Shown here: piece after piece, positions 1-64,000 of the stretch | How the letters are laid out: every line of letters starts with the position of its first letter | Position numbering within the stretch: the first letter of the stretch is position 1 | Source: Candidatus Poribacteria bacterium | GTDB taxonomy: Bacteria; Poribacteria; WGA-4E; WGA-3G | Length of the DNA: 64,000 nucleotides | Assembly: GCA_965205025.1 (NCBI GenBank) | Contig: CBDBFU010000015.1 | Coordinates: forward strand, 64,001-128,000 | Direction of reading: 5' to 3' | Translations under genes and position numbers: made by a program | Notes under the pieces: generated by a model | Seen by the model: only the letters and a program-made list of their open reading frames with translations | What the model was told of the DNA's origin: nothing | Databases searched by the model: none

Positions 1-2
1 GG

Positions 3-986
3 TTCGGTATAAGACATTATAGGAACATACCGCAGACACTGACTGAACCTGCTACTTGGCAGGTGTATTTTAGCGATGTGGTTAATGGTAATAGTGCAAA
101 TTCATTAGAAAATAGACTTTTGGAAAAGCTTGGAATTGCATCTAAACGTATTGATGCCGCGTTGTATGATCTTGACTCTCAACCTATAGCAGATGCATTG
201 ATCATGGCACATCAACGTAATGTAAAAGTGCGAATCTTTGCAGAAAACAACAATGTTGATGAGGAGGAATTTAAACGGCTTAAAGAATCAGGAATTCCTG
301 TCTTAGATGATGGTGATAATGATGGATTGATGCATCATAAATTTTTTGTAATTGATGGACGTTATGTTTGGACAGGTTCGTACAATCCTACTTATAGGGG
401 AGGAAATAAGAATAACAATAACGTTGTTTGGATAGATTCACCGGCACTGGCTACAAATTTCACGCAAGAGTTTCGTGAATTGTTTGTATTAGCAGAATAT
501 GACCGTTCTGCAGATCCGAATGTTCCCTTTCCTCGAATTACTCTTAGCGACGGGACACAAATTACCACTTACTTTGCCCCTGAAAATGATACTATTTCTC
601 CACTATTGAAAGAAATTAAAGCGGCAGAAGAATCTATTCATTTCATGGCATTTTCATTCACTCATGACCAATTGGGTGATGCGATGCGAAAACAGTTCAG
701 ATCTGGGATTTCAGTGAATGGAGTTTTTAGTGCTAAACAACATAAGACTGATGGAAGATACTCAGAATATGGTGGTATGAAAAAGGCAGGATTGTCTGTT
801 AAATTAGATAATGAACCTGGAACTATGCATCACAAGGTAATAATTATTGATGAAGAAACAGTGATTACCGGTTCATATAACTTCTCAAAAAATGCTGAGT
901 CACGAAATAGTGAAAACTTGCTAATTATCAAAGGTAACAAGGAAATTGCTCGCGCATACTTAAATGAGTTTAACCGATTAAAATAG
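3..986 (+). CDS. Phospholipase D-family protein with two HKD motifs (5'-truncated by window edge)
   Basis: Motifs HHKFFVID..WTGSYN and HHKVIIID..ITGSYN; the frame is open upstream of the GTG at 63 to the window start. Confidence 0.9.
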   Translation, partial: FGIRHYRNIPQTLTEPATWQVYFSDVVNGNSANSLENRLLEKLGIASKRIDAALYDLDSQPIADALIMAHQRNVKVRIFAENNNVDEEEFKRLKESGIPVLDDGDNDGLMHHKFFVIDGRYVWTGSYNPTYRGGNKNNNNVVWIDSPALATNFTQEFRELFVLAEYDRSADPNVPFPRITLSDGTQITTYFAPENDTISPLLKEIKAAEESIHFMAFSFTHDQLGDAMRKQFRSGISVNGVFSAKQHKTDGRYSEYGGMKKAGLSVKLDNEPGTMHHKVIIIDEETVITGSYNFSKNAESRNSENLLIIKGNKEIARAYLNEFNRLK

Positions 987-1046
987 TAAGATTAGAAAAG
1001 GTAGCAATTATTCTGGTGAGTTTTGGATAGTAAAATATACCTACTT

Positions 1047-2117
1047 TCAGTCTTGTCTTTCGCCAAGTTTAACCGTATGACTCTGAACCTGTCCATCTCT
1101 ACGGATTTTAAGAGTAATATTTGTACTTGGAGATGTAGTTCCCACTCTTCTAAGAAGTTCGAAGTAATGTCTGATTGGATCATTATTAAATTCAAGAATA
1201 ATATCTTCAGGTAAGAGTCCACTCTTATGTGCAGGACTGTCTTGAACTACTCGTGTAATGAAAACACCAAAATCACTTGTTTCGATGTCAACCCCCAGCC
1301 ATCCTCTGGAAACTTTACCATTCTTTATTATTTCATCTGCAACTGATTTGACTGTTTCAATTGGTAATGCCAAAGTTATTTCATGTGTTTTCATTAACTG
1401 AATAGGTGGTTGTAGTAACCCCATGTCAGTTTGTTCAGTAAGAATAGCCAGTATCATTCCGACCACTTCCCCGGATGTATTTATAACTGCTCCTCCACTA
1501 TTGCCAGGTGAAATTGGTGCGTTAATCTTAATTAATTCATCACAGGGGAGTTCAGGCAAGAATTCACAGCCACTTACGATTCCAAACGAAACAATTGGAT
1601 GATCTCCATGTGAACTTCCGATTGTAAAAACAAATGAGCCAATATCTAATTGTGTGGAATCCCCTTGTTTTACTATATTTGACAATTCATCATCAACTTT
1701 TAATACGAGAATATCAGTTAATTCATCTATTCCAATGACTTTGGCGGTTGTCTTTTGATCATTATGAAAAACCACCTCAATCTTGTTTGGTGAAAAACTG
1801 AATGTTGTTGTAGCAATGTATCCATTCTTATTTAATAGTAAACCGGAACTAATATCCTGTTGAAGCAAAGTAATATTTCCAACATTCGATTGCAATCTGT
1901 TTCTGGAATTACGAGTTGCTAATACTTTAACAACAGCGGGCCGTGCGGTATTTATAACCTTTTTGAATTCCTTTTCAAACAGTTGTAGGATATTATCTTT
2001 CGCTTCAGTTGGTAATACAGAGATAAAAAGAAACAGAAAGATATACATGAATGTATGAAAAACATGGTTATTTCTTCGGTTAGTCTTGTAGGGATGTATG
2101 TTTTGATTATCAAACAT
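1047..2117 (-). CDS. HtrA/DegS-like trypsin-fold (S1C) protein with one PDZ domain; catalytic His apparently missing
   Basis: PGNSGG motif, TDILVLKV, C-terminal PDZ (RGWLGV..SPAHKSGL..EDII), N-terminal hydrophobic segment. Confidence 0.88.
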   Translation of the reverse strand: MFDNQNIHPYKTNRRNNHVFHTFMYIFLFLFISVLPTEAKDNILQLFEKEFKKVINTARPAVVKVLATRNSRNRLQSNVGNITLLQQDISSGLLLNKNGYIATTTFSFSPNKIEVVFHNDQKTTAKVIGIDELTDILVLKVDDELSNIVKQGDSTQLDIGSFVFTIGSSHGDHPIVSFGIVSGCEFLPELPCDELIKINAPISPGNSGGAVINTSGEVVGMILAILTEQTDMGLLQPPIQLMKTHEITLALPIETVKSVADEIIKNGKVSRGWLGVDIETSDFGVFITRVVQDSPAHKSGLLPEDIILEFNNDPIRHYFELLRRVGTTSPSTNITLKIRRDGQVQSHTVKLGERQD

Positions 2118-2152
2118 GTCTATTCCTCATCCAATAAATTCAAAGTAGTATA

Positions 2153-2746
2153 CTATAATCCGCCACCTGTCACAGGCGTGGAATAACTGACTTGCTTAAG
2201 GACATACCTTCGTTGCATTGGTTTACCAGATACAGAGTTTGAAAAAATTGAGGAACCAATTCCTGAATGATTAAGGTTGCTCCGCAGAGTTGGTGTATTT
2301 GTTGTATGTCTTGAACGTTCAACGACGACTGAGGACGACTTATCTTCTCCCATTTGAGTTGTTTGGGTTAAGGTATCCAACTGTGTATCATCATCATTTC
2401 CTACATTGAATTGATATAAGAATGTACCTGTGATGACCATGAACATAACCAATCCACTACTGAGTGCCCATTTAGGTGTACCAAATTGAGTGCGTAATCG
2501 TTGCCAGAATGAAAGTCTTGCGGGTTGTTCTTGGTTCAGTTGTTGTTGTAGTGTAGTCAAGAAAGTAGGTGAGGGTTGGTCCTGTGGTAGTTGTTGTAAC
2601 TCAGAAACAGATTCGCGGAAGAGTTCGTATTCCTTCTGACACGCATCACAATTGTCAAGATGTTCATCAAAGGCTTGTAAAGTATGGTAATCCAGCGTAT
2701 CTTCGAAATATGAAGAGAAGTTTTCCTCAATCTGTAGGCAGTTCAT
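2153..2746 (-). CDS. Zinc-binding transmembrane anti-sigma factor (zf-HC2)
   Basis: N-terminal C..HLDNCDAC (HxxxCxxC) followed by a TM helix; 4-bp overlap with the ECF sigma gene. Confidence 0.88.
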   Translation of the reverse strand: MNCLQIEENFSSYFEDTLDYHTLQAFDEHLDNCDACQKEYELFRESVSELQQLPQDQPSPTFLTTLQQQLNQEQPARLSFWQRLRTQFGTPKWALSSGLVMFMVITGTFLYQFNVGNDDDTQLDTLTQTTQMGEDKSSSVVVERSRHTTNTPTLRSNLNHSGIGSSIFSNSVSGKPMQRRYVLKQVSYSTPVTGGGL

Positions 2747-3351
2747 ATTGTCTCCATGTATGGCTTAAGTTTGTTTTTTAACATTATTCTTGCTCGATTG
2801 ATTCGAGATTTTGTAGTTCCACTTCGTAGTTCAAGTATTTTTCCGATCTCATCATAACTTAACCCCTGAACATCTCTTAGGATAAGCGGATATCTATATT
2901 GTTCTGGTAGTTCAGCAATAGCATTTTGGATGATATGGCGTAGTTCCTTTCGTTCAATCGCCACATCAGGTTGTAATGCAGTATCTGCAGGTGCAGTTGC
3001 GATGAGATCAATTTCTTCTTCATTTTCCCTATTATCGTTATTGTTTGAGGTGACATTATCAACACGAAATCTATCGCGTCGGGCTCTATTCCTTATATCA
3101 TTTTTACATAGATTCTTTGCAATAAAATACATCCAAGTTTTAAACTGTGCACGGCCAGGTTTGTATCGATCAGCGGCTTTATACATTCGGATAAAGGTTT
3201 CTTGTGCCAAGTCTTCAGCGTTATCTCTATCACCTGTGAACTTTGCAATGAAGTTAATTAGTGGTTGTTGATGTCGGCGTACCAAAAGTGTGAATGCATT
3301 TTCATCCCCTTTTTGGAACTGCTGCATTAGCTGATCATCTAATTCTGGCAT
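2743..3351 (-). CDS. ECF RNA polymerase sigma factor (RpoE/SigW-like)
   Basis: AEDLAQETFIR, FKTWMYFIAKN, GLSYDEIGKIL..GTTKSRINRAR; start moved to ATG 3351, which has a GGAGGG RBS. Confidence 0.93.
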   Translation of the reverse strand: MPELDDQLMQQFQKGDENAFTLLVRRHQQPLINFIAKFTGDRDNAEDLAQETFIRMYKAADRYKPGRAQFKTWMYFIAKNLCKNDIRNRARRDRFRVDNVTSNNNDNRENEEEIDLIATAPADTALQPDVAIERKELRHIIQNAIAELPEQYRYPLILRDVQGLSYDEIGKILELRSGTTKSRINRARIMLKNKLKPYMETI

Positions 3352-3376
3352 CTGACCCTCCAAAGGTACATCCTTA

Positions 3377-3403
3377 TATACACCGAAATTTGTATTGGGT
3401 TCC
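3377..3403 (-). promoter_or_regulatory. Putative autoregulatory ECF-type promoter (GGAACC-N16-GTATA)
   Basis: Resembles the general ECF -35 GGAAC / -10 GT layout and lies just upstream of the sigma RBS. Confidence 0.35.
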
Positions 3404-3705
3404 AAATTATTTCAATGCAAGAAAAGTAAAATAGACATCATTGCTTAGATAGATTATTATTCATAACCTTCAGACTATGTTCATACTAATTTAGACCATT
3501 TATAGAATGTTGTAGTTAATGTTTCTCACGTATTAAGATTTGAAATAGCATTGTACTTATGATTCTATGTCCTTAAATTGTTTAGCACATGTTGACCGTG
3601 AGACTATTATTGTGTATTATATTTCATATTTTGTAAAATAAAAAGACAACTAAAAAGTCTGTAACTTGGAAAAAAGGATTTAGATAGCATTTAGATTGTC
3701 GTGAA

Positions 3706-3735
3706 ATTTTATCATTTCAAGCAAGCAATTGTCAA
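3706..3735 (-). promoter_or_regulatory. Sigma70-type promoter TTGACA-N18-TAAAAT facing the ECF operon
   Basis: Direct motif match with an extended -10 TG. Confidence 0.45.
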
Positions 3736-3772
3736 ATTTAGCTCAATTTATAATAGACTTACTTGATATGTT

Positions 3773-3989
3773 ATTCTATTTCTATAAATTATCGTCTCAT
3801 TAGGCGGTTATTATGGTAGTCATTTTTCAGGTCACAAACTGAATGAAGATTAATTTTTTAAATCGGTAATATACGGATGGGTTAACCCCGCCCCTACGAT
3901 AAGTTTATGGACTGGATTACCGAAATACTTACTTAATCCTCATAAAGTTTGTGGTACAAAAAAGAGACATTTTCAATTAGAAATGGTAT
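3773..3989. mobile_element. Family A MITE-like element (ATACCATTTCTA TIRs) with a nested family C element
   Basis: Homologous to 26387-26500 and to the reverse complement of 61544-61657; interrupted in its central hairpin loop. Confidence 0.85.
3843..3943. mobile_element. Family C 101-bp element (ATGAAGATTAA-N9-TCGGTAAT bipartite TIRs) carrying a GTAGGGGCGGGG REP hairpin
   Basis: Near-identical reverse complement at 61789-61889; absent from the uninterrupted A copies. Confidence 0.85.
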
Positions 3990-4024
3990 TAGATATTCCG
4001 GTGATTATTTTATGGAGGATGTGC

Positions 4025-4594
4025 ATGTTTGATCAAGTGTTACAAGAAGTGGAAGCACAGTGTAGAAAAGAGAGAATTCCGATGTTGGGACCAGAAAAAG
4101 CGGAATTTGTTGCAAATTGTATTGAGAAGGCGAAACCGTCTTTAATAGTTGAATGTGGTACTGCTGTAGGATACTCCGGTTTGTGGATTTTGCGTGTATT
4201 AAGTGAAGTCGGTTCAGGTCGGTTAATTACAATAGAGATTGATTCCAAACGCGCTGAACAAGCAAGGTCAAATTTTGAACAGGCAGGTGTTGCAGATCTG
4301 GTAGATTCTCGTATTGGTGATGCAGAAGAGGTATTAAAAAGTATAGATGATGAAGTAGATTTTCTCATACTTGACAACAACTTCGACAATTACTTCCCTT
4401 GTTATAAAGCGATTGAACCGAAATTGACTAATCCAGCTACTGTATTGGCAGATAATGTTGGTATAGGGGCAGATGCTATGACTGATTATCTTGAGCATGT
4501 TCGTACCGAATATGAAAGTGAAACATATTGGTTTGATATTGATCTTCCTTGGGTAAAACAGGATGCAATTGAAGTCAGTGTCTATCGTCGGTAA
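4025..4594 (+). CDS. Class I SAM-dependent O-methyltransferase (caffeoyl-CoA OMT/YrrM-like)
   Basis: IVECGTAVGYSG, ITIEID, GDA, VLADNV; start set at ATG 4025 after GGAGG. Confidence 0.88.
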   Translation: MFDQVLQEVEAQCRKERIPMLGPEKAEFVANCIEKAKPSLIVECGTAVGYSGLWILRVLSEVGSGRLITIEIDSKRAEQARSNFEQAGVADLVDSRIGDAEEVLKSIDDEVDFLILDNNFDNYFPCYKAIEPKLTNPATVLADNVGIGADAMTDYLEHVRTEYESETYWFDIDLPWVKQDAIEVSVYRR

Positions 4595-4617
4595 TGGAAA
4601 TACTTTAAGGAGGTAGA

Positions 4618-7287
4618 ATGCAATATAACTTTACAAGTGTTGCTCGGTTACCTGCCCCAGATGACAACGTAGCCATTGTTACACAAAGATTAGAATCTGG
4701 ATCTCAAATTCAATACAATGGAACACAATTTTCTCTTTCTCATACAATATTAGAGGGACATAGATTTGCTATTCGCTCTATCTCAGCAAATGATCCTCTG
4801 TTGTCCTGGGGATTGCCTTTTGGTTATGCTTCAGGAACAATCAAACCTGGAGATTATGTTTGCAATCAAAAGATGATAGATTCTCTATCAATACGGAATT
4901 TAGATATTGACTTGCCAACTCATCCGAATTTTCTTGATGAAATTATACCTTATAGCTTAGATGAAACTTCTTTCATTCCTGGGAGACAGGTTGATCAACA
5001 CACAGATCCCCGCAATTTTCTTGGATATAGTCGTCCTGGAAATAGAGGTGTTGGTACACGAAATTATATTGCCATTATGGGAACTACAGCTCGTACTTCT
5101 GGATTTGTAAGAAGGTTGGCTGACAGTTGTAAAGGTCTTAGTGATGATTTTTCAAATATAGATGGAATCGTGGCTGTTACCCATACAGAAGGTGGTGAGG
5201 ATAAAACACCGAATAACATTGAATTACTACTTCGTACACTTGCGGGGTTTACAATACATCCCAATATAGGTGCAATACTTCTTGTCGACTATGGAACTGA
5301 ATCAGTAACCAATGAGATGTTAAAGGAATATATGCTGGGTGAAAGGTATGAACTTGAGAATATCCCACATGAATTCTTAAGAATTGATGGTGGTTTTGAT
5401 GATAATATTACACGCGGTATTGATACCATAAATGGATGGTTGGATAGAGTGGACAGCGTTCCTCGTACAGAACAATCATTGAAGAATTTAAAGATTGCGT
5501 TGCAGTGTGGTGGTTCAGATGCATTTTCAGGTGTGTCTGGAAATCCATTGGCAGCTAATGTTGCTAAAGAGGTAATCCGATATGGTGGATGTGCGAATCT
5601 GGCTGAAACTGATGAGTTAATTGGTGCTGAAGCGTATTTACTTCAGAATGTTCGTGATGTTGCAACTGCTCGTAAGTTCCTTAATACGGTTGAGGAATTC
5701 AAGGAACGGGTTGGTTGGCATGGACATTCTGCAGAAGGGAATCCATCAGGTGGGAATAATTTCCGTGGACTTTATAATATTGCTATTAAATCCATTGGTG
5801 CAGCTATGAAACGAAATCCTGATGTTTGCCTTGACTACGTCATTGGTTATAGCGAATTGATGAGGGATACAGGTTACTACTTTATGGATAGCCCAGGTAA
5901 CGATTTAGAAAGTATCGCAGGTCAGGTAGCATCTGGTTCTAATATGATATTCTTTGTTACAGGTAATGGATCTATTACGAATTTCCCATTTGTTCCCACA
6001 ATAAAAATAGTTACCACCACAAACAGATTTGAGATGTTAGAAAAAGATATGGATGTTAATGCGGGTGCGTATCTTGATGGAACACCTATGGAACAACTCG
6101 GCGAAGAGATGTTAGATTTGACAGTGGATGTTGCTTCAGGTGATCTCTCTGTAGGTGAAAAAGCAGGGCACTCACAAGTCTCGTTATGGCGTGATTGGAA
6201 ACAGACGGGACCAACTGACTTAGCTTCTTTGCTTGAGTCATCTGAGATAAAAAATGGTGCCCCGATTCCAATTGATTCTATTGATGAAAAGCAGCCAATT
6301 TCATCTGAATATACTTTTCGTGCTTATCAAACTGATTATGGATTGAGAAGTGATCAACTTGCGTTGATTTTACCTACAAGTTTGTGTTCTGGACAGATAG
6401 CACAGATGATTGTGCGAAAATGTAATGAACAAAGAATTGGAAAAGAACAGGGAATCTCAAGGTTTGTCACACTTCCACATACTGAAGGTTGTGGTGTCTC
6501 CAGTGGACGATCAGAAGAGATTTACACAAGAACTATGATTGGTCATTTGACTCATCCATCTGTATCAATTGGTTTGCTCCTTGAACACGGTTGTGAAAAG
6601 ACGCATAATGACCATGTTCGGCATGAGATTGAGAATTTGGGTATTTCCCCTGATGACTACGGATGGGCGAGTGTGCAGATGGATGGTGGAATTGATTCTG
6701 TGATTGATAAAGTGCAGAATTGGTTTGAGGAAGCGTTATCGGATAAACCATCCATTCCTGTTGTGGATGCTGGTTTAGACCACCTGTGTATTTCCATCAT
6801 GTCAACAGGACAGGTAACCGAGCATGTATCTGAAAATCTGATGGAATTGGTTTACGAAATAACAACTGCAGGTGGAACAGTTGTTGTCCCTGCTAATTCA
6901 ACATTTTTGTTAGAATCATTATCTCTTTCTCCTTCACTTGCGTATGGACAACGTGTTGAAAAGAAGGGTCTGCACATAATGGAAGCACCTACCGACCAAC
7001 CGACTGAGATTCTTACAGGATTAGCTGCAACAGGAGTTGAACTTGGATTTGTCCATATTGTGGGTGCTCCCCTTCAATCCCATGCAATGGTTCCACTTAT
7101 TCAAGTATCTACAGATTCTGTGACACAAGAAAACTATGGATCAGATTTAGACTTAGTATGTGTTGATGTAGATGCGATGTTAGGTTTGATAGTCGAAGTT
7201 GCGTCTCGTGAATATGTACCAAAGTTGCATGGAAAGGGAAATATAGATTTTCAGTTGACGCGTGGGTTGTTGGGTGTTTCGATGTGA
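4618..7287 (+). CDS. UxaA/GarD-family (altronate/galactarate) dehydratase with SAF domain and duplicated core
   Basis: DDNVAI SAF domain, GYSRPGNRGVGTRNY, LQCGGSDAFSG, GNPSGGN; second repeat with HTEGCG and HGCEK. Confidence 0.88.
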   Translation: MQYNFTSVARLPAPDDNVAIVTQRLESGSQIQYNGTQFSLSHTILEGHRFAIRSISANDPLLSWGLPFGYASGTIKPGDYVCNQKMIDSLSIRNLDIDLPTHPNFLDEIIPYSLDETSFIPGRQVDQHTDPRNFLGYSRPGNRGVGTRNYIAIMGTTARTSGFVRRLADSCKGLSDDFSNIDGIVAVTHTEGGEDKTPNNIELLLRTLAGFTIHPNIGAILLVDYGTESVTNEMLKEYMLGERYELENIPHEFLRIDGGFDDNITRGIDTINGWLDRVDSVPRTEQSLKNLKIALQCGGSDAFSGVSGNPLAANVAKEVIRYGGCANLAETDELIGAEAYLLQNVRDVATARKFLNTVEEFKERVGWHGHSAEGNPSGGNNFRGLYNIAIKSIGAAMKRNPDVCLDYVIGYSELMRDTGYYFMDSPGNDLESIAGQVASGSNMIFFVTGNGSITNFPFVPTIKIVTTTNRFEMLEKDMDVNAGAYLDGTPMEQLGEEMLDLTVDVASGDLSVGEKAGHSQVSLWRDWKQTGPTDLASLLESSEIKNGAPIPIDSIDEKQPISSEYTFRAYQTDYGLRSDQLALILPTSLCSGQIAQMIVRKCNEQRIGKEQGISRFVTLPHTEGCGVSSGRSEEIYTRTMIGHLTHPSVSIGLLLEHGCEKTHNDHVRHEIENLGISPDDYGWASVQMDGGIDSVIDKVQNWFEEALSDKPSIPVVDAGLDHLCISIMSTGQVTEHVSENLMELVYEITTAGGTVVVPANSTFLLESLSLSPSLAYGQRVEKKGLHIMEAPTDQPTEILTGLAATGVELGFVHIVGAPLQSHAMVPLIQVSTDSVTQENYGSDLDLVCVDVDAMLGLIVEVASREYVPKLHGKGNIDFQLTRGLLGVSM

Positions 7288-7359
7288 ATTCGTAAATACC
7301 AGTAGATATTTTGAGTCTCTATAGGATAAGATTTAGACTGAACATCAGGTGTCTAATAT

Positions 7360-8818
7360 CAATACCTTCGCCAATTATCCTGTGCTTAGTTCTAACTGTG
7401 TGTGATGAATAGCACCGATAGAACTAAGGTGCTGTGTGATTTGCTCAATAACAATAGGTTCAGGTTTTTGCGGAAGTATTTTTAATGTTTCCTCTAAATA
7501 CTTCATAGCTCGGTATTTTGCTTTCAAATCTAATACGCTACACGCCGTGTTATTAGACCGAAATGTGTTTGCCATTTTCGCACTCACATTTACCATAAAC
7601 AAGGATAAGTTTGCTGCATTGTTCACAGGTGTTTTTTTGACATTCATAAAATCTTCCAACCCCCAATACTGTTTTGCGTCTCTGAAGTTAAACTCTATTT
7701 GAAAACGAAGGGAGTAATAATCAATCATCTTTAGAGCACTCAGTTTTAGGTCAGAACTAAACAATAACACGTGTGATTTTTGTCCTGTCAGCAGATGCGT
7801 CTTGAGAAGACAAACAATATTGAGAGGATCCGCAAACTGCTTATGACGCAAGTGTACTTGATACACTTCGGTTCTGATGTTATCGGTTGTTTCAACAGAG
7901 ACACGCCATTTGTTATCCATTTGTTGTGGATTGAAACGATCCCCATAGAGGGCGCGGCGTCCACGACCTTTATACGGTGTCGTTGGTGGATAATAGAGCG
8001 CAGCATCTGTGCGAAGTTTTGAAATGAGATGGAGACCACATTGTGATACCATTTGTAGCGCATTATTGTGTCCGAAATATCCATCAAGCACAAAATAACG
8101 GAGTTTGATACAATCTCCCATCTGTTTGAGAAATGATTTCACCATAGTTTGAAGTTGTTTCAAAGTATTGCTGAACACAACATCCTTTTTGTTTCGATTC
8201 AGGCTCCCTTTGGGGCGACCACGCCCTCGTTTTGTTATGGCTTTCTGTGTATTCTCCTGATCTTCGATTGCAGACACATCCATATTGGCTGATGCGTTGC
8301 TACGCACGATTTGTTCCATCATCATTGGGTAAGAACACCTGTCTTTGACGCTTACTAAGGACACCGCTAAAAATGACAAACCGGAAATCGGTTTTCCATG
8401 TAATGAGGAGAAGAAGCGATCTATACCATAAGTTTTTTTCCCAGTTTTTGACACCGTGACTTCATCTGCTACAAGGATATACAAACTTTTAGGATCAAAC
8501 AGATATTTTTTGAAAAAGAGCCAACACATCTTTGGCCAAGGGAGATCTGTGCTAAAGAAGCGTTGTATCGTACGATAACTCCCTCCTTTTGATGTCCAAC
8601 GGGAGATATTTAACATTGTGACCTGACCTGTCATCGCAAGCAGGGCAAATACAACTTGACATAACTGGCGGATCATAGTAGTGGATAAACATAGATTAAA
8701 TACAGTAAATAATGCTATAATTTCTGGCATGGGTGTGTGTCCTTTCTAAGTTAAAATGATATTTTAAAACTTTAGGACAAACACCCTTTTTATTCAAGTG
8801 TTTTTGGCGAAGGTATTG
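7360..8818 (-). mobile_element. Complete insertion sequence (IS4/IS701-like DDE), 1459 bp
   Basis: Perfect 15-bp TIRs CAATACCTTCGCCAA (7360-7374) / TTGGCGAAGGTATTG (8804-8818); 6-bp TSD TAATAT at 7354-7359 and 8819-8824. Confidence 0.93.
7375..8730 (-). CDS. DDE transposase (IS4 superfamily)
   Basis: VADEVT, VLDGYF and YSLRFQIEFNFRDAK (Y-2-R-3-E-6-K) motifs; lies between the TIRs. Confidence 0.92.
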   Translation of the reverse strand: MPEIIALFTVFNLCLSTTMIRQLCQVVFALLAMTGQVTMLNISRWTSKGGSYRTIQRFFSTDLPWPKMCWLFFKKYLFDPKSLYILVADEVTVSKTGKKTYGIDRFFSSLHGKPISGLSFLAVSLVSVKDRCSYPMMMEQIVRSNASANMDVSAIEDQENTQKAITKRGRGRPKGSLNRNKKDVVFSNTLKQLQTMVKSFLKQMGDCIKLRYFVLDGYFGHNNALQMVSQCGLHLISKLRTDAALYYPPTTPYKGRGRRALYGDRFNPQQMDNKWRVSVETTDNIRTEVYQVHLRHKQFADPLNIVCLLKTHLLTGQKSHVLLFSSDLKLSALKMIDYYSLRFQIEFNFRDAKQYWGLEDFMNVKKTPVNNAANLSLFMVNVSAKMANTFRSNNTACSVLDLKAKYRAMKYLEETLKILPQKPEPIVIEQITQHLSSIGAIHHTQLELSTG

Positions 8819-8823
8819 TAATA

Positions 8824-8969
8824 TAACGTGAGTTTGATAAGACACATTGTACCCCGAACTTTTAGTTAACACCAGAGTGCACAAACTGGAAAGTTTGTGC
8901 TACAAAGACTATCTTCAGGACAAAATTCTGTTTATCGAACTGATATTTTTCATTATCAAACTGGCGTTA
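8824..8969. mobile_element. Family E 146-bp MITE-like element (TAACGTGAGTTTGATAA TIRs) with a central GTAGCACAAACT REP hairpin
   Basis: Near-identical reverse complement at 54941-55086. Confidence 0.85.
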
Positions 8970-9002
8970 ATATATATTGATAGTGTAATCTTGGTAGTTG
9001 TA

Positions 9003-9027
9003 TCGGTTCGGGTGGAAACCGAACCTA
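9003..9027 (-). repeat. Solo REP-like hairpin (ATAGGTTCGG-TTTCCAC-CCGAACCG)
   Basis: Same family as the GTAGGTTCGGTTTCCTAACC hairpin at 18113-18132. Confidence 0.55.
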
Positions 9028-9031
9028 TCTA

Positions 9032-9580
9032 TTAAGAGACAATGTTTTTAAATAGAAATTCTTCTGCTACGACAAATCGATCATCGGTTTCGGGTGATCT
9101 GTAGATTAGATATATCGAATCAACTTTAAACTGTATCGGTTTCCAATTTGTTTGCAATCGTTGTTGTTCTTGTGTAAGTGTTTTGTGTTGGAATTGTCCG
9201 ACTGATAGGTGGGGTGTAAAACCATTTGGAAATCTGGCAGTATCGTCGTAATCAGGTAGTTTGTTGATGAGTGTTTTGTGTAAATTCTTGATATTGTCGT
9301 CTGGTTCTGGTGTGAGAAACATTGTGGACGATTTTCTATGTTTGAATGCGTTGAATGTAGATAATGTAACCGTGAATGGAGTATTTTGTTCGGCAGTCTG
9401 TTCTAATGCGGGTATTAATTCTGGAAATTCAGTTTGTGGTGCAAATGGATAGAGCATTGTAATGTGTGGCATCCATCTGATGTAGTTTCTATCATATAAT
9501 TTTCGTATTTCTTGGATGGGTTGTTGTATTGACTCTGGTGGGATTAGAACAACTGCAGTGGTGTGTGTTTTGGTAGGCAT
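9032..9580 (-). CDS. 2H phosphoesterase / 2'-5' RNA ligase family protein
   Basis: Two HxT/S motifs: PHITM and PHLSV. Confidence 0.88.
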   Translation of the reverse strand: MPTKTHTTAVVLIPPESIQQPIQEIRKLYDRNYIRWMPHITMLYPFAPQTEFPELIPALEQTAEQNTPFTVTLSTFNAFKHRKSSTMFLTPEPDDNIKNLHKTLINKLPDYDDTARFPNGFTPHLSVGQFQHKTLTQEQQRLQTNWKPIQFKVDSIYLIYRSPETDDRFVVAEEFLFKNIVS

Positions 9581-9624
9581 TGGTTAGTAGTAATATCAGT
9601 TAATAATCTTGGAAATGTGGATTA

Positions 9625-10398
9625 TTATGTTTTTGCACATGCCCCACCATCAACGAGGAGTGATGTTCCTGTGATCCATTCTGAATCATCTGATGCGAAG
9701 AAAACAGCTGCGCGTCCTATGTCTTTTGTTAAACCTAACCGTCCCATTGGTGTTTTCTCTAAGGAGGATTGGATTTCTTCTGGTGTGAGATAATCTTGAA
9801 TTGCTGTTTCAATATATCCGGGACAAATTGCATTGACTGTAACACCATGTTTACCCACCTCTAATGCTGTATCTCTCGTCATATTTACGACAGCGGCTTT
9901 TGCGGATGCATAGGCTGGACCTGCCCCACCACCGAAGGCGTGTATTGATGCAATTTGTATAATCCTTCCATGATCCGAATTAACTATATGTGGGATGGCA
10001 AGTTTGGTTGTCATGAATACACCGCGTAAATTTACACCGACAACTTTATCCCAATCTTCTATTGAAATCTCTTGAGATTCACCGGGTATATGTATTCCTG
10101 CGTTGTTGACGAGTATATCTAATCCACCAAAATGTTCTACAGTCTGATTAATCAAGTTTGTTATATCTGCTTCCTTGGAAACATCAGTTTGGATGAATAT
10201 GGATTCTGCACCTAAATTCTGTATTTCTTGTGTGGTGGGTGTTGTGACATCTTTTTCGTGGTATTTGCCTTGAAGTGGTTTTTCTCGTATGTCGGCAATT
10301 ACGATTTTTGCGCCTTCCCGAGCGAATTCCAATGCTATTCCACGTCCTATTCCTGAACTGCTGCCTGTGATTATGCTGATACGGTTTTTAAGAAGCAT
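9625..10398 (-). CDS. Short-chain dehydrogenase/reductase (FabG-like)
   Basis: TGSSSGIG, NNAG, YASAK, CPGYIET. Confidence 0.93.
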   Translation of the reverse strand: MLLKNRISIITGSSSGIGRGIALEFAREGAKIVIADIREKPLQGKYHEKDVTTPTTQEIQNLGAESIFIQTDVSKEADITNLINQTVEHFGGLDILVNNAGIHIPGESQEISIEDWDKVVGVNLRGVFMTTKLAIPHIVNSDHGRIIQIASIHAFGGGAGPAYASAKAAVVNMTRDTALEVGKHGVTVNAICPGYIETAIQDYLTPEEIQSSLEKTPMGRLGLTKDIGRAAVFFASDDSEWITGTSLLVDGGACAKT

Positions 10399-10435
10399 TA
10401 TAATTTTTCCATAAGTGAATTAAGGAAAGTAGAAT

Positions 10436-13400
10436 TTAAGCGTTTAAGTTCGCAACATTTTCAATCTCAGTATATATACTTCTACCTTCCCCGTAATATG
10501 ATTCGTAGATGTGTTGATAGATTTCTTCATATTTCTCATGAAATATCATCGGCTTGTATACATCAGGAAGTCCGCTCTCTAAGATTTCAGCAATTTTAAG
10601 CTCTACTTGAGCGCGGGATTGTTGGTGTTTCCGCCAATCTAAAACCAAACTATTATATTTTAATTCTTCAATTAGTTTTTTGACAGTTGACTTTACTTCC
10701 TGTCTTTGAGGTAGTGTCATTTGAATATCGGGTTTAGTTAGTATGTCGTATATAGCGAGTTCTTCTTCTGATAGTTCTTCAGAATCTGCGCGTTTATCCT
10801 CTTGGCTGAGTTTAACTAAAAAATCGTATATTTTCTGTAATTGCTGATCATCAGTAATGGCTCCTGAATTATATTCTTCAATCATCTTTTCGTATTTATC
10901 TTGTAGGTCAATTCTACTCTTATTGAGTTGAATCATTTCTTTTAATTTCTGCTTTATGATCCCTTTTAATCGTTCTGCTTGTGTCCGTTTATGTTGAGTT
11001 TCAAATCGTTCGAGAAGTTCATCGATATCTATTTGACTCAAATCAATTAGTTGGTCATTATATGAAACTGATTCAGTATCTATAATATACCCATCAGGAG
11101 CAATAGAACGGTCAAGTAAATCTTCTACCTCATCTTCGATAGAAGAGATATCGACTGGACCCCCAAGACTTTTTATTCTTTTAGCTATAATATTGATGAG
11201 CGAACAGATCCCGCTAAATTCGTTTGCTTCGGTGTCGGGTAAGATTGCCTTAAAGAGTTTATTGATATGACGTGCCTGTTGCAGGTAATCACGTTTTGTC
11301 TCATCATTAATTAAGATTTTATTTACTGCGTCATCAATAAGTTGTATCTTCGACATTTGATCTGCATTCTGTATGATTGTAAGGTCAATGTTAATTAAAC
11401 TGCAGAACTGTGTGATTTCATCAACAGCATCTCTTAGTAGATTGATAAGTTCTGACTTATCTTCAATAGGATTTGCTCCATCCCCATTCGGTCCGGTGGC
11501 ATAAATTGCGAGTGCTTTTTCAAGATACCTGAATATACCTATATAATCAACAATGAGTCCGTGAATTTTTTCTTTATATACTCGATTTGCTCTTGCGATA
11601 GTTTGCATGAGGGTATGATTTCGCTGAGGTTTATCAAGATAGATTGTTGAACATGATGGTACATCGAAACCTGTAATCCACATTGCACAGACAAACACAA
11701 TTCGGAATGGATCATCAGGGTCTTTGAATTTTGTTTCCAAATCTTCAGCGTTCATTCTTCTACGATGTGGTAGGATGTCTGCATCTCTCTTTCTTAAATC
11801 ATCAATTTCATTTTGAGATGGTGATACAACTACTGCCATATCTGTATCATCCATATATTGAATAAGAGCTTCAAGCTGTTTTCTTTCGTCTTGTGAAGGA
11901 TTATTGTTTAGGTCTGATTTTAGAGACTGAATTTTCTGTTTCCAGTATTTTTGTACTTTGTCATACATTCTGACAGCAGTGGCTTTGTCTATTGATATAA
12001 CCATTGCTTTTCCACGATAACCCCTGCCGATGAAATGTGAGACAATATCCTCTGCGACCGTCTCTAATCTCTCATCTCTGGTAATGAGATGATATTCTCT
12101 TGCAAATTCCCGTTCGAGTTTTGCTTCCTGATTTTCATCCAGTTCGGCATCCTCAAGTATCTGTTCCAGATCAGAATTTAGATCTTGGTTTGTGAGTTGT
12201 AGTCTGGGAACACGGTTTTCATAATAGAGTGGTACGGTTGCTCCGTCAGCAACAGATTGCTTAAAATCGTATACTGATACATAATCACCAAATACTTCAC
12301 GTGTTCTTTCTTCACCTGCGATAAGGGGTGTTCCAGTGAAAGCGATGAATGCTGCGTTTGGAAGTGCAGTACGCATATTCATTGCTAATGTGTCGTATTG
12401 ACTTCTGTGTGCTTCATCAGTAATTACGATGATATCTGAACGATCAGATAAGATAGGATGAGGTGTGTTATCTTGTGTTTGAAACTTGTGTATAAGTGTG
12501 AAAACATAACGATGATCTTCACTTAGGAGTTGGCGTAAGTGTTGTATGTCTTCTGCGTGGACTTCTTGCTGTGTTAAGACCCCGCTTGTACTTGCAAATG
12601 TCTTATATATTTGCTTATCTAATTCTTGTCTATCTGTTACGACGACAAATGTCCATCTACCTGATTTCTTTCTAAGGACTTTCTGTGCGAAGAAAAGCAT
12701 TGATATGCTTTTTCCGCTTCCTTGTGTATGCCAAAATACACCGAGTTTCCCATGATTTGATTCGATATGATTTAGAGCATTGATTGCATTATTTACACCT
12801 AAGTATTGGTGGTTTTTCGATATTAGTTTTATAGTTCCACCTTGTACTTCCATAAACAGTGTAAAATTCTCTATAATATCTAATAGTCGTTTTGGTTCAC
12901 AAATTGCATTGAGTATGTTCTCTATTGCTACCTGTTGGTTTTCGTTTTCTTTTTCATCTTCAATACGTTTCCATTCCGCGAAATGCTCCCAGTTGGCAGT
13001 GAATGTACCAATTCGTGCTTCTGAACCGTTTGATAGGATGATAAATGCGTTATACCAGAAGAGATGGGGGATTGTGTCTTTGTAATCTCTGAGATTGTCA
13101 TTATATGCGTCATATAGATTTTCATCAATTCGTTTGAATTCCATTAGAATCAAAGGTACCCCGTTGACGAAACAGATTAGGTCAGGTCTTCTGGTATACA
13201 TTTCACCAGTAATTGAGAATTGAGATGCTGTATAGTAATCATTATTTTCAGGATTCTCCCAATCAATGACTTGTAGAATTATATCTGCTTCTTCTTGGGT
13301 GATTGGATTGGTGACTTTTACTTTTACGCCATCTTTTAGCAGAAAGTATATTTCACGATTTGCCTCAACAGAGTTCATTACAGCGCGGGATTGTGTAAGA

Positions 13401-13627
13401 ATTTCAATTGCTTGGTTGATAGCTTCTCTTGGTGTGTTTGGATTAAGGCGTTGTAAAGCTTCTTTAAGTCTATCAGTTAGAACGACTTCAGACTTTGATT
13501 GTCTATTATTGATCTGATAATCTGATTGGAATTCGTTTATGCAATTTTGGGTATACCACCCTATATTCTCAAGGATTGAGATTGCGGGTTGTTCTATGAG
13601 TTGATCTTCACTATAGGGGTTTTGCAT
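10436..13627 (-). CDS. hsdR: Type I restriction endonuclease subunit R
   Basis: RPDLICFVNGVPLILMEFK nuclease motif; HTQGSGKS, DEAHRSQY, FTGTP, TGFDVP, QTIARANR. Confidence 0.96.
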   Translation of the reverse strand: MQNPYSEDQLIEQPAISILENIGWYTQNCINEFQSDYQINNRQSKSEVVLTDRLKEALQRLNPNTPREAINQAIEILTQSRAVMNSVEANREIYFLLKDGVKVKVTNPITQEEADIILQVIDWENPENNDYYTASQFSITGEMYTRRPDLICFVNGVPLILMEFKRIDENLYDAYNDNLRDYKDTIPHLFWYNAFIILSNGSEARIGTFTANWEHFAEWKRIEDEKENENQQVAIENILNAICEPKRLLDIIENFTLFMEVQGGTIKLISKNHQYLGVNNAINALNHIESNHGKLGVFWHTQGSGKSISMLFFAQKVLRKKSGRWTFVVVTDRQELDKQIYKTFASTSGVLTQQEVHAEDIQHLRQLLSEDHRYVFTLIHKFQTQDNTPHPILSDRSDIIVITDEAHRSQYDTLAMNMRTALPNAAFIAFTGTPLIAGEERTREVFGDYVSVYDFKQSVADGATVPLYYENRVPRLQLTNQDLNSDLEQILEDAELDENQEAKLEREFAREYHLITRDERLETVAEDIVSHFIGRGYRGKAMVISIDKATAVRMYDKVQKYWKQKIQSLKSDLNNNPSQDERKQLEALIQYMDDTDMAVVVSPSQNEIDDLRKRDADILPHRRRMNAEDLETKFKDPDDPFRIVFVCAMWITGFDVPSCSTIYLDKPQRNHTLMQTIARANRVYKEKIHGLIVDYIGIFRYLEKALAIYATGPNGDGANPIEDKSELINLLRDAVDEITQFCSLINIDLTIIQNADQMSKIQLIDDAVNKILINDETKRDYLQQARHINKLFKAILPDTEANEFSGICSLINIIAKRIKSLGGPVDISSIEDEVEDLLDRSIAPDGYIIDTESVSYNDQLIDLSQIDIDELLERFETQHKRTQAERLKGIIKQKLKEMIQLNKSRIDLQDKYEKMIEEYNSGAITDDQQLQKIYDFLVKLSQEDKRADSEELSEEELAIYDILTKPDIQMTLPQRQEVKSTVKKLIEELKYNSLVLDWRKHQQSRAQVELKIAEILESGLPDVYKPMIFHEKYEEIYQHIYESYYGEGRSIYTEIENVANLNA

Positions 13628-13645
13628 ACAGGTAGATTTTAAGAA

Positions 13646-13820
13646 TTATTGCTGTGAAATTCTATTTAAGAAGTTTGGTGGTTCAAGGATTTCAATTCCA
13701 AATTCAAACATTGCTTTCTTGAGTTCTGGATCGTCGAGTAGGTCATTATCAGTAGATACCAGGATCGAACAATTAGGTTGGTATCAAAGGCAACTCGTTA
13801 GGTACGTAATCGGATTTCAT
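13646..13820 (-). pseudogene. Internally deleted and frameshifted PIN-domain toxin remnant
   Basis: ATG overlaps the upstream TGA; shifted frames give RVAFDTNLIV (PIN N-terminus) and ILVSTDNDLLDD..IEILEPPNFL (PIN C-terminus) with the middle missing. Confidence 0.7.
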
Positions 13821-14353
13821 TTTTGTTCACGTCTTACCTCTTCGAGTGCCTCCTCAAAGTCATGTATGACTTCATCTTCGGGTGTATCAGCAAATGCTTT
13901 ATTGAATCGAGCAGTAATATTGTCCCATTCCTTCTTTAACTGGTTTTGATTACTTTCAACACGAGCATGTATTTTAGATACAATTTCGTCCAGGTCTTCA
14001 TTTTCTGATGTAACATTTGAATGTTCTTGCGCGAAATATATTCTGTCAGCAAAATTATTTTGACTCACTACCTTTTTTATCTCATCCAACAGTTTTTGAT
14101 TTCTTGATTTTGGTTTTGCCGTATCAGTTACAAACACGATACAATCATCTTGTTTGAGGAAGTGCTGAATTGCTTGCTTTAGACTTTGGGGTGCTGGTGT
14201 TCCCATATTATGGCATTTATGGAATGCATTTCTTCCTGTAGTTTGAATTGCTAATTGACCTCGTTGAGTTGACTCTTGTAAACCATCTTTAAGATATTTA
14301 ACTGCGTTAGCATCTTGGTCAGATTCAAGGTTCCAGACTCTTATTCTAATCAT
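13817..14353 (-). CDS. Hypothetical protein: TOPRIM/DUF4276-like N-terminus plus antitoxin-like helical C-terminus
   Basis: N-terminal strand-ESDQD and IVFVTD; coupled to the AAA ATPase upstream and the PIN remnant downstream. Confidence 0.5.
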   Translation of the reverse strand: MIRIRVWNLESDQDANAVKYLKDGLQESTQRGQLAIQTTGRNAFHKCHNMGTPAPQSLKQAIQHFLKQDDCIVFVTDTAKPKSRNQKLLDEIKKVVSQNNFADRIYFAQEHSNVTSENEDLDEIVSKIHARVESNQNQLKKEWDNITARFNKAFADTPEDEVIHDFEEALEEVRREQK

Positions 14354-15564
14354 ACAGGTTCCTCCATTAGGTCTTGAAGTAATTGGCTATCGAAGATAGC
14401 ACTACCTATACCAAAGTCTGAAATCCATCCGTCAAGTCCTTCTCTATTATCACGAATATCTTCAAGATTGATGACTTCTGTTCCGAGACCTGGGCGATTT
14501 CTCAGGAGTAATACACCGAGTGAATCTGAGATATTGTCTGGATTAAAAGCGTCAAGTAGATGTGAACTATGTGTTGTGATAATGACTTGTGTTCGTTCTG
14601 ATAACTGCTTGAGTACATCTGCAATATTTTTCAAGGCACCAGGATGTAAACTTCGTTCAGGTTCTTCAATTGCAATGAGTGGTGGTAAATCAGGCAAATT
14701 GAGTAAAACGTAATATATCACGAGACGTATAGTTCCCTCAGATGCACTTAATAATGGAACTGGTCTCATATTCTTTTCTAATATACAAAATCTGTATTTT
14801 CCATTAATCTTGCAACGATCTATACGAAGTTTTAAACTGGATTCGAGAGATTCATTGACATTCCTGAATCGCTCAGGATCACTTTCAAACCAGCTTGAAA
14901 ACAACTCCGATATTGCTGTTCCAAAATCTCTGAGATTTGGTACGAAATCTAAATCTTCAAAATAATCAAGTTTAGGAATACCGTAGTTATCAATAGATAG
15001 TTTCATAGAATTTGGATGAAAATCATAAAACTTCCAATGCTTTATAAAGTTGGTTATTACACTTGTTATAGGATTGTTGCCAAATTCTGTAGATGCTAAT
15101 ACAGGTTTGTTTGAATTTAAGACAGTAGGATTAGTCCCAGATTCATCAAAAATAATTCCATTACCATTTACAACTTTTATTACTAAAGCATTATTAATCA
15201 ACAACCTTTCTATAATAACTGGATTATCAGATTTTATATCTAATACTAACTTGTAGTGAATAAGTCTATCTTCTACACTAAACATTAGTCTAAACTCACT
15301 ATAAGGTTTCTCTGGTTTTTCATCTATCTGATAAGTAAGCCTATTTATATCACCTAACCCAAAAAACCCTATTATGGATTTTATTTTTGATGGACTTCCT
15401 TTTTGCATCCAGTTAAAAAAGCGAAGTGTTTCTAAGCAATTTGATTTACCACTTGCATTGGGACCCACAAGAACTGTTAAAGGTTTGAGTGGAAGTGTGA
15501 CATTGCGCAAACTCAAGAAGTTTTTGATTTGTACTTTTTCTAAGATTGCTTCTTGCTCAGACAT
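14350..15564 (-). CDS. ABC-type AAA ATPase (AAA_21/AbiEii-like predicted ATPase)
   Basis: IKNFLSL, GPNASGKSN, SEGTIR, IEEPERSLHP, IITTHS. Confidence 0.9.
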   Translation of the reverse strand: MSEQEAILEKVQIKNFLSLRNVTLPLKPLTVLVGPNASGKSNCLETLRFFNWMQKGSPSKIKSIIGFFGLGDINRLTYQIDEKPEKPYSEFRLMFSVEDRLIHYKLVLDIKSDNPVIIERLLINNALVIKVVNGNGIIFDESGTNPTVLNSNKPVLASTEFGNNPITSVITNFIKHWKFYDFHPNSMKLSIDNYGIPKLDYFEDLDFVPNLRDFGTAISELFSSWFESDPERFRNVNESLESSLKLRIDRCKINGKYRFCILEKNMRPVPLLSASEGTIRLVIYYVLLNLPDLPPLIAIEEPERSLHPGALKNIADVLKQLSERTQVIITTHSSHLLDAFNPDNISDSLGVLLLRNRPGLGTEVINLEDIRDNREGLDGWISDFGIGSAIFDSQLLQDLMEEPV

Positions 15565-15669
15565 GTTATATTCCTCAGTCCTATACCTTTAAAGACAATA
15601 GCGTTTTCTTTAATTGGTAATCAACAGAAAATGTATTGATTCTTGATAGCGTATGCCCTACTTGTCGTT

Positions 15670-15698
15670 ATTATACAATCTGAAGTGCGGTATGTCAA
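15670..15698 (-). promoter_or_regulatory. Consensus sigma70 promoter TTGACA-N17-TATAAT upstream of the AAA ATPase
   Basis: Perfect match on the minus strand. Confidence 0.7.
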
Positions 15699-15716
15699 TT
15701 TGTTTCAGTTTACATG

Positions 15717-16015
15717 GGGTATGTAAGTTTTTGGCATGAATATCATACAACATTTGTGAATGGATACCAATACTTATCTAAACTCTTAATACTATACACG
15801 CTTAAAATTCTTACAAATATGGATATATATAATAATGTGGGATGTAAGGATAATGTGAATGGAAAAGTGTTAATATTTATTTTTCTGAGATGACTACACT
15901 TTCACGGAAACCTTCACGGAGCAATTCTACGAACCCTTATTCTATAAGGGTTTATAATTTTAATGACCCCATTCTCCGTGAATCACGCATGTTAAAATAC
16001 ATATAACTTAAGTGT
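15717..16015. repeat. Family D ~300-bp dispersed repeat with an iteron/palindrome core
   Basis: Diverged reverse-complement homolog at 51351-51670; TTCACGGA repeats around AACCCTTAT-TCT-ATAAGGGTT. Confidence 0.75.
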
Positions 16016-16043
16016 AAACAAATAGATCTTTGGTTTTCAACTG

Positions 16044-16157
16044 ATACCATTTCTATAGATGTTTATCTCATGAATTGTTGTTAAGCATATCTTGAAATAC
16101 TGCACAAACTGGAAGTTTGTGCTACATTAAAGAGACTTTAATTATCGGAGATGGTAT
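16044..16157. mobile_element. Family B 114-bp MITE-like element (ATACCATTTC TIRs, GTAGCACAAACT REP hairpin)
   Basis: Homologous to 33973-34087 and to the reverse complement of 61730-61958. Confidence 0.8.
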
Positions 16158-16504
16158 AAGATGTATAAATAGAATATCATCTGGTGTTTTCATAGTGCAT
16201 ATTTGATATTGTTGAGTGTGAATATGCTTTTAAGGTAGTCTGGGACTGGGTTTATAGATGGTGTTATTGACTCATATATTTTCATAGTAACTATGAAAAT
16301 GTAATATACTTATTTCTTATTAAATTGTTGTAAAGTCAGTCCTACACAGGGTTTATAGGTTGTTTACGAGAGGGTTGGTGGAAGGAAGTAACTATGAAAA
16401 AATATGAAAGTTATATAACGAAATGTGAATGAATATATATTTATATGTTATATATCGTTTTTCTTTATGTTATTCCTAGTGTGTATAGAGAGTAGGTTTG
16501 GCTG

Positions 16505-17779
16505 TTATGATTCTGAAGATTCGTCTTGTAGTATTTGGGTATCAATATCAAGATTAGATACATCTATTTCTCCAGAGATGAGTTTTGGGAGGATTAGATC
16601 TCTGGCTTCCTGCAGATATTCATTCTTACTTGTTAGGTTCGCTATTTTTGAAGAAATTGGTTTTTCTAAATCCACATATCTATCAACAATAGCATAAGAC
16701 GGCTCCAAGAGTTTTATTTCTAATAGATCTGCCTTAGTTATTGCTTTAAAAATAGTACCACTACCCATGATATCTTCATTCTTAAATAGATGTTTTAGTT
16801 GCTGTAAGATGAATGACTGATTCCTATATTTACTTCTAATTGCTGAAATACCTCTACCAATCACAATCCTCTTATTTGCAATATTAATACGCCCAACAGG
16901 TGCACGTACACTAAAGAGTATATCACCATCTTCAGCAATTCTTTTCATTAACATACAATAGACTCTATCTACAGGAAAACGCGGACCAAAATTAGTAACA
17001 CCTTGATGAAATGGTAAACCTTCTCCAATATAATTATAATATTCAGATTTTGGAGACTGACCCATTATTACTTCGCACATATTCGCTAGATGTTTAACAT
17101 TCCATCCTTGTGGAATTGGACCTAATTCTGATTCTACCATAGGAATATTCTCATGTCCGGGGAAACGGAAATGGACGAACCATTCTCGGTAGAGTGTTTG
17201 TGCCATGTCTTCGAGTATTTTGATTCGGCGTGTGTTGTTTTCGATTAGGTCGTCGTAGGTGCTTAGGATTGCAGCGATTTTTCGTTGGGTTTGGAGGGGT
17301 GGAAGAGGAATTGGTAAATCCCGTAGATCCGGTTGACGTATTCCTAAGACTGTTGTACCTGTAGCCCGTAAATTCAACTCTTGTAAACAGATATGTGTGC
17401 TAAAGTAATAAAATAGAAATGATGGAATTATGTGTTTTGGATTTGCTCGGATACAGAATAGTCTTTGACTAAGACAGATTCTTCTGCTGTCAGGTATTAA
17501 ATAAGATTCACCTAAAGGTGCCTCGGATGTTAACAAAATGTCATTTTTTATTACTTCTGATTTCATCCACTTTTGGTACAAGTCTTCATCTACAAATTTA
17601 GCTTTTTCTAAATTTACCAATCTCCCATTTTTTATATTCATAGCAGATAGTGCGATAATTCCTGAATCTGACCATTCACCACCCAATTTTTTTGGGGTTT
17701 TTCCTCGGTAATCAATTATTTCTGTGATTAGATGGTCAAGTTTTTCTATTTTCCAATCAGTTGGTTTTGTGTTACCCAT
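16505..17779 (-). CDS. hsdS: Type I restriction-modification specificity subunit S
   Basis: Two TRDs joined by the conserved PLPPLQTQRKIAAIL..LEDMAQTLYREWFV..GPIPQGW region; C-terminal RDLILPKLISGEI. Confidence 0.95.
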   Translation of the reverse strand: MGNTKPTDWKIEKLDHLITEIIDYRGKTPKKLGGEWSDSGIIALSAMNIKNGRLVNLEKAKFVDEDLYQKWMKSEVIKNDILLTSEAPLGESYLIPDSRRICLSQRLFCIRANPKHIIPSFLFYYFSTHICLQELNLRATGTTVLGIRQPDLRDLPIPLPPLQTQRKIAAILSTYDDLIENNTRRIKILEDMAQTLYREWFVHFRFPGHENIPMVESELGPIPQGWNVKHLANMCEVIMGQSPKSEYYNYIGEGLPFHQGVTNFGPRFPVDRVYCMLMKRIAEDGDILFSVRAPVGRINIANKRIVIGRGISAIRSKYRNQSFILQQLKHLFKNEDIMGSGTIFKAITKADLLEIKLLEPSYAIVDRYVDLEKPISSKIANLTSKNEYLQEARDLILPKLISGEIDVSNLDIDTQILQDESSES

Positions 17780-17904
17780 ATTGTTTCCTGATAAACTATA
17801 TGTAGGATTTTTAGTATTGATTCTTACACCTACACTTATTCTATATTAACGACTTGTATCAGCTAACTAATTGTTTTTGTGTTTTTCACGGATTATATGT
17901 TTTG

Positions 17905-18200
17905 TGCTATAAACATTTCGTCCCTACGGGACTCATTTAGTTAATTGATCAGTTTTCTATAGACATTCCGTCCCTACCAAATCAAGGAATCAACGGTATG
18001 AATGCTATTTAGCATTCACCGGGTATGAATGCCATATGAAGATTAAAATAATAATTCGGTAATGTGTTAGAAATTCGAATCAACGGTATGAATGCTATTT
18101 AGCATTCCCCGTGGTTAGGAAACCGAACCTACCGAGTTTGGGAATATGGGAATTACCGAATTTAAAACTTAATCATCATTAGGCATTCCCCGGGACTCAT
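17905..18200. repeat. Multi-layer nested repeat cluster (50-bp hairpin doublet > GAATGC hairpin element > family C element > second GAATGC element)
   Basis: GTCCCTAC|GGGACT split at 17977/18192; C-type TIRs at 18036 and 18179; AATCAACGGTATGAATGCTATTTAGCATTC occurs at 17988 and 18078. Confidence 0.75.
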
Positions 18201-18481
18201 AATCTTTATATGATTGTTCCGGTTACACTTAAATCATAATGTAAGTGTATCAATTGAAAATGGTATTAGTAAGGTTTTTTTCGATTATTTCCTTGTATGA
18301 TGTGTTCCGAACTTAAAACCTATACAGTATAAATAATGTGTAGATAGATATTGTACATTAAGTAGGAATTCCATAAATAGAGACAGTTCCTTCATATCCA
18401 TTATTACTTTATCTCTTTGAGTTTATCATTCTGTGGCGAAAATAAAGGTTAATCGTTCTGCTACATTCAGATTTTAGCGTG

Positions 18482-18766
18482 CTAACGATTAGATCTCTTT
18501 AGCATTTTTTCATATTCGCTATGGGGACCGATCCAATTCCAAATAATCTTACCATCTTCTTCATATCCTAAAGCTCTGTAATCATTGGTAATTCGTATTG
18601 ACCAAAGATCAACAGAAACCTTTTTGAATTGAAGGGATGGATATAAAGGGTTTTCTTGTAAGACTTGGATTTGTTTCGCAGTACGTCTTTGTATATTTTG
18701 CGGAAGTTTTTGCACCAATCCCATAAAGTTCGGATTTCTGATATGCTCGAATTGTAAGTTATTCAT
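18482..18766 (-). CDS. RelE/ParE-like toxin
   Basis: NPLYPSLQFKKV, WSIRITNDYRALG, WNWIGPHSEY. Confidence 0.8.
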   Translation of the reverse strand: MNNLQFEHIRNPNFMGLVQKLPQNIQRRTAKQIQVLQENPLYPSLQFKKVSVDLWSIRITNDYRALGYEEDGKIIWNWIGPHSEYEKMLKRSNR

Positions 18767-18768
18767 AC

Positions 18769-19086
18769 CTACACAAACTTAGTACACCTACCAGCTTTGT
18801 AATCTTCGCGAGCCTTTTCAATAAGGTTATCAAGCCTACCTGCTTCCATATCTTCTTTGATCTGCTGATCCCACGCTTCTTCTTTGGCAATGAGGGTTTG
18901 CTCAATCATATCCGGCAATTTTTGTTGGACGGCTTCGGCAGTTTCCGCAGCGTATTCTATTTCGGGTAGTTCAGCGATTGTTCCCTCCCAACTCTTTCCG
19001 TTCTTTTGGATATATGCGGTATAGGTTTCATCGAACAGTTTATTATAGATATAATAAGTTATCATTCCTTCACCAGTAATGACCAT
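18769..19086 (-). CDS. Antitoxin (HicB-like N-terminus plus WDQQIKEDMEAGRLD C-terminus)
   Basis: Acidic small protein 2 bp upstream of the toxin; WEGTIAELPE..AET HicB-like motif. Confidence 0.7.
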   Translation of the reverse strand: MVITGEGMITYYIYNKLFDETYTAYIQKNGKSWEGTIAELPEIEYAAETAEAVQQKLPDMIEQTLIAKEEAWDQQIKEDMEAGRLDNLIEKAREDYKAGRCTKFV

Positions 19087-19360
19087 ATTATATATCTCCT
19101 TGATTGTAAAATAATTCTTTGGCTATAAGGGTGGTTTTTTGTTGTTAATGCGATAATTCAATGGTATAATGTTTGTCTTAAAATTATTTTTTAGTCGCTA
19201 CTCAAGCGCGTTTGGCACGGCTCATACCATCGTTAAAGTGTATTTTGCTGTATGTAATACCATTTCTATTTGATTATATCTCATTAATGATTGAGGAAAC
19301 TCCTAAATTCTCTTATCAGGGACTTTAAGATGAATTGCGTAAATCCTAAATATTATTACA

Positions 19361-20923
19361 TTATACGATATCTTCTAATATTATAGTAACATTTTCTGCA
19401 ATCTGTTCTTCGAGTTGGTGTGCTTCGGAGTTTAGGATTTCTAATTCTTCATTAAGTTCTTGGAATCTTTGTTGGAAATCGAAATCCTCTTCTTCTTGTG
19501 CGGCTACTCCGACATAACGTCCAGGATTAAGACTCCATCCTTGTGCTTCTATTTCATCTATCGTTGCAACTTTACATAGACCGGGAACATCTACATATTC
19601 ACCATTAGGGAAGTTGGTATCAAGGAGTTCAGTATTGTTATTTAGATTTTCAGGTGATTCCTCTCGGTATAACCTTGCTATATTACCCAGAAATTCTATA
19701 TGTAATGGTGTGAAGTCTCGATGTGCTTTTCTGACTTGTTGGTATATGTTTCGTGCATCAATGAATAAGACTCTATCTTGTCTGTCTGTCTTCTGTTTTG
19801 GTTTATCAAAAAACCAGAGGGTGCATGGAAGTGTGACGGTATAGAAGAAGTTTGAAGATATACTTATCATTACATCTACTACACCAGACTGTATGATCTG
19901 TTTTCTGATTTCTAATTCCGATGCGCGTGCATCTGCAGCGGAGTTTGCCATGACAAAGCCTGCGCGTCCATTTTTGTTTAGGGAACTCAGGAACAGTTGT
20001 ATCCAGATATAATTTGCATTATCCACTCTTGGCATACCGTAAGGAAATCGTGGGTCGTCTTTTATACGTTCCATGTCAACTCTGTCAACATTAAAAGGTG
20101 GATTCGCCATGACATAGTGGAATTTATTTAATGCCTTATGTGGATCTTCATAGTAGCTGCTGGCTTGCCTAATATCTCCTTCTTGACCGTGTACAGCAAG
20201 GTTCATTTTACAGAGTTTAATCGTTTCGGCAACGCGTTCCACACCATATATACTGATCTGTCCTTGGTTTCCGTTTTGATTGTGATTTCGAATGAAGTCT
20301 TCACTTTGTACGAACATACCTCCTGATCCGCATGCTGGATCGAGAATACGACCATGAAACGGTTGAAGAATTTCAACTATGAGTTTTACGAGTGAGGTAG
20401 GTGTAAAGAATTCACCACCGCGTTGTCCTTCGCTCATTGCAAAGTTGCCTAAGAAGTATTCATAGACTTTTCCGAAAGCGTCTCCTTCAATCTGCGGAAT
20501 TTGTTCCATGATTCGTAATAATTCAATAAGTGTGCTTTTTTCGAGTCGGTTGTATGTTTTGGGTAGGACTCCTTCTAACTGTTGGTTTTCAGCTTCAATT
20601 GCTTTCATGGCATCCGTAACTGCCTGTGCAATGTTTTCACTTTCGGGTAGATTCAGGAGATGTTCGAATCTGGCATTTTCAGGTAGGTAGAATGCGCCGC
20701 GCGCTTGGAATAATGTTCTTTCATTTATCTGTAGTATTCTACTACCAGAGGATTCCGAAGTGATTTCTTCTCTGACTTGATGAAATTTATGGTCTGCGTA
20801 TTTAAGGAAGATAAGACCAAGGACAGGAGTTGAATATTCAGACGATCTAAGGTTTGAATTTGCCCTAAGTTCATCTGCAGTATCCCATAATCTCTGTTCA
20901 ATTTCGGAAAGGTTTGTATTCAT
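19361..20923 (-). CDS. hsdM: Type I restriction-modification N6-adenine methyltransferase subunit M
   Basis: [21 protein letters not shown]; start set at [13 protein letters not shown] (ATG 20923). Confidence 0.96.
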
Positions 20924-20933
20924 ATTATTTCCT

Positions 20934-23900
20934 TTAGAAGAAAGAGCGACCGAGTGAATTACCTGCACCAAATGAATTATATGGCACACCAGCGGGTAAT
21001 GTGTGGAGACCCCAAGTTTCGGTGGTAGCATCATATCCAACACCCATGGATACTGCGGGTTCTCCAATTAGGTTGACTTGGAATGTGAAGTCCTGACGAA
21101 CTGTGTCATAAGGGGGTTCACGTTTTATTCCGACACGGCTCCATGAGATTCGTAAGTTCCAATCGTGTAAATTACGGTTCATACTTATCCGCTGTGAGTA
21201 AAACTGTCTTTCAATTGGATAATAGATAAGATTGAAATCAAACTCCAGATTTGGGTTCACACGATATCGACCGTTTGCAGTCATAGAACGTGATGCCCGT
21301 AACGATGTGTGTCTTTTACTGAAAGAATTACCAAAACTAACGTACCATTTCTTTCTTGTGTAGCGAATGTTCGTTCGGATTCCAACCATTTTGAATTGTT
21401 TTCCATCTACAGGATGTGGATTTGGGTCATGTGTCATTCGAACAGTCATATTTAGATTACGACTTGGAAGCGGTACAATTGTGAAGTCACTGTCAATCGG
21501 TTCATATTTTCGTCTATATAAAGATTCAAATTCTGTGAAGTCTGCTGTAAGCCGGGTATCAAAATAAAAGATACGATGAGCAGATTCGCTCCTACGTGTT
21601 TTTATTTCAATATTCGTATTGAAATTATAAGTTAGTCTTTTACGTTCATAGAAGAAAGTACTGGGTCCAAAAGGATAGAGTATGCTTTCCTCATCGATTG
21701 CAGGTTGGTAATCGAAAGTGAGTGTTGATTGTAATTCATGTCGTAGTTTTCTTACACCTGGAATATAGTTGGTCTTGTATATACGAAATAGTGTATTCGT
21801 TGCTTGGGATCTGATACTATAAACCCCACGTATAATATTTCTATTCTTTTCTTGATCTTTATCGTGCCATATCATGTTTGTATTCAGTGTGGAACTGAAT
21901 TTAAGTTCCCGTAAAGGAGTAATTAATAAGGTTGATTGTTTACGCAGATCAAAACCTAAATCTAAGGTTTGTAGAAAAACGTCATTTTCTTCACCAAATT
22001 TACCACGATACTGTTGTCGATAGAAGTTCCCGAACTGAATGTCCATGTCAAAGCTTGTGTCTTCAAGAGTAGGAAATGCAAGTAATGATAGTATTGGTTT
22101 ATCACTTTTCAGTTTATCAGAAACGGAAACTAATCGGTCATTAACGTATTCGAAAACAGGTAATCTGTTGAATCGCATTCGTGAGAAATTCAGTGTGAAT
22201 TGCGGTAGTTTCTGTAGGGCGGTTGTACCTTCACCGGAGAAATCCTGTACATGTCGCACCTCAAGTCTTGACGTAATATCCCCGATTGTTTCTTCTGAAT
22301 ATGTGAGATTACCGTTTTTATCAATATCTCTGTCACTTGCTGTGGACAAAGCGGATCCGTATGTAAGGATACCAAAGGATCTGAGAGTAGATTCGTTGGG
22401 TAGTTGGAAGTTTTCTTTATACGAGAGAGCGCGCCAATCAGCTCTTCCAATAAAACTAATGGGTCGTCGTCCGTCTTTACGGCTATCCCAAGGGGTAAAG
22501 AAAGATTGTCTATGTCCCCATCGCATATTCCAACGTCTTCCAATTCTTGTAGCATCTTGTCTACTAAATGAGTATTCGTCAGCCCCGTAGAAATATATAT
22601 CTCCAATATAGCTGCGTTTCTTATCCACTTTAATGAGACGAAACGACTTTTTTGTTTTTATAACGCGGCTATATTCACCTGCATATAGACTTTGTGCTTC
22701 AGAAGCGACTTGTCTTGGATCCTCCCATTTACCCCTATATCCATGTTTCCTATATACTTCAATCTTTTCTTCTTCTTCACCTTCTTCAGTATTTTCTCCA
22801 ACTTTTAAGACTTCTTGTTCATGTTCGTCCATGTCATGAGTCGGTCCATCTTCAACTTGTTCATTTTGTGTATTCTCATCATCCTCACTTGTTATAGTGT
22901 CTGGTGAAATATCAGGTGTCAATTCAGTTTCATCTGTAATTTCTGTGTCGATTGATTCTTCAGGTGCTTTGTCCTTATCCTCTATCATTTTAGGATCTTT
23001 TTCCTCAGTTTTTCGTTCCTCATCTGTTGTTGCCAATACTTCTGCTTGGAAAGTTTCCCAGTTAGCTTCGAACTCTTCGGCTAATTCTTCAAAAGTTGGA
23101 GTTGCCTCCTTTTTTATTAGTTGAAAAATGTAATTTCCTTCATCAGAGAACACAGGACGATCTTCCGTAATATCTCCGGGGTTTTCCATTCGTCTAATAG
23201 AGTATTGCCATGACTGTTCCATTTCATTCAGTGGCATACCTTCCCCATCATTTATTTCTGACAAAACTGCTTCAGGATATTCTGCAGCAAGTTCTTCAAA
23301 GGATTCTCCAGCGATTGCCCTTTCATGAATTTTCTCACCTAAATCTCTGATGCTTTGTTGTGTTTCACTACTTGCTTCAATTGATATATCAATTCTATAG
23401 AGTTTAATTTCCCGTTCACCATAAACATCAAGGATCCGTCCGACTTTCAGGATATGAAAGGCGGATTCAGTTCTCAAGAGATTACTAACTTCTCCTTCGT
23501 TGAGAGAAAAAGCTGCTTCTTCTAATACGGGGTCAAGTAAAGGAGTTCCATCTTCGTCAGTTTCACCTCGTGCAAGGAATCCCATATCCCCACCATCGTA
23601 ACGGGTATCAGTATGATCTGATTCTCTTTGTGCAATAGCTTGGAAGTCTCCATCTTCTTCATTCAACTGGTCAATGATTTTTTCCGCTTCTTCTTTTGCT
23701 CGATTAGCATCTTCTTCAGTAATTGTATATTCTAAAAAGATTTGTTTTAACCAATATCTATCGTAATCCCCTTCAAGTCGATCATATATTTCATTTGCCT
23801 TCTCTTCTAACTTTGTTCGTTGTGCTGGCGTGGCGTCAGGTGGTAAAGGAATATGTATCTCTCTGAATTGTGTATCTCGAAATCTGTATTTTCCTTCAAA

Positions 23901-24857
23901 ACCATATCCTTGTCCTCTCCTTGCGCTCCTGTCGTAAATAAGTGCTGCATCATACCGTTGTTTTCTTGCCAACGGCAATACAATACCGATATTTGGTCCT
24001 TGGTAACTATCGGTTCCGACTCTAACGATGATTTTGGCTATTTTGCCTTTTCTTAGGTCGCGTCGAATTGCGGGAAAATAGAAGAGTGGTATACCACCGA
24101 TCCGTAGAACGATATTCTTTGCGATCATTTCTTGGTTCATACGGATAATGACTTCTGATACGCTAAAATGGTAGTGTGGATGTTTTAGTGAACAGGTTGT
24201 TAGACTGCCACCTTTTATATAAGATTTTTTGTCCTCAATTTTGAAGATTTCGCTCCCACCGAAATACCAAGGATCACTAAAAGTGTAGCCGTTTCGTGCA
24301 ATTCCCTTTTTCGTTTCAAGGTTAAAAACAAGCTCATCCGAGTATGTTTCCTCTTCACCGACTTTCAGATAAACATTCCCTGATGCACGCATAAGATTAT
24401 CATTAAAATCTGCCCACACATGATCTGCCCGTAGAATCACATTATCATGTTTTATGAGTGCATTTCCATGGATTTGAACGAGGTTATCCTGCAAGATTAC
24501 TTCGTCCCCATCTCCGATGACAGTATCCGCATCTGGTGTCATCGTCTCTGGATCCAATGCTTTTATAGGAGCAATATCAGCTGAATCAGTATCTTGCTCT
24601 TCTTCAGTGTCGGTCTTGGTATCGGATTCAGGTACGGTAGGTGGTGAATCTTGAGCAGCGATTGGATTGAATGTAGAAAAAACAGAAAGAATTAGAATAG
24701 AGAGAAAAAGGGATGTTAATATAACTCGTTTTTTTGAGTATTTCTTATTCCCAGAATCTATATTTTTTTCTGAATGATGTAAAGAAAGTAGGATAGTGGA
24801 CTTTCTTTTATTTTCTTTTTTCTTTTTCTTATAATTTTGCACAGATTTATGAATCAA
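20934..24857 (-). CDS. lptD: LPS-assembly protein LptD homolog with inserted parvulin-type PPIase domains
   Basis: OstA-like N-domain ([38 protein letters not shown]), C-terminal beta-barrel, internal [28 protein letters not shown]; downstream of surA-like gene. Confidence 0.8.
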
Positions 24858-26188
24858 TTGGATTCTGGTATACTTTTGTCAGTTGTTAATGTTGGAACTG
24901 CATCAGGTTTAATTTTAATATATGCATTTTCGAGCAATGAATCTGTATATGCAGTCCATTCTTTTTCGAATAGTTGTTGGCGTAATATTCCAACAATTTG
25001 TTGTTTTTCTTCAGCAGTTAACTCAGGAGTGATTCGATCATCTACTTGATAAATATGTATACCTTGTTCAGTTTCAAGTGGATTACTATACTTTCCCGTA
25101 TCAAGTTTTGAGATAACATCGCGTACTTTTGGAGTCAATTCGGTGAGAATTATAACTCCTAATTCCCCACCCTTGGTTTTAGTCTCTTCATCATCAGAAT
25201 GCTGTGTGGCGAGCGTATTAAATTCTTCACCATTTTGTAATTTTTTTATAATTTCAACAGACTTTTCACGTGCATCTTTCAGTGCAGATTCACTGATGGG
25301 AAAAGGTATTATCATAGAACGAAATGAAAATTTCTCTTCAGTCCGAGATTCGACTATGAAAATATGTAGACCATCATTGGATTCGACCGGTTCGCTAATT
25401 TGCCCCTGTTCAAGTTTAGAAAGGGTAGTGAGGAATAGATTAGAAAACTTAAGCAATTCTGCAGGAGATGTTTCAATTAGATTTCCAGCTTTTTCGTTAG
25501 AAGTTATACGTTGTGCGATTTTTTCAAACTGTGATTTATCTGCATTGATTTCTTCTAATGCTGTATTTGCTATATCATAAGCAGCTTTCTTATCTTCTTC
25601 TGTTGGTTTAAATGCGATAAAGATATGTCTCAAATGTATTCTTTCTGCTTTTGTTGGTAGTTGCTCCTGGTTTTCTCTAACAAATTTCTGTACATCACTA
25701 TCCCGTACCTGTAATCTTGGAATTATCCGTCCCATCACGAGTTTTTCAGTCATTAGATTACGTTGTATTTGTTCACGAAATGATTCAAAGGTAAGTCCAT
25801 CTCGGTTTAATAACTTCGTGAATTCTTCATCTGTTGGAATATTATATTTATCTTTAAAATCTTGTATCTGTTTTTCAATATCTGAATCAGAAACTTGTAT
25901 TTTAAGAGTTAATGCTGCTTCTAACAAGAGCATTTGACGTATCAATCTATCCAATAATTCACTTCGTTGTTTCTCGGCTTCTTTTTGTGCTTCAATTTCA
26001 CTGAAACGGTATACCTGTTGAAGTTCAAAGGCCCGTTGATTTACTAATACGTCGAGTCGTCTTTGTGTAATGATATCATCATTTACAAAGGCGATAATTC
26101 TATCTATGACACGTGCTGCACCGTATGAAGTGATATTGATTAGTAAAAGAATTAATAGTATAGTATAAATGAATGTCTTTGGTTTCAT
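24854..26188 (-). CDS. surA: SurA-like periplasmic chaperone/PPIase
   Basis: IDRIIAFVNDDIIT SurA N-domain and two parvulin domains (HIFI, GGELG, ETEQGIHI). Confidence 0.8.
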   Translation of the reverse strand: MKPKTFIYTILLILLLINITSYGAARVIDRIIAFVNDDIITQRRLDVLVNQRAFELQQVYRFSEIEAQKEAEKQRSELLDRLIRQMLLLEAALTLKIQVSDSDIEKQIQDFKDKYNIPTDEEFTKLLNRDGLTFESFREQIQRNLMTEKLVMGRIIPRLQVRDSDVQKFVRENQEQLPTKAERIHLRHIFIAFKPTEEDKKAAYDIANTALEEINADKSQFEKIAQRITSNEKAGNLIETSPAELLKFSNLFLTTLSKLEQGQISEPVESNDGLHIFIVESRTEEKFSFRSMIIPFPISESALKDAREKSVEIIKKLQNGEEFNTLATQHSDDEETKTKGGELGVIILTELTPKVRDVISKLDTGKYSNPLETEQGIHIYQVDDRITPELTAEEKQQIVGILRQQLFEKEWTAYTDSLLENAYIKIKPDAVPTLTTDKSIPESN

Positions 26189-26386
26189 GATCTATCTCCA
26201 GAATTTGATAGTTATTAGATCCTATTTGTTAGATATATTACTGGTTTATTGTTGTTTTGAATCGAAGAAAAATGACCAATATAATTCCTGATTTTTTCTT
26301 AATATCCAAACCATCAAGAGACCTATATGGTGACAGGTGTTATGGCAAATTTGATAAAATGTTTGTTTTTCTGAAAAATAATTGTA

Positions 26387-26500
26387 ATACCATTTCTATA
26401 GATTATTGTCTCATTAGGTGCTTATTATGGTAGTCATTTTCTGGTCACAAACTGAAAGTTTGTGGTACAAAAAAGAGACATTCTCAATTAGAAATGGTAT
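26387..26500. mobile_element. Family A 114-bp MITE-like element (uninterrupted)
   Basis: Perfect 12-bp TIRs ATACCATTTCTA/TAGAAATGGTAT; central CACAAACT-GAA-AGTTTGTG hairpin. Confidence 0.87.
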
Positions 26501-26674
26501 AACATTCATTTTGCTTTCTTCTTCAAGAGATATAGATCTCATTCCTAAATATAGATTTTTTAATTTCTGATCTGTCGTTATAGGTTTGTTGCTATAAGTA
26601 TTATTTTCTTCAATTTTTATTCAAAATTGTTGAAGAGTCGTACTTTTTGAATTGACACTATACGATTAATAATG

Positions 26675-26707
26675 AAGACGGGTAGATATAATTATCCTAC
26701 CCGTCTT
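26675..26707 (-). terminator. Stem-loop downstream of the PPIase gene, probable terminator
   Basis: AAGACGGGTAG..CTACCCGTCTT inverted repeat; weak U-tract. Confidence 0.45.
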
Positions 26708-26724
26708 GCAAATCAAATGAAGAA

Positions 26725-27711
26725 TTATTCTTCAGGAGTTGTTTCTTCTGGATTTCCTTCTTCAGGTGTAGTTTCTTCAACTTCTTCAGGGGTTTCGTCT
26801 TCTGGTATCCGGTCGATGAAGGTTTTTACTTCAGCCTGCTCTCTGAGAAGTTCAATCCATTTTTTCATTAATTCCTCACGTTGTTCACGTTCAACCTTTC
26901 TGATAACATCTTTTCGGACATCTTCTTCACTGAATGGTCTTTGAAAAGCGTCTCTGGCATCATCTTTGCGAAACATCATGTAGAATTTCTGTCCTTGTAC
27001 TTCGACTTCAATTACAGATGAGTGGATTTCTCCAATTTTGGCATTGAAAGCAGCATCCATAAACGGTTCAGTCCCTGTAGGATATGAGTTTCTACCGATG
27101 TAGTCGGTATCTCCAGGAGCAGCAGGATTTGCACCTGGTCCAACCAATTCCCCTCTATCAGAGAGTTCTTGTGCAGAGACTGCAATGTCTTTTCCTGCTT
27201 TTATTTCTGCGAAAACTTCATCAGCCCGTTCTTTATCCTGAAGTGTTATACAAAGGAGTTTTACCTGTTCGGGACGAACATAATTTTCCTTATTAACATC
27301 ATAATACGCTTGATAGAGTTCCTCAGATAAACTGATTTTTTGATCAACTTCCTGTTCAGTTAATCTTTCAATCATTAATTCATGAAGATAGTCTTTAACT
27401 TTCTTCAGAATTTCTGGATCTTCGTTAAGGTTCTGATCTTTTGCCAGACAGAGGATAAGACGACTTTCAGCCATAAGGGTCATGTATTCATATAGACCTT
27501 CTTTATCTTGGTATTGACGTTGTTTATATTCAGGTAGTTCACTGATTTCCTGCATCATTTCTTCAAGAGTGATTCTTTGCTTTCCATCCCATTCAAATTC
27601 AGCGATCACAGTTCCATCAGCACCGATAGCCTTATCACCACAACTATAGAAAAACGGATGAAGTGCCAGAATGGTGAGTAATAAAATTGAAATGTTACTA
27701 TATTTTTTCAT
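26725..27711 (-). CDS. PrsA/PpiC-like PPIase, probable lipoprotein, acidic ETTPEE-repeat tail
   Basis: Signal peptide ending FFYSC; RPEQVKLLCI, AAFNAKIGE parvulin-like motifs. Confidence 0.75.
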   Translation of the reverse strand: MKKYSNISILLLTILALHPFFYSCGDKAIGADGTVIAEFEWDGKQRITLEEMMQEISELPEYKQRQYQDKEGLYEYMTLMAESRLILCLAKDQNLNEDPEILKKVKDYLHELMIERLTEQEVDQKISLSEELYQAYYDVNKENYVRPEQVKLLCITLQDKERADEVFAEIKAGKDIAVSAQELSDRGELVGPGANPAAPGDTDYIGRNSYPTGTEPFMDAAFNAKIGEIHSSVIEVEVQGQKFYMMFRKDDARDAFQRPFSEEDVRKDVIRKVEREQREELMKKWIELLREQAEVKTFIDRIPEDETPEEVEETTPEEGNPEETTPEE

Positions 27712-27736
27712 GAATTTCCTCCTTTACAGTGTAAAT

Positions 27737-28714
27737 CTATTCATCAGATGGATTGTCTTGTTGTTCAGCTTCTTCTGGTTCTGGTTCAGGTGGTAATGGT
27801 ATGTTTTCTGGATAGGTTTTCAGTTTTGCTGCAGAAGACATTTCCTCAATCCATTCAAATATTCGTGCCCGTTTCTTTTCTCTGAGAACTTTCCGTTCAA
27901 TATCAGACTTAACTTCATCAAACTCTTTCTGCCGATCAGGTTGATGTTCTTCTTTTCGGAAAATGAGATAATATGTCTTATCATCCACATCAGTTTCAAA
28001 AACTGCCTCAGTCATTTCACCGATTTCCTGTTCAAAGGCTGCTTCTATGAATTCTGACCAATTTGGTGAAGCGCTCTTGGTAAAGAAGTTTGTGTTTCCT
28101 GGATCGTCAGCATTTTTCCCTGGACCATTAGCAAACTTGTTGTCGTCAGCAAGTGCTTTTGCCATTTCAACAATATCCTTTCCTGCTTTAATCTGATCCA
28201 AAGTTTCATGTGCTAAATCTTCATCGTCAAGCGTGATACAAGTAGCCCTTACTCTTGCTTCTTCAATGTAATCACCCTTATGTACATCATAATACTCCAG
28301 AAGATCTTCGTCACTAAATTGTACTTTGTCATCAACTTCGATTTCAGTAAGTTTTTCAACCATAAGTTGATGTGTATAGTCATCCATTTTATTTAAGAAA
28401 TCTTCAAGTTGATCAAAGCCTAAATCGGTTGCTTGCAGAAGTTTGAGTTTTTCATCAATATAGTCTTCTAAGAATTCTATTTTGCCTTCTTTGGTAGAGT
28501 AATTTTGCTGTCGATAGACAGGTAATTCAGCAATAGCCACTTCTAATTCGCTAAGTGAGATCTGTTGTAATTCTCCTTTCCACTTAAACTCAGCGATGAT
28601 AATCTGACTCTTGTCAATCTGTTGTTCTTCAGTATCATGATTATCTGATCTAACGAGTGTCCAAGTGAGAAAGCATGTTACCAATAAAGTTACAAGAATA
28701 ACGATTTTTTTCAC
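27737..28714 (-). CDS. PrsA/PpiC-like PPIase (paralog of the adjacent gene)
   Basis: Shares AEFxW..ELPxY, HxLMxExLT, CITL and AAF..IGE with 26725-27711. Confidence 0.75.
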   Translation of the reverse strand: MKKIVILVTLLVTCFLTWTLVRSDNHDTEEQQIDKSQIIIAEFKWKGELQQISLSELEVAIAELPVYRQQNYSTKEGKIEFLEDYIDEKLKLLQATDLGFDQLEDFLNKMDDYTHQLMVEKLTEIEVDDKVQFSDEDLLEYYDVHKGDYIEEARVRATCITLDDEDLAHETLDQIKAGKDIVEMAKALADDNKFANGPGKNADDPGNTNFFTKSASPNWSEFIEAAFEQEIGEMTEAVFETDVDDKTYYLIFRKEEHQPDRQKEFDEVKSDIERKVLREKKRARIFEWIEEMSSAAKLKTYPENIPLPPEPEPEEAEQQDNPSDE

Positions 28715-28820
28715 TTTAATGTTCTCCTTTTATAATATGAGACTTATCTTGTTTATAGTAGATTCAATAAATATGTTTACAGGTCATGGTAATTTTAGGT
28801 TTTACTATAATGTAATAGAC

Positions 28821-31800
28821 TTATTCATTCTTTTCAAGAAACATTGTTAATACGCGTTGCAGTTCTTTTAATAGTGCCCTACCGTTTAAATTCTCAATTG
28901 AAATCATGAGTTGTGCAGGTGGTCTTAGTTGTAAAATTGAATTATTGTGTATAATTTCCACAAACTTAGTTGGGTCAACTTTAGGATTTTTATCATCAAA
29001 TGTGACCTTAATTTGTTTATTTCCAGCGACAATAGCGGTAATTCCGAGTTTATGACAGTATTGTTTAATACCTGAGATTTCAAGTAGCATTAAAGCCGGT
29101 TCAGGTATTTCACCATATCGATCTTGTAGTTCTTCTATGAGTTTCTGTTTTTCCGATTCGTTTTTTATTGCAGATATTTTTTTATAGATAGATATTTTTT
29201 GTCTACTTTCAGGTATATACTCATCAGGTATGAATGCTTCAATGGGTAAATTTATACTTGTCTCAATGTCTTCCTCAACCTTTTCGCCTTTAAGAGTCTT
29301 TACAGCTTCATCAAGTAGCTTACAGTATAGTTCATAGCCTACTTTAGTAATATGTCCATGTTGTTGTGCACCAAGTATATTACCTGCCCCTCGAATTTCT
29401 AAATCTCTAAGTGCAATTTTGAAGCCGGATCCAAGATCAGTGAATTCTTCTATGACTCTGAGTCGTTTTTGCGCCCCTTCTGTGATAGGTTTGTCAGGAG
29501 GGAAAAACAGATATCCATAAGCCTGTTCATCGGCGCGTCCCACTCTTCCTCGTAGTTGATAAAGTTGTGCTAACCCAAAAGCATCAGCGCGATTAATCAT
29601 GATGGTATTTACATTTGGTATATCTAATCCGGACTCAATAATCATAGTACACACCAGAATATCGTGTTTATGACGAATAAATTCTAACATGACGTTTTCC
29701 AATTCGCGTTCTGGCATCTGTCCGTGTGCAACAGCAATTCGAGCGTTAGGAATAAGATCTTGTATTTTCTCAGCAAAAGATCTTATATCCTTTACTCGAT
29801 TGTGAACAAAAAAGACTTGTCCATCACGAGCTAACTCAGTAGTTATTGCATCTCTAATAACTTTAGTATTATATGGCAACACATGAGTTTGAATTGGTAA
29901 TCTATTCGCTGGTGGTGTATTTATAATACTAAAATCTCTAATTCCAACAAGAGACATATGTAATGTACGCGGAATAGGTGTGGCTGTCAATGTTAAAACA
30001 TCAACAGTTTCCTTATACTGTTTGATTTTTTCTTTATGTTTTACACCAAAACGATGCTCTTCATCTACAATTAGCAATCCAAGATTATCGAATGAAACTG
30101 TATCTGAGAGTAAACTATGTGTACCTATGACAATATCAACAGAACCATCCTCAAGTTTTGATTTTACAGATTGTATCTCTTTTCTGCTACGGAAACGATT
30201 TAACATCTCAACTTGTATTGGAAATGAACTAAAACGTTTCTCAAAAGTATCATAATGTTGTAAAGCTAAAATAGTGGTTGGACAGAGAAGTGCAACCTGT
30301 TTTTCTGACATGACAGCCTTAAATGCTGCTCTTAATGCGACTTCAGTCTTACCGTACCCCACATCTCCGCAGATTAGTCTATCCATAGGACCTATTGCTT
30401 CCATATCAGCTTTGACATCTTCAATAGCTTGAAGTTGGTCGTCTGTTTCTTGAAATGGAAAGAGTGCTTCAAATTCCCCTTCCCATGGCACCTCTGTGGG
30501 AAAACTAAAGCCTTTTTTTGCTTGTCGAATAGCGTATAATTTTAGGAGTTCACCAGCCATCTCTTCAATTGCTGCTTTCGCTCGTCCTTTTTTACTTTCC
30601 CATGCTTTACCACCAAGATGATCTAATACTGGTTTATAGGACTCATCTTTATTACTTACATATTTCTGTACCAAATCCACTTGATATGAGGGGACATATA
30701 GTTTATCATCACCTTTGTATTTTAATATGAGAAAGTCCTGTTCTTGTCCATCAATATCCATTCTACGGATACCTTCATACAAAGCAATCCCGTGAGATAC
30801 ATGAACAACAAAATCCCCCGGTTTCATATCAATTAGACTTAATAAAGGTGCTCCACTTGTATGTCGTTTTGATGTAGTGACTTTGCGTTGTCGACTACCA
30901 AAAATTTCATTTTCAGATATAATTACGAACTTTAGGGATTCACTCAGAAAACCTTCAGAGATAAACCCAACACTAACCATAATTCCTTCAGGTGGTATGT
31001 CTCTTTCAATTAGCATTTCATATACACGTTTTGCTTGCTGGGGTGTTTCACAGAAGACGTTAACTAAAAACTTCTTATTAGTCCACTTTCTGATCTGCTC
31101 AAAAACCATTTGGTAGTTTCCTCTACCAAGTCCAAGTGGTTTCAAGTCGAATTGTAATTCCTCAGTTTCATTAGTAATTTCTTCATTTGAAGTGTTTGTT
31201 GATGTATCTTCAATAGTATTAGATGCTAAAGATAGAGAAATCTTCACAAATTTGTTTATATTCTCATGGATTGTATCATACGAAATGACCAAATTGTCTA
31301 CATTAGCCATTACTTTACCTTCATCAACCCTTCTCTTATATATCTCTTCGAGTTGTTCATGCATTTGATTAACTTCACGAATTTGCCACCTGGGTTCAAT
31401 CATGACGACAATCAAATCATCTGACATGTAATCTGTCAGCATTTCTGTATCGGAGTATAGTAACGGTAAAAAGGCTTCAATTCCATCAATATCTAATGGT
31501 GTACCATCAATTTCAGATAGAGTATTTGATTCAGTCTTATTTGAAAATGTCTGGATAGATTGTGTCATACACCGAATAGAATCGATATACTCAGGTTTAT
31601 TTGAGACCTCCTTCATCATCCATTCAGTCTTGGCTTTCCAATTTGATATAGATATGTCCCCTGGACAGATTTCAGACATAGGTGTAATTACAACTGAAGT
31701 ATCTTGATCTGTCGATACTTGTGATGTTGGATCAAACAATCGAATTTCGTCTATTTCATCTCCAAAAATGTCCAAACGAACCGGTGAATCTGAAGTAAGT

Positions 31801-32423
31801 GGGAATATATCAATAATATCACCTCGTTGAGCGAATTCTCCTTTTACTTCAACGAGTTCAACCTGTTTGTATCCACTTCGATATAGAAAAGTGATAAAAT
31901 CAGTATATTCAATTTCATCACCAATTTGTAGGGTTCTACAGGCGGATGATAGGATAGATTGTTTAGGAAGTTTATAGGAGAGGGATCGAATAGTAGTGAA
32001 AATCACACTTTGATTTGGTTCCGACTGTGGATCGGATGCTTGATTGCTATCCTTTTCTGAAAACAGACTATGTAAACACCGCATCCTTTCAACAGCAATG
32101 TTTGTTGACGGTGATATACCTTCAAATAAAGTGTTTTGCCAAGCAGGGAAGAGAAATAAATTGTGCTGTGTTAAGAAGTCATTTTCATTTCTATTTTTGA
32201 TGGATTCTTGAAATGACTCCACCTCATTCATCACCTGAACAGCTTCACGGTGTGTAGGGAATATAGTAAGAATTGGTCTATTTGGGAAGTCTTCCATTAG
32301 TGCGGTCAGGAAATAAGCAGTTGATGCATTTGGAAGACCTCTGATCCAGGGAGGATTATTTCCATTTTTAAGACATTGAATTATTTTCTGAAAATAATCA
32401 GTATTTTGTAAAAAATCAACCAC
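28821..32423 (-). CDS. mfd: Transcription-repair coupling factor
   Basis: GEFAQRGDIIDIFP, CarD-like VVHVSHGI, GDVGYGKTE, DEEHRFG, QLRGRVGR, RDLEIRGAG. Confidence 0.97.
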   Translation of the reverse strand: MVDFLQNTDYFQKIIQCLKNGNNPPWIRGLPNASTAYFLTALMEDFPNRPILTIFPTHREAVQVMNEVESFQESIKNRNENDFLTQHNLFLFPAWQNTLFEGISPSTNIAVERMRCLHSLFSEKDSNQASDPQSEPNQSVIFTTIRSLSYKLPKQSILSSACRTLQIGDEIEYTDFITFLYRSGYKQVELVEVKGEFAQRGDIIDIFPLTSDSPVRLDIFGDEIDEIRLFDPTSQVSTDQDTSVVITPMSEICPGDISISNWKAKTEWMMKEVSNKPEYIDSIRCMTQSIQTFSNKTESNTLSEIDGTPLDIDGIEAFLPLLYSDTEMLTDYMSDDLIVVMIEPRWQIREVNQMHEQLEEIYKRRVDEGKVMANVDNLVISYDTIHENINKFVKISLSLASNTIEDTSTNTSNEEITNETEELQFDLKPLGLGRGNYQMVFEQIRKWTNKKFLVNVFCETPQQAKRVYEMLIERDIPPEGIMVSVGFISEGFLSESLKFVIISENEIFGSRQRKVTTSKRHTSGAPLLSLIDMKPGDFVVHVSHGIALYEGIRRMDIDGQEQDFLILKYKGDDKLYVPSYQVDLVQKYVSNKDESYKPVLDHLGGKAWESKKGRAKAAIEEMAGELLKLYAIRQAKKGFSFPTEVPWEGEFEALFPFQETDDQLQAIEDVKADMEAIGPMDRLICGDVGYGKTEVALRAAFKAVMSEKQVALLCPTTILALQHYDTFEKRFSSFPIQVEMLNRFRSRKEIQSVKSKLEDGSVDIVIGTHSLLSDTVSFDNLGLLIVDEEHRFGVKHKEKIKQYKETVDVLTLTATPIPRTLHMSLVGIRDFSIINTPPANRLPIQTHVLPYNTKVIRDAITTELARDGQVFFVHNRVKDIRSFAEKIQDLIPNARIAVAHGQMPERELENVMLEFIRHKHDILVCTMIIESGLDIPNVNTIMINRADAFGLAQLYQLRGRVGRADEQAYGYLFFPPDKPITEGAQKRLRVIEEFTDLGSGFKIALRDLEIRGAGNILGAQQHGHITKVGYELYCKLLDEAVKTLKGEKVEEDIETSINLPIEAFIPDEYIPESRQKISIYKKISAIKNESEKQKLIEELQDRYGEIPEPALMLLEISGIKQYCHKLGITAIVAGNKQIKVTFDDKNPKVDPTKFVEIIHNNSILQLRPPAQLMISIENLNGRALLKELQRVLTMFLEKNE

Positions 32424-32433
32424 AAAGTGTTCC

Positions 32434-33264
32434 TTATCGTATTACTTCTCTTTTTACCAATACTGCAGTTGTCTTGCCAATTTTTGTATCTGCTTCAATT
32501 CGAATAGGTAGATGACGGTTATCATCTGTTAACCAAAGACGTGATCCCTCTGAAGTTTGCACCATGAGTGTATTGACTTGCCCTAACCCTTTAACCTTCA
32601 TTCGTTCACCACGTGTTACGTTTAATTCTACTTTAACCACTTTTCCTTTACTTATTAGTGGAAAGTAATATATGTTTCCAGGTGCTAATTGTTTACACCT
32701 AAGAAAGTAGATCATAGAAAGTTCATCTTGTGTACCATTAGGTATTTTAATAACTTTTTTATCCTGTTTCTGAGGAGCTTTTGAGTTTATTTGGGATTTT
32801 TTATTATATACTGCTTCTTCTTCGTTGAAACTAATTTCAACAATTGCACTGTATTTTCTATCTTGAAGTTGATTTCTAAAACGTATAGGTTGTAATTTTT
32901 CAATATTCAGATATGTATACTGTAAACTATGAAATCGATAGAAGCTTACGAGTGCACCTGTCTTGGCTTTTGAGTTAATATGGTAAATAGGTTTATCTTG
33001 GATGGATGTTTTCTTAGTAACATGATCTATTCGTTGTCCTACTGGTGCCCATCCAATTTTAACTTTGTATGTTAATTTTTCTCCTACTGTGATAGGTGGG
33101 TTTTTAACCGTTTTAACATCAACAAGGGAAATCGCAATGATTTCTTGATTTTCTAAGTTTTCTTCAGGCACAACATCTGAAAATGTAAAACCTACACCAA
33201 TTAAAACTAAAAATATAAGGAAGTTCTGAGAATTCACGTTTCTTACTCCAGATTGTATTATCAT
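32434..33264 (-). CDS. DUF3108-like secreted protein
   Basis: GEKLTYKV, QDELSMIYFLR, LWLTDDNRHLPIRI. Confidence 0.7.
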   Translation of the reverse strand: MIIQSGVRNVNSQNFLIFLVLIGVGFTFSDVVPEENLENQEIIAISLVDVKTVKNPPITVGEKLTYKVKIGWAPVGQRIDHVTKKTSIQDKPIYHINSKAKTGALVSFYRFHSLQYTYLNIEKLQPIRFRNQLQDRKYSAIVEISFNEEEAVYNKKSQINSKAPQKQDKKVIKIPNGTQDELSMIYFLRCKQLAPGNIYYFPLISKGKVVKVELNVTRGERMKVKGLGQVNTLMVQTSEGSRLWLTDDNRHLPIRIEADTKIGKTTAVLVKREVIR

Positions 33265-33355
33265 AGACAGAACATAATCCTACCAACAATTCTATTGATA
33301 GTGATTGAACCTGAATAGCTTATATTTCTCAGGGATAACATCATATTGGGTGATG

Positions 33356-33955
33356 TTAAAATTGATGGGTAAATATTAGCGCATTCATTCCACTATTAGT
33401 TAGTTGCATCTGGAGAGAAATTCTTCGATTATTAAAATTCTCAGCAGTTTTTGATGCATCCAATATATTCCAAATATGTATGCCAATACCTGTGATGAGG
33501 AAAAGTGTTCCACGAAGTGTATGGTCTGTAATTCTTGAATCAACTTGATCCCTATCTAAGAAAATATTAGTTTTCTCATCAAAGAAACCTGTTCTGAATT
33601 CATTATGTTCTTTGTAATGAAGAGCGCGTGCTATATTATAAGATGCTAACGAGAATACACCAATTTCAGCTGAAAGGAATACAACTGCCTTTAGGTAGTT
33701 ATCAGCATATGCTTGACCTAACCCTGGCATAGTTGCAGAGAGAATTGTTGCTTTACTCGTGCTTCGAGTAGGATAATATTGATCAGAATGGGAACGGTAT
33801 AATGGATATACAGGATTATCGATATCATTTCGAGATTTATCCTGTTTCTTTAACTTCGTAATATATTTCTGGTATTGAGATTCCTCAGCTACTAATATCT
33901 GAGTATGAAATATTATCTGTGAGATAATAAACAAGAGAATAAGATACCTTTTCAC
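33356..33955 (-). CDS. Hypothetical membrane protein (DUF5683/TM2-like PGLGQ motif)
   Basis: Signal peptide; ATILSATMPGLGQAY; WNILDA. Confidence 0.6.
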   Translation of the reverse strand: MKRYLILLFIISQIIFHTQILVAEESQYQKYITKLKKQDKSRNDIDNPVYPLYRSHSDQYYPTRSTSKATILSATMPGLGQAYADNYLKAVVFLSAEIGVFSLASYNIARALHYKEHNEFRTGFFDEKTNIFLDRDQVDSRITDHTLRGTLFLITGIGIHIWNILDASKTAENFNNRRISLQMQLTNSGMNALIFTHQF

Positions 33956-33972
33956 TATCTATCCTTTAAATG

Positions 33973-34087
33973 ATACCATTTCTAAAGATGTTTCATCCCA
34001 TGAATGGCTGTTATACATATCTTGAAATGTAGCACAAACTGGTAGTTGATGCTACATTTTAGAGAATATAAGTATCAGAAATGGTAT
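33973..34087. mobile_element. Family B MITE-like element
   Basis: TIRs ATACCATTTCT/AGAAATGGTAT; homologous to 16044-16157. Confidence 0.8.
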
Positions 34088-34150
34088 GCGTATCTATATG
34101 TAATCACAACGAATTTTCAATAATATATCAATGTAATCAAATTCGAAGAT

Positions 34151-34945
34151 TTATTTTGGTAATTTAGGTGCTAATTGAATATTCTCTGGATCTGTTTGGT
34201 ATGCCCAATCAAATGTGATTGAATCATCAAACAGTTTTCGTACATGAACTTTAGCGAAGTTTCCATCAGGAGTGTAGAATGCATAAATATGCCCTTCTAT
34301 AGCTTCAACTAAAAGGGTAATATAACCAAATTCTGGAACAGTATCAACATCATCAAAGTTTTCATGATACCCCAAATCCTGCATTGCAGTACCATTGTCC
34401 GAAAAGAAATATGTGATATTAACTTCTGTATCTAATGCAAAATATATGTCAGTAGACCTATCATCCCATGCAATACTACCTTTTTGTGGATGTGAAAAAT
34501 CGAACCCACTTCGTTCTGGAGCAAGTTGGTAGTCATCAAGGCTTATGTTTCTACCTTCAGGTCGTGGCGTATCCCATGCATTTTCTGGACTAAGTTCACT
34601 TTCATTTCCGTTGAAATCATAGGCAGAAACGGCATAATAATAAGTCCTACCGTTTTTTACATCATTATCAGTGTATTCTGTTGTACCTACTGGGAGATCG
34701 GTTAAAGAATCAAAATCTACATTATCTTCGCTTCTCCACACTATGTATCCATCAAGATCATATTCTCCATTTGGATACCATTCAATTCGGACACTGTTAT
34801 CCCCCGTAATAGTTTTTACTCCTCTGGGTGTGGCAGGGGGTTCAAGATCCTCAATTATTTCATTATCAGTAGTACATCCAGCAAGTGTTACAACAAGGAT
34901 TGTCAGAAGTATATACTTACTCATGTATTTTATTGTTCTTAACAT
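34151..34945 (-). CDS. Lipoprotein with a fibronectin type III domain
   Basis: LAGC lipobox; PPATPRG..WYPN..GYIVWRS..YYYAVSAYD..GNESELS. Confidence 0.8.
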   Translation of the reverse strand: MLRTIKYMSKYILLTILVVTLAGCTTDNEIIEDLEPPATPRGVKTITGDNSVRIEWYPNGEYDLDGYIVWRSEDNVDFDSLTDLPVGTTEYTDNDVKNGRTYYYAVSAYDFNGNESELSPENAWDTPRPEGRNISLDDYQLAPERSGFDFSHPQKGSIAWDDRSTDIYFALDTEVNITYFFSDNGTAMQDLGYHENFDDVDTVPEFGYITLLVEAIEGHIYAFYTPDGNFAKVHVRKLFDDSITFDWAYQTDPENIQLAPKLPK

Positions 34946-35208
34946 TCTAATTACTCCAATATTTATTATTGTATATCCATGTGTAACGTAACACTTTTGA
35001 ATTGTGTTGACATTCTTATTATACTATCATTAAATCGGTGTATTTGCAAATGTAAATTGGATGTTAGAGTGGACGATTTCTGAGCTGCTATTTAGCAATT
35101 TATACTTCGTAATTTCGATTCACTTCCATGACAATTAGTCATAAAATGATGTTGCAAGACTTAGTAATCAGCATAGAGAAATTATTGATTCTGAACTAAC
35201 TGAAAATC

Positions 35209-35237
35209 TTGACATATTTTTTTCTATATGCTATATT
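35209..35237 (+). promoter_or_regulatory. Sigma70 promoter TTGACA-N17-TATATT (extended -10) ahead of the pur cluster
   Basis: Direct motif match. Confidence 0.6.
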
Positions 35238-35267
35238 TAATCGTAGTTATAATACAACAATGGAGAT

Positions 35268-35816
35268 GTGATGTCTAATAAGAACAATATACTTCTTACG
35301 TTCAGTCAGGTAGGAGTCGGAATCGTATCATCGGTGGTTGGATGTATTATTTATTTCTTTGTTTTTAAGTTCTTAATTTGGTCTATTATAATAAATGACA
35401 GAGTATCCCACGGGTTTTTAGTTGGAATTCTGTTATTCCTATCTATTGGACTCACCTATGGACTCATTGTTGTTGGAACAAGCCAAGGTATAAGGTTTGT
35501 ATCTCTGCAATTTGATGTAAATATTCCATTTAAACCGGTATTCTCTGGTGCATTTTTAGGTGCACCCGCCGTTGTGGGATTGATTTCACTGCTTAATGTA
35601 CCTTGGGATGACCTTCAAACTAACAACCTTATCCTTACCATTATTCTTCCTATTATAGAAGTTGTAGCATATTTATTATCATTACCAATCCGAATTTGGT
35701 TGCTATTAAATCTTCCAGTTGAAATATTGTATATACTTGCTATACCAATCGGTGCAATTTTGGGATATAGATTATCTAAACTTGACGATGTAGATGTCAG
35801 TGTAGTAGAGTCTTAA
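35268..35816 (+). CDS. Hypothetical integral membrane protein
   Basis: Several hydrophobic helices; GGAG RBS. Confidence 0.7.
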   Translation: MMSNKNNILLTFSQVGVGIVSSVVGCIIYFFVFKFLIWSIIINDRVSHGFLVGILLFLSIGLTYGLIVVGTSQGIRFVSLQFDVNIPFKPVFSGAFLGAPAVVGLISLLNVPWDDLQTNNLILTIILPIIEVVAYLLSLPIRIWLLLNLPVEILYILAIPIGAILGYRLSKLDDVDVSVVES

Positions 35817-35919
35817 AACCATTATATCTTCATTCTTTTCTACCTGTTTGTTCGGTAGTAGGACATAAGATCCTTCTTGTAATTTGCTGTGTATAGTTTT
35901 CATGTAATTCGGAGGTAAT

Positions 35920-37341
35920 GTGTCACGAATGCATTTTGATGATTCCCCCAGAGATGAATGTGGTGTATTCGGTATCTTTGGACACCCTAAAGCTGTAGAA
36001 TTAACCTACTTAGGTTTACGTGCTTTACAGCATAGAGGTCAAGAGAGTAGTGGAATTGTATCTTCAGATGGTGAAAGATTATCATTTCATCATGGTATGG
36101 GACTTGTAGATGCAGTATTCACGAATGATATATTATCACAGTTATCAGGTCATATAGCTATAGGACATAATCGGTATTCAACTGCTGGATCGAGTACACT
36201 TGAAAATGCGCAACCATTAGTGAGGAATTATAAAGAGGGACAACTTGCCCTTGGACATAATGGTAATTTAGTTAATGCCATTCCCATCCGTAATCACCTT
36301 GAGAAAGCTGGCTCAATTTTTAGTACAAGTTTAGATACAGAGGTAATATTTCATTTAATAGCTCATTCAAGACAGAGAAGTTTAGAGGATCGTATTTTTG
36401 ATGCGTTCCGCGCAGTTGAAGGTGCATATTCTTTTGTTGTAATGGATAGAGAAACGTTGATGGGTGCTCGCGATCCGAGTGGTTTTCGTCCATTATGGAT
36501 AGGTAAACTTGGGGAAGCATTTGTCCTTGCCTCTGAAACATGTGCTCTTGATGTAATTGAAGCAGAACCGATTCGAGAAGTAGAACCAGGTGAATTGGTT
36601 ACTTTTAGATCTATTCATCAAGGTTTAGAATCATTTCGTTTCTTACCTAAAAAACCTAACCTATCTCAATGTATTTTCGAATATATTTATCTTGCGCGCC
36701 CTGATGGAAGAATGTTCGGTCAAGGTGTTAATAATACACGTCGTGAATTCGGAAGACAACTTGCCCGTGAGCATCCTGTTAAAGGTGACGTTGTAATTCC
36801 AGTTCCAGATTCTGCTACTATTGCTGCACTTGGTTATGCAGAAGAATCGGGTATTCCATTTGATCTTGGTTTGTCAAGAAATCCTTTTGTCGGACGCACT
36901 TTTATGAATCCTACACAAGACATCAGAGAACTTATGGTTAAAGTCAAGTTAAATCCTATTAGAGAAGTACTTGATGGTAAGAGGGTAATAATGGTTGATG
37001 ATTCAATAATGCGTGGGACCAACAGCAGGAAATTAGTCAAGATAGTTCGTGAAGGTGGTGCTACAGCAGTCCATCTACGTATTGCCTCCCCTCCCAATAA
37101 ATTTCCCTGTTTCTATGGTGTTGATACTCCTACACGTTCAGAATTAATTGCAAGTGAACACACGATAGAAGAGATACGTAAATATATTCGAGCCGATAGT
37201 TTAGGATATGTTAGCATTGAAGGCATGTTGAATTCTGTTGAGTCTCCTGATAATTTCTGTACCGCATGTTTTGATGGGCAGTATCCTGTAGCTATACATG
37301 AAGGTGTTCCACGTCAATTACCTTTAATCTCATCATATTAG
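35920..37341 (+). CDS. purF: Amidophosphoribosyltransferase (propeptide, Fe-S type)
   Basis: ECGVFG, QHRGQE, GHNRYST, VDDSIMRG, PCFYG, CTACF. Confidence 0.97.
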   Translation: MSRMHFDDSPRDECGVFGIFGHPKAVELTYLGLRALQHRGQESSGIVSSDGERLSFHHGMGLVDAVFTNDILSQLSGHIAIGHNRYSTAGSSTLENAQPLVRNYKEGQLALGHNGNLVNAIPIRNHLEKAGSIFSTSLDTEVIFHLIAHSRQRSLEDRIFDAFRAVEGAYSFVVMDRETLMGARDPSGFRPLWIGKLGEAFVLASETCALDVIEAEPIREVEPGELVTFRSIHQGLESFRFLPKKPNLSQCIFEYIYLARPDGRMFGQGVNNTRREFGRQLAREHPVKGDVVIPVPDSATIAALGYAEESGIPFDLGLSRNPFVGRTFMNPTQDIRELMVKVKLNPIREVLDGKRVIMVDDSIMRGTNSRKLVKIVREGGATAVHLRIASPPNKFPCFYGVDTPTRSELIASEHTIEEIRKYIRADSLGYVSIEGMLNSVESPDNFCTACFDGQYPVAIHEGVPRQLPLISSY

Positions 37342-37421
37342 TTATGTAAAATTGATATTACACACTATTGTATTCAACCAGAAAATAATTTAGTTTTCTT
37401 AACTTATGGAAGGATGAGAAA

Positions 37422-37751
37422 TTGTTGAATCGAAACCCAAGAAGAAATCCATTGAGGACACCCGGACGTAAGATCCCAATTGCTGGTTCGGGTATGGGTA
37501 AAGCCGTCCGTAATTCTCTAAGTACTACTCAGGGGACATCTACCCTTAAAATCATCCTATTTTATTCCATACTTGGGATGTTATTGAATTGGCTTCTACC
37601 TGATTTATTACTCTGGTTAAGACCTGATTTTGAACCCTATGATGCAAATTACTATGGTACGATTTGGTCAATTGGAATTACAGGTTTTCTTTTGGTATTA
37701 AGTCTATTAAAGGGATTGATTCTACGTTATAGGTCAAAGCAGGATTTATGA
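37422..37751 (+). CDS. Small hypothetical membrane protein (2 TM)
   Basis: ORF between purF and purM with two hydrophobic segments. Confidence 0.55.
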   Translation: MLNRNPRRNPLRTPGRKIPIAGSGMGKAVRNSLSTTQGTSTLKIILFYSILGMLLNWLLPDLLLWLRPDFEPYDANYYGTIWSIGITGFLLVLSLLKGLILRYRSKQDL

Positions 37752-37804
37752 AACCAATTGAATTGATAGTTTCAGTTGATCATACCAAAAATTAAAGGAA
37801 TGAA

Positions 37805-38851
37805 ATGTCAAAAAATGAATCATTGACATACGCAGATGCTGGTGTATCTTTTGATGCGGAATCTAAGGCTATGCAGCGGATTTCAGGTCATATTAAATCC
37901 ACCTACCGAAAAGAAGTAATTAGTGGTTTAGGTAGTTTTGGTGGTTTATTCGCAATGGGATCCTATAAAGAACCCATACTTGTCAGTAGTACAGACAGTG
38001 TTGGCACTAAGCTAATGGTCGCTTTTCAAGTTGAGAAACATGATACAGTTGGTATTGATATAGTTATACATTGTGGCAACGATATTGTAGTTCAAGGAGC
38101 AGAGCCACTCTTCTTCTTGGATTACATTGGTATAGGAAAAATGGACCCCGATGTTATCGAACAGATAATTATAGGACTTACAAAGGGTTGCCGAGAAATT
38201 GGATGTGCATTGATTAGTGGGGAGACGGCAGAACTTCCCGGATTATATACACCTGGAGAATATGACCTTGTTGGTACAATCGTAGGAGTGGTTGAAAAAG
38301 ATGAATTGATTACAGGAAGCAATATTCAACCTGGGGACAAACTGATAGGTTTAAAATCTGCTGGACTTCATACAAATGGATATTCACTTGCAAGACGTAT
38401 TTTATTTGACCGATGTAAATATAATGTAGATACTTATCATTCAGACTTGGATTCAACCATTGGAGAGGAATTACTTATACCTCATAGGAGTTATGTCCAA
38501 TGTATCCAATTACTACGTCAAAAATGTGAGATTAAAGGTTTAGCTCATATTACAGGTGGTGGATTACCTGGCAATGTAAATCGGATTCTTCCTGATGGAT
38601 GCCGGGTATTGATAGAAAAGGATAGTTGGGATGTTCCAATTATTTTCTCAATACTTCAAAAGGAAGGTAATGTTGAAGAATCTGAAATGTATAGAGTCTT
38701 CAATATGGGGATTGGTATGGTAATTGTTGTCTCAGATAACACAGTTAATACTGTATTGGCATATCTAAAGGATATTGATGAAACACCGATACAGTTAGGA
38801 GAAATTATTCCAGGCGAAAAGGGAGTTGAGCTGTGTATGGGGCAATTATAA
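37805..38851 (+). CDS. purM: Phosphoribosylformylglycinamidine cyclo-ligase (AIR synthase)
   Basis: LTYADAGV, GSFGGLF, DSVGTK, GETAELPG, GLHTNGYSL, HITGGG, FNMGIG. Confidence 0.97.
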   Translation: MSKNESLTYADAGVSFDAESKAMQRISGHIKSTYRKEVISGLGSFGGLFAMGSYKEPILVSSTDSVGTKLMVAFQVEKHDTVGIDIVIHCGNDIVVQGAEPLFFLDYIGIGKMDPDVIEQIIIGLTKGCREIGCALISGETAELPGLYTPGEYDLVGTIVGVVEKDELITGSNIQPGDKLIGLKSAGLHTNGYSLARRILFDRCKYNVDTYHSDLDSTIGEELLIPHRSYVQCIQLLRQKCEIKGLAHITGGGLPGNVNRILPDGCRVLIEKDSWDVPIIFSILQKEGNVEESEMYRVFNMGIGMVIVVSDNTVNTVLAYLKDIDETPIQLGEIIPGEKGVELCMGQL

Positions 38852-39636
38852 GTGAGGAATCAATCCAAGAATTGACTGAGATTTTTAGGAATACTCCATT
38901 ACCTATAATTATGGGCGCAATTGAACAGATAGATAATAATGAAATAGCAGTATTCTTACTACTTATGGATAAGGTAAGTTCTGGAATTCCTGCAGATGAA
39001 TCGGATGTAATACACAAAACACTAACTCAATCGGAAAATGACAATACCGAAACGGATGCAGAAAAGAATTTAGCAAATTATGCTCAGCAAATTCTTGCTG
39101 AACTTTCATTTGCAAAACAGGTAAGAGTTAGTGAGAAAATCGCTTCAACAGAAATGGTAGAATCTGAAGAAGCAGGACAAATTTGGAATGACTTTACAGA
39201 TAGAATTAAAAGAGTTCTTGAAAAAACACTGTTCTTTGGAAATGGAGCAAAAAACCTTGCCAAACTATTAGAACAAGTTGACATTGAAAAACAGAATAAA
39301 CTAATGGAATTGCTTCAAGATAGCAATCCTGAATTAGCACATACAGTGGGTGATCATTTATTTACTTTTGAGGATATTGTTGACATCCCAAAGGAAGCTA
39401 TTCTAACAGTATTACAAGTTGTTGCACCGAACACATTGGCAATAGCTCTTCACGATGCAACGGAACCCTTAGTAGAAAGATTCTTTGAGAATATGTCGCC
39501 TGAACAGATTACGAATGTGGAATCTGAGATAAAACAACTGACGTTTGAACAAAAGCAGATAAGTAATACCGCGCGGCAATCTATTGTCAATCTATTACGG
39601 AATTTTGCTGGAAAAGGGATTCTGAAACTAAGGTAA
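38833..39636 (+). CDS. Protein resembling FliG middle/C-terminal domains
   Basis: NPELAHTVGDHLFTFEDIV..LAIAL..FFENMS, similar to the FliG-C signature; overlaps the purM end. Confidence 0.65.
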   Translation: MYGAIISEESIQELTEIFRNTPLPIIMGAIEQIDNNEIAVFLLLMDKVSSGIPADESDVIHKTLTQSENDNTETDAEKNLANYAQQILAELSFAKQVRVSEKIASTEMVESEEAGQIWNDFTDRIKRVLEKTLFFGNGAKNLAKLLEQVDIEKQNKLMELLQDSNPELAHTVGDHLFTFEDIVDIPKEAILTVLQVVAPNTLAIALHDATEPLVERFFENMSPEQITNVESEIKQLTFEQKQISNTARQSIVNLLRNFAGKGILKLR

Positions 39637-39684
39637 TACTAATAATTTTTGACCATGTAGTTTTTGTATGAAGCGTTAGTCATC

Positions 39685-40638
39685 TCAATCATCTTCAAGT
39701 TTGAATTCAAAAGGAATCCTAACAGCATACTCAATTGCTTTCCCATTTTCCTTTGCAGGTGTAAACTTAAATTTCTTCAATGCGGCGATGGCTGCTTCCT
39801 CAAAACCGAATCCCAAATTTGTCTCTGCAACAATATCTTTCGCAATTCCCTCAACAGTAATGATTGCTTTAAGAAATACTTTTCCTTCCTTTTCTGCCCT
39901 TCTTGCGTTTTTAGGATAGGTAGGTTTAACACGATACTTTGGTACCGGTCGTGTTATACCAGAAGATGTATTAATCTCAGGAACAGTCAGATCTGGACCA
40001 TTCGTTGAAGGTGCTGTATTCTCTAAGTCTGCAAACGGTGTATTCTGTTGAGTAGGTCTCAAAGAGGTTGTTGGGACTGGAGTGGTTTGTTTAGGTTGAA
40101 CAGGTCCCTTAAAACTTCTTTCCGGTAATCTGACTCTTGGACCAGCATTTAATTCTGTACCGTCAAGTACATCTGCTGTTTCTGAAGAAGGTAGTATAAA
40201 ATCCCTTGGACCTTTTGGTAGATCGGCATTTGTGACAACAGTCCGTTTTACAGGTGCTTCCACTTGCTGCTCTTTTGCTTCAAATGTAATTTTTGGACGT
40301 TTATTTACGATTACACGTTTTCTGTCAGGAACATCATTAGGTATAAACGCAGCTTCTAATCGTTCTGTCTCAGCTTCGATTCTATCTTTAATATAGAGTG
40401 CACCTAATACAATAGCGATAGATACATGAAGACCGATAGAAAAAATCAGAGAAAATGAATTACGACTACCGGTTTTTTGAACAGTTATTGGTTGCGGTTT
40501 ATTCTCTCTTGCTGCAGCGATGCCACCTTGTTGATTTTCGTCAATAGTAAATTTCTTTAATTTTGCATTAATCTTAGGTTTCTTTCGTTGAGCCCTACGA
40601 CTATGTATTTGGGATACAATATCGGAACTTCTACTCAT
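39685..40638 (-). CDS. tonB: Energy transducer TonB
   Basis: TM with SIGLH; Pro-rich linker; C-terminal PTYPKNARRAEKEGKV..FTPA..IPFEFKL. Confidence 0.88.
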   Translation of the reverse strand: MSRSSDIVSQIHSRRAQRKKPKINAKLKKFTIDENQQGGIAAARENKPQPITVQKTGSRNSFSLIFSIGLHVSIAIVLGALYIKDRIEAETERLEAAFIPNDVPDRKRVIVNKRPKITFEAKEQQVEAPVKRTVVTNADLPKGPRDFILPSSETADVLDGTELNAGPRVRLPERSFKGPVQPKQTTPVPTTSLRPTQQNTPFADLENTAPSTNGPDLTVPEINTSSGITRPVPKYRVKPTYPKNARRAEKEGKVFLKAIITVEGIAKDIVAETNLGFGFEEAAIAALKKFKFTPAKENGKAIEYAVRIPFEFKLEDD

Positions 40639-40829
40639 CTCTTTTCTCCTAAAGTTATCTCGTGATGCGGATAGCGCGCTTACAACACACCTACCGGAGT
40701 TAATGAGATAGTTATGAATTGATAAAGTATATAAATGTAATTATGCTGATAATATAACGAATTTAAAATAGAACTGATATCAATATCACTTAATTTGAAG
40801 ATTTTAAGTATACAAACCTATAGCAGCAT

Positions 40830-40858
40830 ATTATACCAACAGATTTCTATTTTGTCAA
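40830..40858 (-). promoter_or_regulatory. Consensus sigma70 promoter TTGACA-N17-TATAAT upstream of tonB
   Basis: Perfect match on the minus strand. Confidence 0.7.
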
Positions 40859-41113
40859 GATATTCTTTTTTCCCTTCCGAATAGCTAAGATTTCTTCCTT
40901 TTTATAATTTCTAATGTAGAAACCATTAAACAGAATAAGATCTTGTCGGATCTGAATATTTTGGTGTTTCTAATTAAAATATATGAAACTATAATGATAT
41001 ATCAATCAACATGTATCATAATTTCTAAATGTGATTATTGGTTTGATAAAACAAGAATACACAATTAGGTGTATTTTTAGAATAGGTGATGATGCTATAA
41101 TTAACCAAAATTA

Positions 41114-43354
41114 TTATGGATTCCACCAGAAAGTCATTTTAGCAACAACTGTAGAATTTCGTAATATACCGGGTGTTGTAGTATCAGTATCATAGGTTTG
41201 GTTAAATACAAAATAGAAATCACTACCTGGACGATAAATAAAATTAATCAAGAAGTTCGTAGTTACAAGGCTTGTTTCAGTATTCCATTGTGTAAATAGT
41301 TTTGCATACAAACTTGTAGAAAAAGAATAACTGAATCTGCCAGAGAATAGATTGGCATGAAACTCACCTGTGGGTAAAGTGACATGATTAAATTGATATT
41401 CACCATCAATGCTAATTCGGTAACTTGGTTTGAGTGTGGCATTAACAAAATATTTGTTTATATTCCCGTTATAGAAACTACCGAATTCAAAACCAGTTGT
41501 GGCACTAATTGGACGTGTATCACTTGAAGATAATCTTCCTCCAAGTGCATCATACTGGTAGTCATCAATAGGTATAATTATCCCGTCACGAATTTCAAAG
41601 TCCTCTTTCAATCTCTCAAATTTCCGATTGGCAAAAAACATGATTGAGTCTGCTGTTGAAAATGAAGTCCAATGAGTATATGAAACACTCCACCGTTCAA
41701 GTTCATTATCTTGTGTGAGAATGTAATTTATTTCAGGACCAGACCATATTTCTCTGATACCATATCTTTGTGGTCTGGGAACCCATCGTGCTTCACCTCT
41801 GACATGACGAATACCTTTTTGTCGAACATATCCTACCTCAGGATTAAAATCATCATCAATATCTGTAAGAGTTCCACTTACTCTAAAATTATCGTTCCGC
41901 CATTGCGATCCGAAATACCAGGCATTATTATTTCCATTTATGTCAGGAGAGAATGTGCGTGACCACATTGCACGAATATCAAGTTGATCTGTAGGTCGAA
42001 ATTCAAAATCTACTCCACCTGACCGATTATAACTACCTGGAGCATCTTTATTCACTGCAATTAATCCGATTCGAGATCCTGCTATAGCGTCCTTTGTCAT
42101 CCGAAAGACAGAATAATTTGTCCTTGGTATATCAATAGGTCCATCGTCCTCGTCAGTCTCTTCATAATATTCATCAGTTAGAACATTTAGGAATCCAACG
42201 CCATAAGATCCAATTTTACCACTTGCTTTTCCACCTACTATTATAGGAATAGCTCTTCCTTCATCAATTCCTATCTGTCTACTATAAAATAGAAGCATTG
42301 GTGGGGGTCTTCGGAAACTCTGTCTTGGGATACCAAAGTCAAATAACCCGGCTCCTTCTAAAAAGAAAGGCCGTTTCTCTGGGAAGAATAAGTTAAAACG
42401 AGTTAAGTTCACTTGTTCTTCATCAGCTTCAACTTGTGCAAAATCAGTATTATATGTTAAATCTGCGATTAGATTTGATGTAATTCCATATTTTGCATCA
42501 AATCCGACTTTAAACTCTTGAATCGTTTCTTGTGAAGAGTTATCATCATTAATTTGTGTTATTCCAGGGAGAACATAAGGTAGGAATTCCAAATTCCTTG
42601 AAGGTGAAATTCCATCTAATCCAACAAGTGACCCCAAATTTGTAGTACGATATTTTGCTAATCCACCAAAGGAAACGGGTACAGGAGTCCAAACTGTTTC
42701 TTCCTGTGTTCGCATCAATTCACGACCGACATTTAACCCCCATATTATTGGATCACTTTTTCTAAAACGTAGTTGACTAAAAGGAATACGCAATTCTGAT
42801 GTCCACGAAGTTTGGTTAATTTTTGACTGACACTCTACAACTGCATCCCAGTCTCCGTTCAACGTATCACCATTATTAGATATTGCTCTATCCTGAATTG
42901 CCCCTAATGCGTTGACACGAAAGAAAAAACCGCTCCGTTTGTCGTTGTATGTATCCAGTAATACAAAGACATTATCGTTTTCATGTAAATCACGAGAGTC
43001 TCTCCGCATTTCATTAGCAACAAGTTTTTCTATATTAGAATCATGACAGGTAAAACCGAAATATATATACTCATCATCATACAGGATTCTTACCTCCATC
43101 GGTTCTGAGTTAGGTTCACCTTCAAAAGGTTCAATCTGAATAAATTTATCAATGATTTCAGCTTTTTGCCAATCAACTTCGTTTAATTCGCCATCAATCT
43201 CTATACTCTCGTAAGTACGATATGCTTTAATTTCGTAGTTGTGTGCTTCTGGAAAAACATCATCAACATAGAAAAACAATAAAAAGAAAATCAGCGGAAT
43301 TCCAAATTTAATTAAACGGAGAATAAAAGATAAAGTATATGCCAAACACAGCAC
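41114..43354 (-). CDS. CBM9-like / DUF5916 outer-membrane protein
   Basis: IEIDGELNEVDW, WTSELRIPFSQLRF, DFAQVEAD..NLTRFNLFFPEKRPFFLEG. Confidence 0.85.
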   Translation of the reverse strand: MLCLAYTLSFILRLIKFGIPLIFFLLFFYVDDVFPEAHNYEIKAYRTYESIEIDGELNEVDWQKAEIIDKFIQIEPFEGEPNSEPMEVRILYDDEYIYFGFTCHDSNIEKLVANEMRRDSRDLHENDNVFVLLDTYNDKRSGFFFRVNALGAIQDRAISNNGDTLNGDWDAVVECQSKINQTSWTSELRIPFSQLRFRKSDPIIWGLNVGRELMRTQEETVWTPVPVSFGGLAKYRTTNLGSLVGLDGISPSRNLEFLPYVLPGITQINDDNSSQETIQEFKVGFDAKYGITSNLIADLTYNTDFAQVEADEEQVNLTRFNLFFPEKRPFFLEGAGLFDFGIPRQSFRRPPPMLLFYSRQIGIDEGRAIPIIVGGKASGKIGSYGVGFLNVLTDEYYEETDEDDGPIDIPRTNYSVFRMTKDAIAGSRIGLIAVNKDAPGSYNRSGGVDFEFRPTDQLDIRAMWSRTFSPDINGNNNAWYFGSQWRNDNFRVSGTLTDIDDDFNPEVGYVRQKGIRHVRGEARWVPRPQRYGIREIWSGPEINYILTQDNELERWSVSYTHWTSFSTADSIMFFANRKFERLKEDFEIRDGIIIPIDDYQYDALGGRLSSSDTRPISATTGFEFGSFYNGNINKYFVNATLKPSYRISIDGEYQFNHVTLPTGEFHANLFSGRFSYSFSTSLYAKLFTQWNTETSLVTTNFLINFIYRPGSDFYFVFNQTYDTDTTTPGILRNSTVVAKMTFWWNP

Positions 43355-43437
43355 CTCCTAAGGATGGGAATATAGGTCTATTATAAGAGACGAATAGGAG
43401 GGAAATTAGATTATATAAAATTCATCAAAATGATAAA

Positions 43438-45519
43438 TTAGTATTTGAATGTGAGGGCAATGAAAGGAACTAATCGCAATTGTGCAATTGGCACTTCTTC
43501 AGTAAAATCCGAATTATACCGTACTTGTAAGTAATTTATCTTATTATATACATTCCACAATTCGAATGTGAAACCTGCTCTGAATCTGTCAAAACTACTG
43601 TATGTCCAATGTATACGTAAATCTAAACGATGGTAGGGTTCAGTTCTTAATGGATCACCATATATTGGCAACCATGTTTCCTTCTTGCTGAATGGATTTG
43701 TATAATGCTCTCTATCTTCTAAAGGTGCATACAAGACACCACTCTTATATCTCCAATTTGCTCCAATATCAAGTGTGTGGAATGTATAATTGAGATTAAG
43801 AGAAAAAACATGGGGTGTACTAAACATATACTCTCTTTCTCTCTCATAAGGTGTATCTTGTCGTTTTGAAATGGTATAGGAATAAGCCACCCATCCTCGT
43901 AACACATCTCCGATTTGGTGTTCTAACGAAAATTCAAATCCTGTAACAGAACCAATACGTTGGTTTCTATAACTTCTATCATTTATATCGAAAGAAATCA
44001 TATCAAGTAGTTGTTTGTAATAGGTAGCGACTTCAACTCTTGTCTCATTGGTTAATCTTTTTTCCATAGTCACGACATAATGTCTTGCTAAACTTGGAGA
44101 GATAGCATATTTCTTATCACCAAGTACGAGTTGATAAAATTGTGGATTCTGAACATAATTACCATACTGAAAACGGATGTCTATTGGTAATAATGATAGA
44201 TTATGGTTGCCAGTGAAATTAGGTCCAAACGTCAAACCCAATAAGGCTCGCGGCTGTAATGAAAAAGTATCAATTAGATTGAAATATGTTCCACGCATAC
44301 CGATAGAACTATATATATTTACTATGGTTGATGAGAATATATCCTTTGTTAATTGACTATAACCTTCCAAACGATGCATTTTCTCAGAAATGCTTGTATG
44401 GATTTTCTCGCCATCCTCTTTTAATCTAATGTTATAATCCCAATCTCCTTCTTCAAGTGGTCGTGAACCAATACTAATGATATTAGATGGTAAAATAGAT
44501 AAAACAAAGCCTGATTCTAATAACGTTATTGGATTATTAATCCAATAATGTAGGTCTGCTCTTAGTGAGAAAACACTATCCGCGTTCCGATAAAAATAAC
44601 CTTCTCCATATTCAAGTTCAGACCGTGAGAAAGACCGAGTTAAAGATATGACGGACCGAAATTTCTTTTCCTTTTCAGAATATAGGTGAATCCCTTGTGA
44701 ATCAAATGGGTTGTCAGAAGTAAATAGACCCCGAAGATCACTCTCTGATACTTCATCTGCACCAAAACGGAATTGGGCGGAATCATCCGATCCAAATGCA
44801 TTTAATTCCACTCTATGTGTCTTGTTGATCTGATATACCCCTTTTCCTTGATAACTCCAAAACCTTGGTACTTGAACAACAAAATCACTCTCGATTTCTA
44901 ACGAAGTTGATAATAAATCAAATAGGGGTCCCATATTACTTCTGCGACCGAAAACATAGTAATAACCTCGTTCACCTATACTCCCTTCAACAAATGCTTG
45001 TGAATATACTGGATTGAGATTAAGGTTTGTGCCTATAGTCTTGTCAGTTCTACTTCTGGAATATATATCAATTACTGCTTGAGATTCTGATCCGAATTCA
45101 GCACCATATCCACCTGGGTAAACTTCCACTTTTTGTATCACATCTGCATTGACAGTAGAAACTATTCCATAGAGATGATATGGATATCCCAAAGGAAGTC
45201 TATCGAAATAATATAGATTATCTTCAGGACCACCACCACGCACTGATAGGATACCAGTAAAGTCATTTAATACACCCACACTTGGAAGAATATCTAATAC
45301 TCTAAGTGGGTCTCCACCACTTCCAACCAGCGTGTTGAATATGGAACCTTTAAGTGTATTCTTAGGTTTCTTCTCTATTTTCTCCGCGGTGATTTCAATA
45401 GGAGGCAAGGTAATTATATCGTCAGTTTCTGATGCATTTGTAGACAAACAGAATGATACGAATAGGATGTTTATAATTACGGATATGCAAACTTTTAGAG
45501 TAGGAAACACGTATAACAC
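43438..45519 (-). CDS. TonB-dependent receptor
   Basis: Plug motif SVRGGGPEDNLYYFD..VYPGGYGAEFG; C-terminal YHRLDLR..NVYN; ends in an aromatic residue. Confidence 0.88.
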   Translation of the reverse strand: MLYVFPTLKVCISVIINILFVSFCLSTNASETDDIITLPPIEITAEKIEKKPKNTLKGSIFNTLVGSGGDPLRVLDILPSVGVLNDFTGILSVRGGGPEDNLYYFDRLPLGYPYHLYGIVSTVNADVIQKVEVYPGGYGAEFGSESQAVIDIYSRSRTDKTIGTNLNLNPVYSQAFVEGSIGERGYYYVFGRRSNMGPLFDLLSTSLEIESDFVVQVPRFWSYQGKGVYQINKTHRVELNAFGSDDSAQFRFGADEVSESDLRGLFTSDNPFDSQGIHLYSEKEKKFRSVISLTRSFSRSELEYGEGYFYRNADSVFSLRADLHYWINNPITLLESGFVLSILPSNIISIGSRPLEEGDWDYNIRLKEDGEKIHTSISEKMHRLEGYSQLTKDIFSSTIVNIYSSIGMRGTYFNLIDTFSLQPRALLGLTFGPNFTGNHNLSLLPIDIRFQYGNYVQNPQFYQLVLGDKKYAISPSLARHYVVTMEKRLTNETRVEVATYYKQLLDMISFDINDRSYRNQRIGSVTGFEFSLEHQIGDVLRGWVAYSYTISKRQDTPYEREREYMFSTPHVFSLNLNYTFHTLDIGANWRYKSGVLYAPLEDREHYTNPFSKKETWLPIYGDPLRTEPYHRLDLRIHWTYSSFDRFRAGFTFELWNVYNKINYLQVRYNSDFTEEVPIAQLRLVPFIALTFKY

Positions 45520-45521
45520 CG

Positions 45522-47747
45522 TTAGAATGCTGCTGTTATGCCTAAATAAGGGATAATTGGAAGTTGATTGATGGCTTCTTTGGTCTTGTAGTCATCTTCA
45601 TATCTATAATTCAACAGATTCTTCCTATTATACGCGTTTAGAAGTTCGAAAAAGATTCCTAAATCCCAACTATTAAATTGGAATACTTTACTAATACGTA
45701 TGTCCAATCTATGATAAGGTGGTAATCTTTCAGAATTCTTTTCACCATAAATTGGTGTATAGATAATTCTACCAATATTCCTTGGATCAGGGATACGGAT
45801 AGCATCAACAACTGGGGTATAAGGGTTACCAGTACGATATTGCCATTTCATACCAAATTCCCATGTAGGAGTAAGGTTATAACTTGCAGCGAGTGTTGCT
45901 ACATGGGTTTGATCAAAAGAATAAAATCGGTACGGTTCATCTACACGGTCTCGACGTTTAGAGAGTGCATAAGCATAGGATAACCAGCCAAAGAACTTAT
46001 CACCGCTTTGATGTCTAAGAAAGACTTCTGTTCCTTGGGCATATCCTACGCCTTGGTTTAGGAATACAACACTTTCATCCGATGTAACCAAATTTGCAAG
46101 ATCTTTATAATAGGCAGCCATTTTTATTTCGGTGTCTTGTGATAATTGCCGTTTGAGTTCTATAATATAATGACTTGCCTGACTGGACTTCAAATTAGGG
46201 TTACCGACATTTGTAGAAAGTTGAGCTGGAATAGGGGTTTGATTGTAAATTCCGTAAGAAAACTGCAATTCAGAACTGGTAGGTAGTTCGATTTGTATAC
46301 TACCACGTGGTTGAAGAGAGAGTTGATCAATTCTATTGAAATAATCCAACCTAATTCCGTAAACTACCGAGACAAAAGGTAATAGTATATATCTATCTTG
46401 AAGATATGTTTCTATCCGTTGACCCCGTACATATTCATCAACATTAATCTTCTCCTCAAATCGGATATCATATTCCACTTCTCCCTCATCAGGGATTCTT
46501 GTAAAAGTTCCAGTAACCTCTCCCGGTTCCAGACCAACTATTAATCCCGATTCTAATCTGTGTCTTGAACTTAATTCATAGGCAAGATCTTCACGCAAAG
46601 TATAGTTTGGAGCATCAATATTAAGTGAGATTGCTGGACCGAAATTTACATCGAAAAGGAAATTAGATCGGGTGAGAGATAAGTAGGATGTAAGTTTATC
46701 TGTTAAGGTGGACCGAAGATGAAATCCGGCACCTTCAAAACCACTTTCAAAACTAGTATCTCCTCGAAAATCTTCATCCACATTATTACCATCTAATTTT
46801 AATGCAAACTTATCTCCTGAGGCGAATAAATTTAGGAAGAATTGATGCTTTTCACTTAAATCATAACCTGCTTTGAACTGATAATCCCAAAACCGTGGAA
46901 AAGCTGTAATTGACCCAGTAGCAAAAGAGAGAGAACCAATAAATAGATCAATATAACTTCTACGACCAGCTGCGTACCAATACCCTTTTTCGCCAATTTT
47001 TCCTTGAAGTAAACCTTCTGAATATAGCAAATTGAGATTTAACTTTCCACGGAGATTTTCTGGACTATTATCCTGAGAATAAATGTCTATGACAGCCTGT
47101 GAATCAACCCCATATTCTGCACCATATCCTCCCGCATAGACATCGATTCTATCAATAATTTCAGAACTTAACGAGGATACTAAACCCCCAAAATGGTATG
47201 GATACCCCACGGGGACACGGTCAAAATAGTATAAGTTATCTTCATCCGATCCACCACGTATATAAAGGGCACCACTAAAGTCATTGGCAACTCCTATCCC
47301 TGGGATCGCAGGTAAGGCACGTAAGGCATCTCCTGCAGTTCCTGGTAAACGTGTAATTTCTTTTGATTGGATACTCTTCTTAGTTACTGTTTTAGGTTGG
47401 CGTTGTGTACTCACCTCTACTTTTTCGAGTTCATATTCCTCAAAATTAACAAATATATTAGGTGTTAGTGTTTTACCAATTTCGACAACGATACTTGTTC
47501 TCTCGGTGGTATTATAATTAGGATAGGATATAGAGATTGTATATTTTCCTGCAGGAATTTCTGAGATCTTGAACATTCCATTTTCATCTGTTTTTAGCCT
47601 TTGTTCGGTTTCAATTATCTCAACAGTAGCCCCTACTAAAGGACGATCAGTGATACGACTATAAACTGTACCCTCTATTGACCCAGTTTGTGAAAAAACA
47701 GTACTTGGAATTAGTATTAATATAAGTAAGTAGAATAGATTCTTCAT
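45522..47747 (-). CDS. TonB-dependent receptor with N-terminal carboxypeptidase-regulatory-like domain
   Basis: TGSIEGTV..GATV..TDENG; YIRGG..YAGGYGAEYG; YHRLDIR; terminal F. Confidence 0.9.
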   Translation of the reverse strand: MKNLFYLLILILIPSTVFSQTGSIEGTVYSRITDRPLVGATVEIIETEQRLKTDENGMFKISEIPAGKYTISISYPNYNTTERTSIVVEIGKTLTPNIFVNFEEYELEKVEVSTQRQPKTVTKKSIQSKEITRLPGTAGDALRALPAIPGIGVANDFSGALYIRGGSDEDNLYYFDRVPVGYPYHFGGLVSSLSSEIIDRIDVYAGGYGAEYGVDSQAVIDIYSQDNSPENLRGKLNLNLLYSEGLLQGKIGEKGYWYAAGRRSYIDLFIGSLSFATGSITAFPRFWDYQFKAGYDLSEKHQFFLNLFASGDKFALKLDGNNVDEDFRGDTSFESGFEGAGFHLRSTLTDKLTSYLSLTRSNFLFDVNFGPAISLNIDAPNYTLREDLAYELSSRHRLESGLIVGLEPGEVTGTFTRIPDEGEVEYDIRFEEKINVDEYVRGQRIETYLQDRYILLPFVSVVYGIRLDYFNRIDQLSLQPRGSIQIELPTSSELQFSYGIYNQTPIPAQLSTNVGNPNLKSSQASHYIIELKRQLSQDTEIKMAAYYKDLANLVTSDESVVFLNQGVGYAQGTEVFLRHQSGDKFFGWLSYAYALSKRRDRVDEPYRFYSFDQTHVATLAASYNLTPTWEFGMKWQYRTGNPYTPVVDAIRIPDPRNIGRIIYTPIYGEKNSERLPPYHRLDIRISKVFQFNSWDLGIFFELLNAYNRKNLLNYRYEDDYKTKEAINQLPIIPYLGITAAF

Positions 47748-47855
47748 TATCCTAAACTCATTTCTTTCATTAGTATATAAGCATTGGTTACATTAAGTAT
47801 TATTAATTATACTATTTATTATTCTGTTTTTCCAGAAAATGAACAAATTGTCTGA

Positions 47856-50273
47856 TTAAAAGTCAATAGTCAACCCAATATACGGAATACGCGGTAATTG
47901 TCCACTTTCACCGATTTCTTGTTCTTCAATTTCAATTTTCTCACCTTGTACTTCAAAAGAACCCTCTTCAAGAATGAATTCAATTGTGTTTTTACGTTTA
48001 TAGACATTTAGAATCTCTAAAAAGCCACCAATCTTCATACCCATAAAGTTCCATTTATAACTTACTCGAAAATCTAATTTATGGTAAGGAGTGAGTCTTG
48101 CACTTAACGCTTTGTCAAGACTTGAGAATAGTGGATTTAGTCCACGGGTTACCGGATCTTGTATGAGTACGATAGTGCTAAGTGGGGTCTCTGAAGTACC
48201 ACTCAAATATTGCCACTTTGCACCAATATCAAAATCGGGTCTAACTGTATAATTTGCCACAACACTGACAATGTGTGTGTTATTAAAAAGATATGGTTGG
48301 TAAAGTTGATCTGGATTTTCTCTGCGTTCCGAATGGGTATAGGCATAGGATATCCATCCAAAAAATGTATCTGGAACACGATGACGTAGAAACAATTCTA
48401 TTCCACCTACATATCCCGATCCCTGATTAAGATAGTTTGCTACATCATCTTCAGTAATTAATTTCTGAGCATCTTTATAATATGTTGCAAACTTAAACTC
48501 TGTCTGATATGTGATTTCCTGTTCTATCTCCATTATATAGTGCCGTGTTACACTGGATTTTAAGTCTTGATTACCATTTTCTGATAACAGATAGGAAAGC
48601 TGAGGACTCTGTTCATATTGTCCATACGCAAAACGTAAGTTTGCTCCAATTGGAAGTGTAATACTTATACTTCCACGGGGTTGAATAGAAACTTGTTCAA
48701 TTAAATCTAAATAATCAAATCTTAAACCGGCTGCCATAGACAGATTCGGTAAGGGATCATATCGTGTTTGTAAATAACCTTCATAACGTTGTAAATCGTG
48801 TCCAAATTCATAATCTCTTGTTTCCTCAGTCTTCAACTGAGGAACTCCTTCATCGCCATACCTTATATTCTCTGGGTTTGTTTGCCTTATTTCGTTCAGT
48901 TCTACATCATCTGTTATTTCTTCAAATGAAGGGTACATTAAATGTTCAGTACTATTTGCTGGACTAAAAGCAAACAGAAAACCTGGTTCAATTTGGATGT
49001 TCGGTGTTAATTTGTATGATACATCCTCACGAAAGGTGTAAACTGGAACTTGAACCTGTAATAAGTATTCAATTGAGTCAGTTCTTGAGACCAATTCTCC
49101 CTGTTCAGTTCTCACTGTAGTCTCTGAAAAAACTGTATCTAATTCAATATCAAGATAATTAAGGGATCGGGTTAGAGAGAGATTAGAATTTAGTCTATCA
49201 GTGAATTTTGAACTCAAATGAATACCTTGACCATTAAAACCGTTTTTAAAGAAAATTGAGGATTCAAATGAATCTTCTTGTATACCAACTTCTTCTCGTG
49301 TTTCTTCTGCCTGAAAATGAAAATGGTCCGTTGCAGAAAACGCATTTAGGGTTATTTCATGATTTTGGTTTAGGGGATAGTATAATTTTAATTGATAGTC
49401 TGAAAAATATGGAAATTGCTGCTCTGATCCTGTTTGGGATTCCACAATCGGACCAACGATAAGATCAAAATAACTACGTCTCCCAGATATAGATGCGTAA
49501 CCTTTATCTCCGATTTTACTTTCTATCAATCCTTCGGAATAAATTACATTTAGATTAAATATTCCATTTAACCGTTCTTCAAGTTTTTCACGCGCATGGA
49601 TATCGATGACTGCCTGTGAATCTAAACCAAATTCACCACCATACCCTCCAGCGTAGATGTCTATTTTTTCAATTGTTTCTGAACTAATCGTAGAAATTAA
49701 TCCACCCCAGTGAAATGGGTATCCTAAAGGAGTTCTGTCAAGATAATAAAGGTTTGAACCTGGATCGCTTCCACGAATATACATTACACCAAAGAAATCA
49801 TTGGGAATTCCTATACTTGGAAGTGTAGTCAATCCCTTTAAGGCATCAGTGCCTACACCAGCAATACGAAGCAATTCACTACCACGGATATCCTTACGAC
49901 TCACAGTAGGTGGAACACGTTCCCCTTCAACAACGATTGTCTCTAATTCAAGGATATTACCAAGATACATCTTGACTTGGGTGGTATGACCTTCAGTCAC
50001 CTCAACAGTTGTCTTTGTCGGTGTTTTAAAAGAACGATGTATAATTGTCAGTTCATAGGCTCCAGGGGGAACACTTGTGAACCAGACTTTTCCTTCAAAA
50101 TCAGTTCTTTGTCTTTTATTAATCTCAGAGATATTAACTTCTGCACCTTCAAGTGGTTTTCCTGTATTTTGATTGTATACTGTTCCTTCAATAGTTCCTG
50201 TCTGTGCAAAAATTGAAATAGAAGGAATTGTTAACAAAATAATGTAAAGTACAATAAATGTAGATATTTTCAT
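47856..50273 (-). CDS. TonB-dependent receptor with N-terminal carboxypeptidase-regulatory-like domain
   Basis: Same motifs as the neighbour; start set at MKISTF (50273); terminal F. Confidence 0.9.
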   Translation of the reverse strand: MKISTFIVLYIILLTIPSISIFAQTGTIEGTVYNQNTGKPLEGAEVNISEINKRQRTDFEGKVWFTSVPPGAYELTIIHRSFKTPTKTTVEVTEGHTTQVKMYLGNILELETIVVEGERVPPTVSRKDIRGSELLRIAGVGTDALKGLTTLPSIGIPNDFFGVMYIRGSDPGSNLYYLDRTPLGYPFHWGGLISTISSETIEKIDIYAGGYGGEFGLDSQAVIDIHAREKLEERLNGIFNLNVIYSEGLIESKIGDKGYASISGRRSYFDLIVGPIVESQTGSEQQFPYFSDYQLKLYYPLNQNHEITLNAFSATDHFHFQAEETREEVGIQEDSFESSIFFKNGFNGQGIHLSSKFTDRLNSNLSLTRSLNYLDIELDTVFSETTVRTEQGELVSRTDSIEYLLQVQVPVYTFREDVSYKLTPNIQIEPGFLFAFSPANSTEHLMYPSFEEITDDVELNEIRQTNPENIRYGDEGVPQLKTEETRDYEFGHDLQRYEGYLQTRYDPLPNLSMAAGLRFDYLDLIEQVSIQPRGSISITLPIGANLRFAYGQYEQSPQLSYLLSENGNQDLKSSVTRHYIMEIEQEITYQTEFKFATYYKDAQKLITEDDVANYLNQGSGYVGGIELFLRHRVPDTFFGWISYAYTHSERRENPDQLYQPYLFNNTHIVSVVANYTVRPDFDIGAKWQYLSGTSETPLSTIVLIQDPVTRGLNPLFSSLDKALSARLTPYHKLDFRVSYKWNFMGMKIGGFLEILNVYKRKNTIEFILEEGSFEVQGEKIEIEEQEIGESGQLPRIPYIGLTIDF

Positions 50274-50488
50274 ATATATTTGTCCTGTTCTAATATAGAT
50301 TATCAATAAATACAACGTTCATTTATTGATATTGTTGACCAATTGGATAAAAACCCAAAATTATTGTTGTAGAGGAATGGTTGTTTCTAATACGCTATTA
50401 ATCCGTTTGGAGGGTGTGTAAAACTTTTGTAAGTGTTTCGTCATTGAGACAGTCCTTGAGGCATTCTCACTACCCGGCTGAGATTTCT

Positions 50489-50569
50489 TCACACCAGCGG
50501 TGTGATATGTCTATAGCAAACCGATACATGCAGAGCGCACACTCCAGCGGAGTGCTATGTCTATAGAAA
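50489..50569. repeat. Hairpin-TATGTCTATAG doublet, 50-bp period
   Basis: TCACACC-AGC-GGTGTGA and CACTCC-AGC-GGAGTG, each followed by TATGTCTATAG. Confidence 0.75.
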
Positions 50570-50575
50570 CATAAT

Positions 50576-50615
50576 GTAGCATAAACTTCCAGTTTGTGCA
50601 GGACTTCAAGACATA
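50576..50615. repeat. Partial family B element / GTAGCATAAACTTCCAGTTTGTGC REP
   Basis: Matches the reverse complement of 16086-16125. Confidence 0.65.
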
Positions 50616-51237
50616 CATAACAACGTGTGTATAAAGTATATGGCATTAATAAGAAGAAAATGAAACCAATCAAACAATAAAAAAATGAAGAAAACATCCA
50701 TCTCTAACAACTAAATACATATATCACAAAAACAGAAGCACATATTAAGAATATCTGTCAAAATGAAAATAAAATTAAGGTTTAGAACACAAACTAAAAA
50801 CCAATAACTATAAACTAATGACAATTTATAAAAACGATCCTAATTACAAAGTTTCATATACGTCAAATATGCATACCTTTATAACCGTTGGGTATCTCAA
50901 AATCAGAAAGCACAACAATAACACAAAATCACATATTTTCGAATTTCTTAAAAAGTCAATTCAAAGTGGAGTAAAGTCAGTCTATGACAGGGGTTATACG
51001 GGTAATTTACACCAATTTCAATGTCACACCGTGTGACAAAATGTGTAACTTTTTTCATGTTTTCGATACATAGAGAAATGCAACAACAATACGATCTACT
51101 GTCTGAGTATTTAGGATTAAATGACTGTTTTTAGACCTTATTTTTGTCTGTATATTAGGATTAACAATTCTAATTCATGGGAAACTGAGTCTCTAATGAT
51201 AAGTCTATTTTTTGGAGTTTTCTATATCAAAAATACC

Positions 51238-51309
51238 GTACTCCAGTGGAGTACTATGTCTATAGAAAACAATATCGGAACAATCTGGCACTCCAGCGGA
51301 GTGCTATGT
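51238..51309. repeat. Hairpin-TATGTCTATAG doublet, 50-bp period
   Basis: GTACTCC-AGT-GGAGTAC-TATGTCTATAG and GCACTCC-AGC-GGAGTGC-TATGT. Confidence 0.75.
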
Positions 51310-51350
51310 GCCAATACACTTCGTATGAAAAACATATAAGTACTTAATAC

Positions 51351-51670
51351 ACACTTAAGTTATGATGTAATTAACGTATGTGATTCACGGAAATTGGTAT
51401 AATTAAAATTATAAACCCTTATAGAATAAGGCTTCGTAAAAATGCTCCGTGAAGGTTTCCGTGAAAGTGCAATCATCTCAATACGATGAATATTAACACT
51501 TTTTCCATTCACAATAACCATACATCTAATATAATTATGAGATTGACAGATGAAGGTCTCAATGCCATAATGGAGTTGAGATGTAGGTAAATGAACAATA
51601 CTTAGGAAAAAATATTGGTATCCAGATACAATTGCAGGATGATGTTGAGTGCCAAAAACTTTACACACCC
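51351..51670. repeat. Family D dispersed repeat (inverted copy of 15717-16015)
   Basis: Shares ACACTTAAGTTAT, TCCGTGAA repeats, AACCCTTATAGAATAAGG and a GCCAAAAACTT..ACCC end. Confidence 0.75.
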
Positions 51671-51737
51671 GCTATTAGATTTAACCTGCAAAAATCATAA
51701 TGTTATGTTAAAATATGTGAAATTAGGATATCTATCA

Positions 51738-52532
51738 ATGAACAACAGAATTCTGATAATCTCTCTAATATTAATATCGATCCTTAGTATAATTCTTCAA
51801 TATAATTTTCGTATAGAAGTAGATGCACGATTGATTAAAGGAGAAACAGATACTCCTTTCTCACATGACCTATTTAATCAGATCTTACAAAGATACGTAG
51901 ATGATGGTCGTGTTGATTATACAAGGTTGAAAGAAAATTCCGAGGTTTTTGATACGTATTTAGATCAATTGGCAACTGCGAATCCTACAGAGATGAATTA
52001 CAATGAACAATTAGCCTTCTGGATAAATGCATATAATGCACTAATCATCAAAGGTGTTATAGACCATTACCCTACAAAAAGTGTACGGAAGGTAAAATTA
52101 TTTGGAGGTTTTTTCTATCGTTTAAAGTTTCAAGTTGCAGATGAGACATATACACTGAATCAAATTGAACACGATATCATCCGTACTGAATTTGTTGATC
52201 CAAGAGTCCATTTTGCATTGGTGTGTGCATCCTTAAGTTGTCCACATTTAGAAAATACTGTCTTCTTACCTGAAACAATTGAAGAACAATTGGATGAAGT
52301 TACACAGAAATTTATCACTGATCCAGAAAAGGTCAAAATTGACAGACAAAAACGAAGGGTTTATCTATCAAAAATATTCAAATGGTATAAAGAAGATTTT
52401 ACAGAAGGTTACGACGGTGTACCAGATTTTCTTGCTGATTACCTACCTTCAGATGATGCAGAATTTGTGTTAGAGAAAGATATTAAGTTGGTTTATTTAG
52501 ATTATGATTGGTCATTGAATGACAAAAAATGA
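51738..52532 (+). CDS. DUF547 domain protein
   Basis: GRVDY, LAFWINAYNA, TLNQIEH, DPRVHFALVCASLSCP, LSKIFKWY, YDWSLN; start set at ATG 51738. Confidence 0.9.
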   Translation: MNNRILIISLILISILSIILQYNFRIEVDARLIKGETDTPFSHDLFNQILQRYVDDGRVDYTRLKENSEVFDTYLDQLATANPTEMNYNEQLAFWINAYNALIIKGVIDHYPTKSVRKVKLFGGFFYRLKFQVADETYTLNQIEHDIIRTEFVDPRVHFALVCASLSCPHLENTVFLPETIEEQLDEVTQKFITDPEKVKIDRQKRRVYLSKIFKWYKEDFTEGYDGVPDFLADYLPSDDAEFVLEKDIKLVYLDYDWSLNDKK

Positions 52533-52572
52533 AAGGGAATATTGACTTGATATTTGTCAATTAAGGATTTAT

Positions 52573-53610
52573 ATGATTAATACCGCAGTTATCGGTTATG
52601 GTTATGCTGGACGCGCTTTTCACTCCTATCTTGTAAGTTTAGCAGAGGGATTAAACTTATATGCTATTGCTACACGGAATGATGAAAGGCGCGCAGCCGC
52701 ACAAGAAGCATATCCAGGTGTAAAAAGTTATAAAACTATAGATGAAGTTATAGCAGATGATGCAATTAGTCTTGTCGTTTTGGCGACACCACATGATACC
52801 CATGCAGAATTAGCAATTAAAGCAATGGAGGCTGGAAAGCATCTGGTTACAGATAAAATCATGGCTATGAACACTGCAGAAGCAGATGCTATGATTGATG
52901 CAAGTAAACGAAATGATGTCCTCCTTAGTGTATTTCATAATCGACGATGGGATTGGGATTATCTCACAGTAAAAAAAGTGATCGCAGACGGTCTACTTGG
53001 TACACCCTATCTATTCCAAGTCGCAATCATGCGATATGGTGCACCTGGTGGATGGCGCGGTGTAAAAAGTCAAAGTGGAGGGATTCTATATGATTGGCCT
53101 GCACACTTCGTGGACCAAGCAATTCAATTCGGGGATTCACCTGTTGAATCTGTATTCTGTGATATTTATTACAGTAAAAAATGGGAGACTGATATAGGAA
53201 ACTATGGAAACCTATACATCAATTTCCAGAATGATATCAGGTACCAAATTGAGATTAGTAATCTCTCAAAAGCAGATAAGCCACGTTGGTATGTTGTCGG
53301 TGATGAAGGCGGATTAATTAAATATGGTTTAGATCCACAAGAAGGTCCAATGCGGGATGGAAATATAGATGCTGCTGCAGAAGATCCACAGAATTATGCT
53401 AAAGTCTGGACAGAAGCAGGTGGGGAAAACAGAGAACTCGTCATTGAAAGTGTAAAGGGATCATGGAAATCGTATTACCAGAACATTGCGGATGTCTTGA
53501 ACAATGACGCTGAACTAGTTGTCAGACCTGAAGAAATACGCAAAGTTATGCAGGTCTATGATGCAGCAATGGAATCCGCGGAAACTGGTCAAACAGTTAG
53601 AATAAATTAA
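52573..53610 (+). CDS. Gfo/Idh/MocA oxidoreductase (YdgJ/IolW-like)
   Basis: IGYGYAG..FH, ATPHDTH, DKIM, VFHNRRWD, GGILYD..HFVD. Confidence 0.92.
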   Translation: MINTAVIGYGYAGRAFHSYLVSLAEGLNLYAIATRNDERRAAAQEAYPGVKSYKTIDEVIADDAISLVVLATPHDTHAELAIKAMEAGKHLVTDKIMAMNTAEADAMIDASKRNDVLLSVFHNRRWDWDYLTVKKVIADGLLGTPYLFQVAIMRYGAPGGWRGVKSQSGGILYDWPAHFVDQAIQFGDSPVESVFCDIYYSKKWETDIGNYGNLYINFQNDIRYQIEISNLSKADKPRWYVVGDEGGLIKYGLDPQEGPMRDGNIDAAAEDPQNYAKVWTEAGGENRELVIESVKGSWKSYYQNIADVLNNDAELVVRPEEIRKVMQVYDAAMESAETGQTVRIN

Positions 53611-53645
53611 CTTACTATGCACTCTTGAAAAACCAGCTGATATAA

Positions 53646-53736
53646 TGTTCAGAATGTGGACATAGTGTCCAGTTTCTGTCATTAATTATACCTTATAGAA
53701 TGTGCTATAGTCTCCTTTAATGGCATAATAATTGCT
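53646..53736 (+). promoter_or_regulatory. Sigma54 (-24/-12) promoter with upstream palindromic activator site
   Basis: TGGCATAATAATTGCT at 53721-53736 (GG-N10-GC); TGT-N11-ACA at 53646-53662 and TGGACA-TAG-TGTCCA at 53657-53671. Confidence 0.65.
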
Positions 53737-53774
53737 CATTATTAGCATAATAACTCTGTCTACAGGAGTATAAA

Positions 53775-54890
53775 ATGAAAAAGAAGAACTTGATTGCTTT
53801 TATAATAATTCCTTTCCTGGTATGTGTCTCCACATATCTCTATGCACATCCACATACAGAAGAGGGTACCGCAAAATATGATGAATTAAATAAACGCGTA
53901 ATTGCCAGTATTGATAAAGGATTAGATTGGTTGGAAGGTCAACAAGGCGAGGATGGATTATTTGCTGATCATCCAGGAATAACAGCACTTGCAATCACCG
54001 CATTTCTACGACACCCACAGAAGAAATATTCTGAAGAAGAACACCCTTTTATTTCCAAAGCCATACAACGCTTAATTTCAATGCAGCAAGAGAATGGGGC
54101 AATATATGATGTAACTAAACAACCCGCATTACCCAATTATAATACATCAATTTCAATTATGGCAATTTCTTCAACGGGAAATAAAAAGTATGAGAGTGTA
54201 ATCAAAAAAGCACAAGAGTTCGTAAAGAGTTTACAAATTCAAGACGAGGAAAGTGTCTATTACGGTGGAATTGGTTACGGAAGTCGCGAATCCGTTCATG
54301 ATCTCTCTAATCTTAATCTTGCAATCCAAGCATTAAAAGAAAGTGGTGATGATGATCAGGAAGTTTGGAACAAAGCAGTCAAGTTTCTTGAACGGACACA
54401 GAATCGCAGTGAGAGTAATGATCAAAAATGGGCAGGAAATGATGGTGGCTTTATCTATTCACCTGACGGAGAAAGTAAAGCTGGAATTGATAAAGCAGGG
54501 AGTCCACGCTCCTATGCCAGCATGACCTATGCAGGACTCCTAAGTTTCATATATGCCAATGTTGATAAGAATGATGATCGTGTGAAATCTGCAGTACAAT
54601 GGATCGCAAAACACTTCACTGTTGAAGAGAATTACGGGATGGGCGCACAAGGTCTGTATTATAATTATCACACCATGGCTAAAGCTTTACGACTTTATGG
54701 CAAACCTACCATTATAGATACTAAAGGAGTCGAACACGATTGGTATGAAGAACTTGCGGAAAAATTAATTGAAGTCCAAAAACTCGATGGTTCATGGGTA
54801 AACGAAGAGAGTCGATGGATGGAGGCATTACCTGTGTTAGCTACAAGTTACGCAATTCTATCTCTTGATACAGCATACCCTTCACATTAG
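53775..54890 (+). CDS. Secreted prenyltransferase/squalene-oxidase-repeat (alpha-alpha toroid) protein
   Basis: Signal peptide; repeats WLEGQQGEDG, MQQENGA, FLERTQN..DGGFIY, QKLDGSW. Confidence 0.8.
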   Translation: MKKKNLIAFIIIPFLVCVSTYLYAHPHTEEGTAKYDELNKRVIASIDKGLDWLEGQQGEDGLFADHPGITALAITAFLRHPQKKYSEEEHPFISKAIQRLISMQQENGAIYDVTKQPALPNYNTSISIMAISSTGNKKYESVIKKAQEFVKSLQIQDEESVYYGGIGYGSRESVHDLSNLNLAIQALKESGDDDQEVWNKAVKFLERTQNRSESNDQKWAGNDGGFIYSPDGESKAGIDKAGSPRSYASMTYAGLLSFIYANVDKNDDRVKSAVQWIAKHFTVEENYGMGAQGLYYNYHTMAKALRLYGKPTIIDTKGVEHDWYEELAEKLIEVQKLDGSWVNEESRWMEALPVLATSYAILSLDTAYPSH

Positions 54891-54910
54891 TTGATACAAT
54901 CCTTCCTATT

Positions 54911-54936
54911 AAGGCGGATACCAATCCGCCTTTTTT
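54911..54936 (+). terminator. Rho-independent terminator
   Basis: AAGGCGGA-loop-TCCGCCTT followed by a T-tract. Confidence 0.8.
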
Positions 54937-54940
54937 ATTT

Positions 54941-55086
54941 TAACGTCAGTTTGATAATGAAAAATGTCAGTTCGATAAACAGAATTTTGTCCTGAAGATA
55001 GTCTTTGTAGCACAAACTTTCCAGTTTGTGCACTCTGGTGTTAACTAAAAGTTCGGGTTAAAATGTGTCTTATCAAACTCACGTTA
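54941..55086. mobile_element. Family E 146-bp MITE-like element
   Basis: Reverse-complement copy of 8824-8969. Confidence 0.85.
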
Positions 55087-55387
55087 TTTTACATTTCTAT
55101 TCATTTTCAAATCATCTAAACCTATCCTTAACTATCACTTTTAAATTGCATTTTGTGTTTATGTAAAAGTTAAGATTATATAAATTTGACTTCATACACT
55201 CTCTTCAAAAAGTATAGAAATTATGTATAAACAATTTCACAATTAAACGTCTAATTATGTTAAAAAGAGCGATTACATTGGTACAATATTAATAGTAGAT
55301 TTTAAAATTAAACAATATTTAATGTAATATATAGAATCAGTCATAAAATGATTTACTCGTACTCCTTTATTCTGCTTGGAGATAACA

Positions 55388-56689
55388 ATGCGAATTCTTG
55401 AATGTCTATCAGTAGGAATCGTAGCAATAAAATCTAATAAGATGCGATCACTGTTAACGATGCTTGGAATCATAATCGGTGTTGCGTCGGTATTAGCAAT
55501 GATTTCAATTGGAGATGGGGCAAAAGAAATTGTATTACGTGACGCTCAAAAACTCGGTGGAGCGAACCAATTTACAATATACAGAACTTGGTATAAACAA
55601 GTAGGTACACGTTGGGTCAGAGTCCGAAGCAGTGAGTATATGCAATATGAAGATGTCTTAGCAATTGAAGCAGAATGTCCATCAGTTAGTATTGTTACAC
55701 CCAGGATTCCAGAATGGAAAGGTGCATTAATTGAAGCTGCAAAAGGCTCACAAACTCGAGCAGGCTATAATGGTGTGGATGCTTCATATAAAACTGCTAT
55801 GGAATGGGATATCCAAGAAGGTAGGTTCATATCGGATGAAGACGTTGAGAATTCAGCAAGTATATGTGTTCTTGGAGATGAGGTGGCAAAATCATTATTT
55901 GGAGATAAATCACCTATCGGAGAAGAAATAAAAATAGCAAGAGGTGAAGGAAGGTATGATCGATGGGGTAGACGTGATAGTAAACGTTCTACGGAACGGT
56001 TTACAGTAGTTGGAACACTCGTACCAAGAGGGAGAAGTCTACGATTTGGCTGGAGTTTTGACAATCTTGTTTTTCTACCAATATCTACTATACAAGAACG
56101 CTTTACCGGAAATGACAGAATTCAAGATATTGTAGTGTATGCCAAATCTCCAGAGTTAGTCTCTAAGGCAATAGAGGAAGTGAAGACGGTCATACGGAAA
56201 AGACACAGAAACCAAGATGATTTTGTCAGGATTTGGGATATGCGTGAAGGTATGGCACAGTTAGAGAAGATTAGTAAAGTTATTAAGATTGCATTAGGTA
56301 GTATTGCAGGATTCTCTTTGCTTGTTGGTGGAATCGGAATTATGAACATGATGTTAGTTGCAGTCACTGAAAGAACTCGTGAAATTGGACTACGTAAAGC
56401 ACTGGGGGCAACACGTTTTGATATTATGATTCAATTCCTTGTGGAAGCAGTAATCATGTGTGGATTAGGAGGATTGATCGGAATTGGTATAGGGATTTTC
56501 GCGGGGCAAGGTATGGCTCTTCTCGCAGTGAAGATAGCAAAAATCGTTCCAGACTGGCCGTCTGTCGTTTCTTCTCAATGGGTCATAATTTCCATTTCAT
56601 TCTCTGCATTAATTGGTATAACCTTTGGTTTATATCCTGCTATCAAAGCATCTTCTCTATCTCCTATCGAAGCTTTAAGAACCGACTAA
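55388..56689 (+). CDS. MacB/FtsX-family ABC transporter permease
   Basis: RSLLTMLGIIIGV, GGIGIMNMMLVAVTERTREIGLRKALGA, PIEALR. Confidence 0.93.
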   Translation: MRILECLSVGIVAIKSNKMRSLLTMLGIIIGVASVLAMISIGDGAKEIVLRDAQKLGGANQFTIYRTWYKQVGTRWVRVRSSEYMQYEDVLAIEAECPSVSIVTPRIPEWKGALIEAAKGSQTRAGYNGVDASYKTAMEWDIQEGRFISDEDVENSASICVLGDEVAKSLFGDKSPIGEEIKIARGEGRYDRWGRRDSKRSTERFTVVGTLVPRGRSLRFGWSFDNLVFLPISTIQERFTGNDRIQDIVVYAKSPELVSKAIEEVKTVIRKRHRNQDDFVRIWDMREGMAQLEKISKVIKIALGSIAGFSLLVGGIGIMNMMLVAVTERTREIGLRKALGATRFDIMIQFLVEAVIMCGLGGLIGIGIGIFAGQGMALLAVKIAKIVPDWPSVVSSQWVIISISFSALIGITFGLYPAIKASSLSPIEALRTD

Positions 56690-56850
56690 TATACTCTCAA
56701 TATGAATTATGAATTATCCGGTTAGGATTCGAGTTTCCACGATAATTACTATAAACCGGTTAATGATTAAAGCGTCAAAATATAAATAATTACAATGTCT
56801 AAATAATTCAATATCTTCAATTCTATCAACAAAATTTTAGATGATTTCCT

Positions 56851-56877
56851 GAACTTTCCAACTTCTTGTCTGTCTAA
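56851..56877 (+). promoter_or_regulatory. SigmaE-like promoter GAACTT-N16-TCTAA
   Basis: Matches the classical RpoE consensus, 36 bp upstream of permease 2. Confidence 0.5.
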
Positions 56878-56913
56878 CAAGCCAACCACTACTATATTTT
56901 CTGAGGATATACA

Positions 56914-58215
56914 ATGCGAATACTTGAAGGTTTACTTGTTGGAATATCTGCTATACGCGGCAACAAACTTCGTTCTTTATTGACGATGTTGGGCATTATT
57001 ATAGGAGTTGCATCTGTATTAGCAATGATCTCAATTGGAGATGGTGCCAAAGAGATTGTCTTGCAAGATGCACAGAAACTCGGTGGAGTAAATCAATTTA
57101 CTATGTACCGTAGTAGTTACAAACGTGTAGGCAGACGATGGATGCCAAATCGAAGCAATGAATACTTTGACTATGACGATGTACTGGCTATTGAGGCAGA
57201 ATGTCCCTCTGTGAAAGTTGTTGTTCCTCGTATCCCAGAGTGGGGTGGTGTACACATACAGACACAAGATGGTTCTGAAACACGTAGTGGCTACAATGGA
57301 GTAAATGCCTCGTTCTCTGAAGCCATGGATTGGAAAATTGAGGAAGGTCGTTTTATTTCACTGGAGGATATGGAAAATAAAGCAAAAGTTTGTGTTCTTG
57401 GTACAGAGGTAGCCGCAAATCTGTTTGGTACCAAATCACCAATTGACAAAGAAATAAAAATTGGTAGAGGAGGCGACCGTTTTGATCGATGGGGTAGAAA
57501 GGATCAAGCACGTATTGCTGAGAGGTTTACCGTTGTAGGAACTATGGAACACCGGGGTAGAAGTTTACGTTTCGGATGGAATTTAGATGATATGGTCTTT
57601 CTTCCAATTACGACAACACAGGAGCGTTTTACAGGAAATGATAGGATTGTTATGTTATCTGTTCACGCAAATACTGTTGATCAGGTGCCAGATGCCATTG
57701 AAGAAGTGAAAGCAGTCTTGCGTAAACGACATAAGAATCAAGACGACTTTTTCAGCCTTAGAGATATGCGAGAAGGTATGGCACAGTTAGATAAAATTAG
57801 TAAAGTTATTAAAATTGCGTTGGGTAGTATTGCCGGTTTCTCACTCCTTGTAGGTGGTATAGGCATTATGAATATGATGTTGGTGGCTGTATCAGAACGC
57901 ACTCGTGAAATTGGACTTCGAAAATCACTCGGTGCAAAACGGTACGATATTTTAATACAATTCCTCATTGAATCAATTGTAATGTGTACTATCGGTGGTG
58001 CTATAGGAGTTGGATTAGGTATTGTGTCTGGAAATGCAATGGCACTTTTAGCAGTGAAAATCGTCAGGATTGTTCCTGATTGGCCAGCAGTCGTCTCAAC
58101 ACAATGGGTTATTATTTCTGTATCTTTCTCTGCTTTAATTGGAATTTCTTTTGGTCTGTATCCAGCATTGAAAGCTTCCAATCTTTCTCCAATTGAAGCA
58201 TTACGAACAGAATAA
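56914..58215 (+). CDS. MacB/FtsX-family ABC transporter permease (close paralog of 55388-56689)
   Basis: Same motifs; long stretches identical to permease 1. Confidence 0.93.
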   Translation: MRILEGLLVGISAIRGNKLRSLLTMLGIIIGVASVLAMISIGDGAKEIVLQDAQKLGGVNQFTMYRSSYKRVGRRWMPNRSNEYFDYDDVLAIEAECPSVKVVVPRIPEWGGVHIQTQDGSETRSGYNGVNASFSEAMDWKIEEGRFISLEDMENKAKVCVLGTEVAANLFGTKSPIDKEIKIGRGGDRFDRWGRKDQARIAERFTVVGTMEHRGRSLRFGWNLDDMVFLPITTTQERFTGNDRIVMLSVHANTVDQVPDAIEEVKAVLRKRHKNQDDFFSLRDMREGMAQLDKISKVIKIALGSIAGFSLLVGGIGIMNMMLVAVSERTREIGLRKSLGAKRYDILIQFLIESIVMCTIGGAIGVGLGIVSGNAMALLAVKIVRIVPDWPAVVSTQWVIISVSFSALIGISFGLYPALKASNLSPIEALRTE

Positions 58216-58225
58216 GAGGTAATCG

Positions 58226-59542
58226 ATGAATCTATTTGAATGTATACTATTAGGTATTACAAGTCTTCGACGCAATCCTTTACGGTCCAGTCTTACTATA
58301 TTAGGTATCATCGTGGGTGTTGGTTCTGTTGTAAGTATGGTCTCTGTTGGTGATGGTTCTCGTGAAATGGTATTACGCGAGATAGAACGAACAGGTGGAA
58401 CCAAGATTGTGGAAATAGTTCGTGATGAATGGGATAAACAATCTGGTACTCTAAGTAGGGCTGCAGGTGAGGCAGTTAGAGGTAGAGGAAGATGGCGGAG
58501 AAACCGGGCAGAACATTTAGAAACTGATGATGCCTATGCCATACTTAGGGGTGCAAGGGGTGTAGTAAATGTTATTGCAGAGGATGATATGGGTGGTTGG
58601 AGTGTCAATTATAAAGGTAGAACTAAAGAATCCAGGATTGTTGCCTCAACTGCTGGCTACGATAGATCCCATAACTGGTATCCTTCCACGGGAAGATTCT
58701 TCAAGGAAAATGAGGTAGAATCGGCAAGCAGCGTTGCTGTGATTGGATCAAAAATTGCAGAAGAGGTATTTCTCAATGAGGATCCGGTTGGAAAAGAAAT
58801 AAAAGCATCCCGTCCTTCATATTGGCGTGGTTTCAGTGGATTATATGAAGTCCGTTTGAAGGTTATTGGAGTTATGGAAGAAAAAGGTGATGCAATGGAT
58901 ACTACTGGATGGGATGATAGATTCATAATTCCTATTTCAACATTGCAAGAAAGATTTAAGGGACGCCAGGATGTTGAACGTATACGTGTTGAAGCAGTGG
59001 ATGTTGATAACATACCACAAGTCGTTTCAGACGCAAAAAACATATTAGGTAGAATTCATAATAATACTGGTGAAGAATATAGTTATTGGACTGCTACTGA
59101 GGAATTGGCAACAGCAAATAAAGTCGGTTTTGTGATGAAGGCGTTGATGGGTGGTATTGCCGGTATTGCTCTAATAGTTGCGGGTATTGGTGTGATGAAT
59201 ATTATGCTGGTATCTGTTACCGATCGCACTCGAGAAATTGGATTACGTAAAGCGTTGGGGGCTACCTTTAACGACATTATCACACAATTTCTAATTGAGG
59301 CATCTGTTCTTACTATCACTGGTGGGATATTGGGGTCAATATTAGGTGTTTTTATGGGTAAAGGAACTGCTGCCCTTATCTCAAAATTTGTTTGGGAAGG
59401 CAGTGATTGGCCCTCTGTCATTTCATTTTTCACTATGTTTATCGCATTAGTAATTTCAGTTGCCATAGGTGTATTCTTCGGATTATACCCTGCACATAAA
59501 GCTGCTAAACTAACACCTGTAGAAGCACTAAGGTCTGATTAA
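58226..59542 (+). CDS. MacB/FtsX-family ABC transporter permease
   Basis: RSSLTILGIIVGV, GIGVMNIMLVSVTDRTREIG, PVEALR. Confidence 0.93.
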   Translation: MNLFECILLGITSLRRNPLRSSLTILGIIVGVGSVVSMVSVGDGSREMVLREIERTGGTKIVEIVRDEWDKQSGTLSRAAGEAVRGRGRWRRNRAEHLETDDAYAILRGARGVVNVIAEDDMGGWSVNYKGRTKESRIVASTAGYDRSHNWYPSTGRFFKENEVESASSVAVIGSKIAEEVFLNEDPVGKEIKASRPSYWRGFSGLYEVRLKVIGVMEEKGDAMDTTGWDDRFIIPISTLQERFKGRQDVERIRVEAVDVDNIPQVVSDAKNILGRIHNNTGEEYSYWTATEELATANKVGFVMKALMGGIAGIALIVAGIGVMNIMLVSVTDRTREIGLRKALGATFNDIITQFLIEASVLTITGGILGSILGVFMGKGTAALISKFVWEGSDWPSVISFFTMFIALVISVAIGVFFGLYPAHKAAKLTPVEALRSD

Positions 59543-59637
59543 CACCCATCCAGCATTGAATCATAATAAAGATGGATTTATATTTATCTGATGAGTTGAA
59601 TTGTTGCTACATTGAATATTCTATGGAGGAATAGGTT

Positions 59638-61524
59638 TTGAAGAAATTAATTATTACGGCCGCTGCCATTGTTATACTTATAGGTGCAGCTGGTTTTTTT
59701 GTCTTGAGTAGAGGCAAGAATGGAACTGATTCTACACTTGCACCTAAAATTGAAATCGTTAAACGCGGGGATTTCCGTAAAACTATTCGGGCGACTGGGA
59801 ATTTAGAACCTCTAAATGATGTTGAGGTTAAATCCAACGTTGAAGGGGAGGTGGTTGAATTAATGGTTGATGATGGTGACCCCGTTCAAATAGGGGATGT
59901 ATTAGTTAGGCTTGACCCCAAGATCTACCAAGAAGAACAGAAACAAGCAAAGGCAGATGTTGATGCTGCACAGGCTCAGTTAATGCAGGCTCGATTAAAC
60001 ATCGATCTTAAAAAAGAGAGATTGGATAGTCAGTTAACACAATCAAGAGCTTCAGTAAAAATTGCACAAGCTAATCTTGAAACGACACAAGCCACAACCC
60101 TTACCCAAATTAGTTCTGCTAAAACAGATATTCAAACGACGACGAATCAATTAGACCAAGATAACATTGCCTTGGAACAGGCAAGGATATCACTGGCACA
60201 AGCAGAATTGACTCTTGCTGAATACAAGACTTCACTGGATTCTTCTAAGGTCTCTTTAGATTCTTCAAAGTCTGAATTAGATCGAAACCAAGAATTGTAT
60301 GCAAAGGATTTAGTATCTAAGAAAACCTTAGAAGATACACAAACACAATATGCAAATGCAAAATCACAGCATGAAAATGCTCAAAAACGGGTTGAATCAC
60401 AACAGAAAACTATTGATTCCCAAGAACGTACAATTCTGGCACGAAAAACCGCTATAAAAACACGGGAAGCAACTCTACAAAATCAGGAGATTAACCTTGA
60501 TAATCTAAAGAAAATGCGTTTAAAAGCAGAAGAAGAAGTTAAAATACGCTTAGAAAACGCGCAAACACAAGTTCAAGAACTTGAAGCAACTATAGAAAAT
60601 GAAAAATTGTTGACGGAACAATCAAAAGTGAGTGCTGATGCTAATCTACTACGTAGACAGAGTAGTTTGAAAAATCAAGAAGAACGACTGGAGTGGACTA
60701 CAATTACTGCTCCTATGTCCGGTACTGTAACACAACTTGCTATTGAAGAAGGTGAAATTGTAACATCTGGGAGATCTGCTTTCTCACAAAGTCCTCCAAT
60801 AATGACAATTGCAGATCTAACACAAATGGTTGTTAAGACTTTCATTAACGAAGTTGATATGGAACGTCTAAATGAAGGACAAGATGCTGAAATCAAGATT
60901 GATGCATTTCAGACCAAGAAATACAATGGCAAAGTCTATGAGATTTCACCAAGTGGACAGCAGCAAGATAACATCATATCTTTTGAAGTAATGATTGAGG
61001 TAGAAGACAATGAAGGAGATATTCGCCCCGGAATGAGTGCCGATGTAGATATTATCACTTACGAAGAAAAGAATGTATTAATGATACCCATAGATGCAGT
61101 TGTTTCAAAAACGACTGCAATAGCCTCAGTCCAAGTTGGAAATAACTCTCCATTTAAAGTTGGCAAACCCATTGCAATGCAAACTATCAGTGAGAAAACA
61201 TTCAATGGAACTGTTGAAAGTTCAGCAAATGGGAATGTCACTATTAATTTAGATAGTTCACAACGCGGTATCACTCCCGGTCCCGCAACTGTTTCACTCC
61301 TAATTAACGGTAACAAAAAAGCCGATGGGGTTGAAGCACAAGTAACTGTCACCCGTGGCAAATACGTAATGATTGATAACGGTAGTCCTAAAGGTATTCA
61401 AACTACTATTGAAACTGGTGAACAAAATGAAACTGATGTCATCGTCAAAAGCGGACTCACCGAAGGAGATCGGATCATCTTACAAGGTCTACAAAGACCA
61501 CAGCAAGGTGGTTGGGGGAAATAA
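59638..61524 (+). CDS. MacA/HlyD-like periplasmic adaptor with a very long coiled coil
   Basis: ATGNLEP..EVKSNVEGEV, TTITAPMSGTV, INEVDM, IRPGMSA, GLTEGDRI. Confidence 0.9.
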   Translation: MKKLIITAAAIVILIGAAGFFVLSRGKNGTDSTLAPKIEIVKRGDFRKTIRATGNLEPLNDVEVKSNVEGEVVELMVDDGDPVQIGDVLVRLDPKIYQEEQKQAKADVDAAQAQLMQARLNIDLKKERLDSQLTQSRASVKIAQANLETTQATTLTQISSAKTDIQTTTNQLDQDNIALEQARISLAQAELTLAEYKTSLDSSKVSLDSSKSELDRNQELYAKDLVSKKTLEDTQTQYANAKSQHENAQKRVESQQKTIDSQERTILARKTAIKTREATLQNQEINLDNLKKMRLKAEEEVKIRLENAQTQVQELEATIENEKLLTEQSKVSADANLLRRQSSLKNQEERLEWTTITAPMSGTVTQLAIEEGEIVTSGRSAFSQSPPIMTIADLTQMVVKTFINEVDMERLNEGQDAEIKIDAFQTKKYNGKVYEISPSGQQQDNIISFEVMIEVEDNEGDIRPGMSADVDIITYEEKNVLMIPIDAVVSKTTAIASVQVGNNSPFKVGKPIAMQTISEKTFNGTVESSANGNVTINLDSSQRGITPGPATVSLLINGNKKADGVEAQVTVTRGKYVMIDNGSPKGIQTTIETGEQNETDVIVKSGLTEGDRIILQGLQRPQQGGWGK

Positions 61525-61543
61525 AGTTTAACTTTTTATAGTA

Positions 61544-61657
61544 ATACCATTTCTAATTGAAAATGTCTTTTTTTTGTACCACAAACTTTCAGTTAGTGAC
61601 CTGAAAATGACTGCCATAATAACCGCCTAATGAGACAATAATTTATGGAAATGGTAT
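61544..61657. mobile_element. Family A 114-bp MITE-like element (reverse orientation)
   Basis: Reverse complement of 26387-26500. Confidence 0.85.
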
Positions 61658-61729
61658 AATATATTCTCAGCACCGTCACCATAAGTGGTATCGGTGTTGA
61701 GTCTTTTAATTAATACAAACCAACAACTA

Positions 61730-61958
61730 ATACCATTCTGGTAATTAAAGTCTCATTAATAGTATCTCTTTAATATAGCACAAACTTCATGAGGATTAAG
61801 TAAATATTTCGGTAATCCAGTCCATAAAATTATCGTAGGGGCGGGGTTAACCCGCCCGTATATTACCGATTTAATAAATTAATCTTCATCCAGTTTGTGT
61901 AGTACTTCAAGATATAAATATCACCTAATCATGGGAAAATCATTTATAGAAATGGTAT
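61730..61958. mobile_element. Family B element with a nested family C element
   Basis: Reverse-complement homolog of 16044-16157, interrupted at the hairpin loop. Confidence 0.82.
61789..61889. mobile_element. Family C 101-bp element with a GTAGGGGCGGGGTTAACCCGCCC REP
   Basis: Reverse-complement copy of 3843-3943. Confidence 0.85.
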
Positions 61959-61967
61959 AACAACAAT

Positions 61968-62762
61968 CTACAATTCAATTACTTGTCCATCATAAGCAAG
62001 GTTAGCATTATCTGGGAGATCAATATTCTGTTCCTTACACTGATCTTTAAAATACCGATGATCAAGTCGATGCATAATATGAGTAAAATAGGTCTCATTA
62101 GTTTGTAATGCTTCACTTATTTCCAATGCCTGTCCCACTGAGAGATGTGTTGGATGTCCTGGGTTAAAGCTTAAGGCATCAATTATTAACACCTCTATTC
62201 CATCAAGCAACTCCAGTGAAGATTGTGGTAATACTTTCACATCTGGAAGATATCCAAAGTTGTCTATCCTATACCCGTTTGTATCAACATTACCGTGTTC
62301 TACAGGGATTGGAATAATATCAAAATCAAACAATTCGAATCTTCCATTAACTACATTTGGAAGCAAATGACCTACACCCCCACCTTGGAAAGTTTCCTTT
62401 GTAAACATATAATCATAATTACGTTGTAAAATATCAAGTGTCTGCTCTGGACCATAGATTGGCATATCCATCTGTTGTTTTCGACATGGCATTACAATAT
62501 CGTTTGTACCACTTATATGGTCTGAATGACAATGAGTAAATAGAACTGCATCTATCCACTCAATCTTGTTCCGATTTATCTGATCCATGAAGTTTGGACC
62601 TAAATCAAATTGTAGATTCTTTCCATCCTTCTCAATATGAATTGAGGAACGGGTACGATAGTTTTTTGAACCGACCTGCATAGAATCTAAACAGGTATCA
62701 CACTCACATTTATATTCAGGTACACCAGTTGAAGTGCCTGAACCCAGAATAGTTATCTTCAT
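61968..62762 (-). CDS. MBL-fold metallo-hydrolase (PhnP-like)
   Basis: MKITILGSGTSTGVP, THCHSDH, AYDGQVI; start set at ATG 62762. Confidence 0.9.
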   Translation of the reverse strand: MKITILGSGTSTGVPEYKCECDTCLDSMQVGSKNYRTRSSIHIEKDGKNLQFDLGPNFMDQINRNKIEWIDAVLFTHCHSDHISGTNDIVMPCRKQQMDMPIYGPEQTLDILQRNYDYMFTKETFQGGGVGHLLPNVVNGRFELFDFDIIPIPVEHGNVDTNGYRIDNFGYLPDVKVLPQSSLELLDGIEVLIIDALSFNPGHPTHLSVGQALEISEALQTNETYFTHIMHRLDHRYFKDQCKEQNIDLPDNANLAYDGQVIEL

Positions 62763-62850
62763 TCCCTGATAATCCTTTCTCCAATCATCGGTTTCACTGA
62801 AGTTGAACATCGTACCTATGTTATCCCTGTTCCAACGACTCAATAAATAT

Positions 62851-63999
62851 TTAACCGAGTGCATCGTCTACTTTGTTAATTGCCGCAGCCATTAACCGAG
62901 CATGTTCCTCCTGCATATTAACATTGAAACCAAACCTTAATGCCCTACCAAGTATAGATAATGTCTCTGGACACATATCACGGGAGTATTTAACATCACC
63001 TTTGTATCTTGGGTCTGACCATGGATAACCTGCAGCATTAGGAGAATGTTTAAAGAGAATTGAATCCCAATAGGTGTAAATATGTCTATCTGGGAATCCT
63101 TCATTATATGCAGTTCCTGCCCCTAATCCTTCTGCCCTAAGTGCTTCTGTGTACTTCTTAGCTAATTCGTCATCATTGATAATGATAGCTGCACTGATGC
63201 CACATTCACCACTTGGATCATCTATATGTTGACGTTTATACCCTTTTGGATCATCAGAGAGTTCTGCTATAAATGCTTTCTTTAGCTGGCGTGTATGTCC
63301 AAGTATATCATCAAGTTTTGATAACTGTACTCGTGCAATTGCTCCCAAAATCTCTCCTGGACGATAGGTTTGACAAGAGAAAGGTTTATTTTGCCACTCT
63401 GAATCACTCATCCACATTGGAAGCCCTGGTTCAGATGCAAATGCTGCTCTTTCATAGGTATCATAATCATCCGAAAATACCAAACCACCCTCTCCACAAG
63501 TAATAACCTTAAAGTAGTTCAAACTCCACGCACCTGCATCACCCCAGGTACCAGTATATTTACCATTATACTGTCCTCCAACACATTGACAGGCATCCTC
63601 AACCACTTTCAGTTCGTGTCTTTTTGCAATTTCTAATATTGCCTCTAAACGGCACGGAACACCCTGCATATGTACAGGTAAAATTGCTTTTGTATGTGGT
63701 GTAATTTTTCTTTCAACATCCGCTGGATCTAAACCAAGTGAATCATCAATTTCTGCTATCACAGGAATTGCCCCAACACCTACTATAGCAGCGGCAGTTG
63801 CGATAAAGGTATATCCGGGTAATATCACCTCATCTCCTGGTCCAATTCCTACTCCTGTCAGTGCACAAATTATCGCAGATGTACCAGAATTCACCATCAA
63901 CGCATGATTAACACCAAGACGACCTGCAGCTTCTTGTTCAAAAGCAGCTACCTGAGAATTTTCAACAAAACGAAATAATTGTCCACTACGTAGGACTTC
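62851..63999 (-). CDS. DegT/DnrJ/EryC1/StrS PLP-dependent aminotransferase (5' end beyond window)
   Basis: NSGTSA, GPGDEV, PVHMQG, VEDACQ, SLNYFKVITCGEGG; frame open to the window end. Confidence 0.93.
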   Translation of the reverse strand, partial: EVLRSGQLFRFVENSQVAAFEQEAAGRLGVNHALMVNSGTSAIICALTGVGIGPGDEVILPGYTFIATAAAIVGVGAIPVIAEIDDSLGLDPADVERKITPHTKAILPVHMQGVPCRLEAILEIAKRHELKVVEDACQCVGGQYNGKYTGTWGDAGAWSLNYFKVITCGEGGLVFSDDYDTYERAAFASEPGLPMWMSDSEWQNKPFSCQTYRPGEILGAIARVQLSKLDDILGHTRQLKKAFIAELSDDPKGYKRQHIDDPSGECGISAAIIINDDELAKKYTEALRAEGLGAGTAYNEGFPDRHIYTYWDSILFKHSPNAAGYPWSDPRYKGDVKYSRDMCPETLSILGRALRFGFNVNMQEEHARLMAAAINKVDDALG

Positions 64000-64000
64000 C

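Follow-up and report, generated by a model that had tools for sequence, protein, structure and literature searches.

How do copies of a short, non-coding DNA element come to lie exactly at the symmetry axis of one palindrome after another, and what enzyme puts them there? A preliminary description of the window, the 64,000-nucleotide stretch analysed here (G000:C15:64001-128000), had proposed that such an element, family C, inserts at the axis of DNA hairpins with a 1-bp target duplication. It attributed the insertions to an unidentified trans-acting mobiliser making a 1-nt staggered cut at palindrome axes. We examined the three copies in the window, searched the whole assembly (5.66-Mb, 33 contigs) for further copies, for a longer element with the same ends and for empty target sites, and compared the results with those from related genomes.

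Family-C copies in the window

Copy 1 (3843-3943, plus strand) and copy 3 (61789-61889, minus strand) belong to a subfamily of 101 bp whose terminal inverted repeats are bipartite and 28 bp long; they lie in opposite orientations and align over their full length. Copy 2 (18036-18179, plus strand) represents a 144-bp subfamily, in which a 31-bp hairpin repeat is nested within the sequence of a 113-bp subfamily, and its alignment with a 113-bp copy contains a single 31-column gap. The nested repeat lies at approximately 18076-18111 (plus strand), with a GAATGCT-ATTT-AGCATTC core at 18090-18107. The bipartite ends of all three copies had been reported correctly: ATGARGATTAA-N9-TCGGTAAT occurs five times without mismatch in the window but not once in 100 shuffled versions, and the sixth end, at the right of copy 2, carries the one-base variant ATGATGATTAA.

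The junction of copy 1 reads CACAAACT-GA[element]AA-AGTTTGTG. The left half of its target palindrome (3833-3842) consists of the arm CACAAACT (3833-3840) and GA, and the right half (3944-3953) of AA and the arm AGTTTGTG (3946-3953). Copy 3 occupies the same arms and reads CACAAACT-TC[element]CC-AGTTTGTG, its halves being 61779-61788 (arm and TC) and 61890-61899 (CC and arm). Copy 2 lies in a different hairpin and reads GAATGCC-AT[element]TA-GGCATTC, with the arm GAATGCC and AT at 18027-18035 and TA and the arm GGCATTC at 18180-18188.

Empty paralogues of the CACAAACT palindromes are present in the window. The site CACAAACT-GAA-AGTTTGTG, which the preliminary description had placed at 26456-26474, does exist, at 26446-26464, 10 positions earlier; its fold as single-stranded DNA (8-bp stem, 3-nt loop) has an energy of -6.5 kcal/mol. 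An inverted copy of it, announced for 61544-61657, was found near 61580-61598 with a mismatch in one arm (AGTTAGTG). The TCC site is present at 16103-16121 as its reverse complement, CACAAACT-GGA-AGTTTGTG, as had been described, and folds at -8.8 kcal/mol with a z-score of -5.1. Empty sites folded as single strands have 8-9-bp stems, 3- or 4-nt loops and energies of -6.5 to -8.8 kcal/mol.

Family C across the genome

The preliminary description had suggested a whole-genome search for these ends, with the flanks tabulated and compared with empty sites. A tolerant search returned 323 ends, which gave 131 two-ended copies and 61 unpaired ends. The paired copies fall into groups of 99-101 bp (n=15), 111-116 bp (n=57), 138-148 bp (n=33), other lengths under 1 kb (n=15), 1241-1244 bp (n=7) and longer (n=4, at least two of them with a nested IS4-family IS). 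Family C contains at least three subfamilies that have only the 28-bp ends in common. The properties of MITEs were found in 105 of the 131 paired copies, which are 99-148 bp long and non-coding, with IS-type ends and no internal sequence in common with the IS described below. The nested IS4-family IS was found in two 1590-bp copies (G000:C26:41879-43468, L002, and G000:C32:142925-144514); its 463-aa transposase matches NCBIfam NF033592 with an E value of 1.8e-62.

An IS630-family element with the same ends

The longer element with family-C ends and a transposase gene, whose existence had been suggested as a check, was found in this genome as an intact IS of 1241 bp, and the mobiliser need no longer be called unidentified. 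The IS has the same 28-bp inverted repeats as family C and a single open frame that encodes 384 aa, counted from its ATG. Its size and structure are those of the IS630 family, whose members have about 1.0-1.4 kb, terminal inverted repeats and a single transposase gene. The 384-aa transposase scores 181.6 bits against the IS630 profile NCBIfam NF033545 (cut-off 100, E 2.4e-53) and matches the Pfam families DDE_3 (E 1.4e-22), HTH_32, HTH_29 and HTH_23. Since MITEs and IS share their ends, the mobiliser would be this IS630-family transposase, and we regard family C as its MITE progeny.

The seven two-ended copies of the IS all have open frames of 384-385 aa, and an eighth copy lies at a contig edge (contig start). 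The IS looks active now, to judge from the identity of five of the seven copies over 1241 bp and from the open frames in all of them.

For the catalytic residues we take D191, D273 and E334, chosen by motif, as candidates, with a gap of 60 residues between the second D and the E. The spacing of these two residues in classic IS630/Tc1 enzymes is about 34-37. Residues 273-334 (L001), the stretch of about 60 residues between the presumed second D and E, contain a Lys/Pro-rich segment, KPKPPNWTGKPSEK. This stretch, roughly 25 residues longer than in the classic enzymes, could be the place where target choice differs.

Insertion at the axis of palindromes

Junctions are written below with a vertical bar for the element between its flanking bases. 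The same base lies on both flanks in 111 of the 131 two-ended copies. Perfect complementary arms of at least 6 bp, starting at most 4 nt from the element on each side, were found in 109 of the 131 copies, compared with 1582 of 200000 random positions (0.8%). The exact 2|2 register, in which an arm and 2 nt precede the element and 2 nt and an arm follow it, was found in 89 of the 131 copies compared with 71 of 200000 random positions (0.04%). Of the 22 copies that lack a perfect palindrome, many are either chimeric end pairs or keep this register with a single arm mismatch.

The arms differ widely in sequence. The 109 palindromic targets have 26 distinct arm-top hexamers; they include CACAAACT, GAATGCC and its GAC and GTC variants, GGTGCGGTT, AACCCTTAT and several hairpins that are single-copy in the genome, which bears out the proposal of insertion at the axis of palindromes with unrelated arms. 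The sole sequence bias noticed at target sites is a weak Y-NN|NN-R preference. Among 48 half-sites, which were pooled from 24 distinct sites of this genome and are not independent of each other, 44 have a pyrimidine as the final paired base of the 5' arm (T 28, C 16, A 4 and G 0 in all). The TA insertion with TA duplication of the IS630 family is not seen: flanks such as GA|AA, TC|CC, TT|TC and GG|GA lack a TA, and at most 1 bp is duplicated. Full IS and MITE copies show the same 2|2 flanks in the same target hairpins, and thus the same kind of duplication.

All five identical IS copies lie in palindromes, with the arms GAATGCC, GAATGAC, GAATGTC and TACTCC. Because identical IS copies occupy arms of unrelated sequence, we infer that the target is read by its shape, and neither a guide nor a sequence reader fits five identical copies in differing arms. 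Targeting thus looks structural and not sequence-based, as the preliminary description had suggested. We also considered that the palindromic flanks were created by the insertion, and ruled this out by the empty paralogues, which already have both arms. Dyad-centred insertion with 1 bp or none duplicated is well supported by these data.

One-base duplication in 3-nt loops

Copy 1 has 17 paralogous empty sites with identical outer flanks, all of which read CTGAAAG, and the central A at this copy is therefore a duplicated base. For copy 3 the genome holds 31 exact empty sites with the loop TCC. The 1-bp duplication proposed for each window copy accordingly fits copies 1 and 3, which have empty sites with 3-nt loops; it does not fit copy 2, for which an ATA-loop empty site was not found in 40 genomes of the genus.

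The CACAAACT hairpin is present 137 times in the genome with 3- or 4-nt loops, and particular loops go with particular host-repeat subfamilies. Among the empty hairpins with 3-nt loops (n=81), the loops are TCC (16), TTC (15), GGA (14), TTT (10), GAA (10), AAA (9) and others, and those with 4-nt loops (n=56) are nearly all GGAA or TTCC. Common 4-nt loops such as GAAA or TCCC would have offered another source for the extra base, a possibility raised at the outset; GAAA, TTTC, TCCC and GGGA loops number 0 of the 56 4-nt CACAAACT hairpins of the genome, and the extra base is no illusion.

The duplication was also assessed over all 111 equal-flank sites. After removal of one copy of the repeated base, an exact 17-nt empty site was found for 69 of them, compared with 14 on plain joining, and control constructs gave 4 and 5 matches. 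Exact empty sites of 9+9 nt fitted a gain of one base (+1) alone at 64 sites. When the 11-nt outer flanks were matched, 64 sites had an empty paralogue and 40 of these fitted +1 only (34 of the CAAACT type, 6 other). These comparisons make a 1-bp duplication of the central base in 3-nt loops a well-supported reading of the junctions. Alternative boundaries, namely a TA duplication with the ends ATGAAG...CTTCA, AT as the duplication, or a 3-bp duplication, fail against the empty sites.

Sites with other loop lengths

The fixed 1-nt staggered cut of the preliminary description does not hold for all sites, since even palindromes are occupied on the axis with unlike flanks (for example AT|AT, GT|AA, TG|CA and GT|AC). 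This genome has at least 8 such sites, and relatives have about 14. Those in this genome read AT|AT (with 7 ATAT empties), GT|AA, GT|AT, CT|AT, AT|AA (twice) and G|T. In relatives, MITE sites read AT|AA (five times), AT|TT, TG|TA, AT|GA and TT|AA, and full IS copies, in relatives and other genera, read TG|CA, GT|AC (twice), TT|CA and G|A. As the bases on the two sides of the element differ, nothing has been duplicated in the even palindromes.

The other group of exceptions comprises the GAATGNC hairpins, with about 29 occupied sites that include copy 2 of the window and six of the seven two-ended IS copies. Nearly all are AT|TA, on GCC, GAC and GTC arms alike. A +1 outcome would need an empty site with an ATA loop, and GAATGNC hairpins with this loop number 0 in this genome and 0 in the 40 genomes of the genus. 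The empty site implied for copy 2, GAATGCC-ATA-GGCATTC, thus occurs in 0 of 40 genomes, and the empties with the same arm have the loops ATTTA (29 in this genome) and ATTA (7). In the same orientation, the GAATGNC empties are ATTT (83), TTAT (34), ATTTA (45), TTAG (15), ATAA (11) and ATTA (7, on GCC arms only). The ATTTA empties are distributed over GCC (29), GAC (13) and GTC (about 3-4) arms, and on GAATGAC and GAATGTC the 5-nt ATTTA is the only empty loop available for AT|TA. The five identical IS copies include AT|TA sites on all three arm variants, and the GAC and GTC variants have no ATTA or ATA empties. Similar pairs were found at other sites, where the empties are ATTAA (2) for AT|AA on GAC arms, CTAAT (2) for CT|AT, and ATATA (3) for AT|TA in a CTACTTC hairpin of unrelated sequence. 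In one related genome, G035, none of the 78 listed empty hairpins has an ATTA, ATAA or 3-nt loop and most are ATTTA; its occupied sites are AT|TA (three), AT|AA (one) and TT|TT (one).

The simplest reading of the 5-nt GAATGNC loops, inferred from paralogues only, is that insertion leaves 2 nt on each side and the central base is lost (-1). For this genome, joining at a constant 2 nt from the stem, which would give -1 in 5-nt loops, appears the better of two readings. However, several relatives run counter to -1. In G001, G007 and G017, ATTTA loops are occupied as ATT|TTA (three sites), and in G031 the TTAAT loop is occupied as TTA|AAT (two sites), which is +1 in a 5-nt loop. The junctions TTT|TTA and AAA|AAT, also seen in relatives, were counted as 3-nt loops because one extra Watson-Crick pair can close them. 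Loops of 4 nt show both outcomes, on-axis insertion without duplication and off-axis insertion with +1; the latter was seen for GGAA (55 empties) as GG|GAA (three sites), TATC as TAT|TC and ATAA as ATA|AA.

Occupancy differs among the loops of the GAATGNC hairpins. Those of 4 nt (ATTT 83, TTAT 34, TTAG 15, ATAA 11) are almost never occupied, and insertions are frequent in the ATTTA/ATTA class. An odd loop length seems to be preferred to an even one, and the near-absence of hits in 4-nt loops does not follow from the register rule by itself. That 5-nt loops are excision footprints was ruled out in general by the CACAAACT family, which has no 5-nt loops and no 4-nt loops of the GAAA/TCCC type.

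All empty sites used here are paralogues within repeat families, in which loop changes before insertion are possible. Orthologous empty alleles were not recovered from the three sources examined. Contigs of four public runs on window positions 1-20000 break at the repeats, their joints coming from other copies, and in the two genomes of the genus nearest to this one, with 81-94% identity in the flanking genes, the intergenic regions are rearranged or contain other repeats. An exact-pattern scan of metagenome contigs for the predicted empties of two single-copy sites gave 0 hits for each. When two single-copy hairpins were sought genus-wide by pattern, one was found with 4-6-nt loops in seven other genomes, at loci that may or may not be orthologous, and the other was not found.

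Host hairpin repeats

Two of the hairpin types that host family C are themselves repeated. A unit of about 28-31 bp, GGTAT-GAATGNC-loop-GNCATTC-CCCGG, is present in hundreds of copies genome-wide, often in tandem (17994-18025 and 18076-18111 in the window). It is also nested in the loops of other hairpins (GGTGCGGT...ACCGCACC) and in family-C copies. Its arm pairs vary with compensation (GCC/GGC, GAC/GTC, GTC/GAC, GCT/AGC). The unit looks like a very small mobile repeat of its own.

The CACAAACT hairpin forms the middle of a repeat of about 120 bp with the conserved flanks ...TTATGGTAGTCATTTT...GGTACAAAAAAGAGACATT...AGAAATGGTAT. In the window this repeat lies at 3780-3842 with 3944-4000, and at 26400-26510, 16050-16170 and 61540-61660.

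Occurrence in relatives

The junctions of the CAAACT type were found in 38 of 40 genomes of the genus (1024 matches), and among the matches listed the distance from arm to element was exactly 2 nt in 147 of 150. The transposase has 825 relatives at E <= 1e-10 in a large protein collection, many of them on contigs of about 1241 bp and none specifically named. Close relatives, at 68-84% identity, are in 'Candidatus Poribacteria' MAG records, where 13 of 14 full IS copies have equal flanking bases and lie in palindromes. Palindrome dyads are also occupied by IS copies at 59-78% protein identity, both within this genus and in two further genera, of which one belongs to another family of the order; copies at 68-71% identity, from two genera of the order other than this one, show the same palindrome-centred behaviour.

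A more distant IS630 element (36-37% identity) is present in the same genus (L128 in G043:C4 and L129 in G006:C1). It has the ends ATGAACTTTGAC... and the site CC-TA[IS]TA-GG. This classic CTAG/TA site of the outgroup serves as an internal control of the method, and it makes the palindrome-dyad behaviour a property of one clade.

Proposed mechanism and alternatives

We consider it highly probable that family C is moved in trans by the 1241-bp element's IS630-family DDE transposase and joined at the dyad of palindromes of any sequence, with a duplication that depends on the site. The transposase would bind the two-part ends and move the element in trans, presumably by cut-and-paste as in ISY100 and Tc1/mariner, judging from family membership. 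An IS630-family transposase alone is described as binding the inverted repeats, excising the element and joining its 3' ends to the target (PMC2170065). In the present case no TA would be needed, and joining at the dyad of short palindromes would leave an arm and 2 nt on each side. The central base would be duplicated in a 3-nt loop (+1), nothing would be duplicated in an even palindrome (0), and the central base would apparently be lost in 5-nt GAATGNC loops (-1). If each end were joined, on its own strand, at a point 2 nt upstream of the 3' arm, the outcome would be +1, 0 and -1 in loops of 3, 4 and 5 nt, and the insertion would be completed by filling of the gap or by trimming of a one-base flap.

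The shape recognised may be a single-strand hairpin, a cruciform, or a centre that easily unpairs and bends. For a cruciform to be extruded from duplex DNA, the stems of 6-9 bp are short, which would favour single-strand hairpins over cruciforms. An easily unpaired, bent centre would be an extension of the handling of the TA target by Mos1, which is described as strongly bending its target DNA and flipping out the TA adenines (PMC5481204). Our full proposal is that the clade reads DNA shape, that the ends are joined 2 nt from the stem base on their own strands so that loop length sets +1, 0 or -1, and that the target is extruded or single-stranded at strand transfer. We offer it tentatively and give it somewhat less than an even chance.

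The most serious alternative is that the transposase always makes a 1-nt staggered cut at the dyad base pair, and that the misfits are mutated sites or stem from rare ATA- or ATTA-loop variants that have been exhausted. Equal flanking bases in 111 of 131 copies agree with it, as do all families with 3-nt loops, the 4-nt loops occupied as GG|GAA (three), TAT|TC and ATA|AA, and the junctions ATT|TTA, TTT|TTA, TTA|AAT and AAA|AAT of relatives, which are all +1. Mutation is harder to reconcile with unlike-flank axis sites that number at least 8 here and about 14 in relatives, and whose types recur (AT|AA seven times in six genomes, GT|AC twice). The exhausted variants are likewise hard to place, with the ATA loop in 0 of 40 genomes and five identical, hence recent, IS copies that include AT|TA sites on three arm variants, of which GAC and GTC have no ATTA or ATA empties. 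We therefore judge an invariable 1-nt stagger to be improbable.

The two remaining explanations do without palindrome targeting and seem to us much weaker still. Copies might have spread by homologous recombination or gene conversion between host hairpin repeats, the junctions being copied along; about 12 copies do read CTGA|AAAG with identical 11-nt outer flanks, and the host hairpins are members of large repeat families. Yet one junction type holds MITE subfamilies of 101, 113-116 and 144 bp as well as the full IS, the 26 distinct arm tops include hairpins that are single-copy in the genome, and the pattern recurs with other arms in other genera, which leaves such spread very unlikely. Near-random insertion followed by survival of the copies in hairpin loops of selfish or neutral repeats is the least credible of all. 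Intergenic repeat loops are plausible neutral sites, but selection would not fix a single-nucleotide register, 2|2 being found in 89 of 131 copies against 0.04% of random positions, and the five identical IS copies, all in palindromes, are too young for much purging.

Dyad targeting by the transposase would also explain the harmless build-up of hundreds of copies nested in hairpin repeats. A clade that does without TA and lands on the dyad of arbitrary palindromes would mean that target choice within this fold can switch from a dinucleotide to DNA shape. If true, the shape-reading clade would be the first known DDE cut-and-paste transposase with secondary structure as its address. The system is small, consisting of a single 384-aa protein and 28-bp ends, and the enzyme might then be used to detect hairpin or cruciform DNA in cells, or as a transposase whose address is defined by structure.

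Comparison with known systems

Several mobile elements are known to use hairpins or palindromes. IS200/IS605 elements have an HUH (Y1) transposase, carry subterminal hairpins of their own but no terminal inverted repeats, and insert beside a short sequence with no duplication. DNA hairpins take part in site choice there as they do here, but family C ends in 28-bp inverted repeats and its partner enzyme is of the DDE type. IS1397 and ISKpn1 of the IS3 family and IS621, ISPpu9 and ISPpu10 of the IS110 family insert in the loops or centres of extragenic palindromic repeats, each in one repeat sequence; their transposases are of the IS3 type (DDE, with a frameshift) and of the IS110 type (DEDD), respectively. 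Family C resembles them in the choice of palindromic safe havens and differs in its IS630-type transposase and in the occupation of unrelated arms, with 26 arm tops, by identical IS copies. IS110 elements are described as recognising their target through a bridge RNA (bioRxiv 10.64898/2026.03.19.712850).

The nesting of very small elements, such as the 31-bp GAATGNC unit, recalls the small dispersed repeats of cyanobacteria, which Elhai et al. in 2008 reportedly found nested in one another and in hairpins. To our knowledge, that work proposed neither an IS630 partner nor a palindrome-centre rule.

The closest parallel is the IS630/Tc1-mariner superfamily itself, represented by ISY100 of Synechocystis and by the eukaryotic Mos1. 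Its hallmark is a TA target, often CTAG or NTAN, with a 2-bp TA duplication, and the classic targets (CTAG, TA) are also palindromic. In the literature searched, with most subscription journals and ISfinder/TnPedia outside its scope, we found no IS630 member with a 0- or 1-bp duplication or with palindrome-centre targeting. The MITE/IS pair described here is ordinary in kind: the profile family is the same, the IS has about 1.2 kb and one open frame, the terminal repeats are of the two-part-binding type, and there are MITE offspring. The target rule is unusual and probably undescribed, for unlike those of the classic elements, the loops used here (GAA, TCC, TTC, GGA and others) lack a TA, either 1 bp or nothing is duplicated, and the arms may have any sequence.

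Follow-up and report, generated by a model that had tools for sequence, protein, structure and literature searches.

The window, i.e. the whole 64,000-nucleotide stretch of a Candidatus Poribacteria contig analysed here, carries genes with a Gram-negative look, among them TonB receptors, MacB/FtsX pumps and a type I restriction system, and is syntenic with and approximately 84-87% identical to a locus of Poribacteria isolate MSPOR6 (L027). Direct reading of the window confirmed the positions that a first-pass annotation had given for small repeats of families A and B (six copies) and E (two copies), and all eight copies contain a GTAG- or GTAC-led CACAAACT/AGTTTGTG hairpin. A hairpin with such a tag had been ascribed to all families, including C, which holds in so far as one is present in A, B, E and C, while that of the C copies in the window is a different, G+C-rich one. 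According to the ORF table, all eight A, B and E copies are intergenic, several of them lying 9-63 bp from a gene end, and one ORF, if read from an alternative start at 3983, would overlap the first A copy at its end.

Repeat copies and their surroundings in the window

The intact family A MITE at 26388..26499 (minus strand; 112 bp without its duplications) has the arms TACCATTTCTA and TAGAAATGGTA and is flanked by TAA duplications at 26385-26387 and 26500-26502. Its hairpin spans 26446-26464, the GTAC tag occupies 26465-26468 of the minus strand, and the copy folds with z = -4.3 and -5.1; whole elements, taken as single strands, generally fold better than shuffles (z = -3.9 to -5.1). The copy in reverse orientation (61545..61656, plus strand) has TAA/TAA flanks and a hairpin at 61580-61598 with one stem mismatch. 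The remaining A copy (3774..3988, minus strand) has a degenerate left arm and TTA duplications at 3771-3773 and 3989-3991, and is interrupted by a 101-bp family C MITE (3843..3943, plus strand), which sits mid-loop in the A hairpin (CACAAACT GA^AA AGTTTGTG) and carries a G+C-rich GTAG-led hairpin as cargo.

Family B is represented on the minus strand by the copies at 16045..16156, with the flanks TGA/TAA (a duplication with one mismatch) and the hairpin at 16103-16121, and at 33974..34086, with the flanks TGA/TGC and a hairpin at 34033-34051 whose 3' arm is degenerate. The B copy at 61731..61957 (plus strand, TAA/TAA duplications) is again interrupted by a 101-bp C element (61789..61889, minus strand) in the middle of the hairpin loop (CACAAACT TC^CC AGTTTGTG). 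The two family E MITEs measure 146 bp each and are located at 8824..8969 (minus strand, IS982-type terminal repeats, ATA/ATA flanks, hairpin at 8880-8899 with a degenerate second hairpin) and at 54941..55086 (plus strand, TTT/TTT flanks, hairpin at 55011-55030). In E, an inverted doublet has degenerated, and the hairpin represents its intact half. Another C-type MITE (18036..18179, plus strand, 144 bp) lies mid-loop in a different hairpin, GAATGCC AT^TA GGCATTC, and holds a nested copy of a 35-nt hairpin repeat. Two partial copies can be added to the earlier list, namely a solitary left arm of an A/B-type element (19257..19293, plus strand) and a B-type remnant at about 50576..50650 (plus strand), consisting of the hairpin GTAG-CATAAACT..AGTTTGTG and the B spacer without good arms.

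A chance origin of these repeats is ruled out by the word count (CACAAACT occurs 24 times in the window, with 2.8 expected), by the A/B terminal 12-mer (34 matches at no more than two mismatches, 12.4 expected), by the complete hairpin-plus-tag pattern (four matches, 0.00 expected) and by the flank-base counts given below.

Several further features were observed in the neighbourhood. A complete insertion sequence (7360-8818) with perfect 15-bp terminal repeats and a 6-bp TAATAT duplication adjoins the first E copy; it encodes, on the minus strand, a 451-aa DDE_5 transposase whose best NCBIfam match is IS701 with 121 bits, below the cut-off of 170. In L027 (about 11312-11563), a non-coding derivative of roughly 250 bp with the ends of this element interrupts an A-type MITE. 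The repeat of roughly 35 nt (AATCAACGGTATGAATGC-loop-GCATTCNCCG) occurs at 17987-18021 and 18077-18111 of the window and in many C cargos of the related loci, and where it is nested in the loops of other hairpins inside C elements, three nesting levels result. A block of roughly 10.5 kb (window 10436-21067), comprising hsdR, hsdS, hsdM, an AAA_21/AbiEii-like ATPase and several MITEs, is missing from L027 (5710-5893) and, being absent from a syntenic relative, looks like a defence island bounded by repeats. At 55376-59542, three tandem MacB_PCD/FtsX permease paralogues, the first two of them about 77% identical over 300 nt, are followed by an HlyD-type adaptor.

Target-site duplications, terminal repeats and candidate transposases

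The first-pass annotation had regarded a single matching base on either side of the elements as a special feature. Re-reading reproduced the matches (five of the six A/B copies and both E copies), and these are above chance, as two random bases match with P = 0.269 and at least seven matches in eight have a P of about 6e-4. The A/B match turned out to be the middle base (W) of an ordinary 3-bp TWA duplication, because a pair of filled and empty sites restores a single TTA: in L027, a B-type copy is inserted as TTA-TACC..GGTA-TTA, and the orthologous site in the window is empty with one TTA. The terminal A and T, which had been counted as part of the element, thus belong to the duplication, as is seen in the filled/empty pair and in 17 of 21 copies; for A/B, this is the outcome by which the annotation had proposed to refute its reading. 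The earlier A/B bounds were consequently one base too wide at both ends, namely 26387-26500 and 61544-61657 for the uninterrupted A copies (114 bp), 16044-16157 (114 bp) and 33973-34087 (115 bp) for the uninterrupted B copies, and 3773-3989 (A) and 61730-61958 (B) for the copies that are each split by a 101-bp C element. With one base trimmed from each side, the elements read TACCATTTC...GAAATGGTA, and four of the six A/B duplications in the window are perfect, the other two having one mismatch.

When window and related loci are taken together, the 17 exact 3-bp direct repeats among the 21 good-arm A/B copies in the matches listed comprise nine TTA/TTA and eight TAA/TAA, and mismatched pairings gave an exact repeat in 156 of 420 cases. 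Inverted TTA/TAA flanks, the pattern to be expected if the triplet belonged to the inverted repeat, were seen in only one of the 21. Exact 3- or 4-bp repeats flank 15 of 19 E copies among the matches listed (mismatched pairings: 14 and 5 of 342), and exact 5-bp repeats flank 12 of 22 copies of family F, an arm type of the related loci, again among the matches listed (mismatched pairings: 3 of 462). A perfect duplication is accordingly absent in 4 of 21 A/B, 4 of 19 E and 10 of 22 F copies of that sample. The a/a and t/t matches of the window's E copies arise because the duplications ATA and TTT happen to start and end on the same base. The F duplication is better read as 5 bp than as 7 bp, which lengthens the element by one base on either side. 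In intergenic region and orientation, the A copy at 26387 agrees with L027 11299-11666, and the two may be orthologous, with flank triplets that differ (TAA vs TTA).

The terminal inverted repeats measure 11-12 nt in A/B, with an additional inner GTCTC/GAGAC pairing, 17 nt at 88% in E and 11 nt in C, and the elements are 83-229 bp long, non-coding, multi-copy and present in many assemblies. E-type ends bound elements of 1015-1018 bp in three loci among the matches listed. One of these (L065 2244-3261; 1018 bp, GAA/GAA flanks) encodes a protein of 301 aa with a DDE_Tnp_1_3 domain and a score of 249 bits on the NCBIfam IS982 model (cut-off 130). The part common to E and this element is restricted to the ends, about 18 bp each, and E is therefore not a simple deletion derivative. 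We posit that E is moved in trans by an IS982-family element with the same terminal repeats of roughly 18 bp. Some IS5-family groups and PIF/Harbinger elements typically duplicate a TNA/TWA triplet, and the TTA and TAA repeats of A/B have this form; their mobiliser would be an enzyme that duplicates T-W-A. No autonomous partner with A/B or C ends and no IS5-family or PIF/Harbinger-like transposase with A/B-matching ends was found in the 1.3 Mb of related loci, nor was a long, transposase-encoding form of C, the C elements there measuring 101-334 bp. Long pairs of A/B or C ends were considered as autonomous elements and proved to be separate copies or to enclose ordinary genes (hsdS, a WD40 protein).

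Arm families, hairpin cargo and the apex insertions of family C

Scanning a species-representative genome collection for the hairpin-plus-tag pattern listed at least 99 stretches, and the 97 loci that were analysed come from at least 45 assemblies, of which 42 are titled Candidatus or uncultured Poribacteria, two 'uncultured bacterium' and one a Chloroflexota MAG. Among the matches listed, the arm families that enclose the hairpin number at least five and differ in terminal repeats and duplication length: A/B (TWA), E (3-4 bp), F (5 bp), R (TA flanks on both sides) and G. At least one arm of five TIR families was recognised within 120 nt of 136 of the 172 hairpins in these matches, and both arms at 83; the R-arm pattern is loose and the one-arm counts are probably inflated. 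Thirty-six of the 172 have no recognised arm and some look naked, such as a doublet in L079, so that the hairpin also exists outside MITEs.

The arms in turn enclose more than one cargo. Those of A/B (about 25 and 30 nt) also hold other GTAG..CTAC palindromes (in L041, L065 and an 83-bp copy in L070), those of F carry at least four different cargos among the matches listed, and those of E also enclose another palindrome family; among the matches listed, 22 of the 26 C copies of up to 240 bp have GTAG or CTAC in their cargo. Counting TIR elements with and without the REP among listed copies that the scan pattern could not select brought up both kinds (3 vs 6 for A/B, 2 vs 3 for E and 4 vs 7 for F), and the proportions are biased because the loci were fetched through the hairpin itself. 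None of the A/B-type elements examined was an empty, arms-only MITE, and cargo capture or insertion was never caught in the act. According to these observations, the hairpin is a passenger module common to several arm families.

Variation on this theme was noted at individual loci. In a B-type MITE of L052 (9918-10122), the unit of hairpin plus 14 nt of spacer is present three times in tandem. Two paralogous TPR/trypsin-like genes of L041 (2136 and 3771) both stop exactly at a half A-type element, the same coding sequence extending in either case as far as the GTAG tag, and the A-type repeat may supply the 3' end of these genes. The naked inverted doublet of L079 (300-350) has no recognisable arms and lies on a contig binned as Chloroflexota, which could reflect mis-binning or transfer.

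The hairpin itself was compared across 81 distinct, related sequences, gathered by similarity to each arm among the matches listed. Stem cells are paired in 95.4% of cases, and 36 cells are changed on both sides, in comparison to 11.0 +/- 2.4 in shuffles, none of 500 of which reached 36. Two of the eight pairs covary, switching from A-T to G-C or T-A, and 18 sequences show a G-T wobble on the tagged strand at one pair. The hairpin thus stays foldable on the GTAG strand, and the covariation supports a structural constraint on the stem without proving it, as the sequences are related and were collected by arm similarity. Of 70 hairpins among the matches listed whose stems lay outside the reach of the scan pattern, 66 have a GTAG or GTAC tag on one or both sides (background 0.0047 per position), and the tag is therefore no artefact of the search pattern. 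In the matches listed, 89 of 172 non-redundant hairpins are inverted doublets with a CGCAAACT/AGTTTGCG partner and outward-facing tags, resembling REPINs; the window has a doublet only in the form of the degenerate second hairpin of E. Taken together, the terminal repeats, duplications, covariation and tag counts bear out the proposal of mobile mini-elements that are bounded by TIRs and enclose a REP-like, GTAG-tagged hairpin under structural constraint.

The hairpins had also been suggested as landing pads for family C, and this is supported. Among the matches listed, 22 of the 26 complete C copies are bracketed by 8-nt arms with complementarity at six or more of eight positions, which is the case for 117 of 20000 random positions; these arms start 2 nt from each end of C, and 16 of the 26 pairs are complementary at seven or more positions. 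The targets in these matches are 11 REP-1, five GCGCGTTT, four GTCCC and two GAATGCC hairpins, plus others. That unrelated hairpins are hit at the apex points to a choice of target by structure, not sequence, and thus to structure-specific recognition by C. Rejoining the flanks of C yields a hairpin with a 4-nt loop, and among the 81 distinct sequences, uninterrupted hairpins have a loop of 3 nt in 59 cases and of 4 nt in 22, so that C duplicates 0 or 1 nt.

Origin of the elements and comparison with known systems

In our judgement, A, B, E and C are probably non-autonomous cut-and-paste MITEs native to Candidatus Poribacteria, whose GTAG-tagged REP-type palindromes are a cargo that is modular with respect to the arms. 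Each element would consist of two short arms recognised by a transposase around such a palindrome and, judging from duplications and terminal repeats, would be moved in trans by DDE transposases; for C this would be an enzyme that integrates at hairpin apexes with 0 or 1 nt duplicated. We further posit that arms and palindromic cargo have been repeatedly recombined or captured, whereby several unrelated arm families would come to spread the same REP.

A second way of mobilisation, implied when the hairpins were first described, is possible but rather unlikely. On this view, the GTAG hairpins would be, or would recently have been, substrates of RAYT transposases, would have seeded themselves into MITEs and would then additionally ride on DDE transposition. 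GTAG-tagged REPs are tied to RAYT transposases and, in the part of the source that treats their distribution, both are reported from eight phyla, including Planctomycetes and Verrucomicrobia among related deep phyla (PMC3733652). The retention of the tag, the REPIN-like doublets with outward tags, the existence of naked doublets and the coexistence of at least five different classes of GTAG-led hairpins all agree with such a route, as does the finding that Poribacteria encode a Y1/HUH transposase with inverted hairpin flanks (L013). The searches for the enzyme speak against it. No Y1 domain was present among the 42 window proteins, none of 2770 ORFs passed a RAYT motif screen (with a possibly too strict motif), and tblastn of the 1.3 Mb of related loci with E. 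coli RayT returned nothing credible, the best match (E 0.16) lying in an unrelated 442-aa ORF. A RayT profile built from 120 close enterobacterial relatives, and hence of limited sensitivity, matched a single protein in 9994 ORFs, that of L013 (2071-2571). This Y1/HUH transposase (PF01797, 94 bits) exceeds the cut-off of the IS200 model (73 bits, cut-off 55) and falls short of that of the RAYT model (31 bits, cut-off 80), and its gene is bracketed by inverted copies of a different repeat, composed of a hairpin plus ATGTCTATAG. RAYT genes flanked by the hairpins, as had been anticipated, were thus found neither in the window nor in the 1.3 Mb of related loci. The six examined intervals between hairpin pairs contain ordinary genes, six of their eight ORFs belonging to common Pfam families (Ldh_2, TPR, MurJ, epimerase, trypsin-TPR), and the two without a family, both in L048, have only weak rhamnosidase-like NCBIfam matches. 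The HUH/RAYT route for the hairpins is accordingly unproven.

The repeat that brackets the L013 gene represents a second small family, in which a variable short hairpin (e.g. CACTCC..GGAGTG) is followed by ATGTCTATAG; it occurs in the window at 50488-50566, 51240-51300 and 17957-17966 and in L013 at 1940-2900. The 5' region of the IS200-type transposase is tandemly triplicated, and the hairpin-plus-ATGTCTATAG repeats may be its non-autonomous derivatives.

A more far-reaching reading, which we regard as unlikely, is that poribacterial intergenic DNA forms a nested, structure-directed mobile system. Hairpin apexes would serve as sites for a MITE family and apparently also for the 35-nt nano-repeat, and an exchangeable or self-inserting GTAG cargo, moved by an HUH enzyme or by gap-repair capture, would colonise active DDE MITEs. 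If true, a REP lineage persists across the phylum by hitch-hiking on changing transposases.

It is quite doubtful that the hairpin is a cis-acting part of the MITE, i.e. a central cruciform or host-factor site that helps the ends of a 110-150 bp element to meet, so that carriers amplify better. The GTAG-led palindrome between the arms of every A/B-type element examined, its position near the centre of A, B and E and the good folding of whole elements would fit this idea, but the hairpin adjoins one arm in F and one terminal repeat in E subfamilies, some copies with F or E arms carry a cargo other than a REP, and four or five unrelated transposases would all need to profit. A host function of the hairpin, for instance in stabilising mRNA 3' ends or in binding a protein, with the carrier MITEs tolerated or co-opted, appears improbable too: the intergenic position of all window copies, several of them close to gene ends, the covariation and the one-strand G-T wobble (which fits a single-stranded or RNA role) are in line with it, and such roles are described for REPs in the relevant part of PMC3184786, but no Rfam family reached its gathering score anywhere in the window, orientation to the neighbouring genes varies, and an intrinsic terminator was rejected because no T-run follows the hairpin on either strand.

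We thus return to MITEs with REP cargo as the preferred reading. REPs and MITEs are usually regarded as distinct types of small repeat that rely on distinct enzymes, and in this little-studied, uncultured and sponge-associated phylum one REP-type hairpin has spread mainly as cargo of unrelated MITE families. This situation lends itself naturally to the study of how MITEs exchange cargo, and of whether REPs can outlive or dispense with their own transposase. The structure-specific targeting by C is testable and could be useful, and the nested repeats account for much of the intergenic clutter in Poribacteria genomes and probably for some of their assembly breaks. No published description of MITE- or REP-type repeats of Poribacteria was found in the full-text literature searched. 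While the flank-base puzzle has an ordinary answer, the modularity of arms and cargo across the phylum and the targeting of hairpin apexes are the interesting parts.

By every feature compared, the repeats belong to the MITE kind. Like the bacterial MITEs that share only terminal repeats with insertion sequences (Correia/NEMIS, RUP and Nezha, as far as these are outlined in the corresponding section of PMC3184786), they are short, non-coding and intergenic, have terminal inverted repeats and duplications and vary in presence between relatives, and for E a partner insertion sequence exists. They differ in that the cargo is a GTAG-tagged REP palindrome common to at least five arm families (TA, TWA, 3-4 bp and 5 bp) and that the same arms carry several different GTAG palindromes. 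With GTAG REPs and REPINs, as characterised in the pertinent passages of PMC3116915 and PMC3733652, the hairpin shares the 27-28 nt palindrome, the unpaired GTAG or GTAC at one end, the inverted doublets and the dispersed intergenic copies. In contrast to these, the stem is A+T-rich, no RAYT was found in the sequences searched, and the majority of copies are enclosed in elements with TIRs and TSDs; MITE signatures are absent from REPs according to the section of PMC3184786 that deals with them, whereas here only the armless minority among the matches listed is free of recognised arms, and all window copies are in MITEs.

Five IS families are known to include insertion sequences that target REPs, some of them at the symmetry axis (PMC1525189; PMC3184786, in the portions on REP targets), and C resembles them in entering a REP at a set position or on its axis of symmetry, as IS1397/ISKpn1, ISPsy8, ISRm22 and IS621 do according to the excerpted account in PMC1525189. 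Unlike them, C is a non-coding MITE of 101-334 bp without a transposase of its own, enters hairpins of at least four unrelated sequences, always at 2 nt from the stem, and duplicates 0-1 nt, in comparison to the 3 or 6 bp reported for ISPsy8 and ISRm22 in the same account (PMC1525189). With regard to the IS982 family, E shares terminal repeats and short duplications with the 1018-bp element of L065, whose 301-aa DDE transposase scores above the family cut-off, and has nothing internal in common with it. A similar nesting is said to have been described by Elhai and colleagues in 2008 for cyanobacteria, in which small dispersed repeats reportedly lie within larger ones; very small repeats are likewise placed inside others here, while phylum and sequences differ. 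Seen against these systems, the poribacterial repeats are ordinary MITEs with an unusually modular REP cargo.
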